Source: Nemertoderma westbladi (Eukaryota; Animalia; Xenacoelomorpha). From it: a stretch of 64,000 bases of DNA. The translations under genes and the position numbers were made by a program. The notes below the pieces were generated by a model. That model saw only the letters and a program-made list of their open reading frames with translations. It had not been told where the DNA came from and did not search any database. Below, one piece after another: positions 1-64,000 of this stretch. Location: NCBI GenBank assembly GCA_032718475.1, contig JAUCBJ010008016.1, forward strand, positions 1 through 64,000. The letters run 5' to 3'. Within the stretch, counting starts at the first letter, position 1. The number at the start of each line of letters is the position of its first letter.

Positions 1-600
1 ATTGCGATTTGAAAAATAGTAGAAGTTACCTGATGCTAAGTGTAGACACCCGAACACCTGTAAAATAAAGGTTGGTGATTGGATGCAGTACTAGCGTCGG
101 GGGACTAATAACGCCTCTAGCGGAATAAGCGGGAACTTGAGAAGTTACCATGGTTACGGATGAAATGCTGTCATCTGATTGGTTGAAGTAATAACGACCA
201 CCGCAAAAGGATGAAATGGAGGCTTCTGATTGGCTGCAGTACCAGAAATGGATGGTAATGATGGGCTACGGGTGACCATGTGCCCGTGTCATAGCATTGT
301 ATACTACTTAAGTACGGACATTTCATCTTACTGTAGTCACGTATTTATAATATGATACGGACAGTAAGGAAAGAGAAAAAGAATTATTTCTTGCCGTCGC
401 ATTAAATATAATATATACGTAATTAAGTAATAAACGCGAATATATATTGCACTAATCTACTAAATAATCGCTAAAATAACATTCTACTGAATAAAATTAA
501 AGAAAACGATTATAATAAAATTACATAGTAATACATACAGAAATATAAAAATAATAAAATAATATAAAATAATGGAGTCACACACCCACTCCATATGTTG

Positions 601-3600
601 TTACGTTATGGAGTCCCTAGATGTTTGAAGGATTAGGGAGGTGGTCGTGGGAAGAGAATCTTGCCTTCCACAGTTTCCGGAGAGTCCTCCATTCCCTTCC
701 GGTAAACACAAACGACCGACTGGGTGATTGAGTCGCTGCATCCCGAATACAATTCCAGGTTTCCTCTTCGTCCTGGAATAGTGACGATAGAAACATCGCT
801 CAAAGTATATGACGGCGTTACAAAGCCGATTCCAGGAGCTATAGTGGTCCGTCGCTCCCTGCAGGAGAGGTGAGAGTCCCTGCGAGACGTCTGATGTTCC
901 AGAGCTCCAATCGCTCTCTCTGATCTTCATGAAGGATCCACTCGCGGTGGGGAGGTCCAGATCCACGGCGTCGTCCCTGGCAATATGTAATACCGACAGA
1001 TCTATCCCGGGTTCAAATAACTCCGATCCACCCGTCCGGGTTTTAGGTTTGACTTTCTCCGCTCCCTTGGCTGGTCTAATCTCAGTCGGAGTAAGATGGG
1101 GAGGCCATTCATCCTCCTTACTCAGGAAGTCGGGTTCACCTAACCGGTCTGTAGTATCTGTCAGTTCTTGAGGAGTTGCTCCTCTGGAAGCGATGTCAGT
1201 TGGATTAAACTTCTTGGGGCAATATCTCCATTGATCTACATTGGAGCTAATATCGTCATTATCTGAGGAGTATGGTGTTCCCTCAGTTGGGTCGTCTCCC
1301 TCACTAGTATCATCTTCCCATTCACACACCTGGCAGACGCGATCTTGAAGCAGTCTTTCTCTGAGCGTTCTTCGGGAAGGCCCAGTAAGGTACCAACCTA
1401 CTCTAGTTCTTACCACATAGGTCTGAAGTGGTTGCGGTTGAGCAGGTCGTTTCTCCAATGTCTCCAGCGCCTCATGCGCGTTTTGACCGATTAATATTTG
1501 TACTCCAGGATAATCAGTGTCGAATCTAGGGATGTTAAGTTGTTGGGCATGATCATCTTCGTCCCAATTATAAGGTTCCACTTGGGTGGTAGTGAAGTTC
1601 TTTATTGCCACCATTTTGACTGACCTTATACTGTATTCTCCTAGTTTATCCTGTGGAGTGGACAACTCACCTATATAATAGTCGGCAGCTACAGTAGAAT
1701 TCCAAACCTGCATGATCCCTGACATGTTTAGCTTGGTTCGGAACTTGGGTTGTCCAGCAAAGATGACTTCGGCTAGTTCTTTATCGATGAATGTTCCTGT
1801 GCTACCGGAGTCCAGGAGGGCGTTCACTATATAGCTCTTCTGAGGTCCGTGGACCCGTAACTGGACTACAGGAAATTCTCGGATTCCTATATTGGAAGTT
1901 GGCGCTTTCCAAGATGGTTGTTGATCAGAAGTAGTTAGGGTTAGGTCGCTGTCTGTGTCTTTCTCATGCATGAGTGCTCGATACACTGCGGTGGTGTTTA
2001 TTAGGTAACAGGATTCGTTTTGGTCGGAGAATTCGTCCGTATAGAATCCTTCCATTTCAGAACTTTGGTCGGAGAATTCGTCCGTATAGAATCCTTCCAT
2101 CTCAGAACTTTGGTCAGTGTCGTTCACATCACTGAATTGGACATGTAGTTCGGACTCACTTACCTGACTCGAGCTGTTTCGTTCGAATTCAGTGTGCAAC
2201 AAGATATGATGTTTTGCGCCGCACTTTGCACACCTTGCGTCGGAGTAACAGGTTCGCCGTTGGTGTCCTCGTCTGAGGCAATTATAACACAACCGCTTAT
2301 CCCACATGACTTCACGTCTATCCTCGAGTGATTTCCTCAGGAATTCATCACACACATTCAAACGGTGGGGCCCGTCGCACAGCACACATTTCGGCTTGAT
2401 GTTACTTACTTTAACCTGTGCTATGTGGTGCACACTTGTTCTTTCCTCGGGCTTTCTCACCTGAATTCTTTTAGGAGACGTAGGAGGGGTTTTTTGTACC
2501 GGTTCCCTTCTGTCATTGGGTCGAGACTTGGATTTACTTACCTGATCTTTAGGCATTTTATTGACATAATAAGATCTGTCAGTGTCTTTCCCGCTGTCCT
2601 CTCCTTGAGAAGTTTGGCTTTCACCGTCGTCGGTATAACATACTGGTGTTACCCTTCTCCTAGAAACGGGTTTCTCACTTACCTTACTTTCCGCTGTCTT
2701 CTCTCTGGACTGCTTTATGAGCTGTAATTTCACCTCGCTATCCAAGAATGACATGAGATCAGCCATGGTAGGGTCTCGTTGTTGTTGTTCCATCATATAT
2801 AACACCTTCTTGTCCCAGCGTGTACCTACTCCACCCTTGGGCAAAGTAGTTGCTAAGGCTCCTACAACCATAGAATTCTGGTATTCATGAGACTTACCTA
2901 ACCAATCTAGTTGTCTACAGATCTCCTGAATCTCATCGGAAAACTCTATAATCCCGCTGCTAAGAAACTTTCGGGGCGCCATTAATTTCGCATATAAATA
3001 CCTAGCTATGTTAGTCCTATTACCATACCTGATGTTTAGTGTATCCCAAACTTGTCTTAATCCATCTGGATGTCCAATAAATTTTAACGCCATTGACTTG
3101 GGAGGTCCTTCCAAACATTCGATGAGGAATCTAAGTTTCTCTCCGTTAGATAGTACAGAGTTCTGTATGTTATCTTTGTAATATTCATTAAAAGGTAACC
3201 ATTTCATCTCATCTCCATTGAACTTGACGATCTCTCCAACCTTTACCGCTTGTCGGGCTTCGGTTCTAGCCATTTGACGCGTAAAACTTTCTTGAGCCAT
3301 CGTATTATTGAATATAGAATTATCGGTATATAAATTTCTCGGATTATGATCAGGTCTATATGGAATATTATTATCAACAGGTTTATAATCACCCTGAATA
3401 GGGTTTACTATAGGAGTTTCTACTTCACTAGCAGTATAGATGCGTGTAGGCTCCACACCTTGCGCATGAGATACTTCAGACCTAACGGGTTGACACATTG
3501 TTACAGGGGGTGGTGGTATACCCTTTTGTAAATTGACTAATTTATCGCGTTCTAACGCGATACTTTGCTGCACCTTTTGCAACTCTAACCTACTTTCCCT

Positions 3601-4155
3601 TACTGTTCCCTTGAGCTGCTGAACAGTCTCTTCCATTTCCCGGACCTGCTGAGAGGAGCACAAACAGTGTTCCCTCAGCTGCTCGAGCAGGAGACCCATC
3701 TCCCGTCGTCCCTCAGCTACCCACTCAACCGCCGAAGCGGGAGTCGCCAACGTAGTAGCGGGCGAGCGAGAGACGACGGGCGATAAATTCTTGATATCTC
3801 GCTCGGCGTCCAGGACGGGTTCGGACTCGGGAACAGTCCTACTGGGCACAGGTAGTTTAGTACTGTACAAAGGGAATTTATAGGCAGGTTCTGGGAGTAC
3901 AGGTGTCTCTATCTTTCTTTCCGCTTCTACTGTTGCCATTGCCTCTGCCGCCTTTCTTTCCGCTTCTGCTGTTGCCATTGTCTCTGCCGCCTTTCTTTCC
4001 GCTTCTGCTGTTGCCATTGCCTCTGCCGCCTTTCTTTTCGCTTCTGCTGTTGCCATTGCCTCTGCCATCTTCCTTTCAAGACCCTGTCCAAGTCTAAGAC
4101 TCATTCTAACACCTTCCAAAAGACTATCTGACAGTGCCTGTTTTGTGTCAGACAT
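601..4155 (-). CDS. BEL/Pao Gag + aspartic protease polyprotein with RT/RNase H/integrase deleted (1184 aa)
   Basis: BEL Gag core (KFNGDEMKWLPF...EKLRFLIECLEGP...LNIRYGN), triple Cys/His knuckles (CVLCDGPH..C, CYNCLRRGH..C, CAKCGAKHH..LH), protease ALLDSGST. No YVDD or DDE motifs; only remnants of downstream pol (WRYCP..NPTDIASRG, HPVGRLCLPEG). Confidence 0.88.
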   Translation of the reverse strand: MSDTKQALSDSLLEGVRMSLRLGQGLERKMAEAMATAEAKRKAAEAMATAEAERKAAETMATAEAERKAAEAMATVEAERKIETPVLPEPAYKFPLYSTKLPVPSRTVPESEPVLDAERDIKNLSPVVSRSPATTLATPASAVEWVAEGRREMGLLLEQLREHCLCSSQQVREMEETVQQLKGTVRESRLELQKVQQSIALERDKLVNLQKGIPPPPVTMCQPVRSEVSHAQGVEPTRIYTASEVETPIVNPIQGDYKPVDNNIPYRPDHNPRNLYTDNSIFNNTMAQESFTRQMARTEARQAVKVGEIVKFNGDEMKWLPFNEYYKDNIQNSVLSNGEKLRFLIECLEGPPKSMALKFIGHPDGLRQVWDTLNIRYGNRTNIARYLYAKLMAPRKFLSSGIIEFSDEIQEICRQLDWLGKSHEYQNSMVVGALATTLPKGGVGTRWDKKVLYMMEQQQRDPTMADLMSFLDSEVKLQLIKQSREKTAESKVSEKPVSRRRVTPVCYTDDGESQTSQGEDSGKDTDRSYYVNKMPKDQVSKSKSRPNDRREPVQKTPPTSPKRIQVRKPEERTSVHHIAQVKVSNIKPKCVLCDGPHRLNVCDEFLRKSLEDRREVMWDKRLCYNCLRRGHQRRTCYSDARCAKCGAKHHILLHTEFERNSSSQVSESELHVQFSDVNDTDQSSEMEGFYTDEFSDQSSEMEGFYTDEFSDQNESCYLINTTAVYRALMHEKDTDSDLTLTTSDQQPSWKAPTSNIGIREFPVVQLRVHGPQKSYIVNALLDSGSTGTFIDKELAEVIFAGQPKFRTKLNMSGIMQVWNSTVAADYYIGELSTPQDKLGEYSIRSVKMVAIKNFTTTQVEPYNWDEDDHAQQLNIPRFDTDYPGVQILIGQNAHEALETLEKRPAQPQPLQTYVVRTRVGWYLTGPSRRTLRERLLQDRVCQVCEWEDDTSEGDDPTEGTPYSSDNDDISSNVDQWRYCPKKFNPTDIASRGATPQELTDTTDRLGEPDFLSKEDEWPPHLTPTEIRPAKGAEKVKPKTRTGGSELFEPGIDLSVLHIARDDAVDLDLPTASGSFMKIRESDWSSGTSDVSQGLSPLLQGATDHYSSWNRLCNAVIYFERCFYRHYSRTKRKPGIVFGMQRLNHPVGRLCLPEGNGGLSGNCGRQDSLPTTTSLILQTSRDSIT
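3915..4068 (-). repeat. 39-bp coding tandem repeat (AEAMATAEAERKA, about 4 copies) at the Gag N-terminus
   Basis: Visible in DNA (ttccgcttctgctgttgccattg) and in the translation; coiled-coil-like. Confidence 0.85.
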
Positions 4156-5499
4156 TTTTGTTTGTACAGTTGAATGCCTACTGCTATATTACAGTCTAAG
4201 CAAGTCTAGTAATTCAGTATTAACTGCTAGCCTAGTAATTAATTACCGATACTGCTACTCAGTGTAGCGTGATATATATATAATATATTAGAATACCGGT
4301 ATGCTTATGGTATATAGAAGTATTATTACAGACTAGGTTTTTCACAAAATACCGGTATATAATTTTAGCACAAAAATATATATAAATATATAATAGGCCT
4401 ATTGTGGATACCGGTATGCAGTTTACACTTATAGTATATATAAGTATAATTATTAACTAAAATTAATTACAGAATACCGGTATGATTTCAACCTAAAATT
4501 TATAGAAATAAATATAATAAGCCTATTGTAAATACTGGTATGTCAATTATTTTAGAATAATTGAATTTCTGAATTTTAAGGGTTACTTGGTTACTTTAAC
4601 TTACTTTATTACCGTTATTTAAGCAGTAGTCCAACTGATATTGAGACCTAATTGTTGTATGGCAGGCCTACTATTTATAAATCGTTTGAGTTGATTTATA
4701 ATATATATATACCCGTTGAAATGGGTTTTTTGTCAATATTTGAAATAAATGTTATTATTTCTGGGGAGTAATCACTACACAAAGCGGTGCGCTTTCAGTG
4801 AAGTGCTACTTATAGGACACTAAAACAAATAATTCTACTTTCTAAGTTACTTATCTACAAATTACTTACGATTCGGGTTGAGATTACAATCTCTAAATAA
4901 ACACAAAAATTTACAAAAAACACAAAATACGAATTTTTAGGGTAATTTTACAAGAAGTCTACAAACCAGCCTAACAAAGGGTTAGAATCTGGTTATTACA
5001 ACGGACAGGTTACTACGGTATTTGAAAATAATAAGTAGTAGTAAATATATTGCGCTGTCCAGATAGGAAAATACCACCGTCTGACGACCTATAGCCGTAT
5101 CGCTATAGGTACTACGTTATGTATCACGGAGTGTCCCTACCTAGAGATTAATTACCGCGGTCTACCAGAACCAACGTGCCTATTAACCACTTTACAACAC
5201 AGATATACTGCCTACACACTAATTACTTTCGGAAAGCACTGTACACTAAACCCTAAATTAGGTACGAGTACTTGTACAACATATAATCAGTAGTTAAATA
5301 TACTTGAACAGCTAAAAGAACCACGGCATCTGCTGGAGTGACCGGTGCACAAAATCACCAATCTTTACCTACGCCAAGCAGCCCGTGTAGTACCGGGGTT
5401 AATTTAACTATAGCGGTATGTATAACAAACACAATTATTGTAGGAACAAACTTGGGGAATGAATGTTGCGAATAATCGCATAAACTCTGAATAATAAAT

Positions 5500-6060
5500 A
5501 TTACGCAACGCGTACAAACTACTCAAACAAAATGCAGACTAAATGCTGACAGACTACTATCAAGCCTAAACAAACTACGGTATATGCAGACTCCGAAATG
5601 GTTAAGTAGTATGCGTTCTAACCCAGTAGTACGACTTATTCTTTAGATGGGGGTTTACCTTAAGCTATGGCTGCCCCTACTTCCTAACCGTTCTTTATCG
5701 GACATACACTCTACACACACCGAAATTTCTTCAAACCCAACAACAGCCAGACAACTATCCAGCCTACAAATTATCTAAATAAAATTATACGCTACCCGTA
5801 CAGACTACACAAACAAAGTACAGACCAAACGCTGGCGGACTCCTATCAGGCCTAAATAAACCACAGGACATGCAGACTCCGAAATGGTTAGGTAGTATGC
5901 GTTCTAACCCAGTAGTACGACTTATTCTTTAGATGGGGGTTTACCTTACAGCTATGGCTGCCCCTACTTCCTAACCGTTCTTTATCGGACAGATGATCTA
6001 CACACACTGCAATCCGTTCAGACTTAACAACAATCAGACAACAGCCCAGCCTACAAATTG
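5500..6060 (-). repeat. Tandem duplication (~290 bp x2) in the leader of element A, with a conserved ~110-nt core
   Basis: Cores at 5592-5702 and 5878-5989 are nearly identical; equivalent pair in element B at 56415-56527 and 56702-56814. Confidence 0.85.
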
Positions 6061-6410
6061 TCTGTACAATCTGATCAGGCTTACACGCCTTCTGTTCAAT
6101 ACTGGCCTACAAATAAATAGAACTGACAGAAATAGGCCTAAGTAAAATCCCAATAAAAACCAGGCGTCCCCGATTAATTATTAAGACCTACTGGTATATA
6201 ATAATCAAAATCGAATAATACTGCTGTACCTGTACTGCTGTAGGTACCGGTCCGGGTGGTTAGGTAGTCAGGCCTACTGGGTACCGGTTGCCGGTACTTC
6301 AGCTTTATTGCCTACTGCAATACAGAAGCTATATCCGTTATTGTTCTTACCAGAACAATATTAAACTGTATTTAATGCCTACACTGCAATACAGACTAAA
6401 TATCCGTTAT

Positions 6411-7658
6411 TGTTAGCGCTTTCAGACCTTTGGCAGTTTAACCCGCCAAATTAGGATGTCTTCTAGATAATAAATCGCTTTTAGCCTCTGACAAGTATTT
6501 GATTCACTACACTAGTTGAAACCAATCTGTGCGCGATCATTCACCCGCTGGATATACCCGGGAGATTGACTTCGACAGCTTAATCTTATTGCTATGTAAG
6601 CCTAATGTATTATTCGACTGACAGTATTATATAATCTCTGACAATATTATTCACCTTCGGGGAATATTAACAGTTCCTTTAGGACGTGGCGCTCTATCTA
6701 TATAAACAGAGTTATGACTTAAACTACTCACAACGATATGGCTTAGTTACAATTCACATATATGGCGCATTCTTTAGGAAATGCTTCGTTATCAGTCTCA
6801 CTCATACACAACGCTGCACAATACTGCACACTAATCTGCCGATCTTCACTGATTTTAGTCACATATAAAAGGAACACAGACCGACTCATGTAGGGTCTAT
6901 CAAATAACATTAGATTCACTTCAAACCACTTTAACATAAGTCACAATCGTTATATGTAACCTGTCTCTCTTACCTTCGGTATATCAAGAATATTGGGGTT
7001 TCGGGGTCATTTCTCGTTATTCTAATATAATATTTCATCACCATATAATGAATAATCGACAGTAAATAGCAGTATAACGTTATAAAAGTATGCACGAAAA
7101 GACCAGCCAAGCATTGAGTAAGTTGTTAACCATTGAGTTACCCAGTTGAGTTAGGTTAGTAGGTAAGTATTGAGTTGCACAGTGATAACGGATATATGTC
7201 CTTATAATTAAGCCTACTAGTGTTAGGCTAAAAGCAGAACAGCACAAAATATTCCAAAGCCGTTCTTCCTGGCTCAAGACAGAATGATAACACTGCCCAT
7301 AATGCATTACGTGATTTCTCGGAAATTTCTGTACAAGAGCCGTAAAAACGCTCTGATTGGTTGACTGAACTAAGAGAAGCCGTAGAACAAAGAAAATCGA
7401 CACGTATGAATATCAGCTGTTAGCCGTCGTCATAGTAACTACTGTTCAAGAGTATCTAGCCCCTTTTGCGCCACGGAATTGCCATAGAATCATCAACTAT
7501 GCCTTCCACAGTACACATACGGAAGAAATAGCTCTTAGATCCTCTAAAAACACCGATACAGCAATAATACGGCCTCTTACGCCTATTAAACCAACTACAG
7601 AGTATTTTACGGGAAAAATAAGGAAAAATAACCGGGCAATTCAGCAAAAGCTTTTACA
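6411..7658 (-). repeat. 5' LTR of element A (1248 bp)
   Basis: Plus strand starts tgttagcgct and ends caaaagcttttaca, like the LTRs at 47533 and 57184. The left ~670 bp aligns to those LTRs (e.g. cagttcctttaggacgtggcgctctatcta). Confidence 0.88.
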
Positions 7659-10600
7659 GTAGGCGGTGTCCCATCGTGTCTACTCTACTCTACCACGATA
7701 TACTTACTGTATCGGTAGGCGGTGTCCCGTCGTGTCTACTCTACCACGATATACTTACTGTATCGGTAGGCGGTGTCTCGTCGTGTCTACTCTACTCTAC
7801 CACGACATACTGACTGTATCGGTAGGCGGTGTCCCGTCGTGTCTACTCTACTCTACCACGATATACTTACTGTATCGGTAGGCGGTGTCCCGTCGTGTCT
7901 ACTCTACTCTACCACGATATACTTACTGTATCGGTAGGCAGTGTCCCGTCGTGTCTACTCTACTCTACCACGATATACTTACTGTATCGGTAGGCGGTGT
8001 CTCGTCGTGTCTACTCTACTCTACCACGATATACTTACTGTATCGGTAGGCGGTGTCTCGTCGTGTCTACTCTACTCTACCACGATATACTTACTGTATC
8101 GGTAGGCGGTGTCCCGTCGTGTCTACTCTACTCTACCACGATATACTTACTGTATCGGTAGGCGGTGTCCCGTCGTCTCTACTCTACCACGATATACTTA
8201 CTGTATCGGTAGGCGGTGTCTCGTTGTGTCTACTCTACTCTACCACGATATACTTACTGTATCGGTAGGCGGTGTCCCGTCGTGTCTACTCTACCACGAT
8301 ATACTTACTGTATCGGTAGGCGGTGTCCCGTCGTGTCTACTCTACTCTACCACGATATACTTACTGTATCGGTAGGCGGTGTCTCGTCGTGTCTACTCTA
8401 CTCTACCACGATATACTTACTGTACCGGTAGGCGGTGTCTCGTCGTGTCTACTCTACCACGATATACTTTCTGTATCGGTAGGCGGTGTCTCGTCGTGTC
8501 TACTCTACTCTACCACGATATACTTACTGTATCGGTAGGCGGTGTCTCGTCGTATCTACTCTACTCTACCACGATATACTAACTGTATCGGTAGGCGGTG
8601 TCTCGTCGTGTCTACTCTACTCTACCACGATATACTTACTGTATCGGTAGGCGGTGTCCCGTCGTGTCTACTCTACTCTACCACGATATACTTACTGTAT
8701 CGGTAGGCGGTGTCCCGTTGTGTCTACTCTACCACGATATACTTACTGTATCGGTAGGCGGTGTCTCGTCGTGTCTACTCTACTCTACCACGATATACTA
8801 ACTGTATCGGTAGGCGGTGTCTCGTCGTGTCTACTCTACTCTACCACGATATACTTACTGTATCGGTAGGCGGTGTCCCGTCGTGTCTACTCTACTCTAC
8901 CACGATATACTTACTGTATCGGTAGGCGGTGTCCCGTTGTGTCTACTCTACCACGATATACTTACTGTATCGGTAGGCGGTGTCTCGTCGTGTCTACTCT
9001 ACTCTACCACGATATACTTACTGTATCGGTAGGCGGTGTCCCGTCGTGTCTACTCTACTCTACCACGATATACTTACTGTATCGGTAGGCGGTGTCTCGT
9101 CGTGTCTACTCTACTCTACCACGATATACTTACTGTATCGGTAGGCGGTGTCCCGTTGTGTCTACTCTACTCTACCACGATATACTTACTGTATCGGTAG
9201 GCGGTTTCTCGTCGTGTCTACTCTACTCTACCACGATATACTTACTGTATCGGTAGGCGGTGTCTCGTCGTGTATACTCTACTGTACCACGATATACTTA
9301 CTGTACCGGTAGGCGGTGTCTCGTCGTGTCTACTCTACCACGATATACTTACTGTATCGGTGGGCGGTGTCCCGTCGTGTCTACTCTACTCTACCACGAT
9401 ATACTTACTGTATCGGTAGGCGGTGTCTCGTCGTGTCTACTCTACCACGATATACTTACTGTATTGGTGGGCGGTGTCCAGTCGTGTCTACTCTACTCTA
9501 CCACGATATACTTACTGTACCGGTAGGCGGTGTCTTGTCGTGTCTACTCTACCACGATATACTTACTGTATCGGTGGGCGGTGTCCCGTCGTGTCTACTC
9601 TACTCTACCACGATATACTTACTGTATCGGTAGGCGGTGTCTCGTCGTGTCTACTCTACTGTACCACGATATACTTACTGTACCGGTAGGCGGTGTCTTG
9701 TCGTGTCTACTCTACCACGATATACTTACTGTATCGGTAGGCGGTGTCTCGTCGTGTCTACTCTACTCTACCACGATATACTTACTGTATCGGTAGGCGG
9801 TGTCTCGTCGTGTCTACTCTACTGTACCACGATATACTCACTGTACCGGTAGGCGGTGTCTCGTCGTGTCTACTCTACCACGATATACTTACTGTATCGG
9901 TGGGCGGTGTCCCGTCGTGTCTACTCTACTCTACCACGATATACTTACTGTATCGGTGGGCGGTGTCTCGTCGTGTCTACTCTACTCTACCTCGATATAC
10001 TTACTGTATCGGTAGGCAGTGTCCCGTCGTCTCTACTCTACTCTACCACGATATACTTACTGTATCGGTAGGCGGTGTCTCGTCGTGTCTACTCTACTCT
10101 ACCACAATATACTTACTGTATCGGTAGGCGGTGTCCCGTCGTGTCTACTCTACCACGATATACTTACTGTATCGGTAGGCGGTGTCTCGTCGTGTCTACT
10201 CTACTCTACCACGATATACTTACTGTATCGGTAGTCGGTGTCCCGTCGTGTCTACTTGACTCTACCACGATATACTTACTGTATCGGTAGGCGGTGTCCC
10301 GTCGTGTCTACTCTACTCTACCACGATATACTTACTGTATCGGTAGGCGGTGTCTCGTCGTGTCTACTCTACTCTACCACGATATACTTACTGTATCGGT
10401 GGGCGGTGTCTCGTCGTGTCTACTCTACTCTACCTCGATATACTTACTGTATCGGTAGGCAGTGTCCCGTCGTCTCTACTCTACTCTACCACGATATACT
10501 TACTGTATCGGTAGGCGGTGTCTCGTCATGTCTACTCTACTCTACCACGATATACTTACTGTACCGGTAGGCGGTGTCCCGTCGTGTCTACTCTACTCTA

Positions 10601-13600
10601 CCACGATATACTTACTGTATCGGTAGGCGGTGTCCCGTCATGTCTACTCTACTCTACCACGATATACTTACTGTACCGGTAGGCGGTGTCTCGTCGTGTC
10701 TACTCTACTCTACCACGATATACTTACTGTATCGGTAGGCGGTGTCCCGTCGTGTCTACTCTACTCTACCACGATATACTTACTGTATCGGTAGGCGGTG
10801 TCTCGTCGTGTCTACTCTACTCTACCACGATATACTTACTGTATCGGTAGGCGGTGTCCCGTTGTGTCTACTCTACTCTACCACGATATACTTACTGTAT
10901 TGGTAGGCGGTGTCTCGTCGTGTCTACTCTACTCTACCACGATATACTTACTGTATCGGTAGGCGGTGTCTCGTCGTGTCTACTCTACTGTACCACGATA
11001 TACTTACTGTACCGGTAGGCGGTGTCTCGTCGTGTCTACTCTACCACGATATACTTACTGTATCGGTGGGCGGTGTCCAGTCGTGTCTACTCTACTCTAC
11101 CACGATATACTTACTGTACCGGTAGGCGGTGTCTCGTCGTGTCTACTCTACTCTACCACGATATACTTACTGTATCGGTAGGCGGTGTCTCGTCGTGTCT
11201 ACTCTACTGTACCACGATATACTTACTGTACCGGTAGGCGGTGTCTTGTCGTGTCTACTCTACCACGATATACTTACTGTATCGGTAGGCGGTGTCCCGT
11301 CGTCTCTACTCTACTCTACCACGATATACTTACTGTATCGGTAGGCGGTGTCTCGTCGTGTCTACTCTACTGTACCACGATATACTTACTGTACCGGTAG
11401 GCGGTGTCTTGTCGTGTCTACTCTACCACGATATACTTACTGTATCGGTAGGCGGTGTCCCGTCGTCTCTACTCTACTCTACCACGATATACTTACTGTA
11501 TCGGTAGGCGGTGTCTCGTCGTGTCTACTCTACTCTACCACGATATACTTACTGTATCGGTAGGCGGTGTCCCGTCGTGTCAACTCTACTCTACCACGAT
11601 ATACTTACTGTATCGGTAGGCGGTGTCTCGTCGTGTCTACTCTACTCTACCACGATATACTTACTGTATCGGTAGGCGGTGTCCCGTCGTCTCTACTCTA
11701 CTCTACCACGATATACTTACTGTATCGGTAGGCGGTGTCTCGTCGTGTCTACTCTACCACGATATACTTACTGTATCGGTAGGCGGTGTCTCGTCGTGTC
11801 TACTCTACTCTACCACGATATACTTACTGTATCGGTAGGCGGTGTCTCGTCGTGTCTACTCTACCACGATATACTTACTGTATCGGTAGGCAGTGTCCCG
11901 TCGTCTCTACTCTACTCTACCACGATATACTTACTGTATCGGTAGGCGGTGTCTCGTCGTGTCTACTCTACCACGATATACTTACTGTATCGGTAGGCGG
12001 TGTCTCGTCGTGTCTACTCTACTCTACCACGATATACTTACTGTATCGGTAGGCGGTGTCCCGTCGTGTCAACTCTACTCTACCACGATATACTTACTGT
12101 ATCGGTAGGCGGTGTCTCGTCGTATCTACTCTACTCTACCACGATATACTTACTGTATCGGTAGGCGGTGTCCCGTCGTGTCTACTCTACTCTACCACGA
12201 TATACTTACTGTATCGGTAGGCGGTGTCCCGTCGTGTCTACTCTACTCTACCACGATATACTTACTGTATCGGTAGGCGGTGTCTCGTCGTGTCTACTCT
12301 ACTCTACCTCGATATACTTACTGTATCGGTAGGCGGTGTCCCGTCGTGTCTACTCTACTCTACCACGATATACTTACTGTATCGGTAGGCGGTGTCTCGT
12401 CGTGTCTACTCTACTCTACCACGATATACTTACTGTATCGGTAGGCGGTGTCCCGTCGTGTCTACTCTACTCTACCACGATATACTTACTGTATCGGTAG
12501 GCGGTGTCTCGTCGTGTCTACTCTACTCTACCTCGATATACTTACTGTATCGGTAGGCGGTGTCTCGTCGTGTCTACTCTACCACGATATACTTACTGTA
12601 TCGGTAGGCGGTGTCCAGTCGTGTCTACTCTACTCTACCACGATATACTTACTGTACCGGTAGGCGGTGTCTTGTCGTGTCTACTCTACCACGATATACT
12701 TACTGTATCGGTGGGCGGTGTCCCGTCGTGTCTACTCTACTCTACCACGATATACTTACTGTATCGGTAGGCGGTGTCTCGTCGTGTCTACTCTACTGTA
12801 CCACGATATACTTACTGTACCGGTAGGCGGTGTCTTGTCGTGTCTACTCTACCACGATATACTTACTGTATCGGTAGGCGGTGTCTCGTCGTGTCTACTC
12901 TACTCTACCACGATATACTTACTGTATCGGTAGGCGGTGTCTCGTCGTGTCTACTCTACTGTACCACGATATACTCACTGTACCGGTAGGCGGTGTCTCG
13001 TCGTGTCTACTCTACCACGATATACTTACTGTATCGGTGGGCGGTGTCCCGTCGTGTCTACTCTACTCTACCACGATATACTTACTGTATCGGTGGGCGG
13101 TGTCTCGTCGTGTCTACTCTACTCTACCTCGATATACTTACTGTATCGGTAGGCAGTGTCCCGTCGTCTCTACTCTACTCTACCACGATATACTTACTGT
13201 ATCGGTAGGCGGTGTCTCGTCGTGTCTACTCTACTCTACCACAATATACTTACTGTATCGGTAGGCGGTGTCCCGTCGTGTCTACTCTACCACGATATAC
13301 TTACTGTATCGGTAGGCGGTGTCTCGTCGTGTCTACTCTACTCTACCACGATATACTTACTGTATCGGTAGTCGGTGTCCCGTCGTGTCTACTTGACTCT
13401 ACCACGATATACTTACTGTATCGGTAGGCGGTGTCCCGTCGTGTCTACTCTACTCTACCACGATATACTTACTGTATCGGTAGGCGGTGTCTCGTCGTGT
13501 CTACTCTACTCTACCACGATATACTTACTGTATCGGTGGGCGGTGTCTCGTCGTGTCTACTCTACTCTACCTCGATATACTTACTGTATCGGTAGGCAGT

Positions 13601-16600
13601 GTCCCGTCGTCTCTACTCTACTCTACCACGATATACTTACTGTATCGGTAGGCGGTGTCTCGTCATGTCTACTCTACTCTACCACGATATACTTACTGTA
13701 CCGGTAGGCGGTGTCCCGTCGTGTCTACTCTACTCTACCACGATATACTTACTGTATCGGTAGGCGGTGTCCCGTCATGTCTACTCTACTCTACCACGAT
13801 ATACTTACTGTACCGGTAGGCGGTGTCTCGTCGTGTCTACTCTACTCTACCACGATATACTTACTGTATCGGTAGGCGGTGTCCCGTCGTGTCTACTCTA
13901 CTCTACCACGATATACTTACTGTATCGGTAGGCGGTGTCTCGTCGTGTCTACTCTACTCTACCACGATATACTTACTGTATCGGTAGGCGGTGTCCCGTT
14001 GTGTCTACTCTACTCTACCACGATATACTTACTGTATTGGTAGGCGGTGTCTCGTCGTGTCTACTCTACTCTACCACGATATACTTACTGTATCGGTAGG
14101 CGGTGTCTCGTCGTGTCTACTCTACTGTACCACGATATACTTACTGTACCGGTAGGCGGTGTCTCGTCGTGTCTACTCTACCACGATATACTTACTGTAT
14201 CGGTGGGCGGTGTCCAGTCGTGTCTACTCTACTCTACCACGATATACTTACTGTACCGGTAGGCGGTGTCTCGTCGTGTCTACTCTACTCTACCACGATA
14301 TACTTACTGTATCGGTAGGCGGTGTCTCGTCGTGTCTACTCTACTGTACCACGATATACTTACTGTACCGGTAGGCGGTGTCTTGTCGTGTCTACTCTAC
14401 CACGATATACTTACTGTATCGGTAGGCGGTGTCCCGTCGTCTCTACTCTACTCTACCACGATATACTTACTGTATCGGTAGGCGGTGTCTCGTCGTGTCT
14501 ACTCTACTGTACCACGATATACTTACTGTACCGGTAGGCGGTGTCTTGTCGTGTCTACTCTACCACGATATACTTACTGTATCGGTAGGCGGTGTCCCGT
14601 CGTCTCTACTCTACTCTACCACGATATACTTACTGTATCGGTAGGCGGTGTCTCGTCGTGTCTACTCTACTCTACCACGATATACTTACTGTATCGGTAG
14701 GCGGTGTCCCGTCGTGTCAACTCTACTCTACCACGATATACTTACTGTATCGGTAGGCGGTGTCTCGTCGTGTCTACTCTACTCTACCACGATATACTTA
14801 CTGTATCGGTAGGCGGTGTCCCGTCGTCTCTACTCTACTCTACCACGATATACTTACTGTATCGGTAGGCGGTGTCTCGTCGTGTCTACTCTACCACGAT
14901 ATACTTACTGTATCGGTAGGCGGTGTCTCGTCGTGTCTACTCTACTCTACCACGATATACTTACTGTATCGGTAGGCGGTGTCTCGTCGTGTCTACTCTA
15001 CCACGATATACTTACTGTATCGGTAGGCAGTGTCCCGTCGTCTCTACTCTACTCTACCACGATATACTTACTGTATCGGTAGGCGGTGTCTCGTCGTGTC
15101 TACTCTACCACGATATACTTACTGTATCGGTAGGCGGTGTCTCGTCGTGTCTACTCTACTCTACCACGATATACTTACTGTATCGGTAGGCGGTGTCCCG
15201 TCGTGTCAACTCTACTCTACCACGATATACTTACTGTATCGGTAGGCGGTGTCTCGTCGTATCTACTCTACTCTACCACGATATACTTACTGTATCGGTA
15301 GGCGGTGTCCCGTCGTGTCTACTCTACTCTACCACGATATACTTACTGTATCGGTAGGCGGTGTCCCGTCGTGTCTACTCTACTCTACCACGATATACTT
15401 ACTGTATCGGTAGGCGGTGTCTCGTCGTGTCTACTCTACTCTACCTCGATATACTTACTGTATCGGTAGGCGGTGTCCCGTCGTGTCTACTCTACTCTAC
15501 CACGATATACTTACTGTATCGGTAGGCGGTGTCTCGTCGTGTCTACTCTACTCTACCACGATATACTTACTGTATCGGTAGGCGGTGTCCCGTCGTGTCT
15601 ACTCTACTCTACCACGATATACTTACTGTATCGGTAGGCGGTGTCTCGTCGTGTCTACTCTACTCTACCTCGATATACTTACTGTATCGGTAGGCGGTGT
15701 CTCGTCGTGTCTACTCTACCACGATATACTTACTGTATCGGTAGGCGGTGTCCCGTCGTGTCTACTCTACTCTACCACGATATACTTACTGTATCGGTAG
15801 GCGGTGTCTCGTCGTGTCTACTCTACTCTACCTCGATATACTTACTGTATCGGTAGGCGGTGTCCCGTCGTGTCTACTCTACTCTACCACGATATACTTA
15901 CTGTATCGGTAGGCGGTGTCTCGTCGTGTCTACTCTACTCTACCTCGATATACTTACTGTATCGGTAGGCGGTGTCCCGTCGTGTCTACTCTACTCTACC
16001 ACGATATACTTACTGTATCGGTAGGCGGTGTCTCGTCGTGTCTACTCTACTCTACCTCGATATACTTACTGTATCGGTAGGCGGTGTCTCGTCGTGTCTA
16101 CTCTACCACGATATACTTACTGTATCGGTAGGCGGTGTCCCGTCGTCTCTACTCTACTCTACCACGATATACTTACTGTATCGGTAGGCGGTGTCTCGTC
16201 GTGTCTACTCTACCACGATATACTTACTGTATCGGTAGGCGGTGTCTCGTCGTGTCTACTCTACTCTACCACGATATACTTACTGTATCGGTAGGCGGTG
16301 TCCCGTCGTGTCAACTCTACTCTACCACGATATACTTACTGTATCGGTAGGCGGTGTCTCGTCGTATCTACTCTACTCTACCACGATATACTTACTGTAT
16401 CGGTAGGCGGTGTCCCGTCGTGTCTACTCTACTCTACCACGATATACTTACTGTATCGGTAGGCGGTGTCCCGTCGTGTCTACTCTACTCTACCACGATA
16501 TACTTACTGTATCGGTAGGCGGTGTCTCGTCGTGTCTACTCTACTCTACCTCGATATACTTACTGTATCGGTAGGCGGTGTCCCGTCGTGTCTACTCTAC

Positions 16601-19600
16601 TCTACCACGATATACTTACTGTATCGGTAGGCGGTGTCTCGTCATGTCTACTCTACTCTACCACGATATACTTACTGTACCGGTAGGCGGTGTCCCGTCG
16701 TGTCTACTCTACTCTACCACGATATACTTACTGTATCGGTAGGCGGTGTCCCGTCATGTCTACTCTACTCTACCACGATATACTTACTGTACCGGTAGGC
16801 GGTGTCTCGTCGTGTCTACTCTACTCTACCACGATATACTTACTGTATCGGTAGGCGGTGTCCCGTCGTGTCTACTCTACTCTACCACGATATACTTACT
16901 GTATCGGTAGGCGGTGTCTCGTCGTGTCTACTCTACTCTACCACGATATACTTACTGTATCGGTAGGCGGTGTCCCGTTGTGTCTACTCTACTCTACCAC
17001 GATATACTTACTGTATTGGTAGGCGGTGTCTCGTCGTGTCTACTCTACTCTACCACGATATACTTACTGTATCGGTAGGCGGTGTCTCGTCGTGTCTACT
17101 CTACTGTACCACGATATACTTACTGTACCGGTAGGCGGTGTCTCGTCGTGTCTACTCTACCACGATATACTTACTGTATCGGTGGGCGGTGTCCAGTCGT
17201 GTCTACTCTACTCTACCACGATATACTTACTGTACCGGTAGGCGGTGTCTCGTCGTGTCTACTCTACTCTACCACGATATACTTACTGTATCGGTAGGCG
17301 GTGTCTCGTCGTGTCTACTCTACTGTACCACGATATACTTACTGTACCGGTAGGCGGTGTCTTGTCGTGTCTACTCTACCACGATATACTTACTGTATCG
17401 GTAGGCGGTGTCCCGTCGTCTCTACTCTACTCTACCACGATATACTTACTGTATCGGTAGGCGGTGTCTCGTCGTGTCTACTCTACTGTACCACGATATA
17501 CTTACTGTACCGGTAGGCGGTGTCTTGTCGTGTCTACTCTACCACGATATACTTACTGTATCGGTAGGCGGTGTCCCGTCGTCTCTACTCTACTCTACCA
17601 CGATATACTTACTGTATCGGTAGGCGGTGTCTCGTCGTGTCTACTCTACTCTACCACGATATACTTACTGTATCGGTAGGCGGTGTCCCGTCGTGTCAAC
17701 TCTACTCTACCACGATATACTTACTGTATCGGTAGGCGGTGTCTCGTCGTGTCTACTCTACTCTACCACGATATACTTACTGTATCGGTAGGCGGTGTCC
17801 CGTCGTCTCTACTCTACTCTACCACGATATACTTACTGTATCGGTAGGCGGTGTCTCGTCGTGTCTACTCTACCACGATATACTTACTGTATCGGTAGGC
17901 GGTGTCTCGTCGTGTCTACTCTACTCTACCACGATATACTTACTGTATCGGTAGGCGGTGTCTCGTCGTGTCTACTCTACCACGATATACTTACTGTATC
18001 GGTAGGCAGTGTCCCGTCGTCTCTACTCTACTCTACCACGATATACTTACTGTATCGGTAGGCGGTGTCTCGTCGTGTCTACTCTACCACGATATACTTA
18101 CTGTATCGGTAGGCGGTGTCTCGTCGTGTCTACTCTACTCTACCACGATATACTTACTGTATCGGTAGGCGGTGTCCCGTCGTGTCAACTCTACTCTACC
18201 ACGATATACTTACTGTATCGGTAGGCGGTGTCTCGTCGTATCTACTCTACTCTACCACGATATACTTACTGTATCGGTAGGCGGTGTCCCGTCGTGTCTA
18301 CTCTACTCTACCACGATATACTTACTGTATCGGTAGGCGGTGTCCCGTCGTGTCTACTCTACTCTACCACGATATACTTACTGTATCGGTAGGCGGTGTC
18401 TCGTCGTGTCTACTCTACTCTACCTCGATATACTTACTGTATCGGTAGGCGGTGTCCCGTCGTGTCTACTCTACTCTACCACGATATACTTACTGTATCG
18501 GTAGGCGGTGTCTCGTCGTGTCTACTCTACTCTACCACGATATACTTACTGTATCGGTAGGCGGTGTCCCGTCGTGTCTACTCTACTCTACCACGATATA
18601 CTTACTGTATCGGTAGGCGGTGTCTCGTCGTGTCTACTCTACTCTACCTCGATATACTTACTGTATCGGTAGGCGGTGTCTCGTCGTGTCTACTCTACCA
18701 CGATATACTTACTGTATCGGTAGGCGGTGTCCCGTCGTGTCTACTCTACTCTACCACGATATACTTACTGTATCGGTAGGCGGTGTCTCGTCGTGTCTAC
18801 TCTACTCTACCTCGATATACTTACTGTATCGGTAGGCGGTGTCCCGTCGTGTCTACTCTACTCTACCACGATATACTTACTGTATCGGTAGGCGGTGTCT
18901 CGTCGTGTCTACTCTACTCTACCTCGATATACTTACTGTATCGGTAGGCGGTGTCCCGTCGTGTCTACTCTACTCTACCACGATATACTTACTGTATCGG
19001 TAGGCGGTGTCTCGTCGTGTCTACTCTACTCTACCTCGATATACTTACTGTATCGGTAGGCGGTGTCTCGTCGTGTCTACTCTACCACGATATACTTACT
19101 GTATCGGTAGGCGGTGTCCCGTCGTCTCTACTCTACTCTACCACGATATACTTACTGTATCGGTAGGCGGTGTCTCGTCGTGTCTACTCTACCACGATAT
19201 ACTTACTGTATCGGTAGGCGGTGTCTCGTCGTGTCTACTCTACTCTACCACGATATACTTACTGTATCGGTAGGCGGTGTCCCGTCGTGTCAACTCTACT
19301 CTACCACGATATACTTACTGTATCGGTAGGCGGTGTCTCGTCGTATCTACTCTACTCTACCACGATATACTTACTGTATCGGTAGGCGGTGTCCCGTCGT
19401 GTCTACTCTACTCTACCACGATATACTTACTGTATCGGTAGGCGGTGTCCCGTCGTGTCTACTCTACTCTACCACGATATACTTACTGTATCGGTAGGCG
19501 GTGTCTCGTCGTGTCTACTCTACTCTACCTCGATATACTTACTGTATCGGTAGGCGGTGTCCCGTCGTGTCTACTCTACTCTACCACGATATACTTACTG

Positions 19601-19800
19601 TATCGGTAGGCGGTGTCTCGTCGTGTCTACTCTACTCTACCACGATATACTTACTGTATCGGTAGGCGGTGTCCCGTCGTGTCTACTCTACTCTACCACG
19701 ATATACTTACTGTATCGGTAGGCGGTGTCTCGTCGTGTCTACTCTACTCTACCACGATATACTTACTGTATCGGTAGGCGGTGTCCCGTCGTGTCTACTC
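7659..19800. repeat. Tandem array of 56-bp units (51-bp variant), about 220 copies, with higher-order repeats
   Basis: Consensus gtaggcggtgtcYcgtcgtgtctactc(tactc)taccacgatatacttactgtatcg. Rare variants recur at 3137-bp and 2979-bp spacing. Confidence 0.98.
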
Positions 19801-19967
19801 TGCCAGTCTCCGACCTCATTAAGGACATTTAGGACGGTATCCAAGGTTTCCTTACTGGCCGCCTCCGCTGGCTCCAATGAGCCCAAGTTGCCGTCGATTT
19901 TACCCAATAAGTTCTCCACAACGGGAACTATTCCGCTACCGGCCTCCTCGGATACGAGATTACTTAA
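19767..19967 (-). CDS. Coding exon of unidentified host gene (67 codons, LSNLVSEEAG...QSRHDGTPPTDT)
   Basis: Acceptor gttgttgtttcag, open frame, donor ACA|GTAAGT. GC-richer than the flanking intron. Its 3' end is the terminal unit of the tandem array. Confidence 0.75.
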
Positions 19968-20426
19968 CTGAAACAACAACGGGGAGTCGGAATAAAAATT
20001 AAAAAAATAATAAATGAAATCCATTAAATAATAAAATGTATCTTGATTTTACATTTATTTAATACGGAATTTACCTAATTAATAAAATTACTTTGAATTA
20101 AGTTATAATATTTCAGATTAAGTTTTTTAGATTAAATTTTGTTTTAATTACTAGCTAAAAATAATAATGATATACAGTATACAATAAGAACCATTATTAT
20201 TATATTGAAACTTAAGGGCCCCAAAATTTACTGGAACCAAACAAGTAATATTGCAAAGGAGATTCAGCAATATCAAATTTGTTATTAAATTTAATAATTT
20301 TAACGGAATTATAATATAATACATTATAAATAAAACTGATTACTTTGATAAACCAGAGCTACGGCACTACGGCGACATTAGTGCACTACTTTATATGTAA
20401 AGGAGAAGACTACAACAAGGAGTAAA

Positions 20427-21725
20427 ATGTCACATTCCCAATCGACTACCTCTACCAGCAAGGCTCCCGCTGCTGATTCTGAAAAATTAAGACGGCAAAG
20501 CACTGCTGGATGCAGTAATAACCCGAGACGAAGCAGCAACAAATCCCTGGTGAATCCACAGGCGGCGGCAGTTCCACCACAAAGTGGATTGCGCAACGAC
20601 GGACTTACTGAAATCGAGGTTGTCTGCTCCGGCGCATCATGCAGTGTTACAATGATCTGCATCGCTAAACGAGGCACAGATTTCGGCCTTGTTGATTTCT
20701 ACTGTGGACAATGTGTTGGTCAGCGTCTAACAAAGGTTGCCAAGGATTTTGAAAAGCTAGAATTGCGACTGGATGATAAATTACTTCAATTCGAAGAAGA
20801 AGTTGAGCACCTTCGTATGCAATCGATTAGACAGGAGCAAGTAATTGGAGATAATAATCAAAAGGCTCATACGAGGATAAATGAGTTGCGAGATGTTATT
20901 GGAAGTAAAGCAGAGGAAAGTCAAAAGAAGATAGATGATCTTGAAACTAAAGTAATGAATGTTAAGGACTGCACCAACAAGTATAATGTCAGTAGTCAAC
21001 CGGAAGAAGTCAATGGTGGCCAATGGACCAAGGTATCATATTCTGCGAAGGTAAAAACACCTCGAAATAGTAATGGTACGAATATCGCCATTCTCTCGAA
21101 ACAAATAAAATTAGAGGAGGAGGAACATAACAAACGCAAAACGAATGTTGTCGTTAAGGGATTGAGAGGTCACGATGACAAGGCACAAGTTATTGACATT
21201 CCTGCATATCTGGACATCCAATTATCCAAAGAAGAAATAACGACTAAGCCTGTATCCAAACAGCCATTGTCTAACCAACAAAGTAAACTGCTGATAGTAA
21301 CTGTTCCACGGGAGAAAAGATCATCTCTCTTAAGGAAAGCTCTAGAATTGCGTCACTCTGATAGATATGACAATATATATATTACACCGGACTATACCCC
21401 AGAAGAAAGTAGATCACAGTTCGAGTTACGTGAGGAACGGCGGCGACTAATGGTTGCGTACCCAGATAAATACTGGGTAATAAATAAAGGGTCGGTAGTA
21501 GAGAGTCCACGGAGCACAATTCATAGGAGTAAGTCTGTTATGGTCAAACCGTCAAATGGTCCGGCAGATATCACTACTCCGTCATCGCAGGCTGACCACG
21601 ACGCGACAACAACAGCTCACCAAATAGTTGATCTCACCAACCCCTCTCCAAACGCCCACTCAAATAGTGAACAGCAATCTCGCACTCGGCAGAGCTTTGA
21701 GGACCTAGTTACAAAGACTGATTGA
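20427..21725 (+). CDS. LINE ORF1 (Cys cluster, coiled coil, RRM-like and CTD-like motifs)
   Basis: 432 aa. CSGASC...FYCGQC, heptad region, RKTNVVVKGL and IYITPDYTPEE motifs typical of CR1/L2-group ORF1; directly upstream of APE-RT. Confidence 0.82.
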   Translation: MSHSQSTTSTSKAPAADSEKLRRQSTAGCSNNPRRSSNKSLVNPQAAAVPPQSGLRNDGLTEIEVVCSGASCSVTMICIAKRGTDFGLVDFYCGQCVGQRLTKVAKDFEKLELRLDDKLLQFEEEVEHLRMQSIRQEQVIGDNNQKAHTRINELRDVIGSKAEESQKKIDDLETKVMNVKDCTNKYNVSSQPEEVNGGQWTKVSYSAKVKTPRNSNGTNIAILSKQIKLEEEEHNKRKTNVVVKGLRGHDDKAQVIDIPAYLDIQLSKEEITTKPVSKQPLSNQQSKLLIVTVPREKRSSLLRKALELRHSDRYDNIYITPDYTPEESRSQFELREERRRLMVAYPDKYWVINKGSVVESPRSTIHRSKSVMVKPSNGPADITTPSSQADHDATTTAHQIVDLTNPSPNAHSNSEQQSRTRQSFEDLVTKTD

Positions 21726-21740
21726 CAACCAACCATCCCG

Positions 21741-24700
21741 ATGAGCATGAACTCGAACCATCTTGAACCGAAATACACTGCTGTATGTTTGTATAATGCT
21801 CGATCCATTAATAACAAAGCGGCAATTATTAAAGATCACATTGTAGATGATAGAATAGACATCCTTGCGATAACGGAAGCGTGGTTAAAGGGTGATGAGA
21901 GCGATAACCAAGTAACAAACGAAATATGTCCTAAAGGATACGTTATAGAACACAATCCTAGAACATCCACGAGAGGTGGAGGAGTAGCTTGTGTTTTCAA
22001 ACGGTGTCTCAAATTAAAAACGTGTGCCGCTAGTGAGTTTGTGTATTCTACATTTGAATATATTGAATTAACATTCACCCAACTTGGATCTGTTATTAGG
22101 CTTATTATATTGTACCGCACCTGCCCTTCGCCTAAAAACGGACTCACTGCAGCATTATTCTTTGAACAATTCGCTGAGTTTCTGCAGCACATTATAGTTC
22201 TTCCGGGTAGAATACTATTATTGGGTGATTTCAACTTTCATGTTGATGTCTGCGATAACAAGGATGCCGCCGAGTTTCTTGACATTTTAAATTGCTTTGG
22301 ATTGGTACAGTTAGTAAATCAACCAACCCACATAAAGGGCCATACACTAGATCTGGTGCTAGTACACACTGACGACCAGAATATCGTTTGCAACGTTTTT
22401 GTACGAAATATAGGTTTATCCGACCACTTTGCAGTCTACTTTAACTTGAATTTCACTAAACCAGCCGATATATCACAGACAATAAGTTACCGAAATATAA
22501 GTAAAATAAACGGTAATCTGTTTTTGGAGGATTTAAAACATTCACCAGTATGCGACTCTCCTTCTGGTGATATTAATGGAGTTATTAAAATGTATAATGA
22601 TAACCTAATGAACATACTCGATAAACACGCCCCATTACAAACAAAAACTGTTTCCATGAGGCCGAAGGCAAATTGGTACACTGATGAGATTAACGACGCA
22701 AAAAGAAAACGCAGAAGATTGGAGCGCCGATATCGAAAGACGAATATCTGTGCTGATTGTATCGCCTATCGCCTACAGTGCACGGTGGTTGCCAATACCA
22801 TAGCGTCAGCAAAAGAGACATATTATAGTAACATTATAAAGAATAATGCAGGTGATCAACGAAAACTATTTTCAGTGGCTGCCAAAATACTTTATCGTAA
22901 AAACAAAAGTACATTGCCTTCACACGAGGATGATGAAAAACATGTTTATGGAATTCTTTGACAAGAAAATAAAGGATATTAGATATGACTTATTATCTGG
23001 AAATGGCGGTTCTACTTCACGGGGCGTTGATGATCTGGGGGCTCCTACGGAGGGCGCTATCAAACTGGGTGTTCCTATGGGGGGCGCTACTGAATTGGGC
23101 ATTCCTACGGGGGGTGATACTGGACTGGGCGCTCCTACAGGGGAATCATCAGACCAGGGCGTTCCTACGGGGGGAGCATCTGACCTGGGCATTCCTACAG
23201 GGGGTGCTGCTGGACTGGGTGTTTCTACGGGGGGTGCAACTGGACTGGGCGTTCCTACGGGGGGACCATCTGACCTGGGCATTCCTACAGGGGGTGCTGC
23301 TGGACTGGGTGTTTCTACGGGGGGTGCAACTGGACTGGGCGTTCCTACGGGGGGCTCATCTGAACTGGGCATTCCTATTGGGGGACCATCTGACCTGGGC
23401 ATTCTTACGGGTGAAGCATCGGATCTGGGTGTTCCTACAGGGGGCGCTAGTGAACTGGGCGTTCCTATGGGGGGCGCAACCAACCTGGGCATTTCTACGG
23501 GGGGTGTTACTGGACTGGGCGCTCCTATGGGGGGGGGGGGGGGCTACTGAACTGGGCATTCATACGGGGGCCGCTACGGGACTGGGCGTTCCTACGGGGT
23601 GCGCAACTAACCTAGGCATACCTACGGGGGGCGCTACGGGACTGGGCGTTCCTACGGGTATGGGGGGCGCAACCAACGGTAAAGGAAACAATATTCCCAA
23701 ATTGGAACACTTTAATAAAATAACAATGGATGAGGCAGAAAAGCTAATAAAGAACTCAAAATCTAAATCTAGTACCATGGATCCGATTTCCACGCAATTA
23801 GTAAAACATTCAATAAAATTGTTGCTACCAGTGATTATGTTAATTATTAATTTATCAATTACAACTGCTACTGTGCCGACTCTATTCAAGGAAGCTGTGT
23901 TAACACCAGTCATAAAGAAAGCACGATTAAACCCTGAGATACTTAGGAACTTTAGGCCGGTGTCTAATCTGATATATTTAGCAAAGTTAACAGAAAGGGT
24001 GATTGCAAACCAGCTGATGACTCATATGAACATAAATAAATTGTATGAACCTTTACAGAGCGCGTACAGACCCTTACACGGAACGGAGACCGCGTTGCTT
24101 AAGGTAAGCGACGACATATTACGCAAAATCGATTCGGGATCGGGAGTACTTCTCGTCTTATTAGACCTTAGTGCTGCCTTCGACACGGTCGACCACGTTA
24201 AACTGTTGGACACTCTAGATCGAGAAATCGGGGTTGAGGGAATCGCCCTGGACTGGTTCAGATCGTACTTGTCGAATAGGTCACAACAGGTTCGCATTAA
24301 TGCAAAATATTCGAACCGGTTGGATTTGCTGTACGGGCTGCCACAAGGATCGGTACTTGGGCCTATATTATTTTCGATATACACTCGTTCGCTTTCAAAT
24401 GTTATTCGCAACCACGGCCTCTCGTATCATTTGTACGCGGACGATACACAGCTATACATTAGTTTTAAACCTATTAATTCGTCCGTCGCTGTTGAGGTGA
24501 CTGAACGTTGCGTGGCCGATGTAAAGAAGTGGATGGAAGATAATTTATTGAAAATGAACTCAGATAAAACGGAGATTATCCTTCTGCAGTCCCGTTTCGG
24601 TAAACAACTAACGCCCCCTAACATACAAATAGGGGATGACCTGATCAGCTGCAGCGACAAGGCACGTAATATAGGTTTCATCGTGGATTCAAATCTGACA

Positions 24701-24959
24701 TACAGCAATCAAATAAGTACAACGGTCCGAGATGCATTTCTTCATCTTCGAAGTTTGGCTAAAATTAAACGGTACCTCAGCAGACATGACCTTGAAATCT
24801 TAATTCACGCCTTTGTCACAAACAAACTCGACAGCAACAACTCATTATATTATGGATTACCCTCGAAGTCAATCAAAAAATTACAATATGTACAGAATTC
24901 CGCAGCGCGACTGCTAGAGGGCGTTAAGAAACAAGAGCACGTCACTCCAGTCCTTAAAC
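21741..24959 (+). pseudogene. LINE ORF2 (APE endonuclease + reverse transcriptase), frameshifted and interrupted
   Basis: YNARSI, AITEAWL, LGDFNFH, GHTLDLV, LSDH; LLDLSAAFDTVDH, LPQGSVLGP, YADDTQLY. Frameshifts near 22940 and at the long G run (~23528-23543). Cut by the BEL LTR at 24960. Confidence 0.9.
23031..23672 (+). repeat. 30-bp GC-rich minisatellite (~21 units, LGVPTGGATG-like) inside LINE ORF2
   Basis: Units such as ctgggcgttcctacggggggcgctactgga, lying between the EN and RT domains. Confidence 0.92.
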
Positions 24960-26568
24960 TGTTCGCGGTATTTCAACTTTCCATAACGCGAGTTGAATAT
25001 TTTTGTATTTATTTAAAATTGATTATTCCGATATTACTACTGGGTGCGGGACCATGGGTTTTGGGCACATTTAATAAACTGGGGGCGATTTATGGGCGAA
25101 CTTTGGGGCAACTTACAGGGTACGGGAATAATTTCATAGTTATAAGGGCCAGGGGGGATGGAAAATGCAAGCAGTATTCAGGTTAGCCTGAGTACTATTA
25201 GGCCCTGGCCAACTTCCTGCTGCCTGTAGGGGTGGATTTGGTAATGCGCCAGGCCTAAAGGACAAGGACAGCCCTTAGCGGTCCCTGGCCAACAGCAGCC
25301 ATTACGAGACTGAAAAGAACTCGGACCGCTGACTGCTTGTGTCAGGGATTTGCGACGGGCACCGACGGCCCCTTAGTAGCCAAGCCGTTCTGGTTCTCGA
25401 TGATCGAACCCCGGGGTTCGTGAGGGGTGGAGCGGACACGCGAACGGGTGGCCAACTTAAGACTGCCCCCTGACCTAAGCCGTACTGGTTCTCGATGACC
25501 GATCCCTTCGGGGTTCGCGAGGGGTGGGACGGACATGCGAAAGGGCTGGCCACAGGACGGGTTTGACGAGAACTGCCCTTAGCGGTCTCTGGTCAATGGC
25601 AGCTACTACGAGACTGAAAAGAACTCGGAACGCTGACTGCTTGTACTGGGATTTGCGACGGGACCCGACGACAGACCCCTTAGCCAAGCCGTACTGGTTC
25701 TTGATGATCGTTCCCTTCGGGGTTCGTGAGGGGTGGAACGGACACGCGACGGGGTCGAAAGACAAAGGACTAGACTCGACTAGACTCTACTGGCCTACCG
25801 ACTGTTCGGAGCAGTTTCTTGGCTGCCGAAGCGACTACGAGCCTGAAACGGACTCGGAAAGCCTAGGTGGTTGGGTTTCTGTGATGAACCGACGGACCCC
25901 TAGCCAAGCCGTTCTGGTTCTCGATGATCGAACCCTTCGGGGTTCGTGAGGGGTGGAACGGACACGCGAACGGGTCCACCGACACGACAGACTCCTAGCC
26001 AAGCCGTACTGGTTCTCGATGACCGAACCCTTCGGGGTTCGAGAGGGGTGGTACGGATACGCGACAGAGTCTACCGACTGGACCGACCCTTAGCCAAGCC
26101 GTGCTGGTTCTCGATGATCGTTCCCTTCGGGGTTCGTGAGGGGTGGAACGGACACGCGACAGGGTCGACCGACACCGACACTACGGCACTAAGACTGGGA
26201 CCGAGGGAAAATCTGGGGAACATTAGGTAGGCTAAAATTCTGAGCGAACAGTGGGTTATTAAATAATCTACCGTAGGGATTTATATTATCGTGTATAATT
26301 ATTGTGAATATTTGGTGTATATTGATTTGGGGAAGCCCAAAATTATTCTTAATCAGGTTTCAATGATGTTGAACAGGTTTCAACTATAGGAAGTTACATT
26401 AAAGAGTATATCCAACTAATGCAGCTTTTTATCAACCGCAAACTTGCATCTTAGAAAATATTCCCTCCCCACAATCAATATCCAGTGACTGGCCGGGGCT
26501 CGGTGGTCTGTTAAGTCACGTCTCCAGCATCGGCGTTTTTCCCCCCTGGTGTTGGGATAACGGCAACA
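24960..26568 (+). repeat. 5' LTR of the BEL element (1609 bp)
   Basis: Direct repeat of 37758-39365 and 41260-42868; TG...CA ends. Confidence 0.97.
25381..26160 (+). other. Six ~65-nt hairpin units (kink-turn-like internal loop, UUCG cap) in the LTR; also present in LTR2 and LTR3
   Basis: Consensus ccgtWc-tggttctc-GAT-GA-Y-cgaaccc-TTCG-gggttcg-N-GA-gggg-tg-gWacgg at ~25383, 25477, 25686, 25906, 26001 and 26096. Confidence 0.75.
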
Positions 26569-26696
26569 AAATTAAGAATAATTATATGGTTAATTTTGAC
26601 GGGGTGTCAAAATTAAGAATAATTAATGCGGTTAATTTTGACAGGGTGTCAAAATTAAGGATAATTACGGTCAACTTCAACTGGTGGAAGTTGAGA
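26569..26696 (+). promoter_or_regulatory. PBS-position region without TGG: three CAAAATTAAGRATAATT copies and perfect hairpins
   Basis: 26571-26583 (attaagaataatt) is the exact reverse complement of LTR 26341-26353. Hairpins TTAATTTTGAC-N5-GTCAAAATTAA occur twice, plus tcaacttc...gaagttga. Confidence 0.7.
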
Positions 26697-26860
26697 ATCC
26701 TTCAATACTCTTCAAAAACTCTCTACGTGCTTGCCAGCACCCACTACGAGGAAACTCTGGTATTTGAGTTGAGACAAAGTCGTGGTTTAATTAATCAGCA
26801 AACTCGATCTAACCAACTCGTAGTCGGCAGATCACATATTTGGAGAGTTGTTAACAGGGA

Positions 26861-27052
26861 ATGGAAGTATCGATCACACCCATTGATATAATTCAAGTTG
26901 AGCCAGGAATCTGGCACGTCGAAGTTGAGGTACAAGGAACGAACGTTGGACGATTCAGGATTACTGTTCGGGTGGTCCAAGCTGAGTACAATACCTACGA
27001 GGAACTGTTTTACGACATCGCGTATCTAGCCATCGACGAGGCGTTACAATGA
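26861..27052 (+). CDS. Small upstream ORF (63 aa) overlapping the gag start by ATGA
   Basis: ATG start and protein-like sequence; its TGA overlaps the gag ATG at 27049. Confidence 0.45.
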   Translation: MEVSITPIDIIQVEPGIWHVEVEVQGTNVGRFRITVRVVQAEYNTYEELFYDIAYLAIDEALQ

Positions 27053-30000
27053 CAACAAATAACGTATCCGATACCGACGAGATGGATCACCACACAGACT
27101 CGGAAGCCGACGAGGTACCAAACGTCAAGAACATGACCCGTCGGTTAGGGGCTCTTAAAGGCGGAGTAACCCGAGCTTACCAACGGATGGAGAAACAACT
27201 CAAGGGAGTCAAAACCCCCCTCAATGAGGTACAAACTCAGCTTCAAAGTATCCGAAATATCCTACAGCGGTACGAAAGGATGATACAGGCGTACCAAGAG
27301 CTCGTCCCCCCCACCGATCAAGAAAACTACCCCAAGTTGGAAGAACACGTTGTACATCTAGATGGGTTCCGCAAACAACACCGGAGGACCCTCAGCCTTG
27401 TGAGAGGCTATGAGGAACAGTATTACAAGAGGGCTGACGCGGAATCAGTACGATCCTCCAGCATTAGGACAGCAGTACATCGAAAGAGAACGGGGTCCGC
27501 TAGAAATCAGCACTCCAGCGCTAGGAGCGAGATATCCGGCTCAGCGCGCAGTTCTTAAGAGGCGCCGCCACTCCGAGACCAACTGCGAGAACGGAAGGCA
27601 TTAGCCCTCAAAGCTCGGATGGAAGATGAGTATATTCAACTGCAAGCCGAGCAGGATGTATTAGCCGCCGAAACACAAAGGCGAGAGGCCGAACAAGCGG
27701 CCGAACGGCAGGCCGAACAACGCAAACAGGAGGCCGAACAACATAGACAAGAGGCCGAACGACAGGCCGAACTACGTGAACAGGAGGCCGAACAACGTAA
27801 ACGAGAGGCCGAACAACGTAAACGAGAGGACGAACGGCAGGCCGAACAACGCAAACAGGAGGCCGAACAACGCGGACGAGAGGCCGAACGAGAGATCGAA
27901 CAACGTAAATGGGAAGCGGAAATGCGTAAACAACACGCCGAGGCCCAAGCAATTCTCATCCACAAAAAGAATGCGGATATTGCAAAACTCGCAGAATACG
28001 AAGCCGCACTTATCGAACGAGATATTCAACTCTACGAGGACTGGGAAAGGGATATAGATCAGGAATATGAACCAATTCCGGTACCGGAGTTAGAAAAGTC
28101 ATTTACACCAACAGCGGCGAAACCTCCGAAACCCGAGATCCCGCCTACCAAACAGTCTACGCTATCGGCACAAGCCCCGGTGTTCCATCCCCCACCGGCT
28201 ACGCTAAAGAATGAGGAACCTTATTTCCCATCCAACACCACGACAGCGAGTGTACCCAAGTACGAGCCTGAAAAGGACTCGGAACGGGACGCCACTCCCC
28301 GATCGAACAACCCATTTACATCAACACCACAAACTCGTAGCCGCGTCATTATTAAAACCCCACCTATTATTGATCCATCAAGTATGGGAGTGAGTGCCAA
28401 TAACTATAACCCTCTGAGTCACTCTAGTTCAGACGACGTCAGCATCATCCGGGCGTTGGAGAACCGCCTTGCCATGCCTAAGATGGAGATCCGCACCTTC
28501 GAAGGAGATCCCGTCGATTACCTCAGATTCAAAAAACGGTTCTTTGCGCAGATTGGATCAACGGACATAGCCGAAGCACAGAAATTGGTATATTTATCGC
28601 AATACTTGGGTGACAAACCACGCAGAATTGTTGCATGTTTTGAAGGAGGTTCTCAGGAGGCATACTATGACGCATGGAAAACTCTAGACAAAAGATACGG
28701 AAATACCGGAACTATAATTAATAAAACTCTAGAGAGACTGATAAAGGACGCGGGATCACTAGGGGACCCACAGAACATACAGGAATTCTCCGACTCTATG
28801 AAAGATGCCTATTATACTCTGAAACCCTTAAATAAGGAGGACCAGGTGAACAACATTCTAAACCTCCGACAGATCGCACGGAAATTCCCCGGATGGCTAC
28901 AAAGTAAGTGGGCTTATAAATGTGTAGATCTCCGGCGCAGACATCCAGATCGAGATCCTAGCTTCCTCGAAATGTCGGCATTCCTGGACGATATCTCCGA
29001 AGCCATGAATGACTCGATGTTTTCAAAACAAAGTCTCGCAAAGTTGGACGGAATAGAGAGCAACTCCAGGAGTAAGATAATCCCTCCGAAACCGAGATTC
29101 CGCCCCCCACCGGTAAGTACGATGGCCATTACCATGGCCGAGGATTCCGACGACGAAGACTACGAGGAACCGACATCCGCTGAGGAATGGGCATGTTATC
29201 TCGCGAGTTGGGCACCCGAAAGGGAAGGCATCACAAATTCCCTGCTCTGTCTCTTCTGTGGGGAGAAACACAAAGTGGAATTCTGCAGAAAGTTTCAGTT
29301 TGCCGAACTCGTCCCACGCTTCAAGGCGATAATGAAACACCGAGGATGCTTCCGGTGTCTTGGAACAGGTCACTATGTTCGGGAGTGCGACCAAAGATCA
29401 TGCTGTGCTGTCTGTAACGACCAACGCCATCACACGCTCCTCCACATCCCCGCGAACTTCGATTTCACTACCCTCCCCTTTCGGATCGAAGCCAGGCGAA
29501 GAGGAGAAACAAACCACGTCTTCAAAGGAACCCGTACAACCCAACGGAGAGAAACCAACCCGTTTAAAATCTACACCGATACACCACAAGTAACCAATAT
29601 TTCGGCCACGATTAATCTTATAAATCGCCGCTACATGGTCTTCGCAAAGGTAATCCCAGTAAGGATCCAAGGAGTCGGCAAATCTTTGACGACACTCGCG
29701 TTCCTCGATAACGGGTCCGACGGAACCATCATCGACCGGGATTTCCTCGAGCAACTCGGCCTAGAATATGAACCTTGTAAACGGCCCATACAAACCATCA
29801 CCGATAACAAAGAAGTAGAGTCCGGGGAGGTGCAACTCCAGATGGAAGGAGTGATGAAGGGCTACGAAACGGCTAGGTTAACCATCAAGAACGCCTTGGT
29901 ACACACAGACCTTCGGGTGCGGTTCCGACAATCAGCCGAGTACGCCCCCCTCATACAATTGGACCGAGACGATGTAGACCTGAGGTGTCCGCAGTTGGAC

Positions 30001-33000
30001 GTGAACCGTATCACCCTACTGATCGGACTTGACACACCGGAACTACACATCCCCACCGGAGATATCGCTCGATCTATAAACCAGGATGATGGATTTTATG
30101 CGGAACGAACAATAATGGGACGGACCCTCTGCGGCATTAAGGAGGAAACTACAGACACCTATACCTACCTTCCTAAATGTCAGATTAAAGAAAATGTAAC
30201 CTCTGTGGGTTATTGCTCAGCTTCGGATCTTGACGAGGATTTGTTTCTGGAAACCGAGAAAACCCAACGAGAGATGACGAAATATTTTAATTTGGAGACC
30301 CAGGAGTTCGCGGAAAAGGACGAAAACCCATCCGAAGAGGACCAATATTGTATGGACGTTCTCGACCAGGCCACGTTTAAAGACGGACATTGGTGTTCAC
30401 CTATGTTGTGGAAGGACCCAAACAAACCAATGGCAAACAACGCCAGCATGGCACTTAGGCGACTTAAAGGGATTTTACGCCGGCTGAATGACCAACCCGA
30501 GATAAAGGAGAAGTATAATACCGTAATCCAAGGATATCTCGATGATGGATTAGCAGAAATGGTACCACGGAACGAACTGCAAGGCGGTAAAAGAACATAT
30601 TATCTCCCGACCCACTATGTAGTAGAAGCCCGCAAAGGTGGGAAATTCCGAGTGGTAAATGATGCTGCCGCTATGTACCAGGGCGAATCCCTAAACAGTC
30701 AACTTTATACGGGACCCAACATATATAGCACACTCATCGGCGTATTGATCAGGTTCAGGGAAAACCGGGTAGCATTCACCTCTGACATCAAGGCCATGTT
30801 TCATCAAGTTCGTACATTACCAAGAGACTCGGACTGTCTACGTATCCTATGGACGGATAAAACGCTTACTCAACAGGAGATTAGCCAACTCACGATAAAG
30901 GACGTAGACGTAATGCGTATGGTCGTCAGGATCTTCGGCGCTAAGGACTCGCCGGTAGCATGCAGTGACATGCTAAAGAGGACGGCAACTATGTGCGAAA
31001 ACGAGTTCCCTCCTACCGTCATAGAAACCATTCGACGATGCTTCTACGTGGACGACGGATGCGCCGGCGCGGATAATGTAGATGAGGCGTATCGGCTAGC
31101 AATGGGGATGGTAGAATGTCTAAAGAAAGGAGGGTTTCCACTCGTGAAGTTCAGATCCCACGACAAAACACTTATGGAAAAGTTTCCGGAGGACATCCGG
31201 CTGGAAAATAACAAGATGTATTCGGAGGAGGTGGAACATCGTGTACTCGGGATTGAATGGGACATAGAATCAGATGAATTCATCTTCAAATATAAACCCC
31301 TACCCAAGCCTATGACAAAAAGGGGATGTTTGTCGATAAAAAGTGCAATCTTCGACCCACTAAATTTCATATCTCCAGTAACCTTGGCCAGAATGAACCT
31401 GATTAAGGAAATGTGGATAGAAGGACTGGGATGGGACGAAGAGCTTCCCCCACACCTTAGCGTCAAATGGAGAAAATGGACGGAGCAGCTCGAACACCTA
31501 CATCTTATGCGGATACCTAGACCGTTTTTCCTCGATAAACTGCCCACCGATATCTTCCAGCTCCACACCTTTTCGGATGCTTCGAATACAGGAATCGGCG
31601 TAGTAACCTTCTTACGGAGACTAAGTAACGATGGAAACGGCGATACAAGCTTCTTATTCTCCAAAGCAAAGACAGTATCCGGGGAATTCGTAGCAACGAT
31701 TCCGAGGCTCGAGCTACAAGCTGCAGTTTGGGCAGTAAGACAGAATCGCATGGCCATGCGGAACCTACGGATCCCCATAGAATCTCAACACTTCTGGGTA
31801 GATTCAAGTATAGTTCTCTATTATCTCCACTCTCCATCACGGCGTCACACCACATTTGTTGCAAACCGAGCCACAGAGATTAAACAGTGTACCGGCCGAG
31901 AACAGTGGCATCACGTGAACGGGAAGGAAAACCCAGCGGACTTATCAAGCCGAGGCGCCACCCCAAAACAACTCGGTAAAAGTAAACTCTGGCTTACAGG
32001 CCCGGAATTCCTACGGCAGCCACAGTTAACATGGAGTACCCGATTCGACCCCGAACTCGACAGCGGAAAATACTCCGAGGACGATAAAGAGATCCGTAAA
32101 ATCCATCGAAGCAACGCGGTGGAAATTTATAGTTGCCTGACTGAGCCTGCAAAGGACTCGGGCAGGCACTATAACGTCGCGACGATTACTCAACTAGCGG
32201 CGTCCTTACATCGGTTGATCGAGCGAACTTCATCCATGAGACGGCTCGTCCACCACGTTGTAACCCTTCGCAACTTCCTACGGTGGAAAAACAACAAACC
32301 GATAGTTCAACGGAATATACAAGAACTTATTATCGCGGAGAAGTGTATTGTTAGATATGTCCAGAAAGAAAGTTTCCCCGATGAATGGGAACAACTTAGT
32401 GCGGGCAAAACGTTGAAACCGGACAGCCCAGTCTACCAACTGAGACCAATGATGGGAAAGGACGGACTGATCCGACTAAATACCCGGATGGCAAACGCCC
32501 CGGTCGAATATGAGGTCAAATACCCGGCGCTTCTGCCCGGAACGTCGACACTAGCTAAGCTATTAATTCTACAATGTCACGAGGACAACCACCACGCAGG
32601 ACAGAATTGGATTATAGCTAATATAAGACAAAGATATTGGATCACCCACATCCAGCCACTGATTCGGAAAGTGTTGAAACGTTGCTTCACCTGCAGACGT
32701 TACCTAGCGCCACCAATCACACAAAAGATGGCCGACTTACCAGCCACCCATCTACAAGCGGATTCCCCGCCATTCTACGTCACCGGAGTGGACTGTTTCG
32801 GACCGTTCACGGTTATTGAACGACGATCCAACATCAAATGCTGGGGAGCCATCTTCACCTGCCTAAGATCTAGGGCAATTTACCTAGATATCGTGGTAAA
32901 TCTGACACAACACGCATTCATCAACGCCCTGCGTCGGTTCGTGGCGAACAACGGGACATGCCGCCACATGTATTCCGATAATGGTACAAACTTTGTGGGA

Positions 33001-33750
33001 GGAGAAAGAGAACTTAGAGAGGCGATCGAGGGATGGTTTACCGATAACACCGCATCCCAAGTCTGGAAGGAACACCAGATACAGTGGCACTTCCAGACCC
33101 CCTTAGCACCCCATACGAGCGGGGTATGGGAGAAACTGATCGACCTAGTGAAACGATCCATGCGCGTCGCTCTAGGCGATACCCGGGTAACCCATGACAC
33201 CCTCCGCACAACATTCTGCGAGATCACGGCTACCCTGAACAACCGACCCATTGTTCCTATCCGCGACGACCCCACAGACCTGGAACCCCTCACTCCTAAC
33301 CACTTACTGGGGAGACCCAAAACCCACCTCCTCCCGGAAACCATGTTCCCGGATCCCAACGAGATCGCGAAACATACAAACTGGAAAAAGGCCCAAGCAT
33401 TGGCAGCGCATTGGTGGAGAATTTGGGCCCAGGAGTACCTCATAACCCTCCGGACCAGGAGGAAATGGAACAACACCTACCGGAACGTCGCAGTTGGCGA
33501 CATGGTACTAGTTAAAGAAGATCTCAAAGACCGCGTTCACTGGCCTGTGGCGCGGGTCGTGACCATACACCCAAGCAAAGACGGACTTGCGAGGACTGTG
33601 ACGATACGAACGAAAGCGGGCCACTACCAACGCCCCATCCAGAAGCTGTGCCTTCTTGAAGGCAATGACAGTGGTGATTCTACGAGAGGTGATAAGTTCC
33701 CTACTCAAGATCCTGCTGCGGACATTGGTGACAATTATAAATGCGTTTAA
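27049..33750 (+). CDS. BEL/Pao Gag-Pol polyprotein (Gag, PR, RT, RNase H, IN) with one in-frame TAA at 27556-27558
   Basis: ORFs 27049-27558 and 27619-33750 share a frame and the gap is open. Motifs: FEGDPVDY, triple Zn knuckle, FLDNGS, FYVDD, FSDAS/IPRLELQAA/WVDS, HHCC, GVDCFGP/YSDNGTNF/GVWE. Confidence 0.95.
27680..27910 (+). repeat. Coding EAEQR/QAE heptad-like repeats in Gag
   Basis: Repeated gaggccgaacaacg; charged helical translation. Confidence 0.85.
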
Positions 33751-34025
33751 ACCCTTCTCATCATGTTGACAAACTCTATAAAACTGTGATTTATCGACAA
33801 CGAATTATGGACCCCCCTTAAACCAACTGTAACCACGCAAATGGTATTTGTGTTTCCTCGTGTGTTATGTGGAGTCCAGCATCACCCTGCAGATGTTTCG
33901 ACTGACGCAGGGTCGTTTATGTATTGTTTACCCTGATTTTGGTCATCGGGACCTACGATATTGGATTATTGGAAATGGAAAAGATTTGAAGTGGAATTCA
34001 TTGTATTCATCGCAGTATGTTATGT

Positions 34026-34447
34026 TGTCCGTTGCGTGCGCGGTTCGGGGCGTAGGCGGTGTAACGAGTCCAGCTGTAGATCCCGGATTGCCGCGCAACA
34101 CCCCCTCTATCCCGTTATTCTGGTGGGTCCATGGTGCATCCACGTGACTTCGACGATAGAGGGTTTTATGTTTCTCAGTCGCGTTATTCTGGTGGGACCG
34201 TTACGTGGATTTTGGGGCGTAGGCGGTGTAACGAGTCCAGCTGTAGATCCCAGAATGTTGCGTAACCCCATCCCACATGACTTCGTCGACTGAGCTTTAT
34301 GTTGTTGGGAGTGTTATTCTGGTGGGTCCCTGGTGCATCCACATGACTTCACTCTCAGCGTCTTCATTGTCCGTTACGTGCGCAGTTTGGGGCGTAGGCG
34401 GTGTAACGAGTCCAGCTGTAGATCCCAGATTGCCGCGTAACACCCCT
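34026..34447 (+). repeat. Three ~170-bp spaced repeats between pol and ORF3
   Basis: ggggcgtaggcggtgtaacgagtccagctgtagatcc at 34047, 34214 and 34389; gttattctggtggg three times. Confidence 0.85.
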
Positions 34448-34991
34448 TCCACGACAAAGATTAACCAAAGAAAATGATTGAATATAGTTGGAAACGATGA
34501 AAAGGATCAGACAACTCTACTATAAACCTGAATGATGACGCGTATACTGATGAAAATGTAATGATGCGCACCCTGGTGCTGCGCTTATAACAATGATGAT
34601 AGCCGGGGGGCTATAAACCCAATGATGATGTGGAAATAAATAAATGTGAAATAAATGGTGGAAATAAATGTGTTGAAATATGTGGAAATAAATGAAATGA
34701 GATGAAATGATAATGAAATGAAAAAAGACAAAAAAAAGGTATAAAAAAAAGGTCAAAGAAAAGAATTGGAAAAAAAGGACAAAAAAGTCATAAAAAACTG
34801 GTTGGATATTATGTATAGCTATAGTAACTGTAAATGCTGAATGTATTAGCAATAAGATGATAGATGCCTATAGCAATGTTATTAATAAACTGAATTAAAT
34901 AAAAAACTGAATTATTCTGCTATCGCTATAGTTTCAGACTTTCTGGACTTATAATTAACTGATCTAATTTGTAACGGATATAATCGTAAAT

Positions 34992-37592
34992 ATGGACCCA
35001 AATCGCCAAATTATCGGCGAATTACGTAACACGATAGATCTACTGGAATATTCGCAACCTGGATCCCCTGACTTTGATACAAATTGGAACACTCTGCTAA
35101 ATGAGAACGTACGAGACGTTAAATTCACCGGGCGAGAGGGACCGGATTCTAAGAATCTACGAGCCCTCCGGTTAGCCGATGCTAGTACGAGACTGAAAAG
35201 AACTCGGAACGCAAAGGCAACCGGAGGGGACGATTCGTCGTTTTGGGAAACGTTCCGGCAGAGCGTCTACAGATCCCGATGTTTGATCTACGACAACGAG
35301 GGAAACGCGACGCCCACCTCGAAAGCGATTACGTTGGCGAGATGTCAAAGTTTCGTCGACGACAAGAGTACGTACCTCGCCCACTGGGGAAACCTGTCGG
35401 AGTGTACGGCGACGCTTCGAGAGGAACGCATATCGATTATCCAGAACCGAGACGACTACCAGGAAAAGTATGGGGCGAAAGAATACGGTCGATCCTTAGT
35501 CGTCGTCCTCGGAACCCTGGACGGTTTGGTACTGGTGTGCCGAATATTCCCGACACCCAGACAGGAAGTGCGGGCAGCCGGAGCGATCTGGTTGCTGCCT
35601 CCGGAAATCCAAAAGATCCTCTTCGACTTCGACGTCATTAAAATCGGGTCGGATATCAAGGCAGACGTCCGGAACGACTACGCGAACGCTCCCGCAGGAA
35701 GAAACCGACGAAACGACCTCAACGCACTTAGCCATTGCATCGACACTCAAACGCTGCTAGCCTGGTTGCGATTCGCCGAGTTCATGCGAGGATTCCAAGA
35801 AGTGAGACCGACGAAATCCGGGATCGGCTACCTCGCTGTGCTCAACGGCGGTATCGACTTCAAACCCCAGAAATTCCGGGACTATAATAAAATATACGGC
35901 GGATACCCGGGATTAGAGATAAAGAGCGAGCGGGAGGGTCGATGGAAGGACGTCGATCGGAAGTGGACGATACACCAAAGGTGGGAGAATCCCGATCGAC
36001 GGAGCTATATCTACGTCGTTATGGAATGTTACACCGTCGCTAAGTTTATCTGCAAGACTCTCGATAACCTTATTACGGCGGCCCCCCTTTCCTTCGTCGA
36101 CTACGACTGGAACGAGGTTATAAACCACGCGTTTAAAGCGGTCGAGAACATTACACCGGGAGAATCGAAAACGCCCGCCGTTATCAACTCCTGGGACGAG
36201 AGCGGACCTTACGATATCCCTACGATTACCGAGCTTCTCGGTGCGGAGGAGCCTCTGATCTCTTCGGAAGGGGAAGAGATATGGCTAAACGAGGGTGTTC
36301 TTCTCTCCACCCCGAAGCGACAACTCGAGCCGGAGGCCGCGTATGGACCGGCCGCCAAACGAGTTGCCTCGGCCGAACCGATAAAGAGAGCAGGCGTCTA
36401 CACCCCACGCGGCTCCGGTAGCCCCGCGAGAGAGGTAGCCACTACAGCTGCATTGAGCGACTTCGGCGACATATGCCAACGGTTATCCCCGTATCCTTTC
36501 CCGGGTGGCGAAGATTGGTCGTCGGAGATTCCGAGTACCAGCCACCAACGGACCCGCTCAGCGATACTGGTCGAGGAGGGCCCCAGCGATGCGCCGACCC
36601 CCGACGATCTCCTCGGTATCCCTCCGTCGAAAACCCCGGCACCTCTTCGCCGACCAGCGGTGGCTACTACACCCGCCGTTCCTCAGGACCCTATGCGACT
36701 AACCCGTTGGTACGCCGAGCAAACTGAATGGATCCACCGCCAGAAACGGTCGTCCGAGTTGAGACCAGCGGGACACAAAGAGGGTTATCGGAGCGAGAAC
36801 ATACTACGCAAAAGCCTAGCATTCCGCGGGCTACCGACCACCGAGAATATTCCGAAGAGCGACCGACGACTCGAATACTACGTCGGCGTCCCGATTCCGA
36901 TATTCCCCGGTCGAGAAATGCAGTTGGAGGTATGCGGCGACTGCGGCTCGGAGCAGTGCCCACGCGGCAGAAGGAATCGGGTTACCGATTCTTGCCTCCA
37001 GCTCCTCGGGATACTCTACTGCCCATACTGCGCGATATCGGGCCACGACGTTTCGGTCTGTCCGATCCTTTATAACCTCTGCACCACGTGCGGTTTCCGT
37101 GGACATTCCGCTAGCCCCCGCTGCTATATCAAATGTCCAACCAAAGACGTTACCGCTATGGGCAATATGGTCATGTTTGAGACATACGCAAACAGCCACT
37201 TAAAGACCAAGTTTCGGAGAAACGCTCGGAATATCGCGCAGGAGATGGCGTGCGGATATTTCTCCTTCCCGGAACGCCTCCACACGTCGGCCACGCTACC
37301 TTTCCATTACGTGGATCTGCTACTGAGCGCCGGATTATTCGGCCCATTCGAAGTCATTAGACGATTATATTCGTATAAAGAAGAGTTCGGTGACGGAGAG
37401 TGGTTTCTCGAGGCTCGCAACTCCGAGTTGGAAAGACGAACCGACATGATCCCGATGCCTTCGAAAGGAAGAGCCGCCAGGAGACAAGCCGAAGCGTTAC
37501 TCACGATGGACGTTGACGCTCCTCTACCAGCCATAGCGATCGATGAGAGTCGACGGGCGAAGAGACGAAAGGCGTATCAGAAAAAGAAATAG
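34992..37592 (+). CDS. BEL element ORF3: DEDDy (WRN/EXD2/Mut-7-like) 3'-5' exonuclease-like domain + low-complexity linker + CCHC-type zinc knuckles (866 aa)
   Basis: ExoI-like LIYDNEG, ExoII-like LPPEIQKILFDFDVIKIGSDIKADVR, CIDTQTL, SGIGYLA, ExoIII-like W...YIYVVMEC. C-terminal CPYCAISGH..C and CTTCGFRGH..C. No signal peptide or TM segment seen. Confidence 0.7.
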   Translation: MDPNRQIIGELRNTIDLLEYSQPGSPDFDTNWNTLLNENVRDVKFTGREGPDSKNLRALRLADASTRLKRTRNAKATGGDDSSFWETFRQSVYRSRCLIYDNEGNATPTSKAITLARCQSFVDDKSTYLAHWGNLSECTATLREERISIIQNRDDYQEKYGAKEYGRSLVVVLGTLDGLVLVCRIFPTPRQEVRAAGAIWLLPPEIQKILFDFDVIKIGSDIKADVRNDYANAPAGRNRRNDLNALSHCIDTQTLLAWLRFAEFMRGFQEVRPTKSGIGYLAVLNGGIDFKPQKFRDYNKIYGGYPGLEIKSEREGRWKDVDRKWTIHQRWENPDRRSYIYVVMECYTVAKFICKTLDNLITAAPLSFVDYDWNEVINHAFKAVENITPGESKTPAVINSWDESGPYDIPTITELLGAEEPLISSEGEEIWLNEGVLLSTPKRQLEPEAAYGPAAKRVASAEPIKRAGVYTPRGSGSPAREVATTAALSDFGDICQRLSPYPFPGGEDWSSEIPSTSHQRTRSAILVEEGPSDAPTPDDLLGIPPSKTPAPLRRPAVATTPAVPQDPMRLTRWYAEQTEWIHRQKRSSELRPAGHKEGYRSENILRKSLAFRGLPTTENIPKSDRRLEYYVGVPIPIFPGREMQLEVCGDCGSEQCPRGRRNRVTDSCLQLLGILYCPYCAISGHDVSVCPILYNLCTTCGFRGHSASPRCYIKCPTKDVTAMGNMVMFETYANSHLKTKFRRNARNIAQEMACGYFSFPERLHTSATLPFHYVDLLLSAGLFGPFEVIRRLYSYKEEFGDGEWFLEARNSELERRTDMIPMPSKGRAARRQAEALLTMDVDAPLPAIAIDESRRAKRRKAYQKKK

Positions 37593-37757
37593 TGGATTGG
37601 GATATTCCAGGAACATTTATCGAATATTTATTTTTATACAAACTCTAGGCCGAATTAATTAAAAACTATGCAATATTAAATTTGGGTTTTTTATATTGGG
37701 AATGACCTACGCAAACTCAATCGACCGACAGACTTCACGAAGGTCATTGGGGGGGAC

Positions 37758-39365
37758 TGTTCGCGGTATTTCAACTTTCCATAACGCGAGTTGAATATTT
37801 TTGTATTTATTTAAAATTGATTATTCCGATATTACTACTGGGTGCGGGACCATGGGTTTTGGGCACATTTAATAAACTGGGGGCGATTTATGGGCGAACT
37901 TTGGGGCAACTTACAGGGTACGGGAATAATTTCATAGTTATAAGGGCCAGGGGGGATGGAAAATGCAAGCAGTATTCAGGTTAGCCTGAGTACTATTAGG
38001 CCCTGGCCAACTTCCTGCTGCCTGTAGGGGTGGATTTGGTAATGCGCCAGGCCTAAAGGACAAGGACAGCCCTTAGCGGTCCCTGGCCAACAGCAGCCAT
38101 TACGAGACTGAAAAGAACTCGGACCGCTGACTGCTTGTGTCAGGGATTTGCGACGGGCACCGACGGCCCCTTAGTAGCCAAGCCGTTCTGGTTCTCGATG
38201 ATCGAACCCCGGGGTTCGTGAGGGGTGGAGCGGACACGCGAACGGGTGGCCAACTTAAGACTGCCCCCTGACCTAAGCCGTACGGTTCTCGATGACCGAT
38301 CCCTTCGGGGTTCGCGAGGGGTGGGACGGACATGCGAAAGGGCTGGCCACAGGACGGGTTTGACGAGAACTGCCCTTAGCGGTCTCTGGTCAACGGCAGC
38401 TACTACGAGACTGAAAAGAACTCGGAACGCTGACTGCTTGTACTGGGATTTGCGACGGGACCCGACGACAGACCCCTTAGCCAAGCCGTACTGGTTCTCG
38501 ATGATCGTTCCCTTCGGGGTTCGTGAGGGGTGGAACGGACACGCGACGGGGTCGAAAGACAAAGGACTAGACTCGACTAGACTCTACTGGCCTACCGACT
38601 GTTCGGAGCAGTTTCTTGGCTGCCGAAGCGACTACGAGCCTGAAACGGACTCGGAAAGCCTAGGTGGTTGGGTTTCTGTGATGAACCGACGGACCCCTAG
38701 CCAAGCCGTTCTGGTTCTCGATGATCGAACCCTTCGGGGTTCGTGAGAGGTGGAACGGACACGCGAACGGGTCCACCGACACGACAGACTCCTAGCCAAG
38801 CCGTACTGGTTCTCGATGACCGAACCCTTCGGGGTTCGAGAGGGGTGGTACGGATACGCGACAGAGTCTACCGACTGGACCGACCCTTAGCCAAGCCGTG
38901 CTGGTTCTCGATGATCGTTCCCTTCGGGGTTCGTGAGGGGTGGAACGGACACGCGACAGGGTCGACCGACACCGACACTACGGCACTAAGACTGGGACCG
39001 AGGGAAAATCTGGGGAACATTAGGTAGGCTAAAATTCTGAGCGAACAGTGGGTTATTAAATAATCTACCGTAGGGATTTATATTATCGTGTATAATTATT
39101 GTGAATATTTGGTGTATATTGATTTGGGGAAGCCCAAAATTATTCTTAATCAGGTTTCAATGATGTTGAACAGGTTTCAACTATAGGAAGTTACATTAAA
39201 GAGTATATCCAACTAATGCAGCTTTTTATCAACCGCAAACTTGCATCTTAGAAAATATTCCCTCCCCACAATCAATATCCGGTGACTGGCCGGGGCTCGG
39301 TGGTCTGTTAAGTCACGTCTCCAGCATCGGCGTTTTTCCCCCCTGGTGTTGGGATAACGGCAACA
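37758..39365 (+). repeat. 3' LTR of the BEL element (1608 bp)
   Basis: Preceded by the PPT and followed by TSD TAAAC. Confidence 0.97.
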
Positions 39366-39372
39366 TAAACGT

Positions 39373-41094
39373 TTGCATTGGTTACCTGTAAATTTACGGA
39401 TCAAATTTAAAATAGCTTTGTTGACATTCAAGTGTTTACATGGTGCTGCTCCTGCCTACTTGACCCATTTAATAACTCCCTATGTACCTCCACGACAATT
39501 ACTGTCTGCTGATAAGGGACTTCTATTTGTACCGCAGTTTTACTTGCATAATTACGGGAGACTCGATAACCTTATTACGGCGGCCCCCCTTTCCTTCGTC
39601 GACTACGACTGGAACGAGGTTATAAACCACGCGTTTAAAGCGGTCGAGAACATTACACCGGGAGAATCGAAAACGCCCGCCGTTATCAACTCCTGGGACG
39701 AGAGCGGACCTTACGATATCCCTACGATTACCGAGCTTCTCGGTGCGGAGGAGCCTCTGATCTCTTCGGAAGGGGAAGAGATATGGCTAAACGAGGGTGT
39801 TCTTCTCTCCACCCCGAAGCGACAACTCGAGCCGGAGGCCGCGTATGGACCGGCCGCCAAACGAGTTGCCTCGGCCGAACCGATAAAGAGAGCAGGCGTC
39901 TACACCCCACGCGGCTCCGGTAGCCCCGCGAGAGAGGTAGCCACTACAGCTGCATTGAGCGACTTCGGCGAAATATGCCAACGGTTATCCCCGTATCCTT
40001 TCCCGGGTGGCGAAGATTGGTCGTCGGAGATTCCGAGTACCAGCCACCAACGGACCCGCTCAGCGATACTGGTCGAGGAGGGCCCCAGCGATGCGCCGAC
40101 CCCCGACGATCTCCTCGGTATCCCTCCGTCGAAAACCCCGGCACCTCTTCGCCGACCAGCGGTGGCTACTACACCCGCCGTTCCTCAGGACCCTATGCGA
40201 CTAACCCGTTGGTACGCCGAGCAAACTGAATGGATCCACCGCCAGAAACGGTCGTCCGAGTTGAGACCAGCGGGACACAAAGAGGGTTATCGGAGCGAGA
40301 ACATACTACGCAAAAGCCTAGCATTCCGCGGGCTACCGACCACCGAGAATATTCCGAAGAGCGACCGACGACTCGAATACTACGTCGGCGTCCCGATTCC
40401 GATATTCCCCGGTCGAGAAATGCAGTTGGAGGTATGCGGCGACTGCGGCTCGGAGCAGTGCCCACGCGGCAGAAGGAATCGGGTTACCGATTCTTGCCTC
40501 CAGCTCCTCGGGATACTCTACTGCCCATACTGCGCGATATCGGGCCACGACGTTTCGGTCTGTCCGATCCTTTATAACCTCTGCACCACGTGCGGTTTCC
40601 GTGGACATTCCGCTAGCCCCCGCTGCTATATCAAATGTCCAACCAAAGACGTTACCGCTATGGGCAATATGGTCATGTTTGAGACATACGCAAACAGCCA
40701 CTTAAAGACCAAGTTTCGGAGAAACGCTCGGAATACCGCGCAGGAGATGGCGTGCGGATATTTCTCCTTCCCGGAACGCCTCCACACGTCGGCCACGCTA
40801 CCTTTCCATTACGTGGATCTGCTACTGAGCGCCGGATTATTCGGCCCATTCGAAGTCATTAGACGATTATATTCGTATAAAGAAGAGTTCGGTGACGGAG
40901 AGTGGTTTCTCGAGGCTTGCAACTCCGAGTTGGAAAGACGAACCGACATGATCCCGATGCCTTCGAAAGGAAGAGCCGCCAGGAGACAAGCCGAAGCGTT
41001 ACTCACGATGGACGTTGACGCTCCTCTACCAGCCATAGCGATCGATGAGAGTCGACGGGCGAAGAGACGAAAGGCGTATCAGAAAAAGAAATAG
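39373..41094 (+). pseudogene. Chimeric open frame: LINE ORF2 C-terminal ~63 aa fused in frame to the C-terminal ~510 aa of BEL ORF3
   Basis: HWLPVNLRIKFK...NYGR|LDNLITAAP...; starts at TTG, with no early ATG. Confidence 0.75.
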
Positions 41095-41259
41095 TGGATT
41101 GGGATATTCCAGGAACATTTATCGAATATTTATTTTTATACAAACTCTAGGCCGAATTAATTAAAAACTATGCAATATTAAATTTGGGTTTTTTATATTG
41201 GGAATGACCTACGCAAACTCAATCGACCGACAGACTTCACGAAGGTCATTGGGGGGGAC

Positions 41260-42868
41260 TGTTCGCGGTATTTCAACTTTCCATAACGCGAGTTGAATAT
41301 TTTTGTATTTATTTAAAATTGATTATTCCGATATTACTACTGGGTGCGGGACCATGGGTTTTGGGCACATTTAATAAACTGGGGGCGATTTATGGGCGAA
41401 CTTTGGGGCAACTTACAGGGTACGGGAATAATTTCATAGTTATAAGGGCCAGGGGGGATGGAAAATGCAAGCAGTATTCAGGTTAGCCTGAGTACTATTA
41501 GGCCCTGGCCAACTTCCTGCTGCCTGTAGGGGTGGATTTGGTAATGCGCCAGGCCTAAAGGACAAGGACAGCCCTTAGCGGTCCCTGGCCAACAGCAGCC
41601 ATTACGAGACTGAAAAGAACTCGGACCGCTGACTGCTTGTGTCAGGGATTTGCGACGGGCACCGACGGCCCCTTAGTAGCCAAGCCGTTCTGGTTCTCGA
41701 TGATCGAACCCCGGGGTTCGTGAGGGGTGGAGCGGACACGCGAACGGGTGGCCAACTTAAGACTGCCCCCTGACCTAAGCCGTACTGGTTCTCGATGACC
41801 GATCCCTTCGGGGTTCGCGAGGGGTGGGATGGACATGCGAAAGGGCTGGCCACAGGACGGGTTTGACGAGAACTGCCCTTAGCGGTCTCTGGTCAACGGC
41901 AGCTACTACGAGACTGAAAAGAACTCGGAACGCTGACTGCTTGTACTGGGATTTGCGACGGGACCCGACGACAGACCCCTTAGCCAAGCCGTACTGGTTC
42001 TCGATGATCGTTCCCTTCGGGGTTCGTGAGGGGTGGAACGGACACGCGACGGGGTCGAAAGACAAAGGACTAGACTCGACTAGACTCTACTGGCCTACCG
42101 ACTGTTCGGAGCAGTTTCTTGGCTGCCGAAGCGACTACGAGCCTGAAACGGACTCGGAAAGCCTAGGTGGTTGGGTTTCTGTGATGAACCGACGGACCCC
42201 TAGCCAAGCCGTTCTGGTTCTCGATGATCGAACCCTTCGGGGTTCGTGAGAGGTGGAACGGACACGCGAACGGGTCCACCGACACGACAGACTCCTAGCC
42301 AAGCCGTACTGGTTCTCGATGACCGAACCCTTCGGGGTTCGAGAGGGGTGGTACGGATACGCGACAGAGTCTACCGACTGGACCGACCCTTAGCCAAGCC
42401 GTGCTGGTTCTCGATGATCGTTCCCTTCGGGGTTCGTGAGGGGTGGAACGGACACGCGACAGGGTCGACCGACACCGACACTACGGCACTAAGACTGGGA
42501 CCGAGGGAAAATCTGGGGAACATTAGGTAGGCTAAAATTCTGAGCGAACAGTGGGTTATTAAATAATCTACCGTAGGGATTTATATTATCGTGTATAATT
42601 ATTGTGAATATTTGGTGTATATTGATTTGGGGAAGCCCAAAATTATTCTTAATCAGGTTTCAATGATGTTGAACAGGTTTCAACTATAGGAAGTTACATT
42701 AAAGAGTATATCCAACTAATGCAGCTTTTTATCAACCGCAAACTTGCATCTTAGAAAATATTCCCTCCCCACAATCAATATCCGGTGACTGGCCGGGGCT
42801 CGGTGGTCTGTTAAGTCACGTCTCCAGCATCGGCGTTTTTCCCCCCTGGTGTTGGGATAACGGCAACA
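41260..42868 (+). repeat. Third LTR copy, from the tandem duplication
   Basis: PPT before it and TAAAC after it; shares variants with the 3' LTR rather than the 5' LTR. Confidence 0.95.
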
Positions 42869-43190
42869 TAAACGTTTGCATTGGTTACCTGTAAATTTAC
42901 GGATCAAATTTAAAATAGCTTTGTTGACATTCAAGTGTTTACATGGTGCTGCTCCTGCCTACTTGACCCATTTAATAACTCCCTATGTACCTCCACGACA
43001 ATTACTGTCTGCTGATAAGGGACTTCTATTTGTACCGCAGTTTTACTTGCATAATTACGGGAGACGGGCGTTCTCAATTGCGGCACCAACAATCTGGAAC
43101 TCCCTCCCGCAAGAAGTTAGAGATGCCACGACGCTGACTCTGTTTGAATCGCGACTCAAAACTCACCTGTACAAAGAGGAATATTGCTGA
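42869..43190 (+). pseudogene. C-terminus of LINE ORF2
   Basis: LHWLPV.RI.FKI..L.FK.LHG.AP.YL...GRRAFS.AAP.IWNSLP...F.SRLKTHL, a typical L2/CR1-group RT C-terminal extension. Confidence 0.9.
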
Positions 43191-44430
43191 TTTTTATTTA
43201 ATATTGTTCAAACTTTTTAGTTATTAATTAATTCTCTGTACGTAGCCTTTTTAGTTGGTTTCAAATAGTTTTTAAGCGCCTTGAAATATGTTCAGAAAGG
43301 CGCTATATAAATATATATTATTATTAGTATTATTATTTGTTTAGACCAGTTGGTTAACAGAGAAAAAGTCGCAAACAGGCTGCCGGCGATAGCTATGGAC
43401 GGTCAGATTTAAGCGACGGCGGGATTTCAGGACATTGAGCTTGTGGGTACAATGATGTTGCATCATAATTATATAGAACATCATGGCTTATGTGCGTGCC
43501 ATCAAACATTGTGCACCATGCGTAACATTCTCGTACAATTACAATCCAGAGGTCTGGACACCTCGACAGTAAGAGCCCATGAATGTATGCCATGTAACAT
43601 CAGGCGGCACCTTGGTGCACGGATAAGTTTAACCTTTACGAAGCTACACAACTCGGCTGAATCACTCATCGTGGACAGCCAGATCGTGGCAGTGGCAGAC
43701 AATGATTTCCCTTTGCGGGCGGATAACTTCCGCCGAACTCCTATCCATGACCATTGACCACGACAAGATGTATCTGAAATTATTTAATAAACATGCCCCA
43801 CAAATACATGAAAATCATGTTACTAAAGATCATACATAGGCTGATTGAAGTAAGTGTTCACTGTCAGGAGATCGGATCGGTCTTCTTACTGTGAAAAAAA
43901 TAAAAGCACATTCATTCCTTTAATTTAATTCGGTCTAAGACTACAACTTAAAATATAAGCTCATACATACCTAGTGTTGCTATTTTCGGACAAAAAAAAA
44001 TCGTGAAATTATGATTTCTAATAATCTACATAGCGATCAGTATGCGGGTTGTTGTTACTATTGCATCGCGTAGTGTGGTGTTTCATGCTTCTACAGTGTC
44101 TGACGCATAAATTTCGTCCACCTGCCCGACCATTGACTATTTCAGTTTGGTTGACCGCGTACTGCCTATTCATGTGTTCATGCTGGCGTTTTTTTGTTCA
44201 TGCTCACCTCCAACGTGTTGGAACATAATATCTGGCCTGGCTTAGGTACTTTACCGCGTATACATATTGCGAACAAATTCCCCTTGTATCTGCCAACCTT
44301 ACCTCCACACACCAAAGCGTTTTCTTAGTAATTACATCACAAACACACCACTTATTTATCTTTCGTGACTATCAATGTAAACTTGACTTCATAGTAATAA
44401 ATTACTGAGGTAATGCCAAGAATTAAACGC

Positions 44431-46086
44431 GGAAGTTATAGAGATACAAAAATGGCTGAAGTAAATCTCATAATACAAACAATATCCGGGTTATAGGTTG
44501 CGGGCACGATACGACAGTGTGGGGGACGTGAGTTAAACAGAGCCGAATAGATTAATGATGTTATCTACTCATATAGCTATGAAGGGTATTTACCAAGTTG
44601 GAGTTATTGCCAAGTATTGACTTACTGATAAAAGGTAATGCAATAGTTATAGTTAGTGATATGAGTAATAATGAAATTCGGTTGTGGTAGCAAGGTGGCG
44701 CAAAACAAATCCATAATGAAAAACAATTAATCCAATATTGTAATATCAAACTACGAATTTTAATACGAAAATCGTAACCCATAAACCGATGTTTGAGCGA
44801 TTTCTATGCCCTAAAGATAGGCTGTCTGGATTAACGGTCGGGGGCGGGCTAATAATTCAGATCTTTGTAGGGCTCTAGTGGAACAAAGTTTATTGACTCA
44901 TGGATGAGACCGAGACAGATTATTTGTCTCAAGAGGTTGCCCTAGTGTGACCCTTAACTGCAGTATTATATAGGCCGCCAAGGCCAAGGTCACGTATACA
45001 TTTTAACATTAAGTGGACCGCGTCCTTCTAGGTTCCCTACTGCGGCACTATGAACAAGGACTTCGCTCTAACTTCTTTGTTTCAGCCAATTAGGCAACTG
45101 GAGACCCTTCGGTCTGTGCCACACTACTGTAAAAGGCAAACCGTCAATGTACGCAGCTAAAATCCAAAACAAGCTGTTTTCCCAACGACCAGTTTATCAG
45201 TGTGAGGCCGTTTGGATATTTACTATCATTTCTGCTTGAGTCCCGTGGGTTGGGTGAATTCTTAGCCCGCGGGTATTCTTAGCCCGCGAGTTAGTAAAGG
45301 AGCGGGTTTGGCGTATTGGGGGAACCAAAACAATAAACGTTCTTGTTTTGCGGGCTAAGAATACCCACGGGCTAAGAATACTCGCGGGCTAAGAAAACCC
45401 ACGGGCTAAGAATTCTCGCGGGCTAAGAATTCCCCACAAGACCTGCCCACGCAGAGCGAGTTTCTCATTTAGGTGAAGTAGAAATTCAAACCTTTGGTCC
45501 AGAATACAAAATATAACGAGACATATTGGGGGGAAATTGATGAATTACAGTATAATATCCCATCTTGCAGAAGAAACATTGTTACAAATGTCATTAAGAG
45601 GAAGGAGCAGCTTACACTGGCATGGCACAGTGGCACAGTGGTGGTGGCACAGACTAATTTTTGTTCGTAAACAAAAACTGTACTGTACTTGTACTCAAAC
45701 AGCCATTTGAGCATCACTATTTACCTAAACAGGATTCCATTTTGAGTGCGTCGATAGTCCCCCTAATCCTTATAATTTCTTCATGGTATGATCTCGGCGT
45801 TATTGCTATCTTAAACCCGGAAGTTAGCGAGACACAATTAGCTGAACTAAATCTCATAATACAAACAATATCCGGGTTATAGGTTGACGGCACGACAGTG
45901 TGGGGGACGTGAGTTAAACAGAGCCGAATAGATTAATGATGTTATCTACTCGTATAGCTATGAAGGGTATTTACCAAGTTGGATTTATTGCCAAGAATTA
46001 TTGACTTACTGATAAAAGGTAATGCAATAGTTATAGTTAGTGATATGAGTAATAATGAAATTCGGTTGTGGTAGCAAGGTGGCGCA
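44431..46086. repeat. Dispersed direct repeat (~275 bp at ~44431-44703 and ~45819-46086)
   Basis: Shared aatctcataatacaaacaatatccgggttatagg...cggttgtggtagcaaggtggcgca; probably fragments of an interspersed repeat. Confidence 0.8.
45256..45432. repeat. Inverted arrays of 19-bp units (ttcttagcccgcg / cgggctaagaa), foldback- or MITE-like
   Basis: Two units in one orientation face five in the opposite orientation. Confidence 0.65.
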
Positions 46087-47532
46087 ACACATACCATGAC
46101 AACTTTCCAAAAAAAATATATAATCGGCATGCTGCATTGTAGCTGCATTAGGAATGCTATGCTGGCTTAATGTACCGAACAAATTACGTAACACAACTCC
46201 CTATCACCAATGACTTCAAATCTTCGAAGCCTCTCAAAGACCAAGAAAATCATGACAAAATTGGGGGACGCTGCAAACTTCGCCCTCAAAATAAGTGTTT
46301 AACAACCTCGTTTATTATTTTGGTTAGAAACCTGTAACCCATCGCGGCATCGTGTCTGTAACCCATCGTGTCTGTAACCTGCTCCTTTCCCCCAATCGGG
46401 CGAAGGTTGGACGCGGGCGAAGATTGACCCATCCGTAGTAGGCAAGGTTCCATAACGTATAAGGTATAATATGTATGTCCCTGCAGGTCGGATGCCCAAT
46501 TGTTACAAGGTATGGAAGGTACAAATATTATATAAAACAGTTCAACTTATGTTTGGTTATAGTTTTCACATTATAGACATTTGGAATTTTTTATTACTCT
46601 ATTTAAAACTATCAGTAAAGTTGTAGATATGAAGGGGGTAATTTTGTTATAAAAAAAAGTTTTTCAAAACGACAAATCTGATGAGCATGATATCGTCAGT
46701 GATAATTGTAATTTAAGAAACTAACTATACCGCTCGTGAAGACTTCTCACCCTCCGTGGTTTCCTACTAAACAATCTGTTAGACCCCCAGTATTAAAGAC
46801 TGTGATTGTGTAAATAGAATTTGGGTAAAAATTGTTTAGTGATCGACCTTGTTTCCATGAGGTTGCCGTGAGGACCAGCCAGTGCATAATCTTGTACTTT
46901 GGTAGCCTCATGGAGTGAATAAGCATGGTGGACAGTCCATGACTTTCTTGAGACGCATCTTAAAGGACACTGGCCTTGAAGATTTGGATGATCTAGCAAA
47001 TGTCATGGGTGATAGGGAGTTGTGGCGGTGCAATTTTGTCGATAAGCCGGCACAGCATTCTTAAAAATGCAGCTGCAATGCAGCATGCCGATCCTAGTAG
47101 TTGTTTCCATGGATTGGAGGGCACTTTTAATTTTCCAGTTTTTATTTCTCAACTATTTCATGATAAATATAATTGCGCCAGGAAGATTCTGAAACATTAT
47201 ATAATAACTGAAAATTAAATAAAAGGCATTAAAATTAATTATTGGCTTGCGATTTTAAAATATTTGAATACCTTTTAATATATTTTTATTATATGTCTCA
47301 GTGCAATATCTTCATACATAAAAATACATTCTTGGCGTTTTTCTGTTTCTTCTTAATCTTACAAGTACGAAGTCAAAATTATTTCAGCGAAAAAATAACA
47401 TTTCAACATTACAATGGAAACGCGAATGTCGTCCTATATTGTTTAAATTAAACATATATACAGAGAGAACAACATACTGACATAGTAAAAGGTGAAAAAG
47501 AAATAATAATAAAGGATTGACTAGTGAATTTG

Positions 47533-48713
47533 TGTTCGCGCTTTTGAAGACCTTTAGCAGTTTAACCTGCCAAAATTTATATGTCTTTTAGTTAATTAAC
47601 ACACCTTTAGCATACGACAATATTTTATGCTAATAAACAAAACATTAGCCGAAGCCAGCCCATGCGCGATCATTCACCCGATGGATCTACACCCGGGAGG
47701 CTGAATTCGGATGCTTAGATTTTATTATTGCAGTGTAAGGTTGCAGTGTAAGCCTACTGTATTATTCGATTGATCGCTAATATGTAATTTCTGACAGATA
47801 TTATTAACTTTCGGGAAATATTAACAGTTCCTTTAGGACGTGGCGCTCTATCTATTTAAACAGAGCTAGGACTTATACTAAACGCAACGATAAGGCTTAT
47901 GATTAAAGTATAAGTCGCATTCTTTAGGAAATGCTTTGTTACCAGTCACATCACACTCACAATCATGCACACTATTCTGCCGACCGTCAGTATATTTGAT
48001 CACACATAAAGAGAACAGCAATTGACTCAGGTAGTGTCTACTAAATAACATTAGATTCAATACACACCACATTGATATAAATCGCAATTGTTATATATAG
48101 CCGGTCTCTCTAACCTGTAGTGTATCAAGAAATTGGGAAATTTGGGTGATTTATCAATATTCTCCAAATGACAATATTTCATCAACAAATCGATACAATT
48201 AATAACTGACGGTAAATAGCAGTACAAACAATATGATTAGTGCAATTAAATTAAGTGAGGTAACACTGCCGGTAACAGTTATACTTTCTATAATCTAAGC
48301 AGTTTTACTAGAGTTGTTCCAAAAGCCGGTGTTATGGCGAAAATGGGAACACAACAACAGAAACATGTGACTACTGCTCTATATGAAGATACCAAAAACT
48401 CTTATTCCACGAAGCCCCGTTCAACACAGAGGATGAGCATAGAGATAGGAAATTCAGTTCAGTAGCGCTGGGATAGGTCGAAATCAACGCCCACGCAAAT
48501 TCTATTGGCCGACACGGGCAGCAAGGCTAAGGCAACCTCTCTAAGCTAGTTGGCCGATTAAACTGAGCCCAGATATCTCCGTATAGCACATCAGCCAATA
48601 AGCTGGTAGCTTGCACTATTTTAGTTATAAATCCCTTTGAGAGTATTCTAGCGACTGGGGGGGAACTGGCCAGCAAAGGCAAACGTATCAGTTATCCCAC
48701 AAAAGCTTTTACA
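47533..48713 (-). repeat. 3' LTR of element B
   Basis: tgttcgcg...cttttaca; direct repeat of 57184-58364. Confidence 0.96.
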
Positions 48714-48799
48714 CCGCTCCCAGAAAATGGGATTTAAGTCTATAAAATATACAAAATCACAGTTTCTCAAATACGAAAATACTCTAAACAGTTAGTCTT

Positions 48800-49507
48800 T
48801 CATGCGCGGACGGCGTTTACGCAGTTTTTTAAAGCTAGCCAGAGTCTTTTTCTCTTTGGGGCGAGCCACTTTACAAGGAGGGCTATAACTCCTGGGTGAA
48901 GGGTGCAATATGATTGCATCAGAGGGTATAGGATTATGGTCGGTGTATCCGCCAGTCGAAGTGCCGAGTTGATTGACATCAACGTCGGGGAGAGGGGTCT
49001 AACGGCTTTGAGAGCTCGTTTCAAGACAGCCGCTCTTACGGGTCCTTTACGAGTGGTCTGAACGAGGGCCGTGGATGGACCATAGGCAGTTAGAAACTTC
49101 CTTGGTTTAATGGTTCTTTCCAACTCGCGTTCGCGGGCTCGGTACTCGTAAGGCCGTCGATATACTTCCTGTAACTCGGGGTGTGAGTTGACAAATAAGT
49201 CTCCATAGGCCGGATCTTGACGGATAAAGTTTATTAAGTTGTAAGAATTGATGTCACTCGGATTAATGCTCCTGAGAAATTTGCGTACATATTTGGTTGA
49301 AATACATTCTCCAACGCGCTTCAGTAGTTCATAACTTGATAGGCGTGATTTCTGCTCGACGGAGGCAAACAAATAAGGATGGAACGCATAAACTCTTTCG
49401 TAAGCGCGTCGAGGGTAATAGCGATGGCGTGAATCACAATGTAAATCAGCGCTCGCTTCCCAAGCTCTGATGTAACGTAGTGTGATCATTTCATCTACGC
49501 TTTCCAA
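48800..49507 (-). CDS. Orphan cargo ORF of element B (~230 aa, basic)
   Basis: Long open frame co-oriented with gag, ending just before the PPT. TTG start in the track, first ATG a few codons in. No recognisable domain. Confidence 0.5.
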   Translation of the reverse strand: MESVDEMITLRYIRAWEASADLHCDSRHRYYPRRAYERVYAFHPYLFASVEQKSRLSSYELLKRVGECISTKYVRKFLRSINPSDINSYNLINFIRQDPAYGDLFVNSHPELQEVYRRPYEYRARERELERTIKPRKFLTAYGPSTALVQTTRKGPVRAAVLKRALKAVRPLSPTLMSINSALRLADTPTIILYPLMQSYCTLHPGVIALLVKWLAPKRKRLWLALKNCVNAVRA

Positions 49508-49841
49508 ATCGTTACTAAAAAGGGCAATCGAAACTGGCGCGTCCCTTTAGTTGACAATGGTGACATTGAGTCATAAATTGAGGGCAAACCGCAAAAATGT
49601 GCAAGTTATTGAGTCTGTAATACGCGCAATAAATTTCCATCGTCGGTTGTTCGTGGAAATAGGAACAGCGGACGTCTGTGTCCATGGGCGTAACATGGTC
49701 TCTCGATGCGCATAACCGACAACGTTGCCGAGAAACATAGTTGGCATGGCGATAATCGTACGCAGTGAGACACTGTGGACTTTGATACCATTCTAGGAGG
49801 TAATCGTTGTCGTTGTTCCGGGCGCGATAGGCTGAATCTCC

Positions 49842-50240
49842 TCAGATTCTAGGCATATTGGTTCGTACTCCCAGTCTGTTACGAATAGAATTTTCGTGAT
49901 CTATTCTCGGTTTATCGTTACGACGCCGCTGGGTATGATATTTAAATAGAACCATTTCCCCTTCGGTGTCTACATCGTCCGTATCATGTAAATCGATAGG
50001 ATGGCCGGTAGTTAAGAAGTCCATATACGTACCATTACGATGCGTATAGCGAGCGGTTAATTTTCGATAGTCCAATTCACGCGTAAGTTGCTCTTGGGAC
50101 ATCGGCGGTTCGATATAACGACCATCGTCCTCCGTAATAGTCGGATCGGCTTCACCGCGTATCAAGCTATCCACAAACGCTTGTAAAGGTAGAGTATATC
50201 GCTCTCTAATACCAAGGTCATCTTCTATCAATTCCGTCAT
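49842..50240 (-). CDS. Orphan cargo ORF of element B (132 aa)
   Basis: ATG start preceded by acceptor-like ctcag/gcag; coding-like composition in an otherwise AT-rich region. Confidence 0.5.
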   Translation of the reverse strand: MTELIEDDLGIRERYTLPLQAFVDSLIRGEADPTITEDDGRYIEPPMSQEQLTRELDYRKLTARYTHRNGTYMDFLTTGHPIDLHDTDDVDTEGEMVLFKYHTQRRRNDKPRIDHENSIRNRLGVRTNMPRI

Positions 50241-51863
50241 ATCTGCTATCTGAGTTTATTAATATCAGTATGAGTTAATATTTAGGCAAGCGGGCGTCGC
50301 TGCCTACTAGTCTTTGCCCCCGGACAGTGGGTTTCTCAGCGCCGATGTACCGTGGTCGCGGTGTTTACGCCAACATGTAGCAACAGCACGACAACGATAA
50401 CCGGCACAAGTCCCACCACTGTCCGTCCCAAAAGCTTGAATCCACTTGAGGTTATCTCGGTAGAGTTAGGGCTATTTTACAATTGCGATTAGCTACTGTA
50501 AACACACTTTAGTAGTAACATTCACCTATAAACGCACAAATTCCATACAATCATTACTTATTGCACACATGCATGCCATTTGTCCGTTAGTCAGTGTCTT
50601 CCAGAATGTCACGTTATTACTATGTATCCTTGGATACTAATAGTGCGCTATGTATTCTCTTATGCTACGCAATGGGGCAAGCTTTTTATTGTTCCTTTAA
50701 CTTGCTTCTAATTCTAGCGTGGGTGTTGCCATGGTGACATTATGGAAAACTAGCGGTAGAATTAGGGTAATTCTCATGCATACAGATCTGGGATGTTATT
50801 TAATAGTAATTCTTTAATTGTCAATATCCTCTTTATGCATGATTTTATAAATTTTATCGGCTATTGACTATATATTGGAGATTCTCGCACTCTAGTACAC
50901 TCAATATGAATCTCCGCTCCCATGATCTATTAATTACTGGAATTTTGGGAATGTTATAAATTGCACAAATGACAATTTATGAAATTCATTTGAATATGAA
51001 TTTAAATTTATTCCCTCGAATTTTATTATTTGATGTTAAATTGGCACAAATTTTATTCCAGAGCATATCTGGGGACTTAGGATCCTTAATTCTATAAAAT
51101 CGTCCTTTTAAGAGTATCGGTAAGTGCTGCGATATCTTAATTGACTAGAAATTTTAAAGGATCGGAATTTTACAGATTTTAATAAATATTAAATTAATAT
51201 TTTGGATGGGCACCGATTTATTCCAGAACTTGTCTGGGGACGTTAACCACTGATTCTAGAATTTGTCTTTCAAGTATATCGGTGGGTGCCACGATATCTT
51301 AATCGACTAGAATTACAGATGGTCAAAAAGTTTAACAGATTTATTTGCGATTTACGCCACTGTTAGAGGGACATCACGCTACTATATGTATTATTTAATA
51401 TAAGGTAGAAGAGCAATATCGCACGAAGCAATGTCAGTGTGAAGAGGCAAGTCGTTTCCAAGGTCTACCCAGAGCTTGGTTTAGCCGAGACACGAGGATC
51501 TGAACTTTGCATTCCTAATACTCTGCCTACCAATAATACTTAAATATAGTAGTGGCTTTATTGTACTTTAAGAAGTACTGACATGTCATCTTACTATAGT
51601 CTCGCATTTATAATATAATACGGACAGTAAGGAAAGAGAAAAATAATTATTTCTCGCCGTCGCACTAAATATATATTATAAGTAATTACGTACGTAATAA
51701 ACACTAATATATTGCACTAATCTACTAAATAATCACTAAAATAACATTCTACTAAATAAAATTAAAGGAAATGATTATAATAAAATTACATAATAATACA
51801 TACATAAATATAAAATAAAAACAAATATAAAATGATATAGTCACACGCCCACTCCATATGTTA

Positions 51864-54800
51864 TTATGTTATGGAGTCCCTAGATATTTGTCGGATTAGG
51901 GAAGTGGTCGTAGGAAGAGTATCTTGCCTTCCATAGTTTCCGGACAGTTTTTGGTCTCTTTCCAGTAAACATAAACGACCAGCTGGGTGATTGGGTTGTC
52001 GTGTTACTTTCTCCGCTCCCTTGGCCTGTCTAATCTCAGCCGAGTTAAGGTGGGGAGGCCATTCATCTTCTTCTTTACTTAGGGAGTCGGGTCCACCTAA
52101 CCAGCCGGGAGTATCTATCCGTTCTTGAGGAGTCGCTCCTCTGGAAGCGATGTCGGCTAGATTAATCATCTCGGGGCGATGTCTCCATTGATCTTCATTG
52201 GAGTTAATATCGTCATTATCTGAGGAGTATGGTGTTCCCTCAGTTAGTTCGTCCACTTCACTGCTCTCCACTTCCCAACCATTTATCTTGCATATTCTTT
52301 CTGGTGGTAGTCTCTCTTCGAGAGTTCTGCGGGAAGGGCCAGTAAAGTACCAACCTACTCTAGTTCTTACCGCATAGGTTTGTAGTGGCTGCGGTTGAGC
52401 AGGTCGTTTTTCCAATGTCTCGAGCGCCTCGTGCGCGTTTTGGCCGATAAGTATTTGCACTCCAGGATAATCCGTCTGGAATCGAGGTATTTTAAGTTGT
52501 TGGATGCTCTTGTCCTCGTTCCAGTTATAAGGCTCTACTTGGGTATTAGCGAAGTTCTTTATAGCTACCATTTTTACTGACCTTATACTTTGTTCTCCTA
52601 ATTTATCCTGTGGGGTGGACAACGCACCTACATAGTAATCTGCCGTTATGGTAGATTTCCAAACCTGTATAACTCCTGACATATTTAACTTAGTTCGGAA
52701 TTTGGGTTGTCCAGCAAAGATGTCTTCGGCTAGTTCTTGATCGATGAATGTTCCTGTACTGCCGGAGTCAAGGAGGGCATTCACTATGTAACTTTTGTTA
52801 GGACCCTGAACTCTTACCTGCACTACAGGAAATTCTCTGATTCCTACGTTGGAAGTTGAAGGTTTCCAGGATGGTTGTCTGTCAAAGTTAGTTGGGGAGA
52901 ACTCATTGTCGGTGTCCTTTTCGTAAGTAAGTGCTCGATACACTGCGGTATTTATTAGGTAACAGGATTCGTTGGCGTCGGAGAATTCGTCCGTATAGAA
53001 TCCTTCCCACTCAGAACTTTGGTCAGTGTCGTTCACATCACTGAATTGGACATGTGATTTGGGCTCACTTACCTGACTCGGGCTGTTTCGTTCGAATTCA
53101 CTTTGTAACAAGATGTGATGTTTCGCACCGCACTTTGCACACTTTATGTCGGAGTAACAGGTTCGCCGCTGGTGTCCGCGTCTGAGGCAATTATAGCATA
53201 ACCGCTTGTCCCACACAACTGTACGTCTGTCTACAAGGGATTTCTTTAGGAATTCCGCACACGCACTCAAACGGTGGGGCCCGTCGCACAGCGCACAGTT
53301 GGGTTTAATGTTACTCACCTTATTTTGGGTGACGTTATGCACTCTAGTTCTTTCTTCAGGCTTTCTTCCATGTACTCTGTTAGGAAACTGAAGAGGAGTC
53401 TTAGCAACCTGTTCTCTCCTGTCATGGGTTCGAGCTTTAGATTTACTTACGTCCTTTGAGGTCTTGTTAACATAGTAAAATTTCTCGGTGTCTTTCCCGC
53501 TGTCTTCTTCTTGAGAAGCTTGGCTTTCGCCGTCATCAGTATAACACACCGGTGTTACTCTTCTCCTAGAAACGGGTTTCTCACTTACCTTATTTTCCGG
53601 TGTTTTCTCTTTGGATTGCTTTAGGAGTTGTAATTTCACTTCGCCATCCAAGAATGACATGAGATCAGCCATGGTAGGGTCTCGTTGTTGTTGTTCCATC
53701 GTATATAACACCTTCTTGTCCCAGCGTGTACCTACTCCACCCTTGGGCAAAGTAGATGCTAAGGCTCCTACAACCATAGAATTCTGGTATTCATGAGACT
53801 TACCTAACCAATCTAGTTGTCTACAGATCTCCTGAATCTCATCGGAAAACTCTATAATCCCGCTGCTAAGAAACTTTCGGGGGGCCATTAATTTCGCATA
53901 TAAATACCTAGCTATGTTATTCCTATTACCATACCTGATGTTTAGTGTATCCCAAACTTGTCTTAATCCATCTGGATGTCCAATAAATTTTAACGCCATT
54001 GACTTGGGAGGTCCTTCCAAGCACTCGATGAGGAATCTAAGTTTCTCTCCGTTGGATAACACAGAGTTCTGTATGTTATCTTTATAATATTCATTAAAAG
54101 GTAACCATTTCATCTCATCTCCATTGAACTTGACTATCTCTCCAACCTTTACCGCTTGACGGGCTTCGGTTCTAGCCATTTGACGCGTAAAACTTTCTTG
54201 GGCCATCGTGTTATTGAATATCGAGTTATCGGTATATAAATTTCTCGGATTATTATCAGGTCTATTGGGAATGTCATTAACAACAGGCGTAAAATCACCC
54301 TTAATAGGGTTTGCTATAGGAGTTTCTACTTCACTAGCATTATAGATGCGTGTAGGCTCCACACCTTGCGCATGTAATACTTCAGACCTAACAGGCTGAC
54401 ACACTGTTACAGGGGTTATTGGTATTCCCTTTTGTAGGTTGACTAATTTGTCGCATTCTAGTGCGATACTTTGCTGCACTTTTTGCAACTCTAACCTACT
54501 TTCCCTTACTGTTCCCTTGAGCTGCTGAACAGTCTCTTCCATTTCCCTGACCTGCTGAGAGGAGCACAAACAGTGTTCCCTCAGCTCATCTCCCGTCGTC
54601 CCTCAGCTACCCACTCAACCGCCGAAGCGGGAGTCGCCAACGTAGTAGCGGGCGAGCGAGAGACGACGGGCGATAAATTCTTGATACCTCGCTCGGCGTC
54701 CAGGACGGGTTCGGACTCGGGAACAGTCCTACTGGGCACAGGTAGTCTTCTGGTTTGTTTCTTCAAGTACTCTTGTTTCGCCTGAAGGTTTTCCAGCTCT

Positions 54801-54997
54801 AGTTGGATAGTCGCTTCAGACGTCTTCCGTTCTGCTTCTGCCACTGCCTCTGCCGCTTTTCTTTCTGCTTCTGTTGCTGCTACTTTTCTTTCCGCTTCTT
54901 TTCTGTCTTCTCTCCTTTCAAGACACTGTCCAAGTCGACGACTCATTCTAAAACCCTCTAAGAGACTATCTGACAATGTTTGTGTTGTGTCAGACAT
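51864..54997 (-). pseudogene. Gag-protease ORF of element B, frameshifted by a 16-bp deletion near 54587
   Basis: Paralogue of 601-4155; lacks gctcgagcaggagacc present in copy A, which splits it into 54581-54997 and 51864-54569. Confidence 0.88.
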
Positions 54998-57183
54998 TTC
55001 GCTTTATACAGTTGGATGCCTACTGCTATATATACAGTTAAAGCAAGTCTAGTAATTCAGTATCACTGCTAGCCTAATAATTAATTACCGATACTGCTAC
55101 TCAATGTAGCGTGATATATATATATAATATATTAGAATACCGGTATGCTTATAGTATATATAAGTATTATTACAGACTAGATTTGTCACAGAGTACCGGT
55201 ATATAAATTTAGCACAAATATATATATAAATATATAATAGGCCTATCGTGGATACCAGTATACAGCTTACACTTATAATATATATAAAGTATAATTATGA
55301 ACTAAAATTAATTACAGAGTACCGGTATGATTTCAGCTCAAATTTATAGAAATAAATATAATAAGCCTATGGTAAGTACCGGTATGTCAATTATTTTTAG
55401 AATAATTGAATTCCTGAATATTTTAGGGTTACTTAGTTACTTTAACTTACTTTGTTACCGTTATTTAAGCAGTAGTCCAACTGATATTGAGACCTAGTTG
55501 TTGTATGGCAGGCCTACTATTTATAAATCGTTTGAGTTGATTTATAATAGATATATACCCGTTTAAAAGGGGTTTTGTTAATATTTGAAATAAATGTTAT
55601 TATTTCTGGGGGAGTCACTACACAGAAGCTGTGCGCTCTCCGTGAAGTGCTATTTATTGGACACTAAAACTGATAATTCTACTTCCTAAGTTACTTATCT
55701 ACAAATTACTTACGATACGGGTGAGATTAAATCTCTAGTTAAACACAACAAAAATATTACGTACGAATTTTTAGGGTAATTTTACAGGAAGTCTACAAAC
55801 CAGCCTAACAAAGGGTTAGATTTCTGGTTATTACAACGGACAGGGTACTACAGTATTTGAAATAATAAGTAGTAGTAAATATATTGTACTGTCCAGATAG
55901 GAAAATACCACCGCCTGACGACCTATAACCGTATCGCTATAGGTACTACGTTATGTATCACGGATTGTTCCTACCCAGAAGCTAATAGAGCTAACGAATG
56001 TGCCTATCAACCACTTTACAACACAAATACACTGCCTACACTAATTACTTCGGAAAGCACTGTACACTAAACCCTAAATTAGGTACAAGTACCGGTATAA
56101 CAAATAATCAGTAGTTAAATATACTTGAACAGTTAAAAGAACCACGGCATCTGCTGGAGTGACCGAAGCACAAAATCTCCAGTCTTTACCTACGCCGAGC
56201 AGCCCTGATGTAGTACCGGGGTTAGTTTAACTATAACGGTATGTATAACAAGCACAATTACTGTAGGAATAAACTTGGGGACATGAATGTTGCGAATAAT
56301 CGCATAAACTCTGAATAATAAATATTACGCTACCCGTACAGAATACTCAAACAAATACAAACCAAACGCTGGCAGACTACTATTAAGCCTAAACAAACTA
56401 CAGTATGTGCAGATTCTGAAACTGTTAGTTAGTATGCGTTCTAACACGGTAGTACGACTTACTCTTTAAGAGGGGATTGACCTTACCGCATATGGCTGCC
56501 CCAACTTACTAACGGCACTTTATCAGACCAACTCTACACACGCAGCAATCCCTTCAGACCTAAAAATAGCTAGACAACAATCCAGCCTACAAATATTTGA
56601 GTAATAACTATTACGGTACCTGAACAGACCACACAAACAAACACAGGCCAAAACACTGGCAGACTACGATCAAGCCTAAATAAACTACAGTATATGCAGA
56701 CTCTGAAACTGTTAGTTAGTATGCGTTCTAACACGGTAGTACGACTTATTCTTTAAGAGGGGATTGACCTTACCGCATATGGCTGCCCCAACTTACTAAC
56801 GGCACTTTATCAGACAAACTCTACACACGCCGTAATCTCTCCAAACTCAACAACAGTCAGACAGCAGCTCAGCCTACAATTATCTGAATAATCTGAGCAG
56901 GGTCACACGCCTTCTGCTCAATATTAGCCTACTAGTAAATAAAACCGACAGAAATAAGTAGAATCTCAAATAAAAATCAGGGCGGCCGTTCCCTGATTAA
57001 GTACCAAGACCTACCGGTATACAACAATCAAAATCGAATAATACTAATGTACTTGTACAGCAGTACCGGTACCGGTGATGACAGTTAGGCCTACTGACCT
57101 ACAGAAGCACCGGTTCAGTTTTACCAGTCACTACGGTATTTTGCAACCTTATTGCCTACTGCAATAAGATTATAAACTGTTAC

Positions 57184-58364
57184 TGTTCGCGCTTTTGAAG
57201 ACCTTTAGCAGTTTAACCTGCCAAAATTTATATGTCTTTTAGTTAATTAACACACCTTTAGCATACGACAATATTTTATGCTAATAAACAAAACATTAGC
57301 CGAAGCCAGCCCATGCGCGATCATTCACCCGATGGATCTACACCCGGGAGGCTGAATTCGGATGCTTAGATTTTATTATTGCAGTGTAAGGTTGCAGTGT
57401 AAGCCTACTGTATTATTCGATTGATCGCTAATATGTAATTTCTGACAGATATTATTAACTTTCGGGAAATATTAACAGTTCCTTTAGGACGTGGCGCTCT
57501 ATCTATTTAAACAGAGCTAGGACTTATACTAAACGCAACGATAAGGCTTATGATTAAAGTATAAGTCGCATTCTTTAGGAAATGCTTTGTTACCAGTCAC
57601 ATCACACTCACAATCATGCACACTATTCTGCCGACCGTCAGTATATTTGATCACACATAAAGAGAACAGCAATTGACTCAGGTAGTGTCTACTAAATAAC
57701 ATTAGATTCAATACACACCACATTGATATAAATCGCAATTGTTATATATAGCCGGTCTCTCTAACCTGTAGTGTATCAAGAAATTGGGAAATTTGGGTGA
57801 TTTATCAATATTCTCCAAATGACAATATTTCATCAACAAATCGATACAATTAATAACTGACGGTAAATAGCAGTACAAACAATATGATTAGTGCAATTAA
57901 ATTAAGTGAGGTAACACTGCCGGTAACAGTTATACTTTCTATAATCTAAGCAGTTTTACTAGAGTTGTTCCAAAAGCCGGTGTTATGGCGAAAATGGGAA
58001 CACAACAACAGAAACATGTGACTACTGCTCTATATGAAGATACCAAAAACTCTTATTCCACGAAGCCCCGTTCAACACAGAGGATGAGCATAGAGATAGG
58101 AAATTCAGTTCAGTAGCGCTGGGATAGGTCGAAATCAACGCCCACGCAAATTCTATTGGCCGACACGGGCAGCAAGGCTAAGGCAACCTCTCTAAGCTAG
58201 TTGGCCGATTAAACTGAGCCCAGATATCTCCGTATAGCACATCAGCCAATAAGCTGGTAGCTTGCACTATTTTAGTTATAAATCCCTTTGAGAGTATTCT
58301 AGCGACTGGGGGGGAACTGGCCAGCAAAGGCAAACGTATCAGTTATCCCACAAAAGCTTTTACA
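57184..58364 (-). repeat. 5' LTR of element B
   Basis: Direct repeat of 47533-48713; followed by TSD ATTTG. Confidence 0.96.
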
Positions 58365-58919
58365 ATTTGAGACATAAATGAGATCGGACCATATTTATAT
58401 CATCTTGTACTCCATGATAATAAAAATGTGAAAAAATTATGTATATACAACGATATGATCTTCTGTAACATTATTTACACATAATTTAATAAATTTAATA
58501 AATGCCGCACTTTAATATCCAATGTTGACCTTGATACTAAAAGTAACTCAATTTAAATAAAATTTTATGTGAGAATCCGTCATAATGCCACGGAGACAGA
58601 ATTATTATTGAAAAAAACAGAAACATATTAACCGAATATTATGCAGCTTTAAGAATAATTAATGAAATTCTCCGTCTACAATAAATGCCGAATAATTAAA
58701 TTAGCAACATAAATTTCAGAAAAATAACTATAGGAATTTATATAATATATATAAATCTTTCACTCAACAAATTATTAAACAATTTTAATTAATATGGCAC
58801 CTTTATAGCTGGAAATGGGATAATTAAATTCTGGAATAAATACAAGATTAAGCAAGCGAAAGTGAAGTAAATAGACTTGTGCGGTTCATTTATTATCAAC
58901 AATAAAGCCATCGACGTAC

Positions 58920-59496
58920 TTCCGAATCGGAGCTAATTTCCGACGCAATTCGCCTCCGACGCTATCCGATCTCATATAGTCAACCGGCGGTTTCTGCGAA
59001 GGTTTGGCTACTTCGTCTGCTGACTGCACTGTTGGTTCAGTATGATCAGTAACAGGCGGTGTTGGTGAGTGTCGTGTATCTGATTGGTCTGAAGATATCC
59101 TCGGCGGTTGTCCGTTCTCTGATTGGTTATCAGATACACTAGGTTGTGGTCCGTTCTCTGATTGGTTATCAGATACACTAGGTTGTGGTCCGTTCTCTGA
59201 TTGGTTATCAGATACACTAGGTTGTGGTCCGTTCTCTGATTGGTTATCAGATACACTAGGTTGTGGTCCGTTCTCTGATTGGTTATCAGATACACTAGGT
59301 TGTGGTCCGTTCTCTGATTGGTTATCAGAGACTAGAGGCTTGTCATCCACATCTGATTGGTCGACAGATTGACTTGCTTGGTCCATTTCTCGGGATGGTT
59401 CAACGTTTTGTTTCTCAGTTTCTTTCACTACCGGTTTCTCAGACACTGGAATAACTATGTTCTCGGGAATTTGTGATGGTGGTTGTTGCTCAGCAA
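58920..59496 (-). CDS. Host gene coding exon with 13-aa repeats
   Basis: Acceptor ttcttgtcattttcag, donor GAA|GTACGT; phase-1 join with exon 59752-59895 is in frame. Confidence 0.75.
59110..59335 (-). repeat. 39-bp exonic VNTR encoding SDNQSENGPQPSV (~6 copies)
   Basis: Near-perfect units ccgttctctgattggttatcagatacactaggttgtggt; frame-preserving. Confidence 0.95.
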
Positions 59497-59751
59497 CTGA
59501 AAATGACAAGAAAATACAAAAAACAATCTGTTTAGTGTACACAATAACGCAGACTGTATAAATGTTGTTTCTACCACAATATACATGTACAATGTTACAA
59601 TGTATGTAAGTACAACTAACCAACCAACCAAACAAACAAATAATAGTATCTTACACTAATTCCAGGGTCAATTTGTAGGGTTACTATTACTGTGTTCACC
59701 TAATATCGGTTCAGTAATCTTGGCCTACATACAGGTAGGCACGCGACATAC

Positions 59752-59895
59752 CGAATACAGAATCCTCTATATTTTCCACAACCCTATCCGAGTGATATCT
59801 CCGAGGTTCTTCAACTTTAATTGGCTCAATGATTTCTATATCGATAACTTTATCGCCAGATTTCGAATGCTTTCGGTGGGCTCTTAGTAACTCAT
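59752..59895 (-). CDS. Host gene coding exon (144 bp, DELLRAHRKH...NIEDSVF)
   Basis: Acceptor atcttttag, donor TCG|GTATGT; open in phase 1-1 and compatible with both neighbouring exons. Confidence 0.72.
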
Positions 59896-60267
59896 CTAAA
59901 AGATTAATTGTGTTCTATGAATACAAACACGACATATAACGACGATAGAGTAGTTTTTTGAGTTTAGATGCGGGTTCTATTAGACAGTGTAACACCGTTT
60001 ATTATTTCAGTGAAGTCCAAATAATGATAATAATTTAGCGAAAATTATTCAAGATAAGTTAGTTTAAATAGAAAATGGCAGTTAAGCTGTGAGGAGGCCT
60101 ACCATTAAGCCCGAACCCTAAATGCTCAGTTAGTCTTTAAATTTAGTATCAATGATTTACAATATATTTATAATTAAACTAAATGTTTCAAATCGCCAAA
60201 AACAATAGAAAAAACAATTCAGTTAATAAGACCTTACTGTAGTAATCCTACTGTAAAAGTTGCCATG

Positions 60268-60350
60268 TTTGTTAGAGCGCCTGTCTTCCAATCGGAATGC
60301 CGTGGGTTCGAGCCCCAGATAAGGAACAGTTTCCTCCCTCTCCTGTCACA
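60268..60350 (+). mobile_element. Degenerate tRNA-like head (possible SINE fragment)
   Basis: A-box-like gttagagcg and B-box ggttcgagccc at tRNA spacing; no complete cloverleaf. Confidence 0.4.
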
Positions 60351-61321
60351 TCTGTCGATAACTTTAGTTTACTCTCTACTGTAGCCGAACAGTGAGGATT
60401 ACGATAGTTATCGTAAAAGTGAGGAGATTTAAGGCGAGGGTGAGACTAGAGACGCAGATTGTATGAATATTATAGCGGAACGTGCAAAAGGTGGAACTAA
60501 AAGCAGGCGTGAAACAGCAATAATTCTAAAACGCTCGGATTAGGCGTTTCCATGGCTACCACATTAGATGGGCAATTAATAAATACCCTAGCTTTGTTGT
60601 AAATATGGAAATTTGAAGATAAATATTTATTCACCAGTAAATATTCAAATTATGAAATCTTTACAACTTCATCTAAAGTTTTCTGATTAGAACTTCTCAT
60701 ACCCAGTGATGCAGGTGTTAAAAAAAGTGGTAGTTCTGGGAGATTTAATCACTGCAAGTGTTGGCGGGTTACAACAGTAGTTACTCTCTATTTTAAAGAA
60801 AGTGGACATACAGATAGCGTCTTAGAGAAGTGGTACTTTATGCATATTGTATTCAACCGGTTTTCGGTAGACCGACAAAAATAAGAAACACAACAAGGAA
60901 GGCAACACCATACCCCACCCGCCCCGCAACTAACATCCGCACAAATACGAAACACCATTTTCATTTGATAACATTGTTTCTATGATTTTTGATCTCTCCC
61001 ACTCCCACCACCAGTGATGCACCCATGCTACAGTACCTACCTGTTGTAGGCGGGGGTTGGTTGCTTGACCCAGAAACGATGTAGTAAATGGCTGCTTGAT
61101 TCCCAGTGATTTACATACCCGTGATAGTTTATTTAATGCGACCGTGTTTGGATGTGTTTTCAAATCGATGCGAAACAGATTGTTTTTGTATTTATTATAT
61201 CTCGTCTCGTCGAAATATCAATGTTAATTACCAATTAAGGTAATTACGTTACAGAGTCACGTAATTCTAACCAAAACAATAAACGAAAGATACAGTTTCA
61301 TATTTGTAATTCGGAATCGTT

Positions 61322-61382
61322 CGGGTCGGAATTATCCGGGTCGGAATTGTCCGGGTCGGAATTGTCCGGGTCGGAATTGTCT
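61322..61382. repeat. 15-bp tandem repeat (ccgggtcggaattgt) x4
   Basis: Directly visible. Confidence 0.85.
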
Positions 61383-62342
61383 GTACACATTTTACCTTTA
61401 CCTTTATATCAGCTGACATTTGTTCCGCCCCTCAACTGAGCTCAGACTGAGGTTTTATTAAACCGTCTGCAGTTACCCAGTCTGCCGCTAGGGAGTAAAA
61501 GTGATTAGGAGAAATCTGCTTATATTTTGCTTATAATTTTTTCGAGTTGACAATTAACATTAATTTATTTCACGTGCCTCGCGAAGGTACTTCGAGCTGT
61601 TAATGCACAATTTATATTATATTTTCCGGACCACGAAATGAGAAAGATTTACCTAAAACGTTCAGCAAAGGTTTATTGTGAGTAGCGGGAACTGCTATAT
61701 AATACAATGGAGTAACATAATAAAACGAGATGTTTTGAACTGATTGCATATTATATAGTTAATATTATATATACCGGCATTAAGTTGTATAAATAATTAC
61801 GTCAAAATTAGTTTAACGAATAAATTATAATTAAAATATTAACAAAAAAATACGATGTAACATTTTATAACTCAAACAATAACGGATCGATTTTCTACCT
61901 TTTTCAGACAAGAAACTGTCCCAAAAAAACGTTCAATAAAAACGGAGTAAAAATAATTGAATGATATAACGTTATCTGTATGAAATAAGTTGATTCCAGA
62001 AGAAATCGTAACTTCGCTATTTAACAGTTTGAAATTGTATTTTGTTCTACAAACTTTTTATTTTGAAGAGATAAATGTTAATATTCAATCGGTATTAATT
62101 GGCTCAGGTAATATGTGGGACGTTATTTGGGTCAGTTTACCCGTCTGAAAAAAAGAAGAAAAAACGTCTCAAAAAAACCTCCAAATAAAAACTGGCGACT
62201 TTCGCTAAGCCGTTTTCAACAAAACCAATTAGTAATAAATCTTAAAGATTAATGTTAAGCAACTACAAATTTACTAACAAAACACAAAAAGTAAACAATT
62301 AAGTATTAGTTGTTTCCAGTAGTAGATCATGTTTATTTCTAC

Positions 62343-62610
62343 CTGAACTATCAGCTAATTCGTCAATATCTAACTGCTGTTTGACCCCAGTGGTTGCGAT
62401 AACAGCTGGTTGGATCTCTATCAACGGCTTGATTGAGTTCGAATCACCGGCAGCGTTCATTGGAGGAGTCGGGGATCTCGTATTCAACTCGATCTTGTGA
62501 TTGGACCAATTACTTTTACTGTATTTCTTCGTCATCGAATCGGGATTGGATGAAGACGACGGGAATGCCGAACTCTTCCGAGCCGTGGTAGACAACGTCG
62601 GGGGATCGGC
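62343..62610 (-). CDS. Host gene coding exon (ADPPTLSTT...ELADSS)
   Basis: Acceptor ...gaatag, donor CAG|GTAGAA; phase 0-1, joins exon 59895 in frame. Confidence 0.68.
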
Positions 62611-63085
62611 CTATTCGAATCAATTAAACTTTAATTAAATTAAAAACATTTAAAAAATCTAATGAAATAAACTTTTATCTTAATCCCGGTTCACATATTT
62701 ACATTCGCAGTGACAGCACGGCGGATTTTCGTCACGTTTTGACTTCTCTTTAACAGCGCCCTCCGTGTTTTCGGAGCGCTGTAACCCAAACCCTATGTAA
62801 TAGGTCACCATTGCGCTCTCACAAAGCTGCCATGCGGTATTGTCACACAGCAAAGTGTATCTGTTAGCCGAACTTTGGTTCTGGCCTACTCCTATGTGAC
62901 AATCATACAGTAAGCAGGGAGGAGTTTATTAGCATGTAAATCAGCCCAGTAATTGATTCCAGCAGACTGAGGCGAGTCTTGCTGTGTCTCCTTTCTGTTT
63001 ATGATGCGAACAGGTATTCGTTGGATTGATGAGCATTAAAGACTCTCCCATTCAAAATTATAATTTGTTCCATATTTCTAATCAG

Positions 63086-64000
63086 CTTACAGCACTGCTT
63101 GTACCAGATCTGTTGCCTCTAATCCTTTCTATTACTTACCGCACTGCTTGTACCAGATCTGTTGCCTCTAATCCTTTCTATTACTTACCGCACTGCTTGT
63201 ACCAGATCTGTTGCCTCTAATCCTTTCTATTACTTACCGCACTGCTCGTACCAGATCTGTTGCCTCTAATCCTTTCTATTACTTACCGCACTACTTGTAC
63301 CAGATCGAGGGCCTCTAATCCTTTCTATTACTTACCGCACTGCTTGTACCAGATCTGTTGCCTCTAATCCTTTCTATTACTTACCGCACCGCTTGTACCA
63401 GATCTGTTGCCTCTAATCCTTTCTATTACTTACCGCACCGCTTGTACCAGATCTGTTGCTTCTAATCCTTTCTATTACTTACCGCACTACTTGTACCAGA
63501 TCTGTTGCCTCTAATCCTTTCTATTACTTACCGCACTGCTTGTACCAGATCTGTTGCCTCTAATCCTTTCTATTACTTACCGCACTGCTTGTACCAGATC
63601 TGTTGCCTCTAATCCTTTCTATTACTTACCGCACTACTTGTACCAGATCTGTTGCCTCTAATCCTTTCTATCACTTACCGCACTGCTTGTACCAGATCTG
63701 TTGCATCTAATCCTTTCTATTACTTACCGCACTGCTTGTACCAGATCTGTTGCCTCTAATCCTTTCTATTACTTACCGCACTGATTGCACCAGATCTGTT
63801 GCATCTAATCCTCTCTATTACTTACCGCACTGCTTGTACCAGATCTGTTGCCTCTAATCCTTTCTATTACTTACCACATTGCTTGTACCAGATCTGTTGC
63901 CTCTAATCCTTTCTATTACTTACCGCACTGCTTGTACCAGATCTGTTGCCTCTAATCCTTTCTATTACTTACCGCACTGATTGCACCAGATCTGTTGCAT
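63086..64000. repeat. 49-bp tandem array (more than 18 copies, runs off the window)
   Basis: Unit cactgcttgtaccagatctgttgcctctaatcctttctattacttaccg; the minus strand has GCG|GTAAGT in each unit. Confidence 0.97.

Follow-up and report, generated by a model that had tools for sequence, protein, structure and literature searches.

The window analysed here, a stretch of 64,000 nucleotides from Nemertoderma westbladi (contig JAUCBJ010008016.1, positions 1 to 64,000 of the forward strand), harbours three LTR retrotransposons of the BEL/Pao type, one on the plus strand (C) and two on the minus strand (A and B), and raises the question of which RNA primes their minus-strand DNA synthesis. According to ICTV, Belpaoviridae carry an 18-nt primer-binding site (PBS) for tRNA-Arg or tRNA-Gly, LTRs of 0.2–1.2 kb and genomes of 4.2–10 kb (PMC8742986). 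Such an 18-nt tRNA-complementary PBS was not found in C, A and B, none of which has a TGG within the first 8 nt past the 5' LTR, in agreement with the initial annotation of this DNA. ARAGORN and Rfam searches of the 64-kb window returned nothing. The initial annotation had further proposed that the sequence at the PBS position pairs with a segment of the same element's LTR, from which the element would prime itself, and that this segment marks where the transcript begins.

The three elements and their LTR partners

Element C (24960-39365, plus strand), delimited by self-comparison and Pfam, spans 14.4 kb. Its 5' LTR (24960..26568; 1609 nt, TG..CA, with 95-bp repeats in the U3 part) differs at 5–6 positions from the 3' LTR (37758..39365), which follows a polypurine tract (37749..37756). 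The target duplication is TAAAC, and the insertion site is the ORF of a LINE (endonuclease and RT domains) that is split into 21726-24959 and 42869 onward, its frame continuing past the target duplication. A second copy of the 3' LTR (41260-42868) belongs to a 3503-bp tandem duplication (36060-43065; 99.9 % identity) comprising part of ORF2, the 3' LTR and ~200 bp of flank, which may be genuine or an artefact of assembly. The open gag-pol frame (27559..33750; 2063 aa) encodes DUF1759, zinc knuckles, a protease, YVDD, Peptidase_A17 (4e-37), integrase and DUF5641, with an integrase zinc domain and RNase H-region motifs also recognized by Pfam and motif searches; the closest homologues share 35–41 % identity and the identical Pfam set. 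A 169-aa ORF in the leader (27049-27558) lies in the same frame, separated from gag-pol by one stop codon. An extra ORF of 866 aa, ORF2, located after pol (34992..37592) had no match in Pfam, PDB or a homologue search; its nearest Atlas clusters, DNA_pol_A_exo1/EXD1-like (0.83 and 0.75, a lead only), hint weakly at a DEDDy-type exonuclease fold plus a Cys/His region. For rotifer LTR elements, DEDDy-type ORF3s are reported in the accessible part of PMC5408684.

On the minus strand, element B (58364-47533) is bounded by LTRs identical across 1181 nt (5' LTR, 57184..58364; 3' LTR, 47533..48713) and by the target duplication CAAAT. The ends of the 1248-nt 5' LTR of element A (6411..7658) were assigned by homology to B, because the 3' LTR of A falls outside the window. 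Both elements possess a gag-protease frame with a remnant of the RNase H region (A, 601..4188; B, 51864..54602) and no RT or integrase match, and they share 82 % amino-acid identity. Since their likeness to C is confined to gag, protease and a small stretch of the RNase H region, A and B are likely non-autonomous and would borrow RT in trans. In sequencing run X1, 682 contigs were at least 80 % alike to B (48720-58400) versus 8 for the C stretch, and the A/B group seems far more numerous than C; an RT donor for it was not found. Contigs of one sequencing run yielded neither transcription starts nor a GT-AG joint within the LTR of C or of B, which is uninformative. Two tandem arrays are also present in the window: a 12-kb array of 56/51-bp units (7659-19801; ~220 copies) starts at the first base beyond the 5' LTR of A, and a 49-bp array (63086-63998; 18.6 copies) extends past the window end.

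C resembles Belpaoviridae (Semotivirus) in domain set and order, TG..CA LTRs, the 5-bp target duplication and the polypurine tract, but differs in lacking a tRNA PBS, in its LTR of 1.6 kb and in its span of 14.4 kb. Direct TG..CA LTRs, a target duplication and a polypurine tract are present in C and B, with only one LTR of A in the window. The protein evidence comprises Peptidase_A17, DUF5641, DUF1759, the integrase zinc domain and YVDD in C, and only DUF1759, a protease motif and the RNase H remnant in A and B. Judged by these predicted proteins, and notwithstanding the absent tRNA PBS, all three are BEL/Pao elements.

In C, the sequence at the PBS position (26571..26583, 2 nt beyond the LTR) is complementary over 13 bp to a partner within the LTR (26341..26353), the predicted self-primer, the 3' end of which lies 215 nt from the LTR end. 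In A, the 11 nt directly after the LTR (6400..6410) pair with 7185..7195, and in B (57171..57183 with 57923..57934) a 9-bp core is formed between 57183-57175 and 57931-57923, with an extension past a bulge. All coordinates and sequences of the three pairings were thus reproduced, as was the claim that the partners of A and B occupy an equivalent LTR position: they lie in alignable sequence, 774 and 739 nt from the LTR end. The claimed co-variation was likewise found, 3 of the first 9 pairs being changed on both sides between A and B and still Watson-Crick. While the pairing is present in all three elements, A and B form one related group, so that the window contains two independent lineages rather than three. 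The paired stretches begin with AT, AT and GT.

For the window elements, the pairing was scored as the best match beginning 0–4 nt past the LTR. Dinucleotide shuffles of the LTR matched the observed length in 0 of 3000 (C), 2 of 3000 (A) and 138 of 3000 (B) cases; five-offset blocks along the internal region equalled it in 2 of 2231 (C, both being PBS copies), 7 of 1275 (A) and 62 of 1687 (B). Taken alone, the B pairing is statistically marginal. Six cross pairs, combining the PBS of one element with the LTR of another, reached 8 bp at maximum. These controls bear on the reading that the complementarity arose as a by-product at the DNA level, through local inverted duplication, an integrase end motif or A+T-rich chance, and plays no part in RNA. 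In favour of it, the sequences are short and rich in A+T, the leaders of C and A carry duplicated PBS-like motifs, and B is marginal; the shuffles, together with the permutations described below, oppose this reading.

The leader of C contains 2.4 copies of a 41–42-bp unit (26567..26667) that repeats the PBS to three copies (the further ones at 26612-26624, exact, and 26654-26666, with one change) and includes a local inverted repeat. In A, 6414-6331 holds two PBS copies (the second at 6341-6331), each after an LTR-end-like AACA. These repeats are possibly slips during second strand transfer.

Folding of C with PBS copy 1 paired gave a structure at most 0.3 kcal/mol from the best fold; a local hairpin competes, the pairing probability being 0.20 for copy 1 and 0.62 for copy 3. 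In A and B the duplex is not favoured, its probability being close to 0 when 800 nt are folded. A candidate poly(A) signal in C (ATTAAA, 26398..26403; consensus match only) is situated 44 nt past the partner; in A and B a poly(A) hexamer is absent within 130 nt downstream. The TATA-like motif common to A and B (TATAA/TATAG) sits 11–12 nt upstream of the partner, which would put the transcription start downstream of it. A perfect splice-donor consensus is read on the plus strand at 7169-7158, opposite to the transcript strand of A and just downstream of its partner.

Pairing across a predicted splice junction in relatives

Relatives were collected by scanning metagenome contigs with an alignment around the RT-RNase H of C, which yielded at least 597 pattern matches, at least 546 of them confirmed; the best 80, representing 57 families, were kept. 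A scan of viral contigs gave 43 pattern matches and 0 confirmed ones. Since the relatives were selected by likeness to C, in a set without a tRNA-primed BEL control, they do not speak for all BEL/Pao. Among the best 80, 31 loci with long-range direct repeats were inspected, 14 of them with an LTR end seemingly fixed by two copies, resulting in 10 families after L053 (family of L061) as well as L009, L039 and L065 (repeat not ending on CA) had been left out.

Self-pairing of at least 10 bp was recovered in all 10 LTR-fixed families (of the best 80 relatives), two of which (L007 and L038) required looser splice rules. In most of them the form of the pairing differs from that in the window. A contiguous (unsplit) partner amounts to only 5–7 bp in 9 of these 10 families, and the unsplit match, at 5–10 bp, was abandoned as a model for the relatives in favour of a junction test. 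The short partner mostly starts straight after a pyrimidine tract plus AG, and GTAAG donors occur upstream in the LTRs. An interpretation of the YAG before the partner as an initiator was dropped, as donors were found upstream exactly where the pairing resumes. Once the GTAAG..YAG junction is joined, 7 of the 10 families (best 80 relatives) pair over 11–15 bp versus 6–7 bp unspliced, with 4–9 bp before and 6–7 bp after the junction and intervals of 72–168 nt. None of 520 shuffled leaders reached 10 bp; 4 of 156 foreign leaders did, all within four families with similar PBS. The remaining families are L007 (10 bp with a weak donor; TGG 1 nt past the LTR), L038 (11 bp under a looser acceptor rule) and L060 (10 bp, unsplit). 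Of the loci left out, L009 pairs over 11 bp (split) and L065 over 12 bp (unsplit), and L039 has no trusted match. A splice junction was also searched for as partner in the LTRs of C, A and B, and none was found; on this evidence, they are the unsplit form of the pairing.

In a loose scan of the best 80 relatives, junction matches of at least 10 bp were found at 26 of 60 loci versus 192 of 3502 cross-family pairs, and unsplit matches showed no excess (11 of 60 own versus 490 of 3502 foreign). Matches judged spurious were those of L010, L022 and L061 (unsplit) and of L039, L057 and L065 (split). A tighter test, demanding a PBS starting with GT or AT after ACA and a partner within 300 nt, was applied to the 24 further families in which gag is preceded by at least 600 nt. 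Fifteen of these 24 families (best 80 relatives) were positive, 11 split and 4 unsplit, whereas 300 permutations gave 0.15 positives on average and never more than 2; the rules had been fixed after viewing 16 loci, some within the 24-family set, and the test is therefore not blind. Among the nine families missed, looser rules retrieved L056 (10 bp) and L028 (15 bp), L046 and L055 pair over 9 bp unsplit, and five are without any match; two of these five have family members with matches, and L070 begins inside the presumed intron.

One locus, L080, is ~90 % identical to L077/L079 and lacks exactly their 168-nt interval, the 11-bp pairing being kept; it is the only joined form for the 26 junction entries among the best 80 loci, and the joined form stands directly behind U3 and the polypurine tract. 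Whether the contig derives from DNA or RNA, the exact loss of the interval points to splicing. In the split families the complement is absent from the DNA and arises only across canonical splice signals. A partner that comes into being only upon joining most likely pairs as RNA, and this disposes of the reading as a DNA artefact; with the exact interval loss in L080 also against it, this reading is largely refuted and scarcely credible.

Shared features were tallied for 32 relatives selected from the earlier matches (best 80 loci). TGG occurs within the first 8 nt in only one of the 32, the paired stretch begins with GT in 29 and with AT in two (L038 being miscalled in this tally), and a poly(A) hexamer lies at most 130 nt downstream of the partner in 24 as well as in C, the latter two tallies being raw counts without control. 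A TATA-like motif 25–35 nt upstream of the partner was found in only 3 of the 32. The 3' end of the partner is 43–249 nt from the LTR end in these relatives, a range that includes C but not A and B, which as outliers would require an R+U5 of 740–775 nt. PBS sequences differ across more than 25 families, each matching its own LTR. Four families (L070, L020, L075 and L076) agree in the 7 nt that follow the junction and in the PBS core, which resembles the tRNA T-loop motif.

A FastTree phylogeny of RT-RNase H (81 rows: 22 split, 10 unsplit, 49 unlabelled) interleaves split and unsplit forms, with at least 5 changes needed. This count alone fits gain or loss; the nesting of L080 within the L077 family suggests that the unsplit form arises by intron loss. 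C sits on a long branch whose placement lacks support (best identity 41 %), and no sub-clade name is therefore claimed.

Source of the primer

The pairing, its position 0–5 nt past the LTR, its co-variation and, in the relatives, its dependence on GT..AG joining are observed. Many distant relatives have preserved the pairing although its letters differ, in most cases over a probable intron, and the group thus probably begins its copying with a piece of its own RNA. The proposal of tRNA-independent priming by the element's own RNA is thereby strongly supported, at the level of sequence, by the pairing and its co-variation across relatives. That the primer is encoded by the element, by whatever route, is very probable on these comparisons, and C, A and B have a good probability of priming minus-strand synthesis with the 5' end of their own RNA rather than with a tRNA.

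By analogy to Tf1, the transcript would begin within the 5' LTR, either at the partner or upstream of it, and the 5' part of the RNA would fold onto the PBS. The element's RNase H would then cut at the 3' end of the duplex, after the conserved ..AC or ..AT, leaving a 3'-OH directed into U5; pairing brings the 3' end of the partner next to the LTR end. The strong-stop DNA would subsequently be transferred to the 3' R. For split families, the intron near the cap would be spliced in the 5' copy to form the primer, and the 3' copy would remain mostly unspliced and pass the intron on. Introns near the cap splice more readily. Were the 3' copy spliced now and then, unsplit elements would descend from it, among them L080 and perhaps also C, A and B. 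During plus-strand synthesis the primer serves as template for the PBS, and regeneration of the PBS in this manner would explain why the two co-vary.

Priming could instead fall to a host tRNA fragment or another small RNA, and the LTR-PBS duplex would then hide the site as a structural or regulatory switch. Such a primer would be in line with the tRNA-Arg or tRNA-Gly given for the family by ICTV (PMC8742986) and with half-tRNA priming, which works without TGG according to the accessible part of PMC6317226. The TGG of L007, 1 nt past the LTR, also fits. The GTTCGAA core common to the PBS of several families resembles the tRNA T-loop motif. However, with more than 25 families having differing PBS that each track their own LTR, including the three double changes between A and B, the host primer would have to change each time, which makes this explanation highly improbable.

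The main rival is a primer that is likewise encoded by the element but derives from another copy and is cut after the partner; its source could be the 3' LTR end of the same RNA, a second RNA packaged with it or a separate short transcript of the LTR. The sequence does not distinguish which LTR copy pairs, and a primer of this kind would ease the case of A and B, whose TATA-like motif is too near the partner; the position of the joined form in L080, immediately after U3 and the polypurine tract, would agree with it as well. A spliced 3' copy of the same RNA templating U3 would, however, lose the intron in one round, yet 22 of the 32 labelled tree rows keep it (best 80). Supply in trans avoids this loss but requires two RNA forms, and Tf1, Tf2 and Tj1 use the 5' end (accessible parts of PMC7175516 and PMC4600332). 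A primer from another copy is thus unlikely, and priming by the 5' end is preferred. The near TATA-like motif of A and B could be reconciled with the latter by a second downstream start as in Tf2, for which the accessible part of PMC5341516 describes an additional downstream start yielding RNA unable to prime.

Known self-priming systems and implications

In Tf1, the PBS is bound by the first 11 nt of the RNA, which RNase H releases by a cut between bases 11 and 12 (PMC7175516, accessible part). Tf1 and Tf2 of Schizosaccharomyces pombe, Tj1 of S. japonicus and, more widely, Tf1/sushi and Tcn1 (Ty3/gypsy) resemble the present elements in having no tRNA site and a PBS complementary to ~11 nt of their own LTR, the primer of Tf1, Tf2 and Tj1 being freed by an RNase H cut (accessible parts of PMC7175516, PMC4600332 and PMC5341516). 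In contrast to the unsplit first 11 nt of Tf1, the primer proposed here is predicted from sequence, the partner spans a likely intron in many relatives, and that of A and B is 740–775 nt away from the LTR end. The likeness would be one of mechanism only, as the polyprotein is that of BEL/Pao and not of a Ty3/gypsy chromovirus of the Tf1/sushi lineage. The accessible part of PMC6317226 lists self-priming for Tf1/sushi, Tcn1 and TAR only. In the TAR lineage of plant Ty1/copia elements (Houba, Osr-1), self-priming was likewise predicted from sequence, from an LTR complement of at least 10 bp that begins 0–5 bp past the 5' LTR; an intron-split partner is not mentioned for TAR in that part of the source. 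An LTR complement of at least 10 bp situated 0–5 nt past the 5' LTR is present in C and A, and B has 9 bp ungapped. Fungal GalEa copia elements and bivalve TRIMs also lack a tRNA site, and short inverted repeats were proposed as a substitute, with both arms internal and 12–41 bp apart (PMC6934838, accessible part); in C, A and B, by contrast, the arm at the PBS position pairs with one inside the LTR.

A BEL/Pao survey (PMC3118150) does not mention primer, PBS, tRNA or priming in its main text, and PBS, tRNA and priming are unmentioned in the Sinbad paper (PMC554778). BEL self-priming is absent from the accessible parts of PMC3601003, PMC4600332, PMC8233318, PMC8220671, PMC13524379, PMC6934838, PMC4558846, PMC5443660 and PMC5408684. 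A full-text search of openly accessible main texts found no report of self-priming or of a splice-built primer in BEL/Pao.

With somewhat less confidence than for the window elements, one may propose from the comparison of relatives that a wide BEL/Pao branch in animals has dropped tRNA priming: in most of its families the host spliceosome would build the primer, splicing would license replication and the unspliced 3' copy would transmit the intron, with C, A and B as unsplit members. If true, the split form would represent a primer assembled by pre-mRNA splicing, of which the full-text search revealed no report. Such elements may then escape control by 3' tRNA fragments. For annotation, BEL elements seemingly without a PBS should be inspected for an LTR self-complement. 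Self-priming in this branch would, if true, overturn the standard tRNA-primed account of BEL/Pao replication and make BEL/Pao the third LTR superfamily with self-priming.

Follow-up and report, generated by a model that had tools for sequence, protein, structure and literature searches.

A nine-hairpin array with K-turn and loop-E-like modules in the LTR of a BEL/Pao retrotransposon: a candidate response element on the element's own RNA

Hairpin repeats within a long terminal repeat (LTR) may be maintained as DNA or as RNA, and if as RNA, the question is which protein reads them. Such an array is present in a 64,000-nt stretch of Nemertoderma westbladi DNA (positions 1 to 64,000 of contig JAUCBJ010008016.1; the window). 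The initial annotation had assigned the array to an LTR and had described it as six box C/D-type kink-turn (K-turn) hairpins that would serve as a multivalent protein-binding scaffold. The location proved correct: the repeats lie in an LTR (24960-26568) with TG..CA ends and a 5-bp target duplication. The source of this 1609-bp LTR is a young BEL/Pao retrotransposon (Table 1). Within one gag-pol we found a DUF1759 Gag, a protease, a reverse transcriptase (RT, recognised by homology to BEL/Pao polyproteins), Peptidase_A17, an integrase and DUF5641, and the TG..CA LTRs, the polypurine tract and the 5-bp duplication are those of a BEL/Pao LTR element. The closest Pol relatives among the best 120 of 698 matches were 33-39% identical, none of them close. 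The gag start region has a single in-frame TAA (27556-27558).

Table 1. Coordinates of the element and its predicted RNA modules in the window.
Feature	Position	Strand	Remarks
Target-site duplication, 5 bp	24955..24959; second copy 39366-39370	+	inside L2-like LINE; frame continues across insertion
5′ LTR (LTR1), TG..CA, 1609 bp	24960..26568	+	99.6% identity to LTR2; predicted U3 = 24960-26340
Hairpin A1	25271..25361	+	long stem, bulged-G/loop-E-like internal loop, 4-bp stem, GAAA; z -5.4
Hairpin B1	25367..25453	+	K-turn unit without UU of UUCG loop
Hairpin B2	25464..25548	+	K-turn unit, 3b.3n = C.C; most diverged of B units
Hairpin A2	25575..25665	+	
Hairpin B3	25673..25757	+	K-turn unit, two U.U in upper stem
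Hairpin A3	25792..25895	+	stem homologous to ORF2 copy
Hairpin B4	25894..25978	+	fully paired K-turn/UUCG unit; z -4.0
Hairpin B5	25989..26073	+	fully paired; compensatory changes in lower and outer stems; z -3.3
Hairpin B6	26084..26168	+	K-turn unit, two U.U in upper stem
Predicted self-primer, putative RNA 5′ end	26341..26353	+	13/13 complementary to 26571-26583
Predicted primer-binding site, 2 nt past LTR	26571..26583	+	two further imperfect repeats up to ~26670, among strong hairpins
gag-pol, BEL/Pao type	27049..33750	+	Pfam DUF1759, Asp_protease_2, Peptidase_A17, Integrase_H2C2, DUF5641
A-type hairpin in gag (module at 28258)	28240..28308	+	AGUA/GAA internal loop
A-type tip in pol (at 32143)	32127..32174	+	GCAA loop, without loop-E-like motif, long stem
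ORF2, extra ORF, 866 aa	34992..37592	+	RNase D/EXD-like region, CCHC-type Cys/His cluster, basic C-terminus
A-type hairpin in ORF2 (module at 35183)	35148..35249	+	frame differs from gag copy; z -4.0
Polypurine tract	37749..37757	+	
3′ LTR (LTR2)	37758..39365	+	identical nine-hairpin array layout; copy that would be transcribed
Tandem duplicate of 36060-39562	39562..43065	+	3′ part of ORF2, LTR3 (41260-42868), host LINE

A third LTR sits in a tandem duplication of 3.5 kb, part of which is host LINE DNA, and LTR3 is therefore no independent evidence; the segment was either duplicated after insertion or is an artefact of assembly. Short variant contigs on the LTR region numbered 4824 in DNA run X1 and 1515 in DNA run X3, and thousands of such contigs are expected for a multi-copy family. 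Between pol and ORF2 a repeat is present in three copies (34044-34452) without a folding signal (z +0.4 to +1.3); it is possibly a promoter or splice region for ORF2.

The array had been placed in the 3′ UTR (U3) of the genomic RNA, and a match between the LTR and the predicted primer-binding site lends indirect support to this placement. The longest match of this kind in 2000 shuffles was 11 nt, and the same held when shuffling was limited to the AT-rich last 400 nt. As in Tf1, the site adjoins the LTR, here with a 2-nt spacer, and is complementary to a stretch of it; the 13-bp complementarity implies Tf1-like self-priming with the array in U3. If the element is self-primed, transcription would start near 26341, so that the array would lie in U3 and at the 3′ end of transcripts only. 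A TATA-like string is found 23 nt upstream of 26341, and ATTAAA 57 nt downstream. An AATAAA at 25073 lies before the array; its use would give a truncated RNA that does not contain the hairpins. Primer sites complementary to the element's own LTR are described, in the sections available from three papers, for Tf1, Tj1, Sushi and Tcn1 and for Houba, Osr-1 and TAR (PMC4600332, PMC6317226, PMC5006619). The self-priming elements of those sections are Ty3/gypsy and Ty1/copia elements, whereas the present one is BEL/Pao. No published case of a self-priming BEL/Pao element was found in the accessible portions of Creative Commons PubMed Central and bioRxiv texts. Contigs skip ~45 and ~86 nt in the repeats past the LTR, indicating that the number of post-LTR repeats varies among copies.

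The six K-turn hairpins (B units) agreed with the initial annotation in most of their core. A GAU bulge followed by G.A and A.G was present in 6/6 units; the next pair (3b:3n), which is U:U in box C/D K-turns, was U.U in four units, C.C in one and C.A in one; a cUUCGg loop closed 5/6 units; and the GAGG variant ascribed to LTR2 and LTR3 was found in unit 4 of each. The contention that every unit folds as drawn did not hold. Only units 1, 4 and 5 had an intact upper stem; unit 2 had one U.U mismatch there, and units 3 and 6 had two each. Units 2, 3 and 6 also carried a purine-purine mismatch in the lower stem, so that three of the six B units are mismatched in both inner stems. With the 75-nt cut used originally, the drawn fold was obtained in 3/6 units (z -2.0 to +1.0). 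When the cut was 85 nt and included an outer stem, one long hairpin was obtained in 6/6 units, unit 2 in a shifted upper register. The true B unit is ~85 nt long, with a small basal loop and an outer stem that had been overlooked. The z-scores of the 85-nt units were -4.0, -3.3, -1.4, -1.3, -0.4 and +0.4, with B2 and B3 no better than shuffles.

A K-turn descriptor accepted 17 of 18 units across the three LTRs, the exception being unit 3 of LTR1 (U.G beside the bulge), and had two other matches in 128 kb (both strands). The K-turn motif appeared in 0.8% of single-unit shuffles, and with a stable loop in 0.4%. In the six-unit alignment, 91.5% of 165 cells were paired over 28 pairs; 3/500 shuffles reached this value, and slid registers, used as control, gave 30-55% paired cells. 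Four pairs were changed on both sides, three of these in the outer stem, where 5/33 variable or fixed cells were unpaired. Units 2-6 mutually differed by 3-11 nt in 71. The B units arose from each other by duplication and so cannot be counted as six separate chance occurrences. As the units are paralogous and also served for drawing the structure, the shuffle control is lenient and the pairing is support rather than proof.

By sequence, the B units have the signature of standard K-turns: a 3-nt bulge, G.A and A.G between two helices were found in 6/6 units, with an imperfect NC helix in 3/6. The 4b:4n pair was C:G in 6/6 units and the -1b:-1n pair was C:G in 5/6 units of LTR1; L3 was U. The proposed box C/D type was not borne out, because box C/D K-turns conserve G:C at 4b:4n and need protein for folding, as stated in the available sections of PMC5689011. 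The same sections link C:G at both -1b:-1n and 4b:4n to protein-free folding in Mg2+, and by these published rules B is predicted to fold without protein. The B units share with Kt-7, U4 and box C/D K-turns, as far as these are covered there, the 3-nt bulge, G.A, A.G and the bulge-adjacent C:G, but they differ from box C/D K-turns in C:G at 4b:4n, in having no guide and in their six copies per LTR. A minority A at -1n (25702 and 25730) occurred in 12 contigs of X3 (~3% of depth) and hints at a U-A variant of the bulge-adjacent pair; one X5 contig (depth 2.2) has A at -1n and appears to keep U at -1b.

The majority of K-turns adopt their fold when L7Ae-class proteins bind (PMC5689011, available sections), and for this reason Snu13 binding to B units is possible by analogy. 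A model built on the originally proposed function goes further, taking the B units for a multivalent scaffold on which Snu13/15.5K would bring in host snoRNP factors to serve export or stability, with A hairpins (see below) secondary. The standard core in all units, U at L3, U.U at 3b.3n in 4/6 and the folding of most K-turns on L7Ae-class binding, as reported in those sections, speak for it. We regard this model as quite unlikely, however, given the C:G at 4b:4n against the conserved box C/D G:C, and given that it leaves unexplained why A alone is copied into coding regions. The Rfam check of the array was likewise unfavourable: the only match was partial, to one C/D family (11.2 bits, far under the cut-off of 45; E 7.1), and the B units had neither an adequate Rfam match to a box C/D snoRNA nor a guide sequence.

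The array contains a second module, A, which the initial annotation overlooked: three LTR hairpins are interleaved with B, and three further copies lie in coding sequence. The nine repeats of the LTR, built from two predicted hairpin modules, follow the order A-B-B-A-B-A-B-B-B. In the A module, a 5x4 internal loop with the bulged-G/loop-E pattern is followed by a 4-bp stem that ends in a GAAA-type (GNRA-type) loop. The bulged-G/loop E motif is an AGUA/GAA-type 5x4 loop between helices; it was exact in 2/6 distinct A copies (gag and ORF2), variant in three and absent in pol. A looser loop-E descriptor was matched by 0.04% of unit shuffles. The 5x4 loop is common to A and the sarcin-ricin/eukaryotic loop E, the LTR copies keeping the pattern with other bulged bases; unlike in the known motif, a longer stem precedes the GNRA-type loop, and A1 misses one conserved adenine.

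A search with the 19-nt A tip gave 12 matches at 0-2 mismatches, all 12 on the plus strand and within the element; at 3-5 mismatches, the 128 kb of both strands of the window yielded no match. The reading frame through the tip differs between gag and ORF2, and the tip is thus no peptide motif. Between A3 and the ORF2 copy, 10/10 stem pairs were kept through 10 substitutions, in a register set by hand with one bulged base dropped; simulated substitutions kept these pairs in 0.02-1.7% of trials, depending on transition bias. Among the five full A copies, one closing pair changed from G-C to C-G and one position pair alternated between A.A and C-G. The pair count of the A core (eight pairs) was not significant, with 91/500 shuffles as high. 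By folding energy, the coding copies ranked 1 and 5 of 201 gag-pol windows and joint 1 of 74 in ORF2. The plus strand was more stable than the minus strand in 9/9 LTR hairpins; of the coding copies, the minus strand folds better in gag and has the better z in ORF2. Since A is repeated through coding regions, it is a better candidate than B for a functional signal.

These data bear on whether the repeats instead serve as DNA enhancers or arose in U3 by neutral slippage, with incidental folds. Tandem repeats are frequent in U3 regions; the A tip holds a 4-bp inverted repeat, a potential target for a dimeric factor; and the 3′ strand of the upper B stem is invariant, pairing being broken by changes in the 5′ strand. 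In addition, one contig in run X5 joins 25389 to 26104, keeping one A and one B unit. This junction suggests that array copy number is flexible, or it may reflect graph collapse. Against a DNA role stand the compensatory and wobble-type changes, with G.U pairs that are functional on the plus strand only, the sense orientation of 12/12 A tips, and the stems beneath the coding A copies, which are unrelated in sequence yet paired. We consider this explanation very unlikely. From the compensatory pairing in B, the stem retention between A3 and ORF2, the sense-only A tips and the plus-strand stability, it is highly probable that the nine-hairpin array is an RNA structure under selection.

Known RNA classes did not account for the array. 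Rfam returned nothing relevant in 20000-64000 or for the array alone, and no tRNA genes and no tRNA or 5S similarity were detected. A eukaryotic SECIS has a longer upper helix topped by an AA-containing loop and is accompanied by in-frame UGA codons; this reading of B was rejected on its 7-bp helix with UUCG, on TAA as the in-frame stop of gag and on the lack of an Rfam match. H/ACA, tRNA-derived Pol III unit and twister-like readings were dropped on the general motifs of these classes. That the A+B pair might be an undescribed self-cleaving ribozyme or ligand-sensing RNA is extremely unlikely: although tertiary motifs (K-turn, loop-E-like, tetraloops) are dense, the self-folding K-turn type is known from riboswitches and rRNA (PMC5689011, available sections) and the shortest array form is one A plus one B, no Rfam ribozyme or riboswitch matched up to E 5-10, a cut in U3 would deprive reverse transcription of its template, and A is present without B in coding regions.

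A candidate reader of the array is encoded by the element. A word-based search with ORF2 gave no match, and neither did Pfam; HMMER recovered eight distant relatives with a conserved Cys/His cluster. The ORF2 family profile matched trypanosome RNase D TbRND (7C42; PMC7797062) with E 6e-5 via the CCHC part, the Lin28 fingers, and, weakly, EXD2 via the N-terminal part with E 0.005. For ORF2, RNase D/EXD families had an Atlas score of 0.83, a lead only. AlphaFold models were poor (mean pLDDT 39 and 35), and Foldseek with these models gave no match. ORF2 offers no match, in a gappy alignment, to the D-x-E motif that its relatives P0121, P0122 and P0128 carry, and on this sequence comparison ORF2 may be nuclease-dead.

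A metagenome scan for ORF2 relatives yielded three loci out of 171 candidate stretches. In one of them (L016, 2811-10042) the relative lies directly behind pol of a distant BEL/Pao element, which indicates that the extra gene is common to more than one lineage. In another (L014, 8082-11194) it lies without pol among host-like genes, with short direct and inverted repeats around it; this is possibly a non-autonomous or domesticated copy. An RNase D-like extra ORF 3′ of pol is also known from the bdelloid Juno and Vesta LTR elements, where the function of the DEDDy ORF3 is left open in the available part of PMC5408684; the words "hairpin" and "priming" do not occur in the text of that paper. According to the same part, Juno/Vesta ORF3 has intact catalytic residues and belongs to other LTR lineages, whereas ORF2 appears to be without the first acidic motif. 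A CCHC cluster as in TbRND further sets ORF2 apart from Juno/Vesta.

The resemblance of ORF2 to EXD1-like piRNA factors, together with uniform units of ~85-100 nt that each have a closing stem, would fit an array that yields small structured decoy RNAs against host silencing or decay, as a Pol III cassette or as nuclease-resistant 3′ RNAs. By the general consensus, an A-box-like string precedes each B unit, but the B-box-like string is without the conserved A and C. T-runs of four or more are absent between 25062 and 26426, the array resembles neither tRNA nor 5S, and the coding-region copies would be unexplained. Decoy production is rated very unlikely.

Our preferred, still tentative, reading of the sequence is that the array might be a Rec/Rex-like response element on the element's RNA, bound by ORF2. 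The HERV-K RcRE is located in U3 (PMC6916052, available text), and here too a structured RNA lies in U3, with the U3 boundary as predicted above. As in the HERV-K Rec/RcRE, HTLV Rex/RxRE and HIV Rev/RRE systems, to the extent that the available text covers them, a U3 multi-hairpin element at the transcript 3′ end would be combined with an extra element-coded protein (PMC6916052). The present case differs in being BEL/Pao, in its two repeated modules with K-turn and loop-E-like motifs and in its coding-region copies; the Rev-type proteins are unrelated to ORF2, a large RNase D/CCHC-like protein, and the response-element role is a predicted one.

Gag, which also carries zinc fingers, could be an alternative binder of the A tips. 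The tips might then be a dispersed packaging or dimerisation signal, possibly with the GNRA loops of A docking in the basal loop of B. This would suit the spread of sense-strand tips over the full-length RNA (gag, pol, ORF2 and U3) and a loop that is still of GNRA type when changed to GCAA in pol. The ORF2 copy and the U3 array, however, would equally mark subgenomic RNA. As to docking, the basal loop of B, which contains an AA step, is similar to the 11-nt GAAA receptor described in the sections available of PMC2275092 and PMC11381326, and two B2 positions co-change towards the receptor. Of the receptor features (C2:G10, U3.A8, AA platform, G6:U7), U3 was present in 1/6 units and U7 in 1/6, never together; C occupies each of the two positions in 5/6 units, and there is an extra bulged A. 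In the available part of PMC2275092, U3.A8 has no good substitute and a change of G6:U7 to G:C costs 4.3 kcal/mol, so that the receptor reading is weak with each of two important positions missing in 5/6 units. We judge the Gag signal unlikely.

If ORF2 is the reader, the following course is proposed: (i) RNA synthesis would start near 26341 and the RNA would prime its own reverse transcription, leaving the array only at the transcript 3′ end; (ii) the A tip would be a specific protein-binding mark along gag, pol, ORF2 and U3, tolerated inside coding sequence because it is under selection; (iii) the B hairpin would form a sharp bend, predicted to fold in Mg2+ alone, and may additionally load a host L7Ae-family protein; and (iv) ORF2, possibly nuclease-dead, would coat the marked RNA for export, protection or sorting for packaging. 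The broader proposal, that a self-priming BEL/Pao lineage independently evolved complex-retrovirus-style control, with an RNase D/CCHC-derived reader of its own GNRA/loop-E hairpin and a K-turn array serving to bend the RNA or to load a host L7Ae-family protein, is more doubtful. Little work has addressed the RNA of BEL/Pao elements, and this one offers a short, sharply defined candidate site in three genes and U3. With a candidate site and a candidate partner protein, the role of the extra DEDD-like ORFs, as presented in the available part of PMC5408684, becomes testable in vitro. The element further contributes a naturally occurring multi-K-turn RNA from an LTR, and a predicted case of self-priming in BEL/Pao.

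Homologous arrays were sought with both modules. The three loci with ORF2 relatives (~30% identical; L016 ends ~820 nt past its ORF2) contained no A or B module, and the only additional copy recovered with covariance models of A and B was the pol tip (E 0.41). A pattern scan with the B core hit 13 viral loci, in none of which the hairpin was formed; one with the A tip hit no viral and three prokaryotic loci, none with flanking stems, which is about the chance level. In the accessible portions of Creative Commons PubMed Central and bioRxiv texts we found no K-turn or U3 hairpin array in a retrotransposon. The single parts are known, and their combination appears to be new.

Other repeats occur in the window. 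A second BEL/Pao element, on the minus strand, has identical 1181-bp LTRs (47533-48713 and 57184-58364) and an internal part that is 83% like 1052-7077; the sequence following its LTR (57140-57183) matches its own LTR over 9 nt, within the chance range. A MITE-like sequence at 45262-45392 has a long near-perfect inverted repeat with internal 23-nt repeats. A 56/51-bp satellite of ~219 copies fills 7612-20000, a 98-bp tandem repeat lies at 63086-64000, and upstream of the element a tandem repeat (23015-23677) is inserted in the LINE reading frame.

Follow-up and report, generated by a model that had tools for sequence, protein, structure and literature searches.

Our best explanation for the third open reading frame (ORF3) of a Nemertoderma westbladi BEL/Pao retrotransposon, held at a probability of roughly 0.4, is that it is a conserved BEL/Pao accessory gene, most likely for a counter-silencing factor that would bind or trim RNA 3′ ends. 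All coordinates refer to the window, the whole stretch of 64,000 nucleotides that was analyzed.

A very young BEL/Pao element with atypical priming

The element comprises the following features.

22985-25186: older LINE reverse transcriptase ORF (RVT_1 match in Pfam), the insertion target of the element
24955..24959, + strand: 5′ target-site duplication TAAAC, at the element edge
24960..26568, + strand: 5′ LTR, 1,609 nt, TG...CA, with each downstream LTR differing from it at 5 places
26571..26583, + strand: position of the primer site, lacking TGG; its 13 nt form a perfect complement of LTR 26341-26353
27049..27558, + strand: N-terminal part of gag, closed by an in-frame TAA, in the frame of the next ORF
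27619..33750, + strand: gag-pol ORF, with DUF1759, three Gag knuckles, protease, reverse transcriptase (YVDD), Peptidase_A17, integrase, and DUF5641
37749..37756, + strand: polypurine tract (G-rich), abutting the 3′ LTR at 37758
37758..39365, + strand: 3′ LTR, followed by the target-site duplication TAAAC at 39366-39370
39562..43065, + strand: tandem duplicate of 36060-39562, with the 3′ part of ORF3, polypurine tract, a third LTR, and ~200 nt of flank

ORF3 is carried by a very young BEL/Pao retrotransposon, its youth evident from LTRs that differ at only 5 places in 1.6 kb. The element has TG...CA LTRs, a polypurine tract, and a 5-bp target-site duplication, and Pfam matches along its gag-pol ORF (Peptidase_A17 at E 4e-37, plus DUF5641 and DUF1759) follow the order DUF1759, Asp_protease_2, Peptidase_A17, Integrase_H2C2, DUF5641, which is the BEL-type Gag-PR-RT-RH-IN order. 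RVT_1 gave no score in this gag-pol and a weak score in the relative P0015. At 14.4 kb, with LTRs of 1.6 kb, the element exceeds the ranges in the ICTV profile (4.2-10 kb and 0.2-1.2 kb). The same profile lists as typical of Belpaoviridae, though not as a basis for classification, a tRNA primer-binding site downstream of the 5′ LTR; here, the first 8 nt after the 5′ LTR contain no TGG. We file the element under BEL/Pao by its Pol domains and describe its priming as atypical. The LTR-complementary stretch at the primer site reaches a length, 13 nt, attained by 2 of 3000 block shuffles, from which we infer self-priming-like initiation. No Rfam match was found within the element at E ≤ 1. Separately, the initial annotation did not mention the tandem duplication that takes in flank, LTR, and the 3′ part of ORF3 and whose two copies (36060-39562 and 39562-43065) have 5 differences.

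An intact ORF3 in the env position

ORF3 and its parts are as follows.

34932..34937, + strand: acceptor-like TTTCAG (putative), 54 nt 5′ of the ORF3 ATG
34992..37592, + strand: ORF3, 866 aa, intact open reading frame
35181..35212, + strand: 32 nt of ORF3 (about aa 64-74), 31/32 identical to an LTR repeat
35241..36071, + strand: predicted DEDD 3′-5′ exonuclease domain (RNase D/EXD2/Nibbler-type), aa ~84-360, from homologues, a language-model search, and fold searches
35292..35300, + strand: candidate ExoI D101-x-E103, favored by ungapped scoring
35301..35492, + strand: aa 104-167, an insertion if ExoI is D101, otherwise holding an ExoI strand (aa 147-153) without acids
35664..35666, + strand: ExoII D225, by alignment
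36012..36026, + strand: ExoIII Y341-x3-E345, by alignment
36159..36896, + strand: Pro/Ser/Thr/Glu-rich linker (38% P+S+T+E), poorly conserved, aa ~390-635
36933..37124, + strand: three tandem Cys/His zinc knuckles, aa 648-711, by motif and a profile match to TbRND
37125..37361, + strand: conserved extension 3′ of the knuckles, aa ~712-790, with invariant E, A, T, G, Y, and L columns in the family
37545..37589, + strand: basic C-terminal tail, possibly NLS-like, 8 K/R in 12 aa

As the initial annotation had described, ORF3 is fully open between the end of gag-pol and the polypurine tract, that is, in the env position. The motifs that it quoted are in place (YDNE at aa 100-103, LPPE at 202-205, IGSDIKAD at 218-225, IDTQ at 250-253, and YVVME at 341-345). 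Pfam returned 0 families for ORF3, and none of the marks of an Env glycoprotein (signal peptide, transmembrane anchor, or fusion-protein homology) was found; the sole strongly hydrophobic window, aa 168-186 (KD 2.08), corresponds to the strand pair that is conserved in the nuclease domain. The TTTCAG reported about 55 nt before the start codon is present, with no other ATG between the two. It is one of 7 pyrimidine-AG sites of this kind in the 1,241-nt spacer between pol and ORF3, no more than expected by chance, and a run on guessed RNA (X5) placed no joint at this acceptor, which is evidence neither way.

A predicted DEDD nuclease domain followed by zinc knuckles

Residues ~84-360 are predicted, concordantly by three methods, to form an RNase D/EXD2/Nibbler-type DEDD domain. 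Forty of the 41 matches listed by Foldseek for the ORF3 model were DEDD nucleases or chains containing one, with EXD2 the best among them (E 2.1e-3) and none at E ≤ 0.001. All of the best 50 matches listed by VIA-align belonged to the DEDD fold class, led by Nibbler (Z 11.0, rmsd 4.0, 186 aligned), and 25 of 30 ESM Atlas matches fell within a set carrying PF01612 (score 0.92, 42% of members). The fold searches and the ESM Atlas thus favor the DEDD/RNase D-like fold proposed at the outset and place it in the DnaQ-like RNase H class, on a model of low confidence: mean pLDDT was 40, with only parts of the nuclease domain at 50-68, and a single-sequence model was unusable (pLDDT 33). Sequence profiles reached EXD2 only at E 0.08-0.8. 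DJ-1 rows, the sole output of phmmer against the PDB (E 0.12-0.45), were dismissed as chance.

The nearest folds among the matches listed, Nibbler/Mut-7, EXD2, WRN exonuclease, Exd1, and Egalitarian, belong to the RNase D-like DEDDy branch. The context of ExoII and ExoIII aligns with EXD2, but identity to the Nibbler/EXD2/WRN branch is 11-17%, the ExoIII acid of ORF3 is E, and its ExoI is either displaced by an insertion or lost. No Nibbler, Mut-7, EXD2, WRN, Exd1, or Egalitarian member is nameable as the donor of ORF3. Of the closest folds, Nibbler, Exd1, RICE1, and Egalitarian are small-RNA or RNA-localization proteins.

Three C-terminal knuckles were found where two or three had been suggested. 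The first is atypical and without His (C648-x2-C-x4-C-x11-C); the others read C677-x2-C-x4-H-x4-C and C697-x2-C-x4-H-x5-C. The top match of the knuckle profile against the PDB was trypanosome RNase D (TbRND; E 3.6e-6), which also matched the ORF3 model (Z 8.2, rmsd 5.0, 191 aligned). According to its published description, TbRND likewise has a DEDDy domain followed by tandem CCHC knuckles, and its zinc fingers raise both the binding and the cleavage of RNA (PMC7797062); by this analogy, the ORF3 knuckles are predicted to bind RNA. TbRND is, however, a cellular guide-RNA trimming enzyme described with four knuckles and a 28-aa linker (PMC7797062), whereas ORF3 has three knuckles, a linker of ~280 aa, and an extra conserved extension; we read the resemblance as a likeness of layout. 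For the knuckle domain, the top ESM Atlas score was 0.86, to DUF8363, and such matches serve as leads only; the extension (aa ~712-790) gave no known family and no ESM Atlas match at 0.9 or more.

The active site and whether ORF3 cuts

The initial claim of WRN/EXD2/Mut-7-like motifs stood for ExoII and, with an Asp-to-Glu change, for ExoIII. D225 aligns with the Asp of EXD2 and of the homologous proteins P0001, P0002, P0008, and P0012. ExoIII reads Y341-x3-E345 in place of Y-x3-D, with E also in P0001 and P0002 and D in P0008, P0012, and P0013; because this acid is E, not D, ORF3 is filed as DEDDy-derived and not as a canonical DEDDy member. For YDNE as ExoI, scoring and alignments disagree.

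Ungapped scoring made D101/E103 the top ExoI window in aa 1-168, at 10.8 (32 of 5000 shuffles), where true members score 8-23 when left out one at a time. D101 outscored I150 against all five homologues, and its hydrophobic pattern agreed at 6 of 6 positions, which were picked by eye. MAFFT, hhalign (probability 98.65), and the MAFFT-based model instead put the ExoI column on aa 150-153 (Q151/R153 or I150/N152), with no acid. This register leaves 52 aa to the LP motif, against 101 from D101 and 45-59 in homologues. Once the D and E columns are removed, the two windows are near-equal (−1.8 and −1.0), and segment HMMs matched neither. A test for internal duplication of the helix-strand unit of ExoI gave no support (13/36 nt at offset 150, with better scores elsewhere). 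We lean toward D101/E103 as ExoI, followed by an insertion of ~55 aa, and the copy at 34992-37592 would probably be catalytic, through a predicted D-E-D-E-Y site.

If ExoI was instead lost at aa 150-153, ORF3 would be a pseudo-nuclease adaptor whose fold and knuckles bind genomic RNA for export, localization, or packaging, much as Egalitarian and Exd1 use dead DEDD folds. We consider this unlikely, though it survives better than the alternatives below. The non-acidic register with normal LP-motif spacing agrees with it, and model confidence peaks there (aa 141-150, pLDDT 65), but that model was built on the MAFFT alignment assuming ExoI loss and so is not independent of it. Four homologues (P0001, P0002, P0008, and P0012) have the whole acidic set and in four others (P0003, P0005, P0006, and P0013) it is apparently broken, while the knuckle module is retained; these broken sets, the nucleocapsid-like knuckles, and the basic tail would suit an adaptor, while the score and hydrophobic pattern of D101/E103 and the retention of D225 and Y341/E345 speak for an enzyme. 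A precedent is CERV of Cer1, described as an accessory nuclear protein made from spliced RNA that exports Cer1 genomic RNA (PMC10309623); on that description, it is an invertebrate LTR element protein handling genomic RNA, from another element class and likened by role. The anatomy of ORF3 fits a suppressor no better than an adaptor for exporting or packaging RNA. A counter-silencing factor that binds or trims could tolerate broken acidic sets with kept knuckles, which an obligatory cutting step could not.

ORF3 is not tied to self-priming

A role in replication itself, in which ORF3 acts on the element's own nucleic acids by trimming the self-primer, the 3′ end of the genomic RNA, or mismatched ends of the cDNA prior to integration, seems improbable. 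It would fit an element with no TGG at its primer site and an LTR-complementary stretch in its place, and the knuckles could carry the protein into the particle. DEDDy enzymes work on RNA and single-stranded DNA 3′ ends, and such a role is proposed in the literature (PMC5408684, PMC6431247). Yet ORF3 is a separate gene outside Gag-Pol, and several homologues apparently lack catalytic residues. Moreover, the related element L003 combines an intact ORF3 and a full D-E-D-D-Y set with a TGG-type primer site right behind its LTR. The gene thus occurs with either primer type, and on this one counter-example the suggested link between ORF3 and self-priming is not obligate.

ORF3 is an old accessory gene under purifying selection

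Among 1.84 billion representatives, ORF3 had 8 homologues at E ≤ 0.001, four of them with two matched stretches, and no close cellular homologue. Pfam found nothing in the nuclease part of 11 homologous proteins, and word-index searches gave 0 matches among 4,416, 7,995, and 202 candidates despite the existing homologues. A metagenome locus scan used 3 of the 11 proteins as queries and found relatives near P0004, P0006, and P0009; an 11-row alignment of the knuckles proved too divergent to be used in it. Homologues lie behind pol in two other BEL lineages. In the intact one, L003/L004, an ORF3 homologue directly follows a BEL pol with 28% identity over ~1,500 aa, and pol remains are found 5′ of the homologue in L002, L005, and L006.

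Near copies of ORF3 differ by 26 single-base changes, 19 of them synonymous against 24-30% expected, and L001 compared with L002, L005, and L006 gave pN 0.24-0.34 and pS 0.72-0.83 in both domains. The suggestion that ORF3 does not evolve neutrally is borne out by this synonymous excess, and both domains are, by these codon comparisons, under purifying selection. Between L003 and L004, by contrast, 584 codons hold 4 synonymous and 5 non-synonymous differences, no synonymous excess, and a diverged ORF3 sibling has 3 synonymous against 7 non-synonymous changes in one loop. Given the homologues and the synonymous bias among copies, ORF3 is more than a chance ORF, and with homologues behind pol in other BEL lineages and purifying selection it is an old accessory gene and not cargo. 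That it is a recently transduced host gene fragment, as LTR elements are described to capture DNA behind pol (PMC6431247) and as the L003-L004 comparison alone might allow, is very improbable and already largely refuted by a two-domain gene in the same place across BEL elements with 28% Pol identity, the synonymous excess, and the lack of a close cellular homologue among the 1.84 billion representatives.

Related genes in other retroelements

The Juno and Vesta families of rotifers are Gypsy-type, not BEL/Pao. The precedent of DEDDy extra ORFs in bdelloid rotifers, named in the initial annotation, proved correct: the LTR retrotransposons Juno and Vesta and Athena/Terminon elements are described with a DEDDy exonuclease ORF3 (PMC5408684). 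Compared by published description only, Juno/Vesta ORF3 shares with ours an RNase D-like exonuclease, a separate frame behind pol in the env position, and an altered acidic motif, DEED there (PMC5408684) and, if ExoI is D101/E103, D-E-D-E with E at ExoIII here. That account notes only a Cys-His-Cys motif, where ORF3 here has three knuckles and a conserved extension, and it reports that ORF3 had no clear link to copy number and that within rotifer families its evolution did not deviate significantly from neutrality (PMC5408684).

The literature searched contained no report of a DEDDy ORF3 in BEL elements. Malik et al., in 2000, reportedly described one of the C. elegans BEL-type elements Cer7 and Cer13 as encoding, downstream of its env, a 3′-5′ exonuclease together with a nucleocapsid-like domain; if so, the same idea in BEL/Pao has already been published. 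Cer7 and Cer13 are described as carrying a phlebovirus-like env (PMC9094657), whereas the element here has none.

ORF3 as a candidate suppressor of silencing

An accessory, host-facing role is favored because gag and pol are the only genes described for most BEL/Pao elements (PMC8742986) and ORF3 occurs with either primer type. As a counter-silencing factor, ORF3 would have a subgenomic RNA of its own, produced by splicing or started at an internal promoter, and might enter the nucleus by its basic tail. The knuckles would grip single-stranded RNA while the nuclease domain trims or blocks its 3′ end, acting by binding if catalytically dead. It could target small RNAs of the host, such as piRNAs and siRNAs, or the U-tails by which element RNA is marked for decay. 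A more specific version, which we find doubtful, is that a BEL/Pao branch encodes a Nibbler/Mut-7-like enzyme destroying or disarming host piRNAs and siRNAs, here with an active, rearranged D-E-D-E-Y site in which ExoI is shifted upstream by ~55 aa and the insertion (aa 147-156) supplies the edge strand. The anti-silencing role itself we infer.

It has long been asked how animal retrotransposons stay active in the face of piRNA silencing, and to our knowledge element-encoded suppressors of silencing have rarely been identified. ORF3 would be a concrete candidate, purifiable and assayable alone, and since complete and broken active sites occur within one family, cutting versus binding is directly testable. 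As ORF3 is invisible to Pfam, similar ORF3s have probably been overlooked or labeled as env. The rotifer cases and the present one jointly suggest that different LTR superfamilies have repeatedly taken DEDD nucleases into the env slot.

Structure and priming of the BEL/Pao copy

The element is inserted in an older LINE reverse transcriptase gene (RVT_1, E 8e-30, Pfam), and a TAAAC target duplication flanks it on either side. Its LTRs were delimited by self-comparison of the window.

24960–26568, 5′ LTR, TG...CA ends
27619–33750, long gag-pol ORF with the BEL/Pao domain set (Pfam)
34992–37592, + strand, ORF3, between pol and the PPT
37749–37756, PPT
37758–39365, 3′ LTR, TG...CA ends
39562–43065, tandem duplicate of 3.5 kb, 5 differences, covering the 3′ portion of ORF3 together with the LTR and flanking sequence

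The two LTRs differ at 5 positions in 1.6 kb in the self-comparison. An in-frame TAA at 27556–27558, which may be a nonsense change or a read-through site, cuts the first 169 gag codons off from the gag-pol ORF, and because of this split the copy, though young, is probably non-autonomous. The tandem duplication as a whole (36060–43065) has 4 nt of microhomology at its junction and may be real or an effect of assembly. Sampled words were present at 45–59% in four DNA runs of one organism, and two of these runs yielded 3,280 and 1,650 contig pieces 80–100% identical to the ORF3 gene, counts and identities that fit a diverse multi-copy family.

At 22985–23658, the 5′ end of the LINE reverse transcriptase ORF is fused in frame to a 30-nt minisatellite, from which a chance pentapeptide-repeat match results. 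Nested repeats (95 nt, three times) at 25261–26182 and in both other LTRs carry stable-looking hairpins closed by CTTCGG and had no Rfam match at E ≤ 1. The pol–ORF3 spacer (34025–34452 and 34480–34990) contains repeated 80- to 230-nt blocks and an AT-rich stretch with TATA-like and AATAAA motifs, a possible internal promoter for ORF3. The window also holds a 220-copy satellite array (7659–19801; 56-nt unit, 92% matches) and a second array with a 49-nt unit (63086–63998).

The self-complementary primer-site signature described in the initial annotation is real. No TGG follows the 5′ LTR, and the 13 nt at 26571–26583 are perfectly complementary to LTR positions 26341–26353 (2 of 3,000 block shuffles). 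This target sits ~25 nt 3′ of a TATA-like stretch, a placement also seen in Tf1-type self-priming; the signature would point to Tf1-like self-priming in a BEL/Pao element. The leader 3′ of the 5′ LTR is a 42-nt repeat in 2.4 copies with hairpins. An obligate tie between ORF3 and self-priming did not hold: ORF3 does not require it, because metagenome locus L003, a single counter-example, has an intact ORF3 homologue and a TGG immediately after its LTR end, as set by a match to the 3′ LTR of locus L004.

Domains of the ORF3 protein

ORF3 is open for 866 aa, contains all the motifs quoted in the initial annotation, and has three Cys/His knuckles, where two or three had been proposed. The acceptor-like hexamer is present upstream, though it is one of seven such sites in the pol–ORF3 spacer. 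Pfam returned 0 families for ORF3 at E ≤ 1. A full phmmer scan (1.84 billion representatives) gave eight homologues at E ≤ 0.001, the best at 1.7e-13, all unnamed or labelled hypothetical, and the parts they have in common with ORF3 are the N-terminal domain and the C-terminal Cys/His module.

Family profiles of the N-terminal domain matched human EXD2 weakly (E 0.79, 0.082, and 0.21), with the EXD2 ExoI, ExoII, and ExoIII regions all matched in the alignment, and 25 of 30 ESM Atlas matches fell in a set with PF01612 (0.92). An AlphaFold model built from a 7-row alignment was poor overall, with a mean pLDDT of 40. With Foldseek, 40 of the 41 matches listed were DEDD nucleases or chains holding one, including three exosome or 90S chains that we take to be Rrp6, and none of those listed reached E ≤ 0.001. 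VIA-align (48,161 chains) found Nibbler at Z 11.0 (rmsd 4.0, 186 aligned) and 22 chains at Z of at least 8; all 50 chains listed belong to the DEDD fold class. Because these weak lines combine, we put the probability of a predicted RNase D-type DEDD fold at roughly 90%, which supports the DEDDy-like assignment.

Trypanosoma brucei RNase D was the top match of the knuckle profile (E 3.6e-6), before Lin28 and retroviral nucleocapsids, and the ~80 conserved residues C-terminal to the knuckles matched no known family. In the homologue P0003, the knuckle-plus-extension module occurs in two copies and the nuclease domain is eroded. A 32-nt piece of ORF3 coding sequence (35181–35212), at the expected site of the family's N-terminal edge strand, agrees in 31 of its 32 positions with a repeat in the LTR (25303–25325 and 25602–25633).

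A candidate active site

D225 (ExoII) and Y341-x3-E345 (ExoIII) align unambiguously. The ExoIII residue is E in ORF3 and homologues P0001 and P0002, and D in P0008, P0012, and P0013; because P0001 and P0002 also have E, this residue reads in the alignment as a subfamily trait and not as decay of this ORF3 copy.

For ExoI, D101/E103 is somewhat the better candidate. It ranks first of the 849 17-aa windows scored for ExoI across ORF3; that score was reached in 26 of 300 whole-protein shuffles and, within aa 1–168, where ExoI must lie, in 32 of 5,000. It outscores the register at aa 150 in comparisons with 5 of 5 homologues, and its hydrophobic residues F,F,V,C,L,Y correspond to I,F,V,I,L,F in the family at positions chosen by eye. 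This placement requires a ~55-aa insertion (101 aa from D to the downstream LP motif vs 45–59). Gap-penalised methods (MAFFT, hhalign) favour normal spacing, which puts non-acidic residues at ExoI, as does the model built on the MAFFT alignment, and the two windows tie once D and E columns are dropped. The peptide at aa 147–156, a block picked after an alignment was inspected, has a score (13.0; 7 of 5,000 shuffles) comparable with that of the edge strand at the family's N terminus, and a permutation placing that strand after ExoI would agree with the score. A sibling contig from DNA run X4 has changes at codons 86, 90, 92, 94, and 99 (silent) and 109–118 and none at 100–108, too few for significance; one from run X1 has conservative changes at aa 147–149 and, by eye, keeps 150–153 with two silent changes.

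Distribution and selection of ORF3

A metagenome scan with 3 of 11 homologous proteins matched 156 stretches, and six loci were confirmed, five of them from one assembly. L003 and L004 are one family, 99% alike, in which an intact BEL gag-pol stands immediately before an ORF3 homologue that carries the full D-E-D-D-Y set; their Pol is 28% identical to that of the present element over ~1,500 aa. The second group comprises the broken copies L002, L005, and L006, with pol remains upstream of ORF3, and L001, with intact ORF3 and no pol match. BEL pol lies upstream of ORF3 in five of six loci, representing two lineages beyond that of the present element. The L001 homologue (8070–11133 of that locus) lies between ~75% identical repeats and adjoins sequence resembling exons of a host gene, of RhoGAP type as read from the translation; the locus is possibly an ORF3-only non-autonomous element or a domesticated copy.

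For near copies, 40 of 516 differences were listed; after removal of 3 outside the ORF and with 13 from one diverged contig set apart, the remaining 24 of those listed plus 2 others gave 26 single-base differences. Of these 26, 19 were synonymous vs 24–30% expected (P 3e-5 at 33%). The diverged contigs gave 5 silent vs 5 changed codons in one comparison and, in one variable loop, 3 vs 7 plus a stop in another. A ~80% identical contig aligns ungapped over 35721–36067 and 36482–37592, ending at the ORF3 stop codon; its linker differs, and that copy itself appears broken. In the group of L001, synonymous change is close to saturated (pS 0.72–0.83), pN is 0.26–0.30 in the nuclease and 0.24–0.34 in the knuckle module, and the linker is looser (dN/dS 0.24–0.45). 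L003 and L004 differ over 584 codons by 4 silent and 5 changed (nuclease 1 and 0), too few differences to inform. The synonymous excess among near copies and a pN far below pS in the L001 group argue against neutral evolution: both domains are under purifying selection, and the lineage carries the ORF3 gene as functional cargo.

Proposed role and precedents

Beyond the DEDD fold and its conservation, the mechanism is one that we infer. ORF3 is encoded apart from Gag-Pol, and the ICTV profile of Belpaoviridae has gag, pol, and env only (PMC8742986). Because ORF3 is separate, is not part of the customary BEL layout, is not tied to one primer type, and varies in its active site (complete in four homologues, apparently broken in four), its protein would do an accessory, host-facing job by cutting or binding. 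TbRND has a similar domain layout, and its knuckles bind single-stranded RNA and increase cleavage by the DEDDy domain (PMC7797062). We tentatively prefer a counter-silencing factor, one of the options in the initial annotation, at somewhat short of even odds. An RNA export or packaging adaptor is less likely but a serious alternative, as is, at slightly lower odds, a replication trimmer; a trimming role in this family would still be compatible with the TGG site of L003.

The rotifer precedent named in that annotation holds: DEDDy ORF3s are described for two rotifer LTR elements, Juno and Vesta, and for Terminons (PMC5408684, PMC6431247, PMC5718144). In the consulted main text of one survey, "exonuclease" appears 0 times (PMC3118150), and a BEL exonuclease was not found in the parts consulted of PMC3013669, PMC12440569, PMC11662393, PMC9094657, and PMC535339. 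The literature searched, mostly open-access and seemingly without Repbase Reports, yielded no BEL/Pao exonuclease case. Malik et al. in 2000 reportedly noted a 3′–5′ exonuclease with a nucleocapsid-like domain in Caenorhabditis elegans Cer7 and Cer13; if this is right, the novelty of ORF3 in BEL/Pao is lessened. ORF3 itself is real and conserved, and it represents, within BEL/Pao, a family of DEDDy-derived accessory proteins that have three knuckles and an unusual predicted active site.
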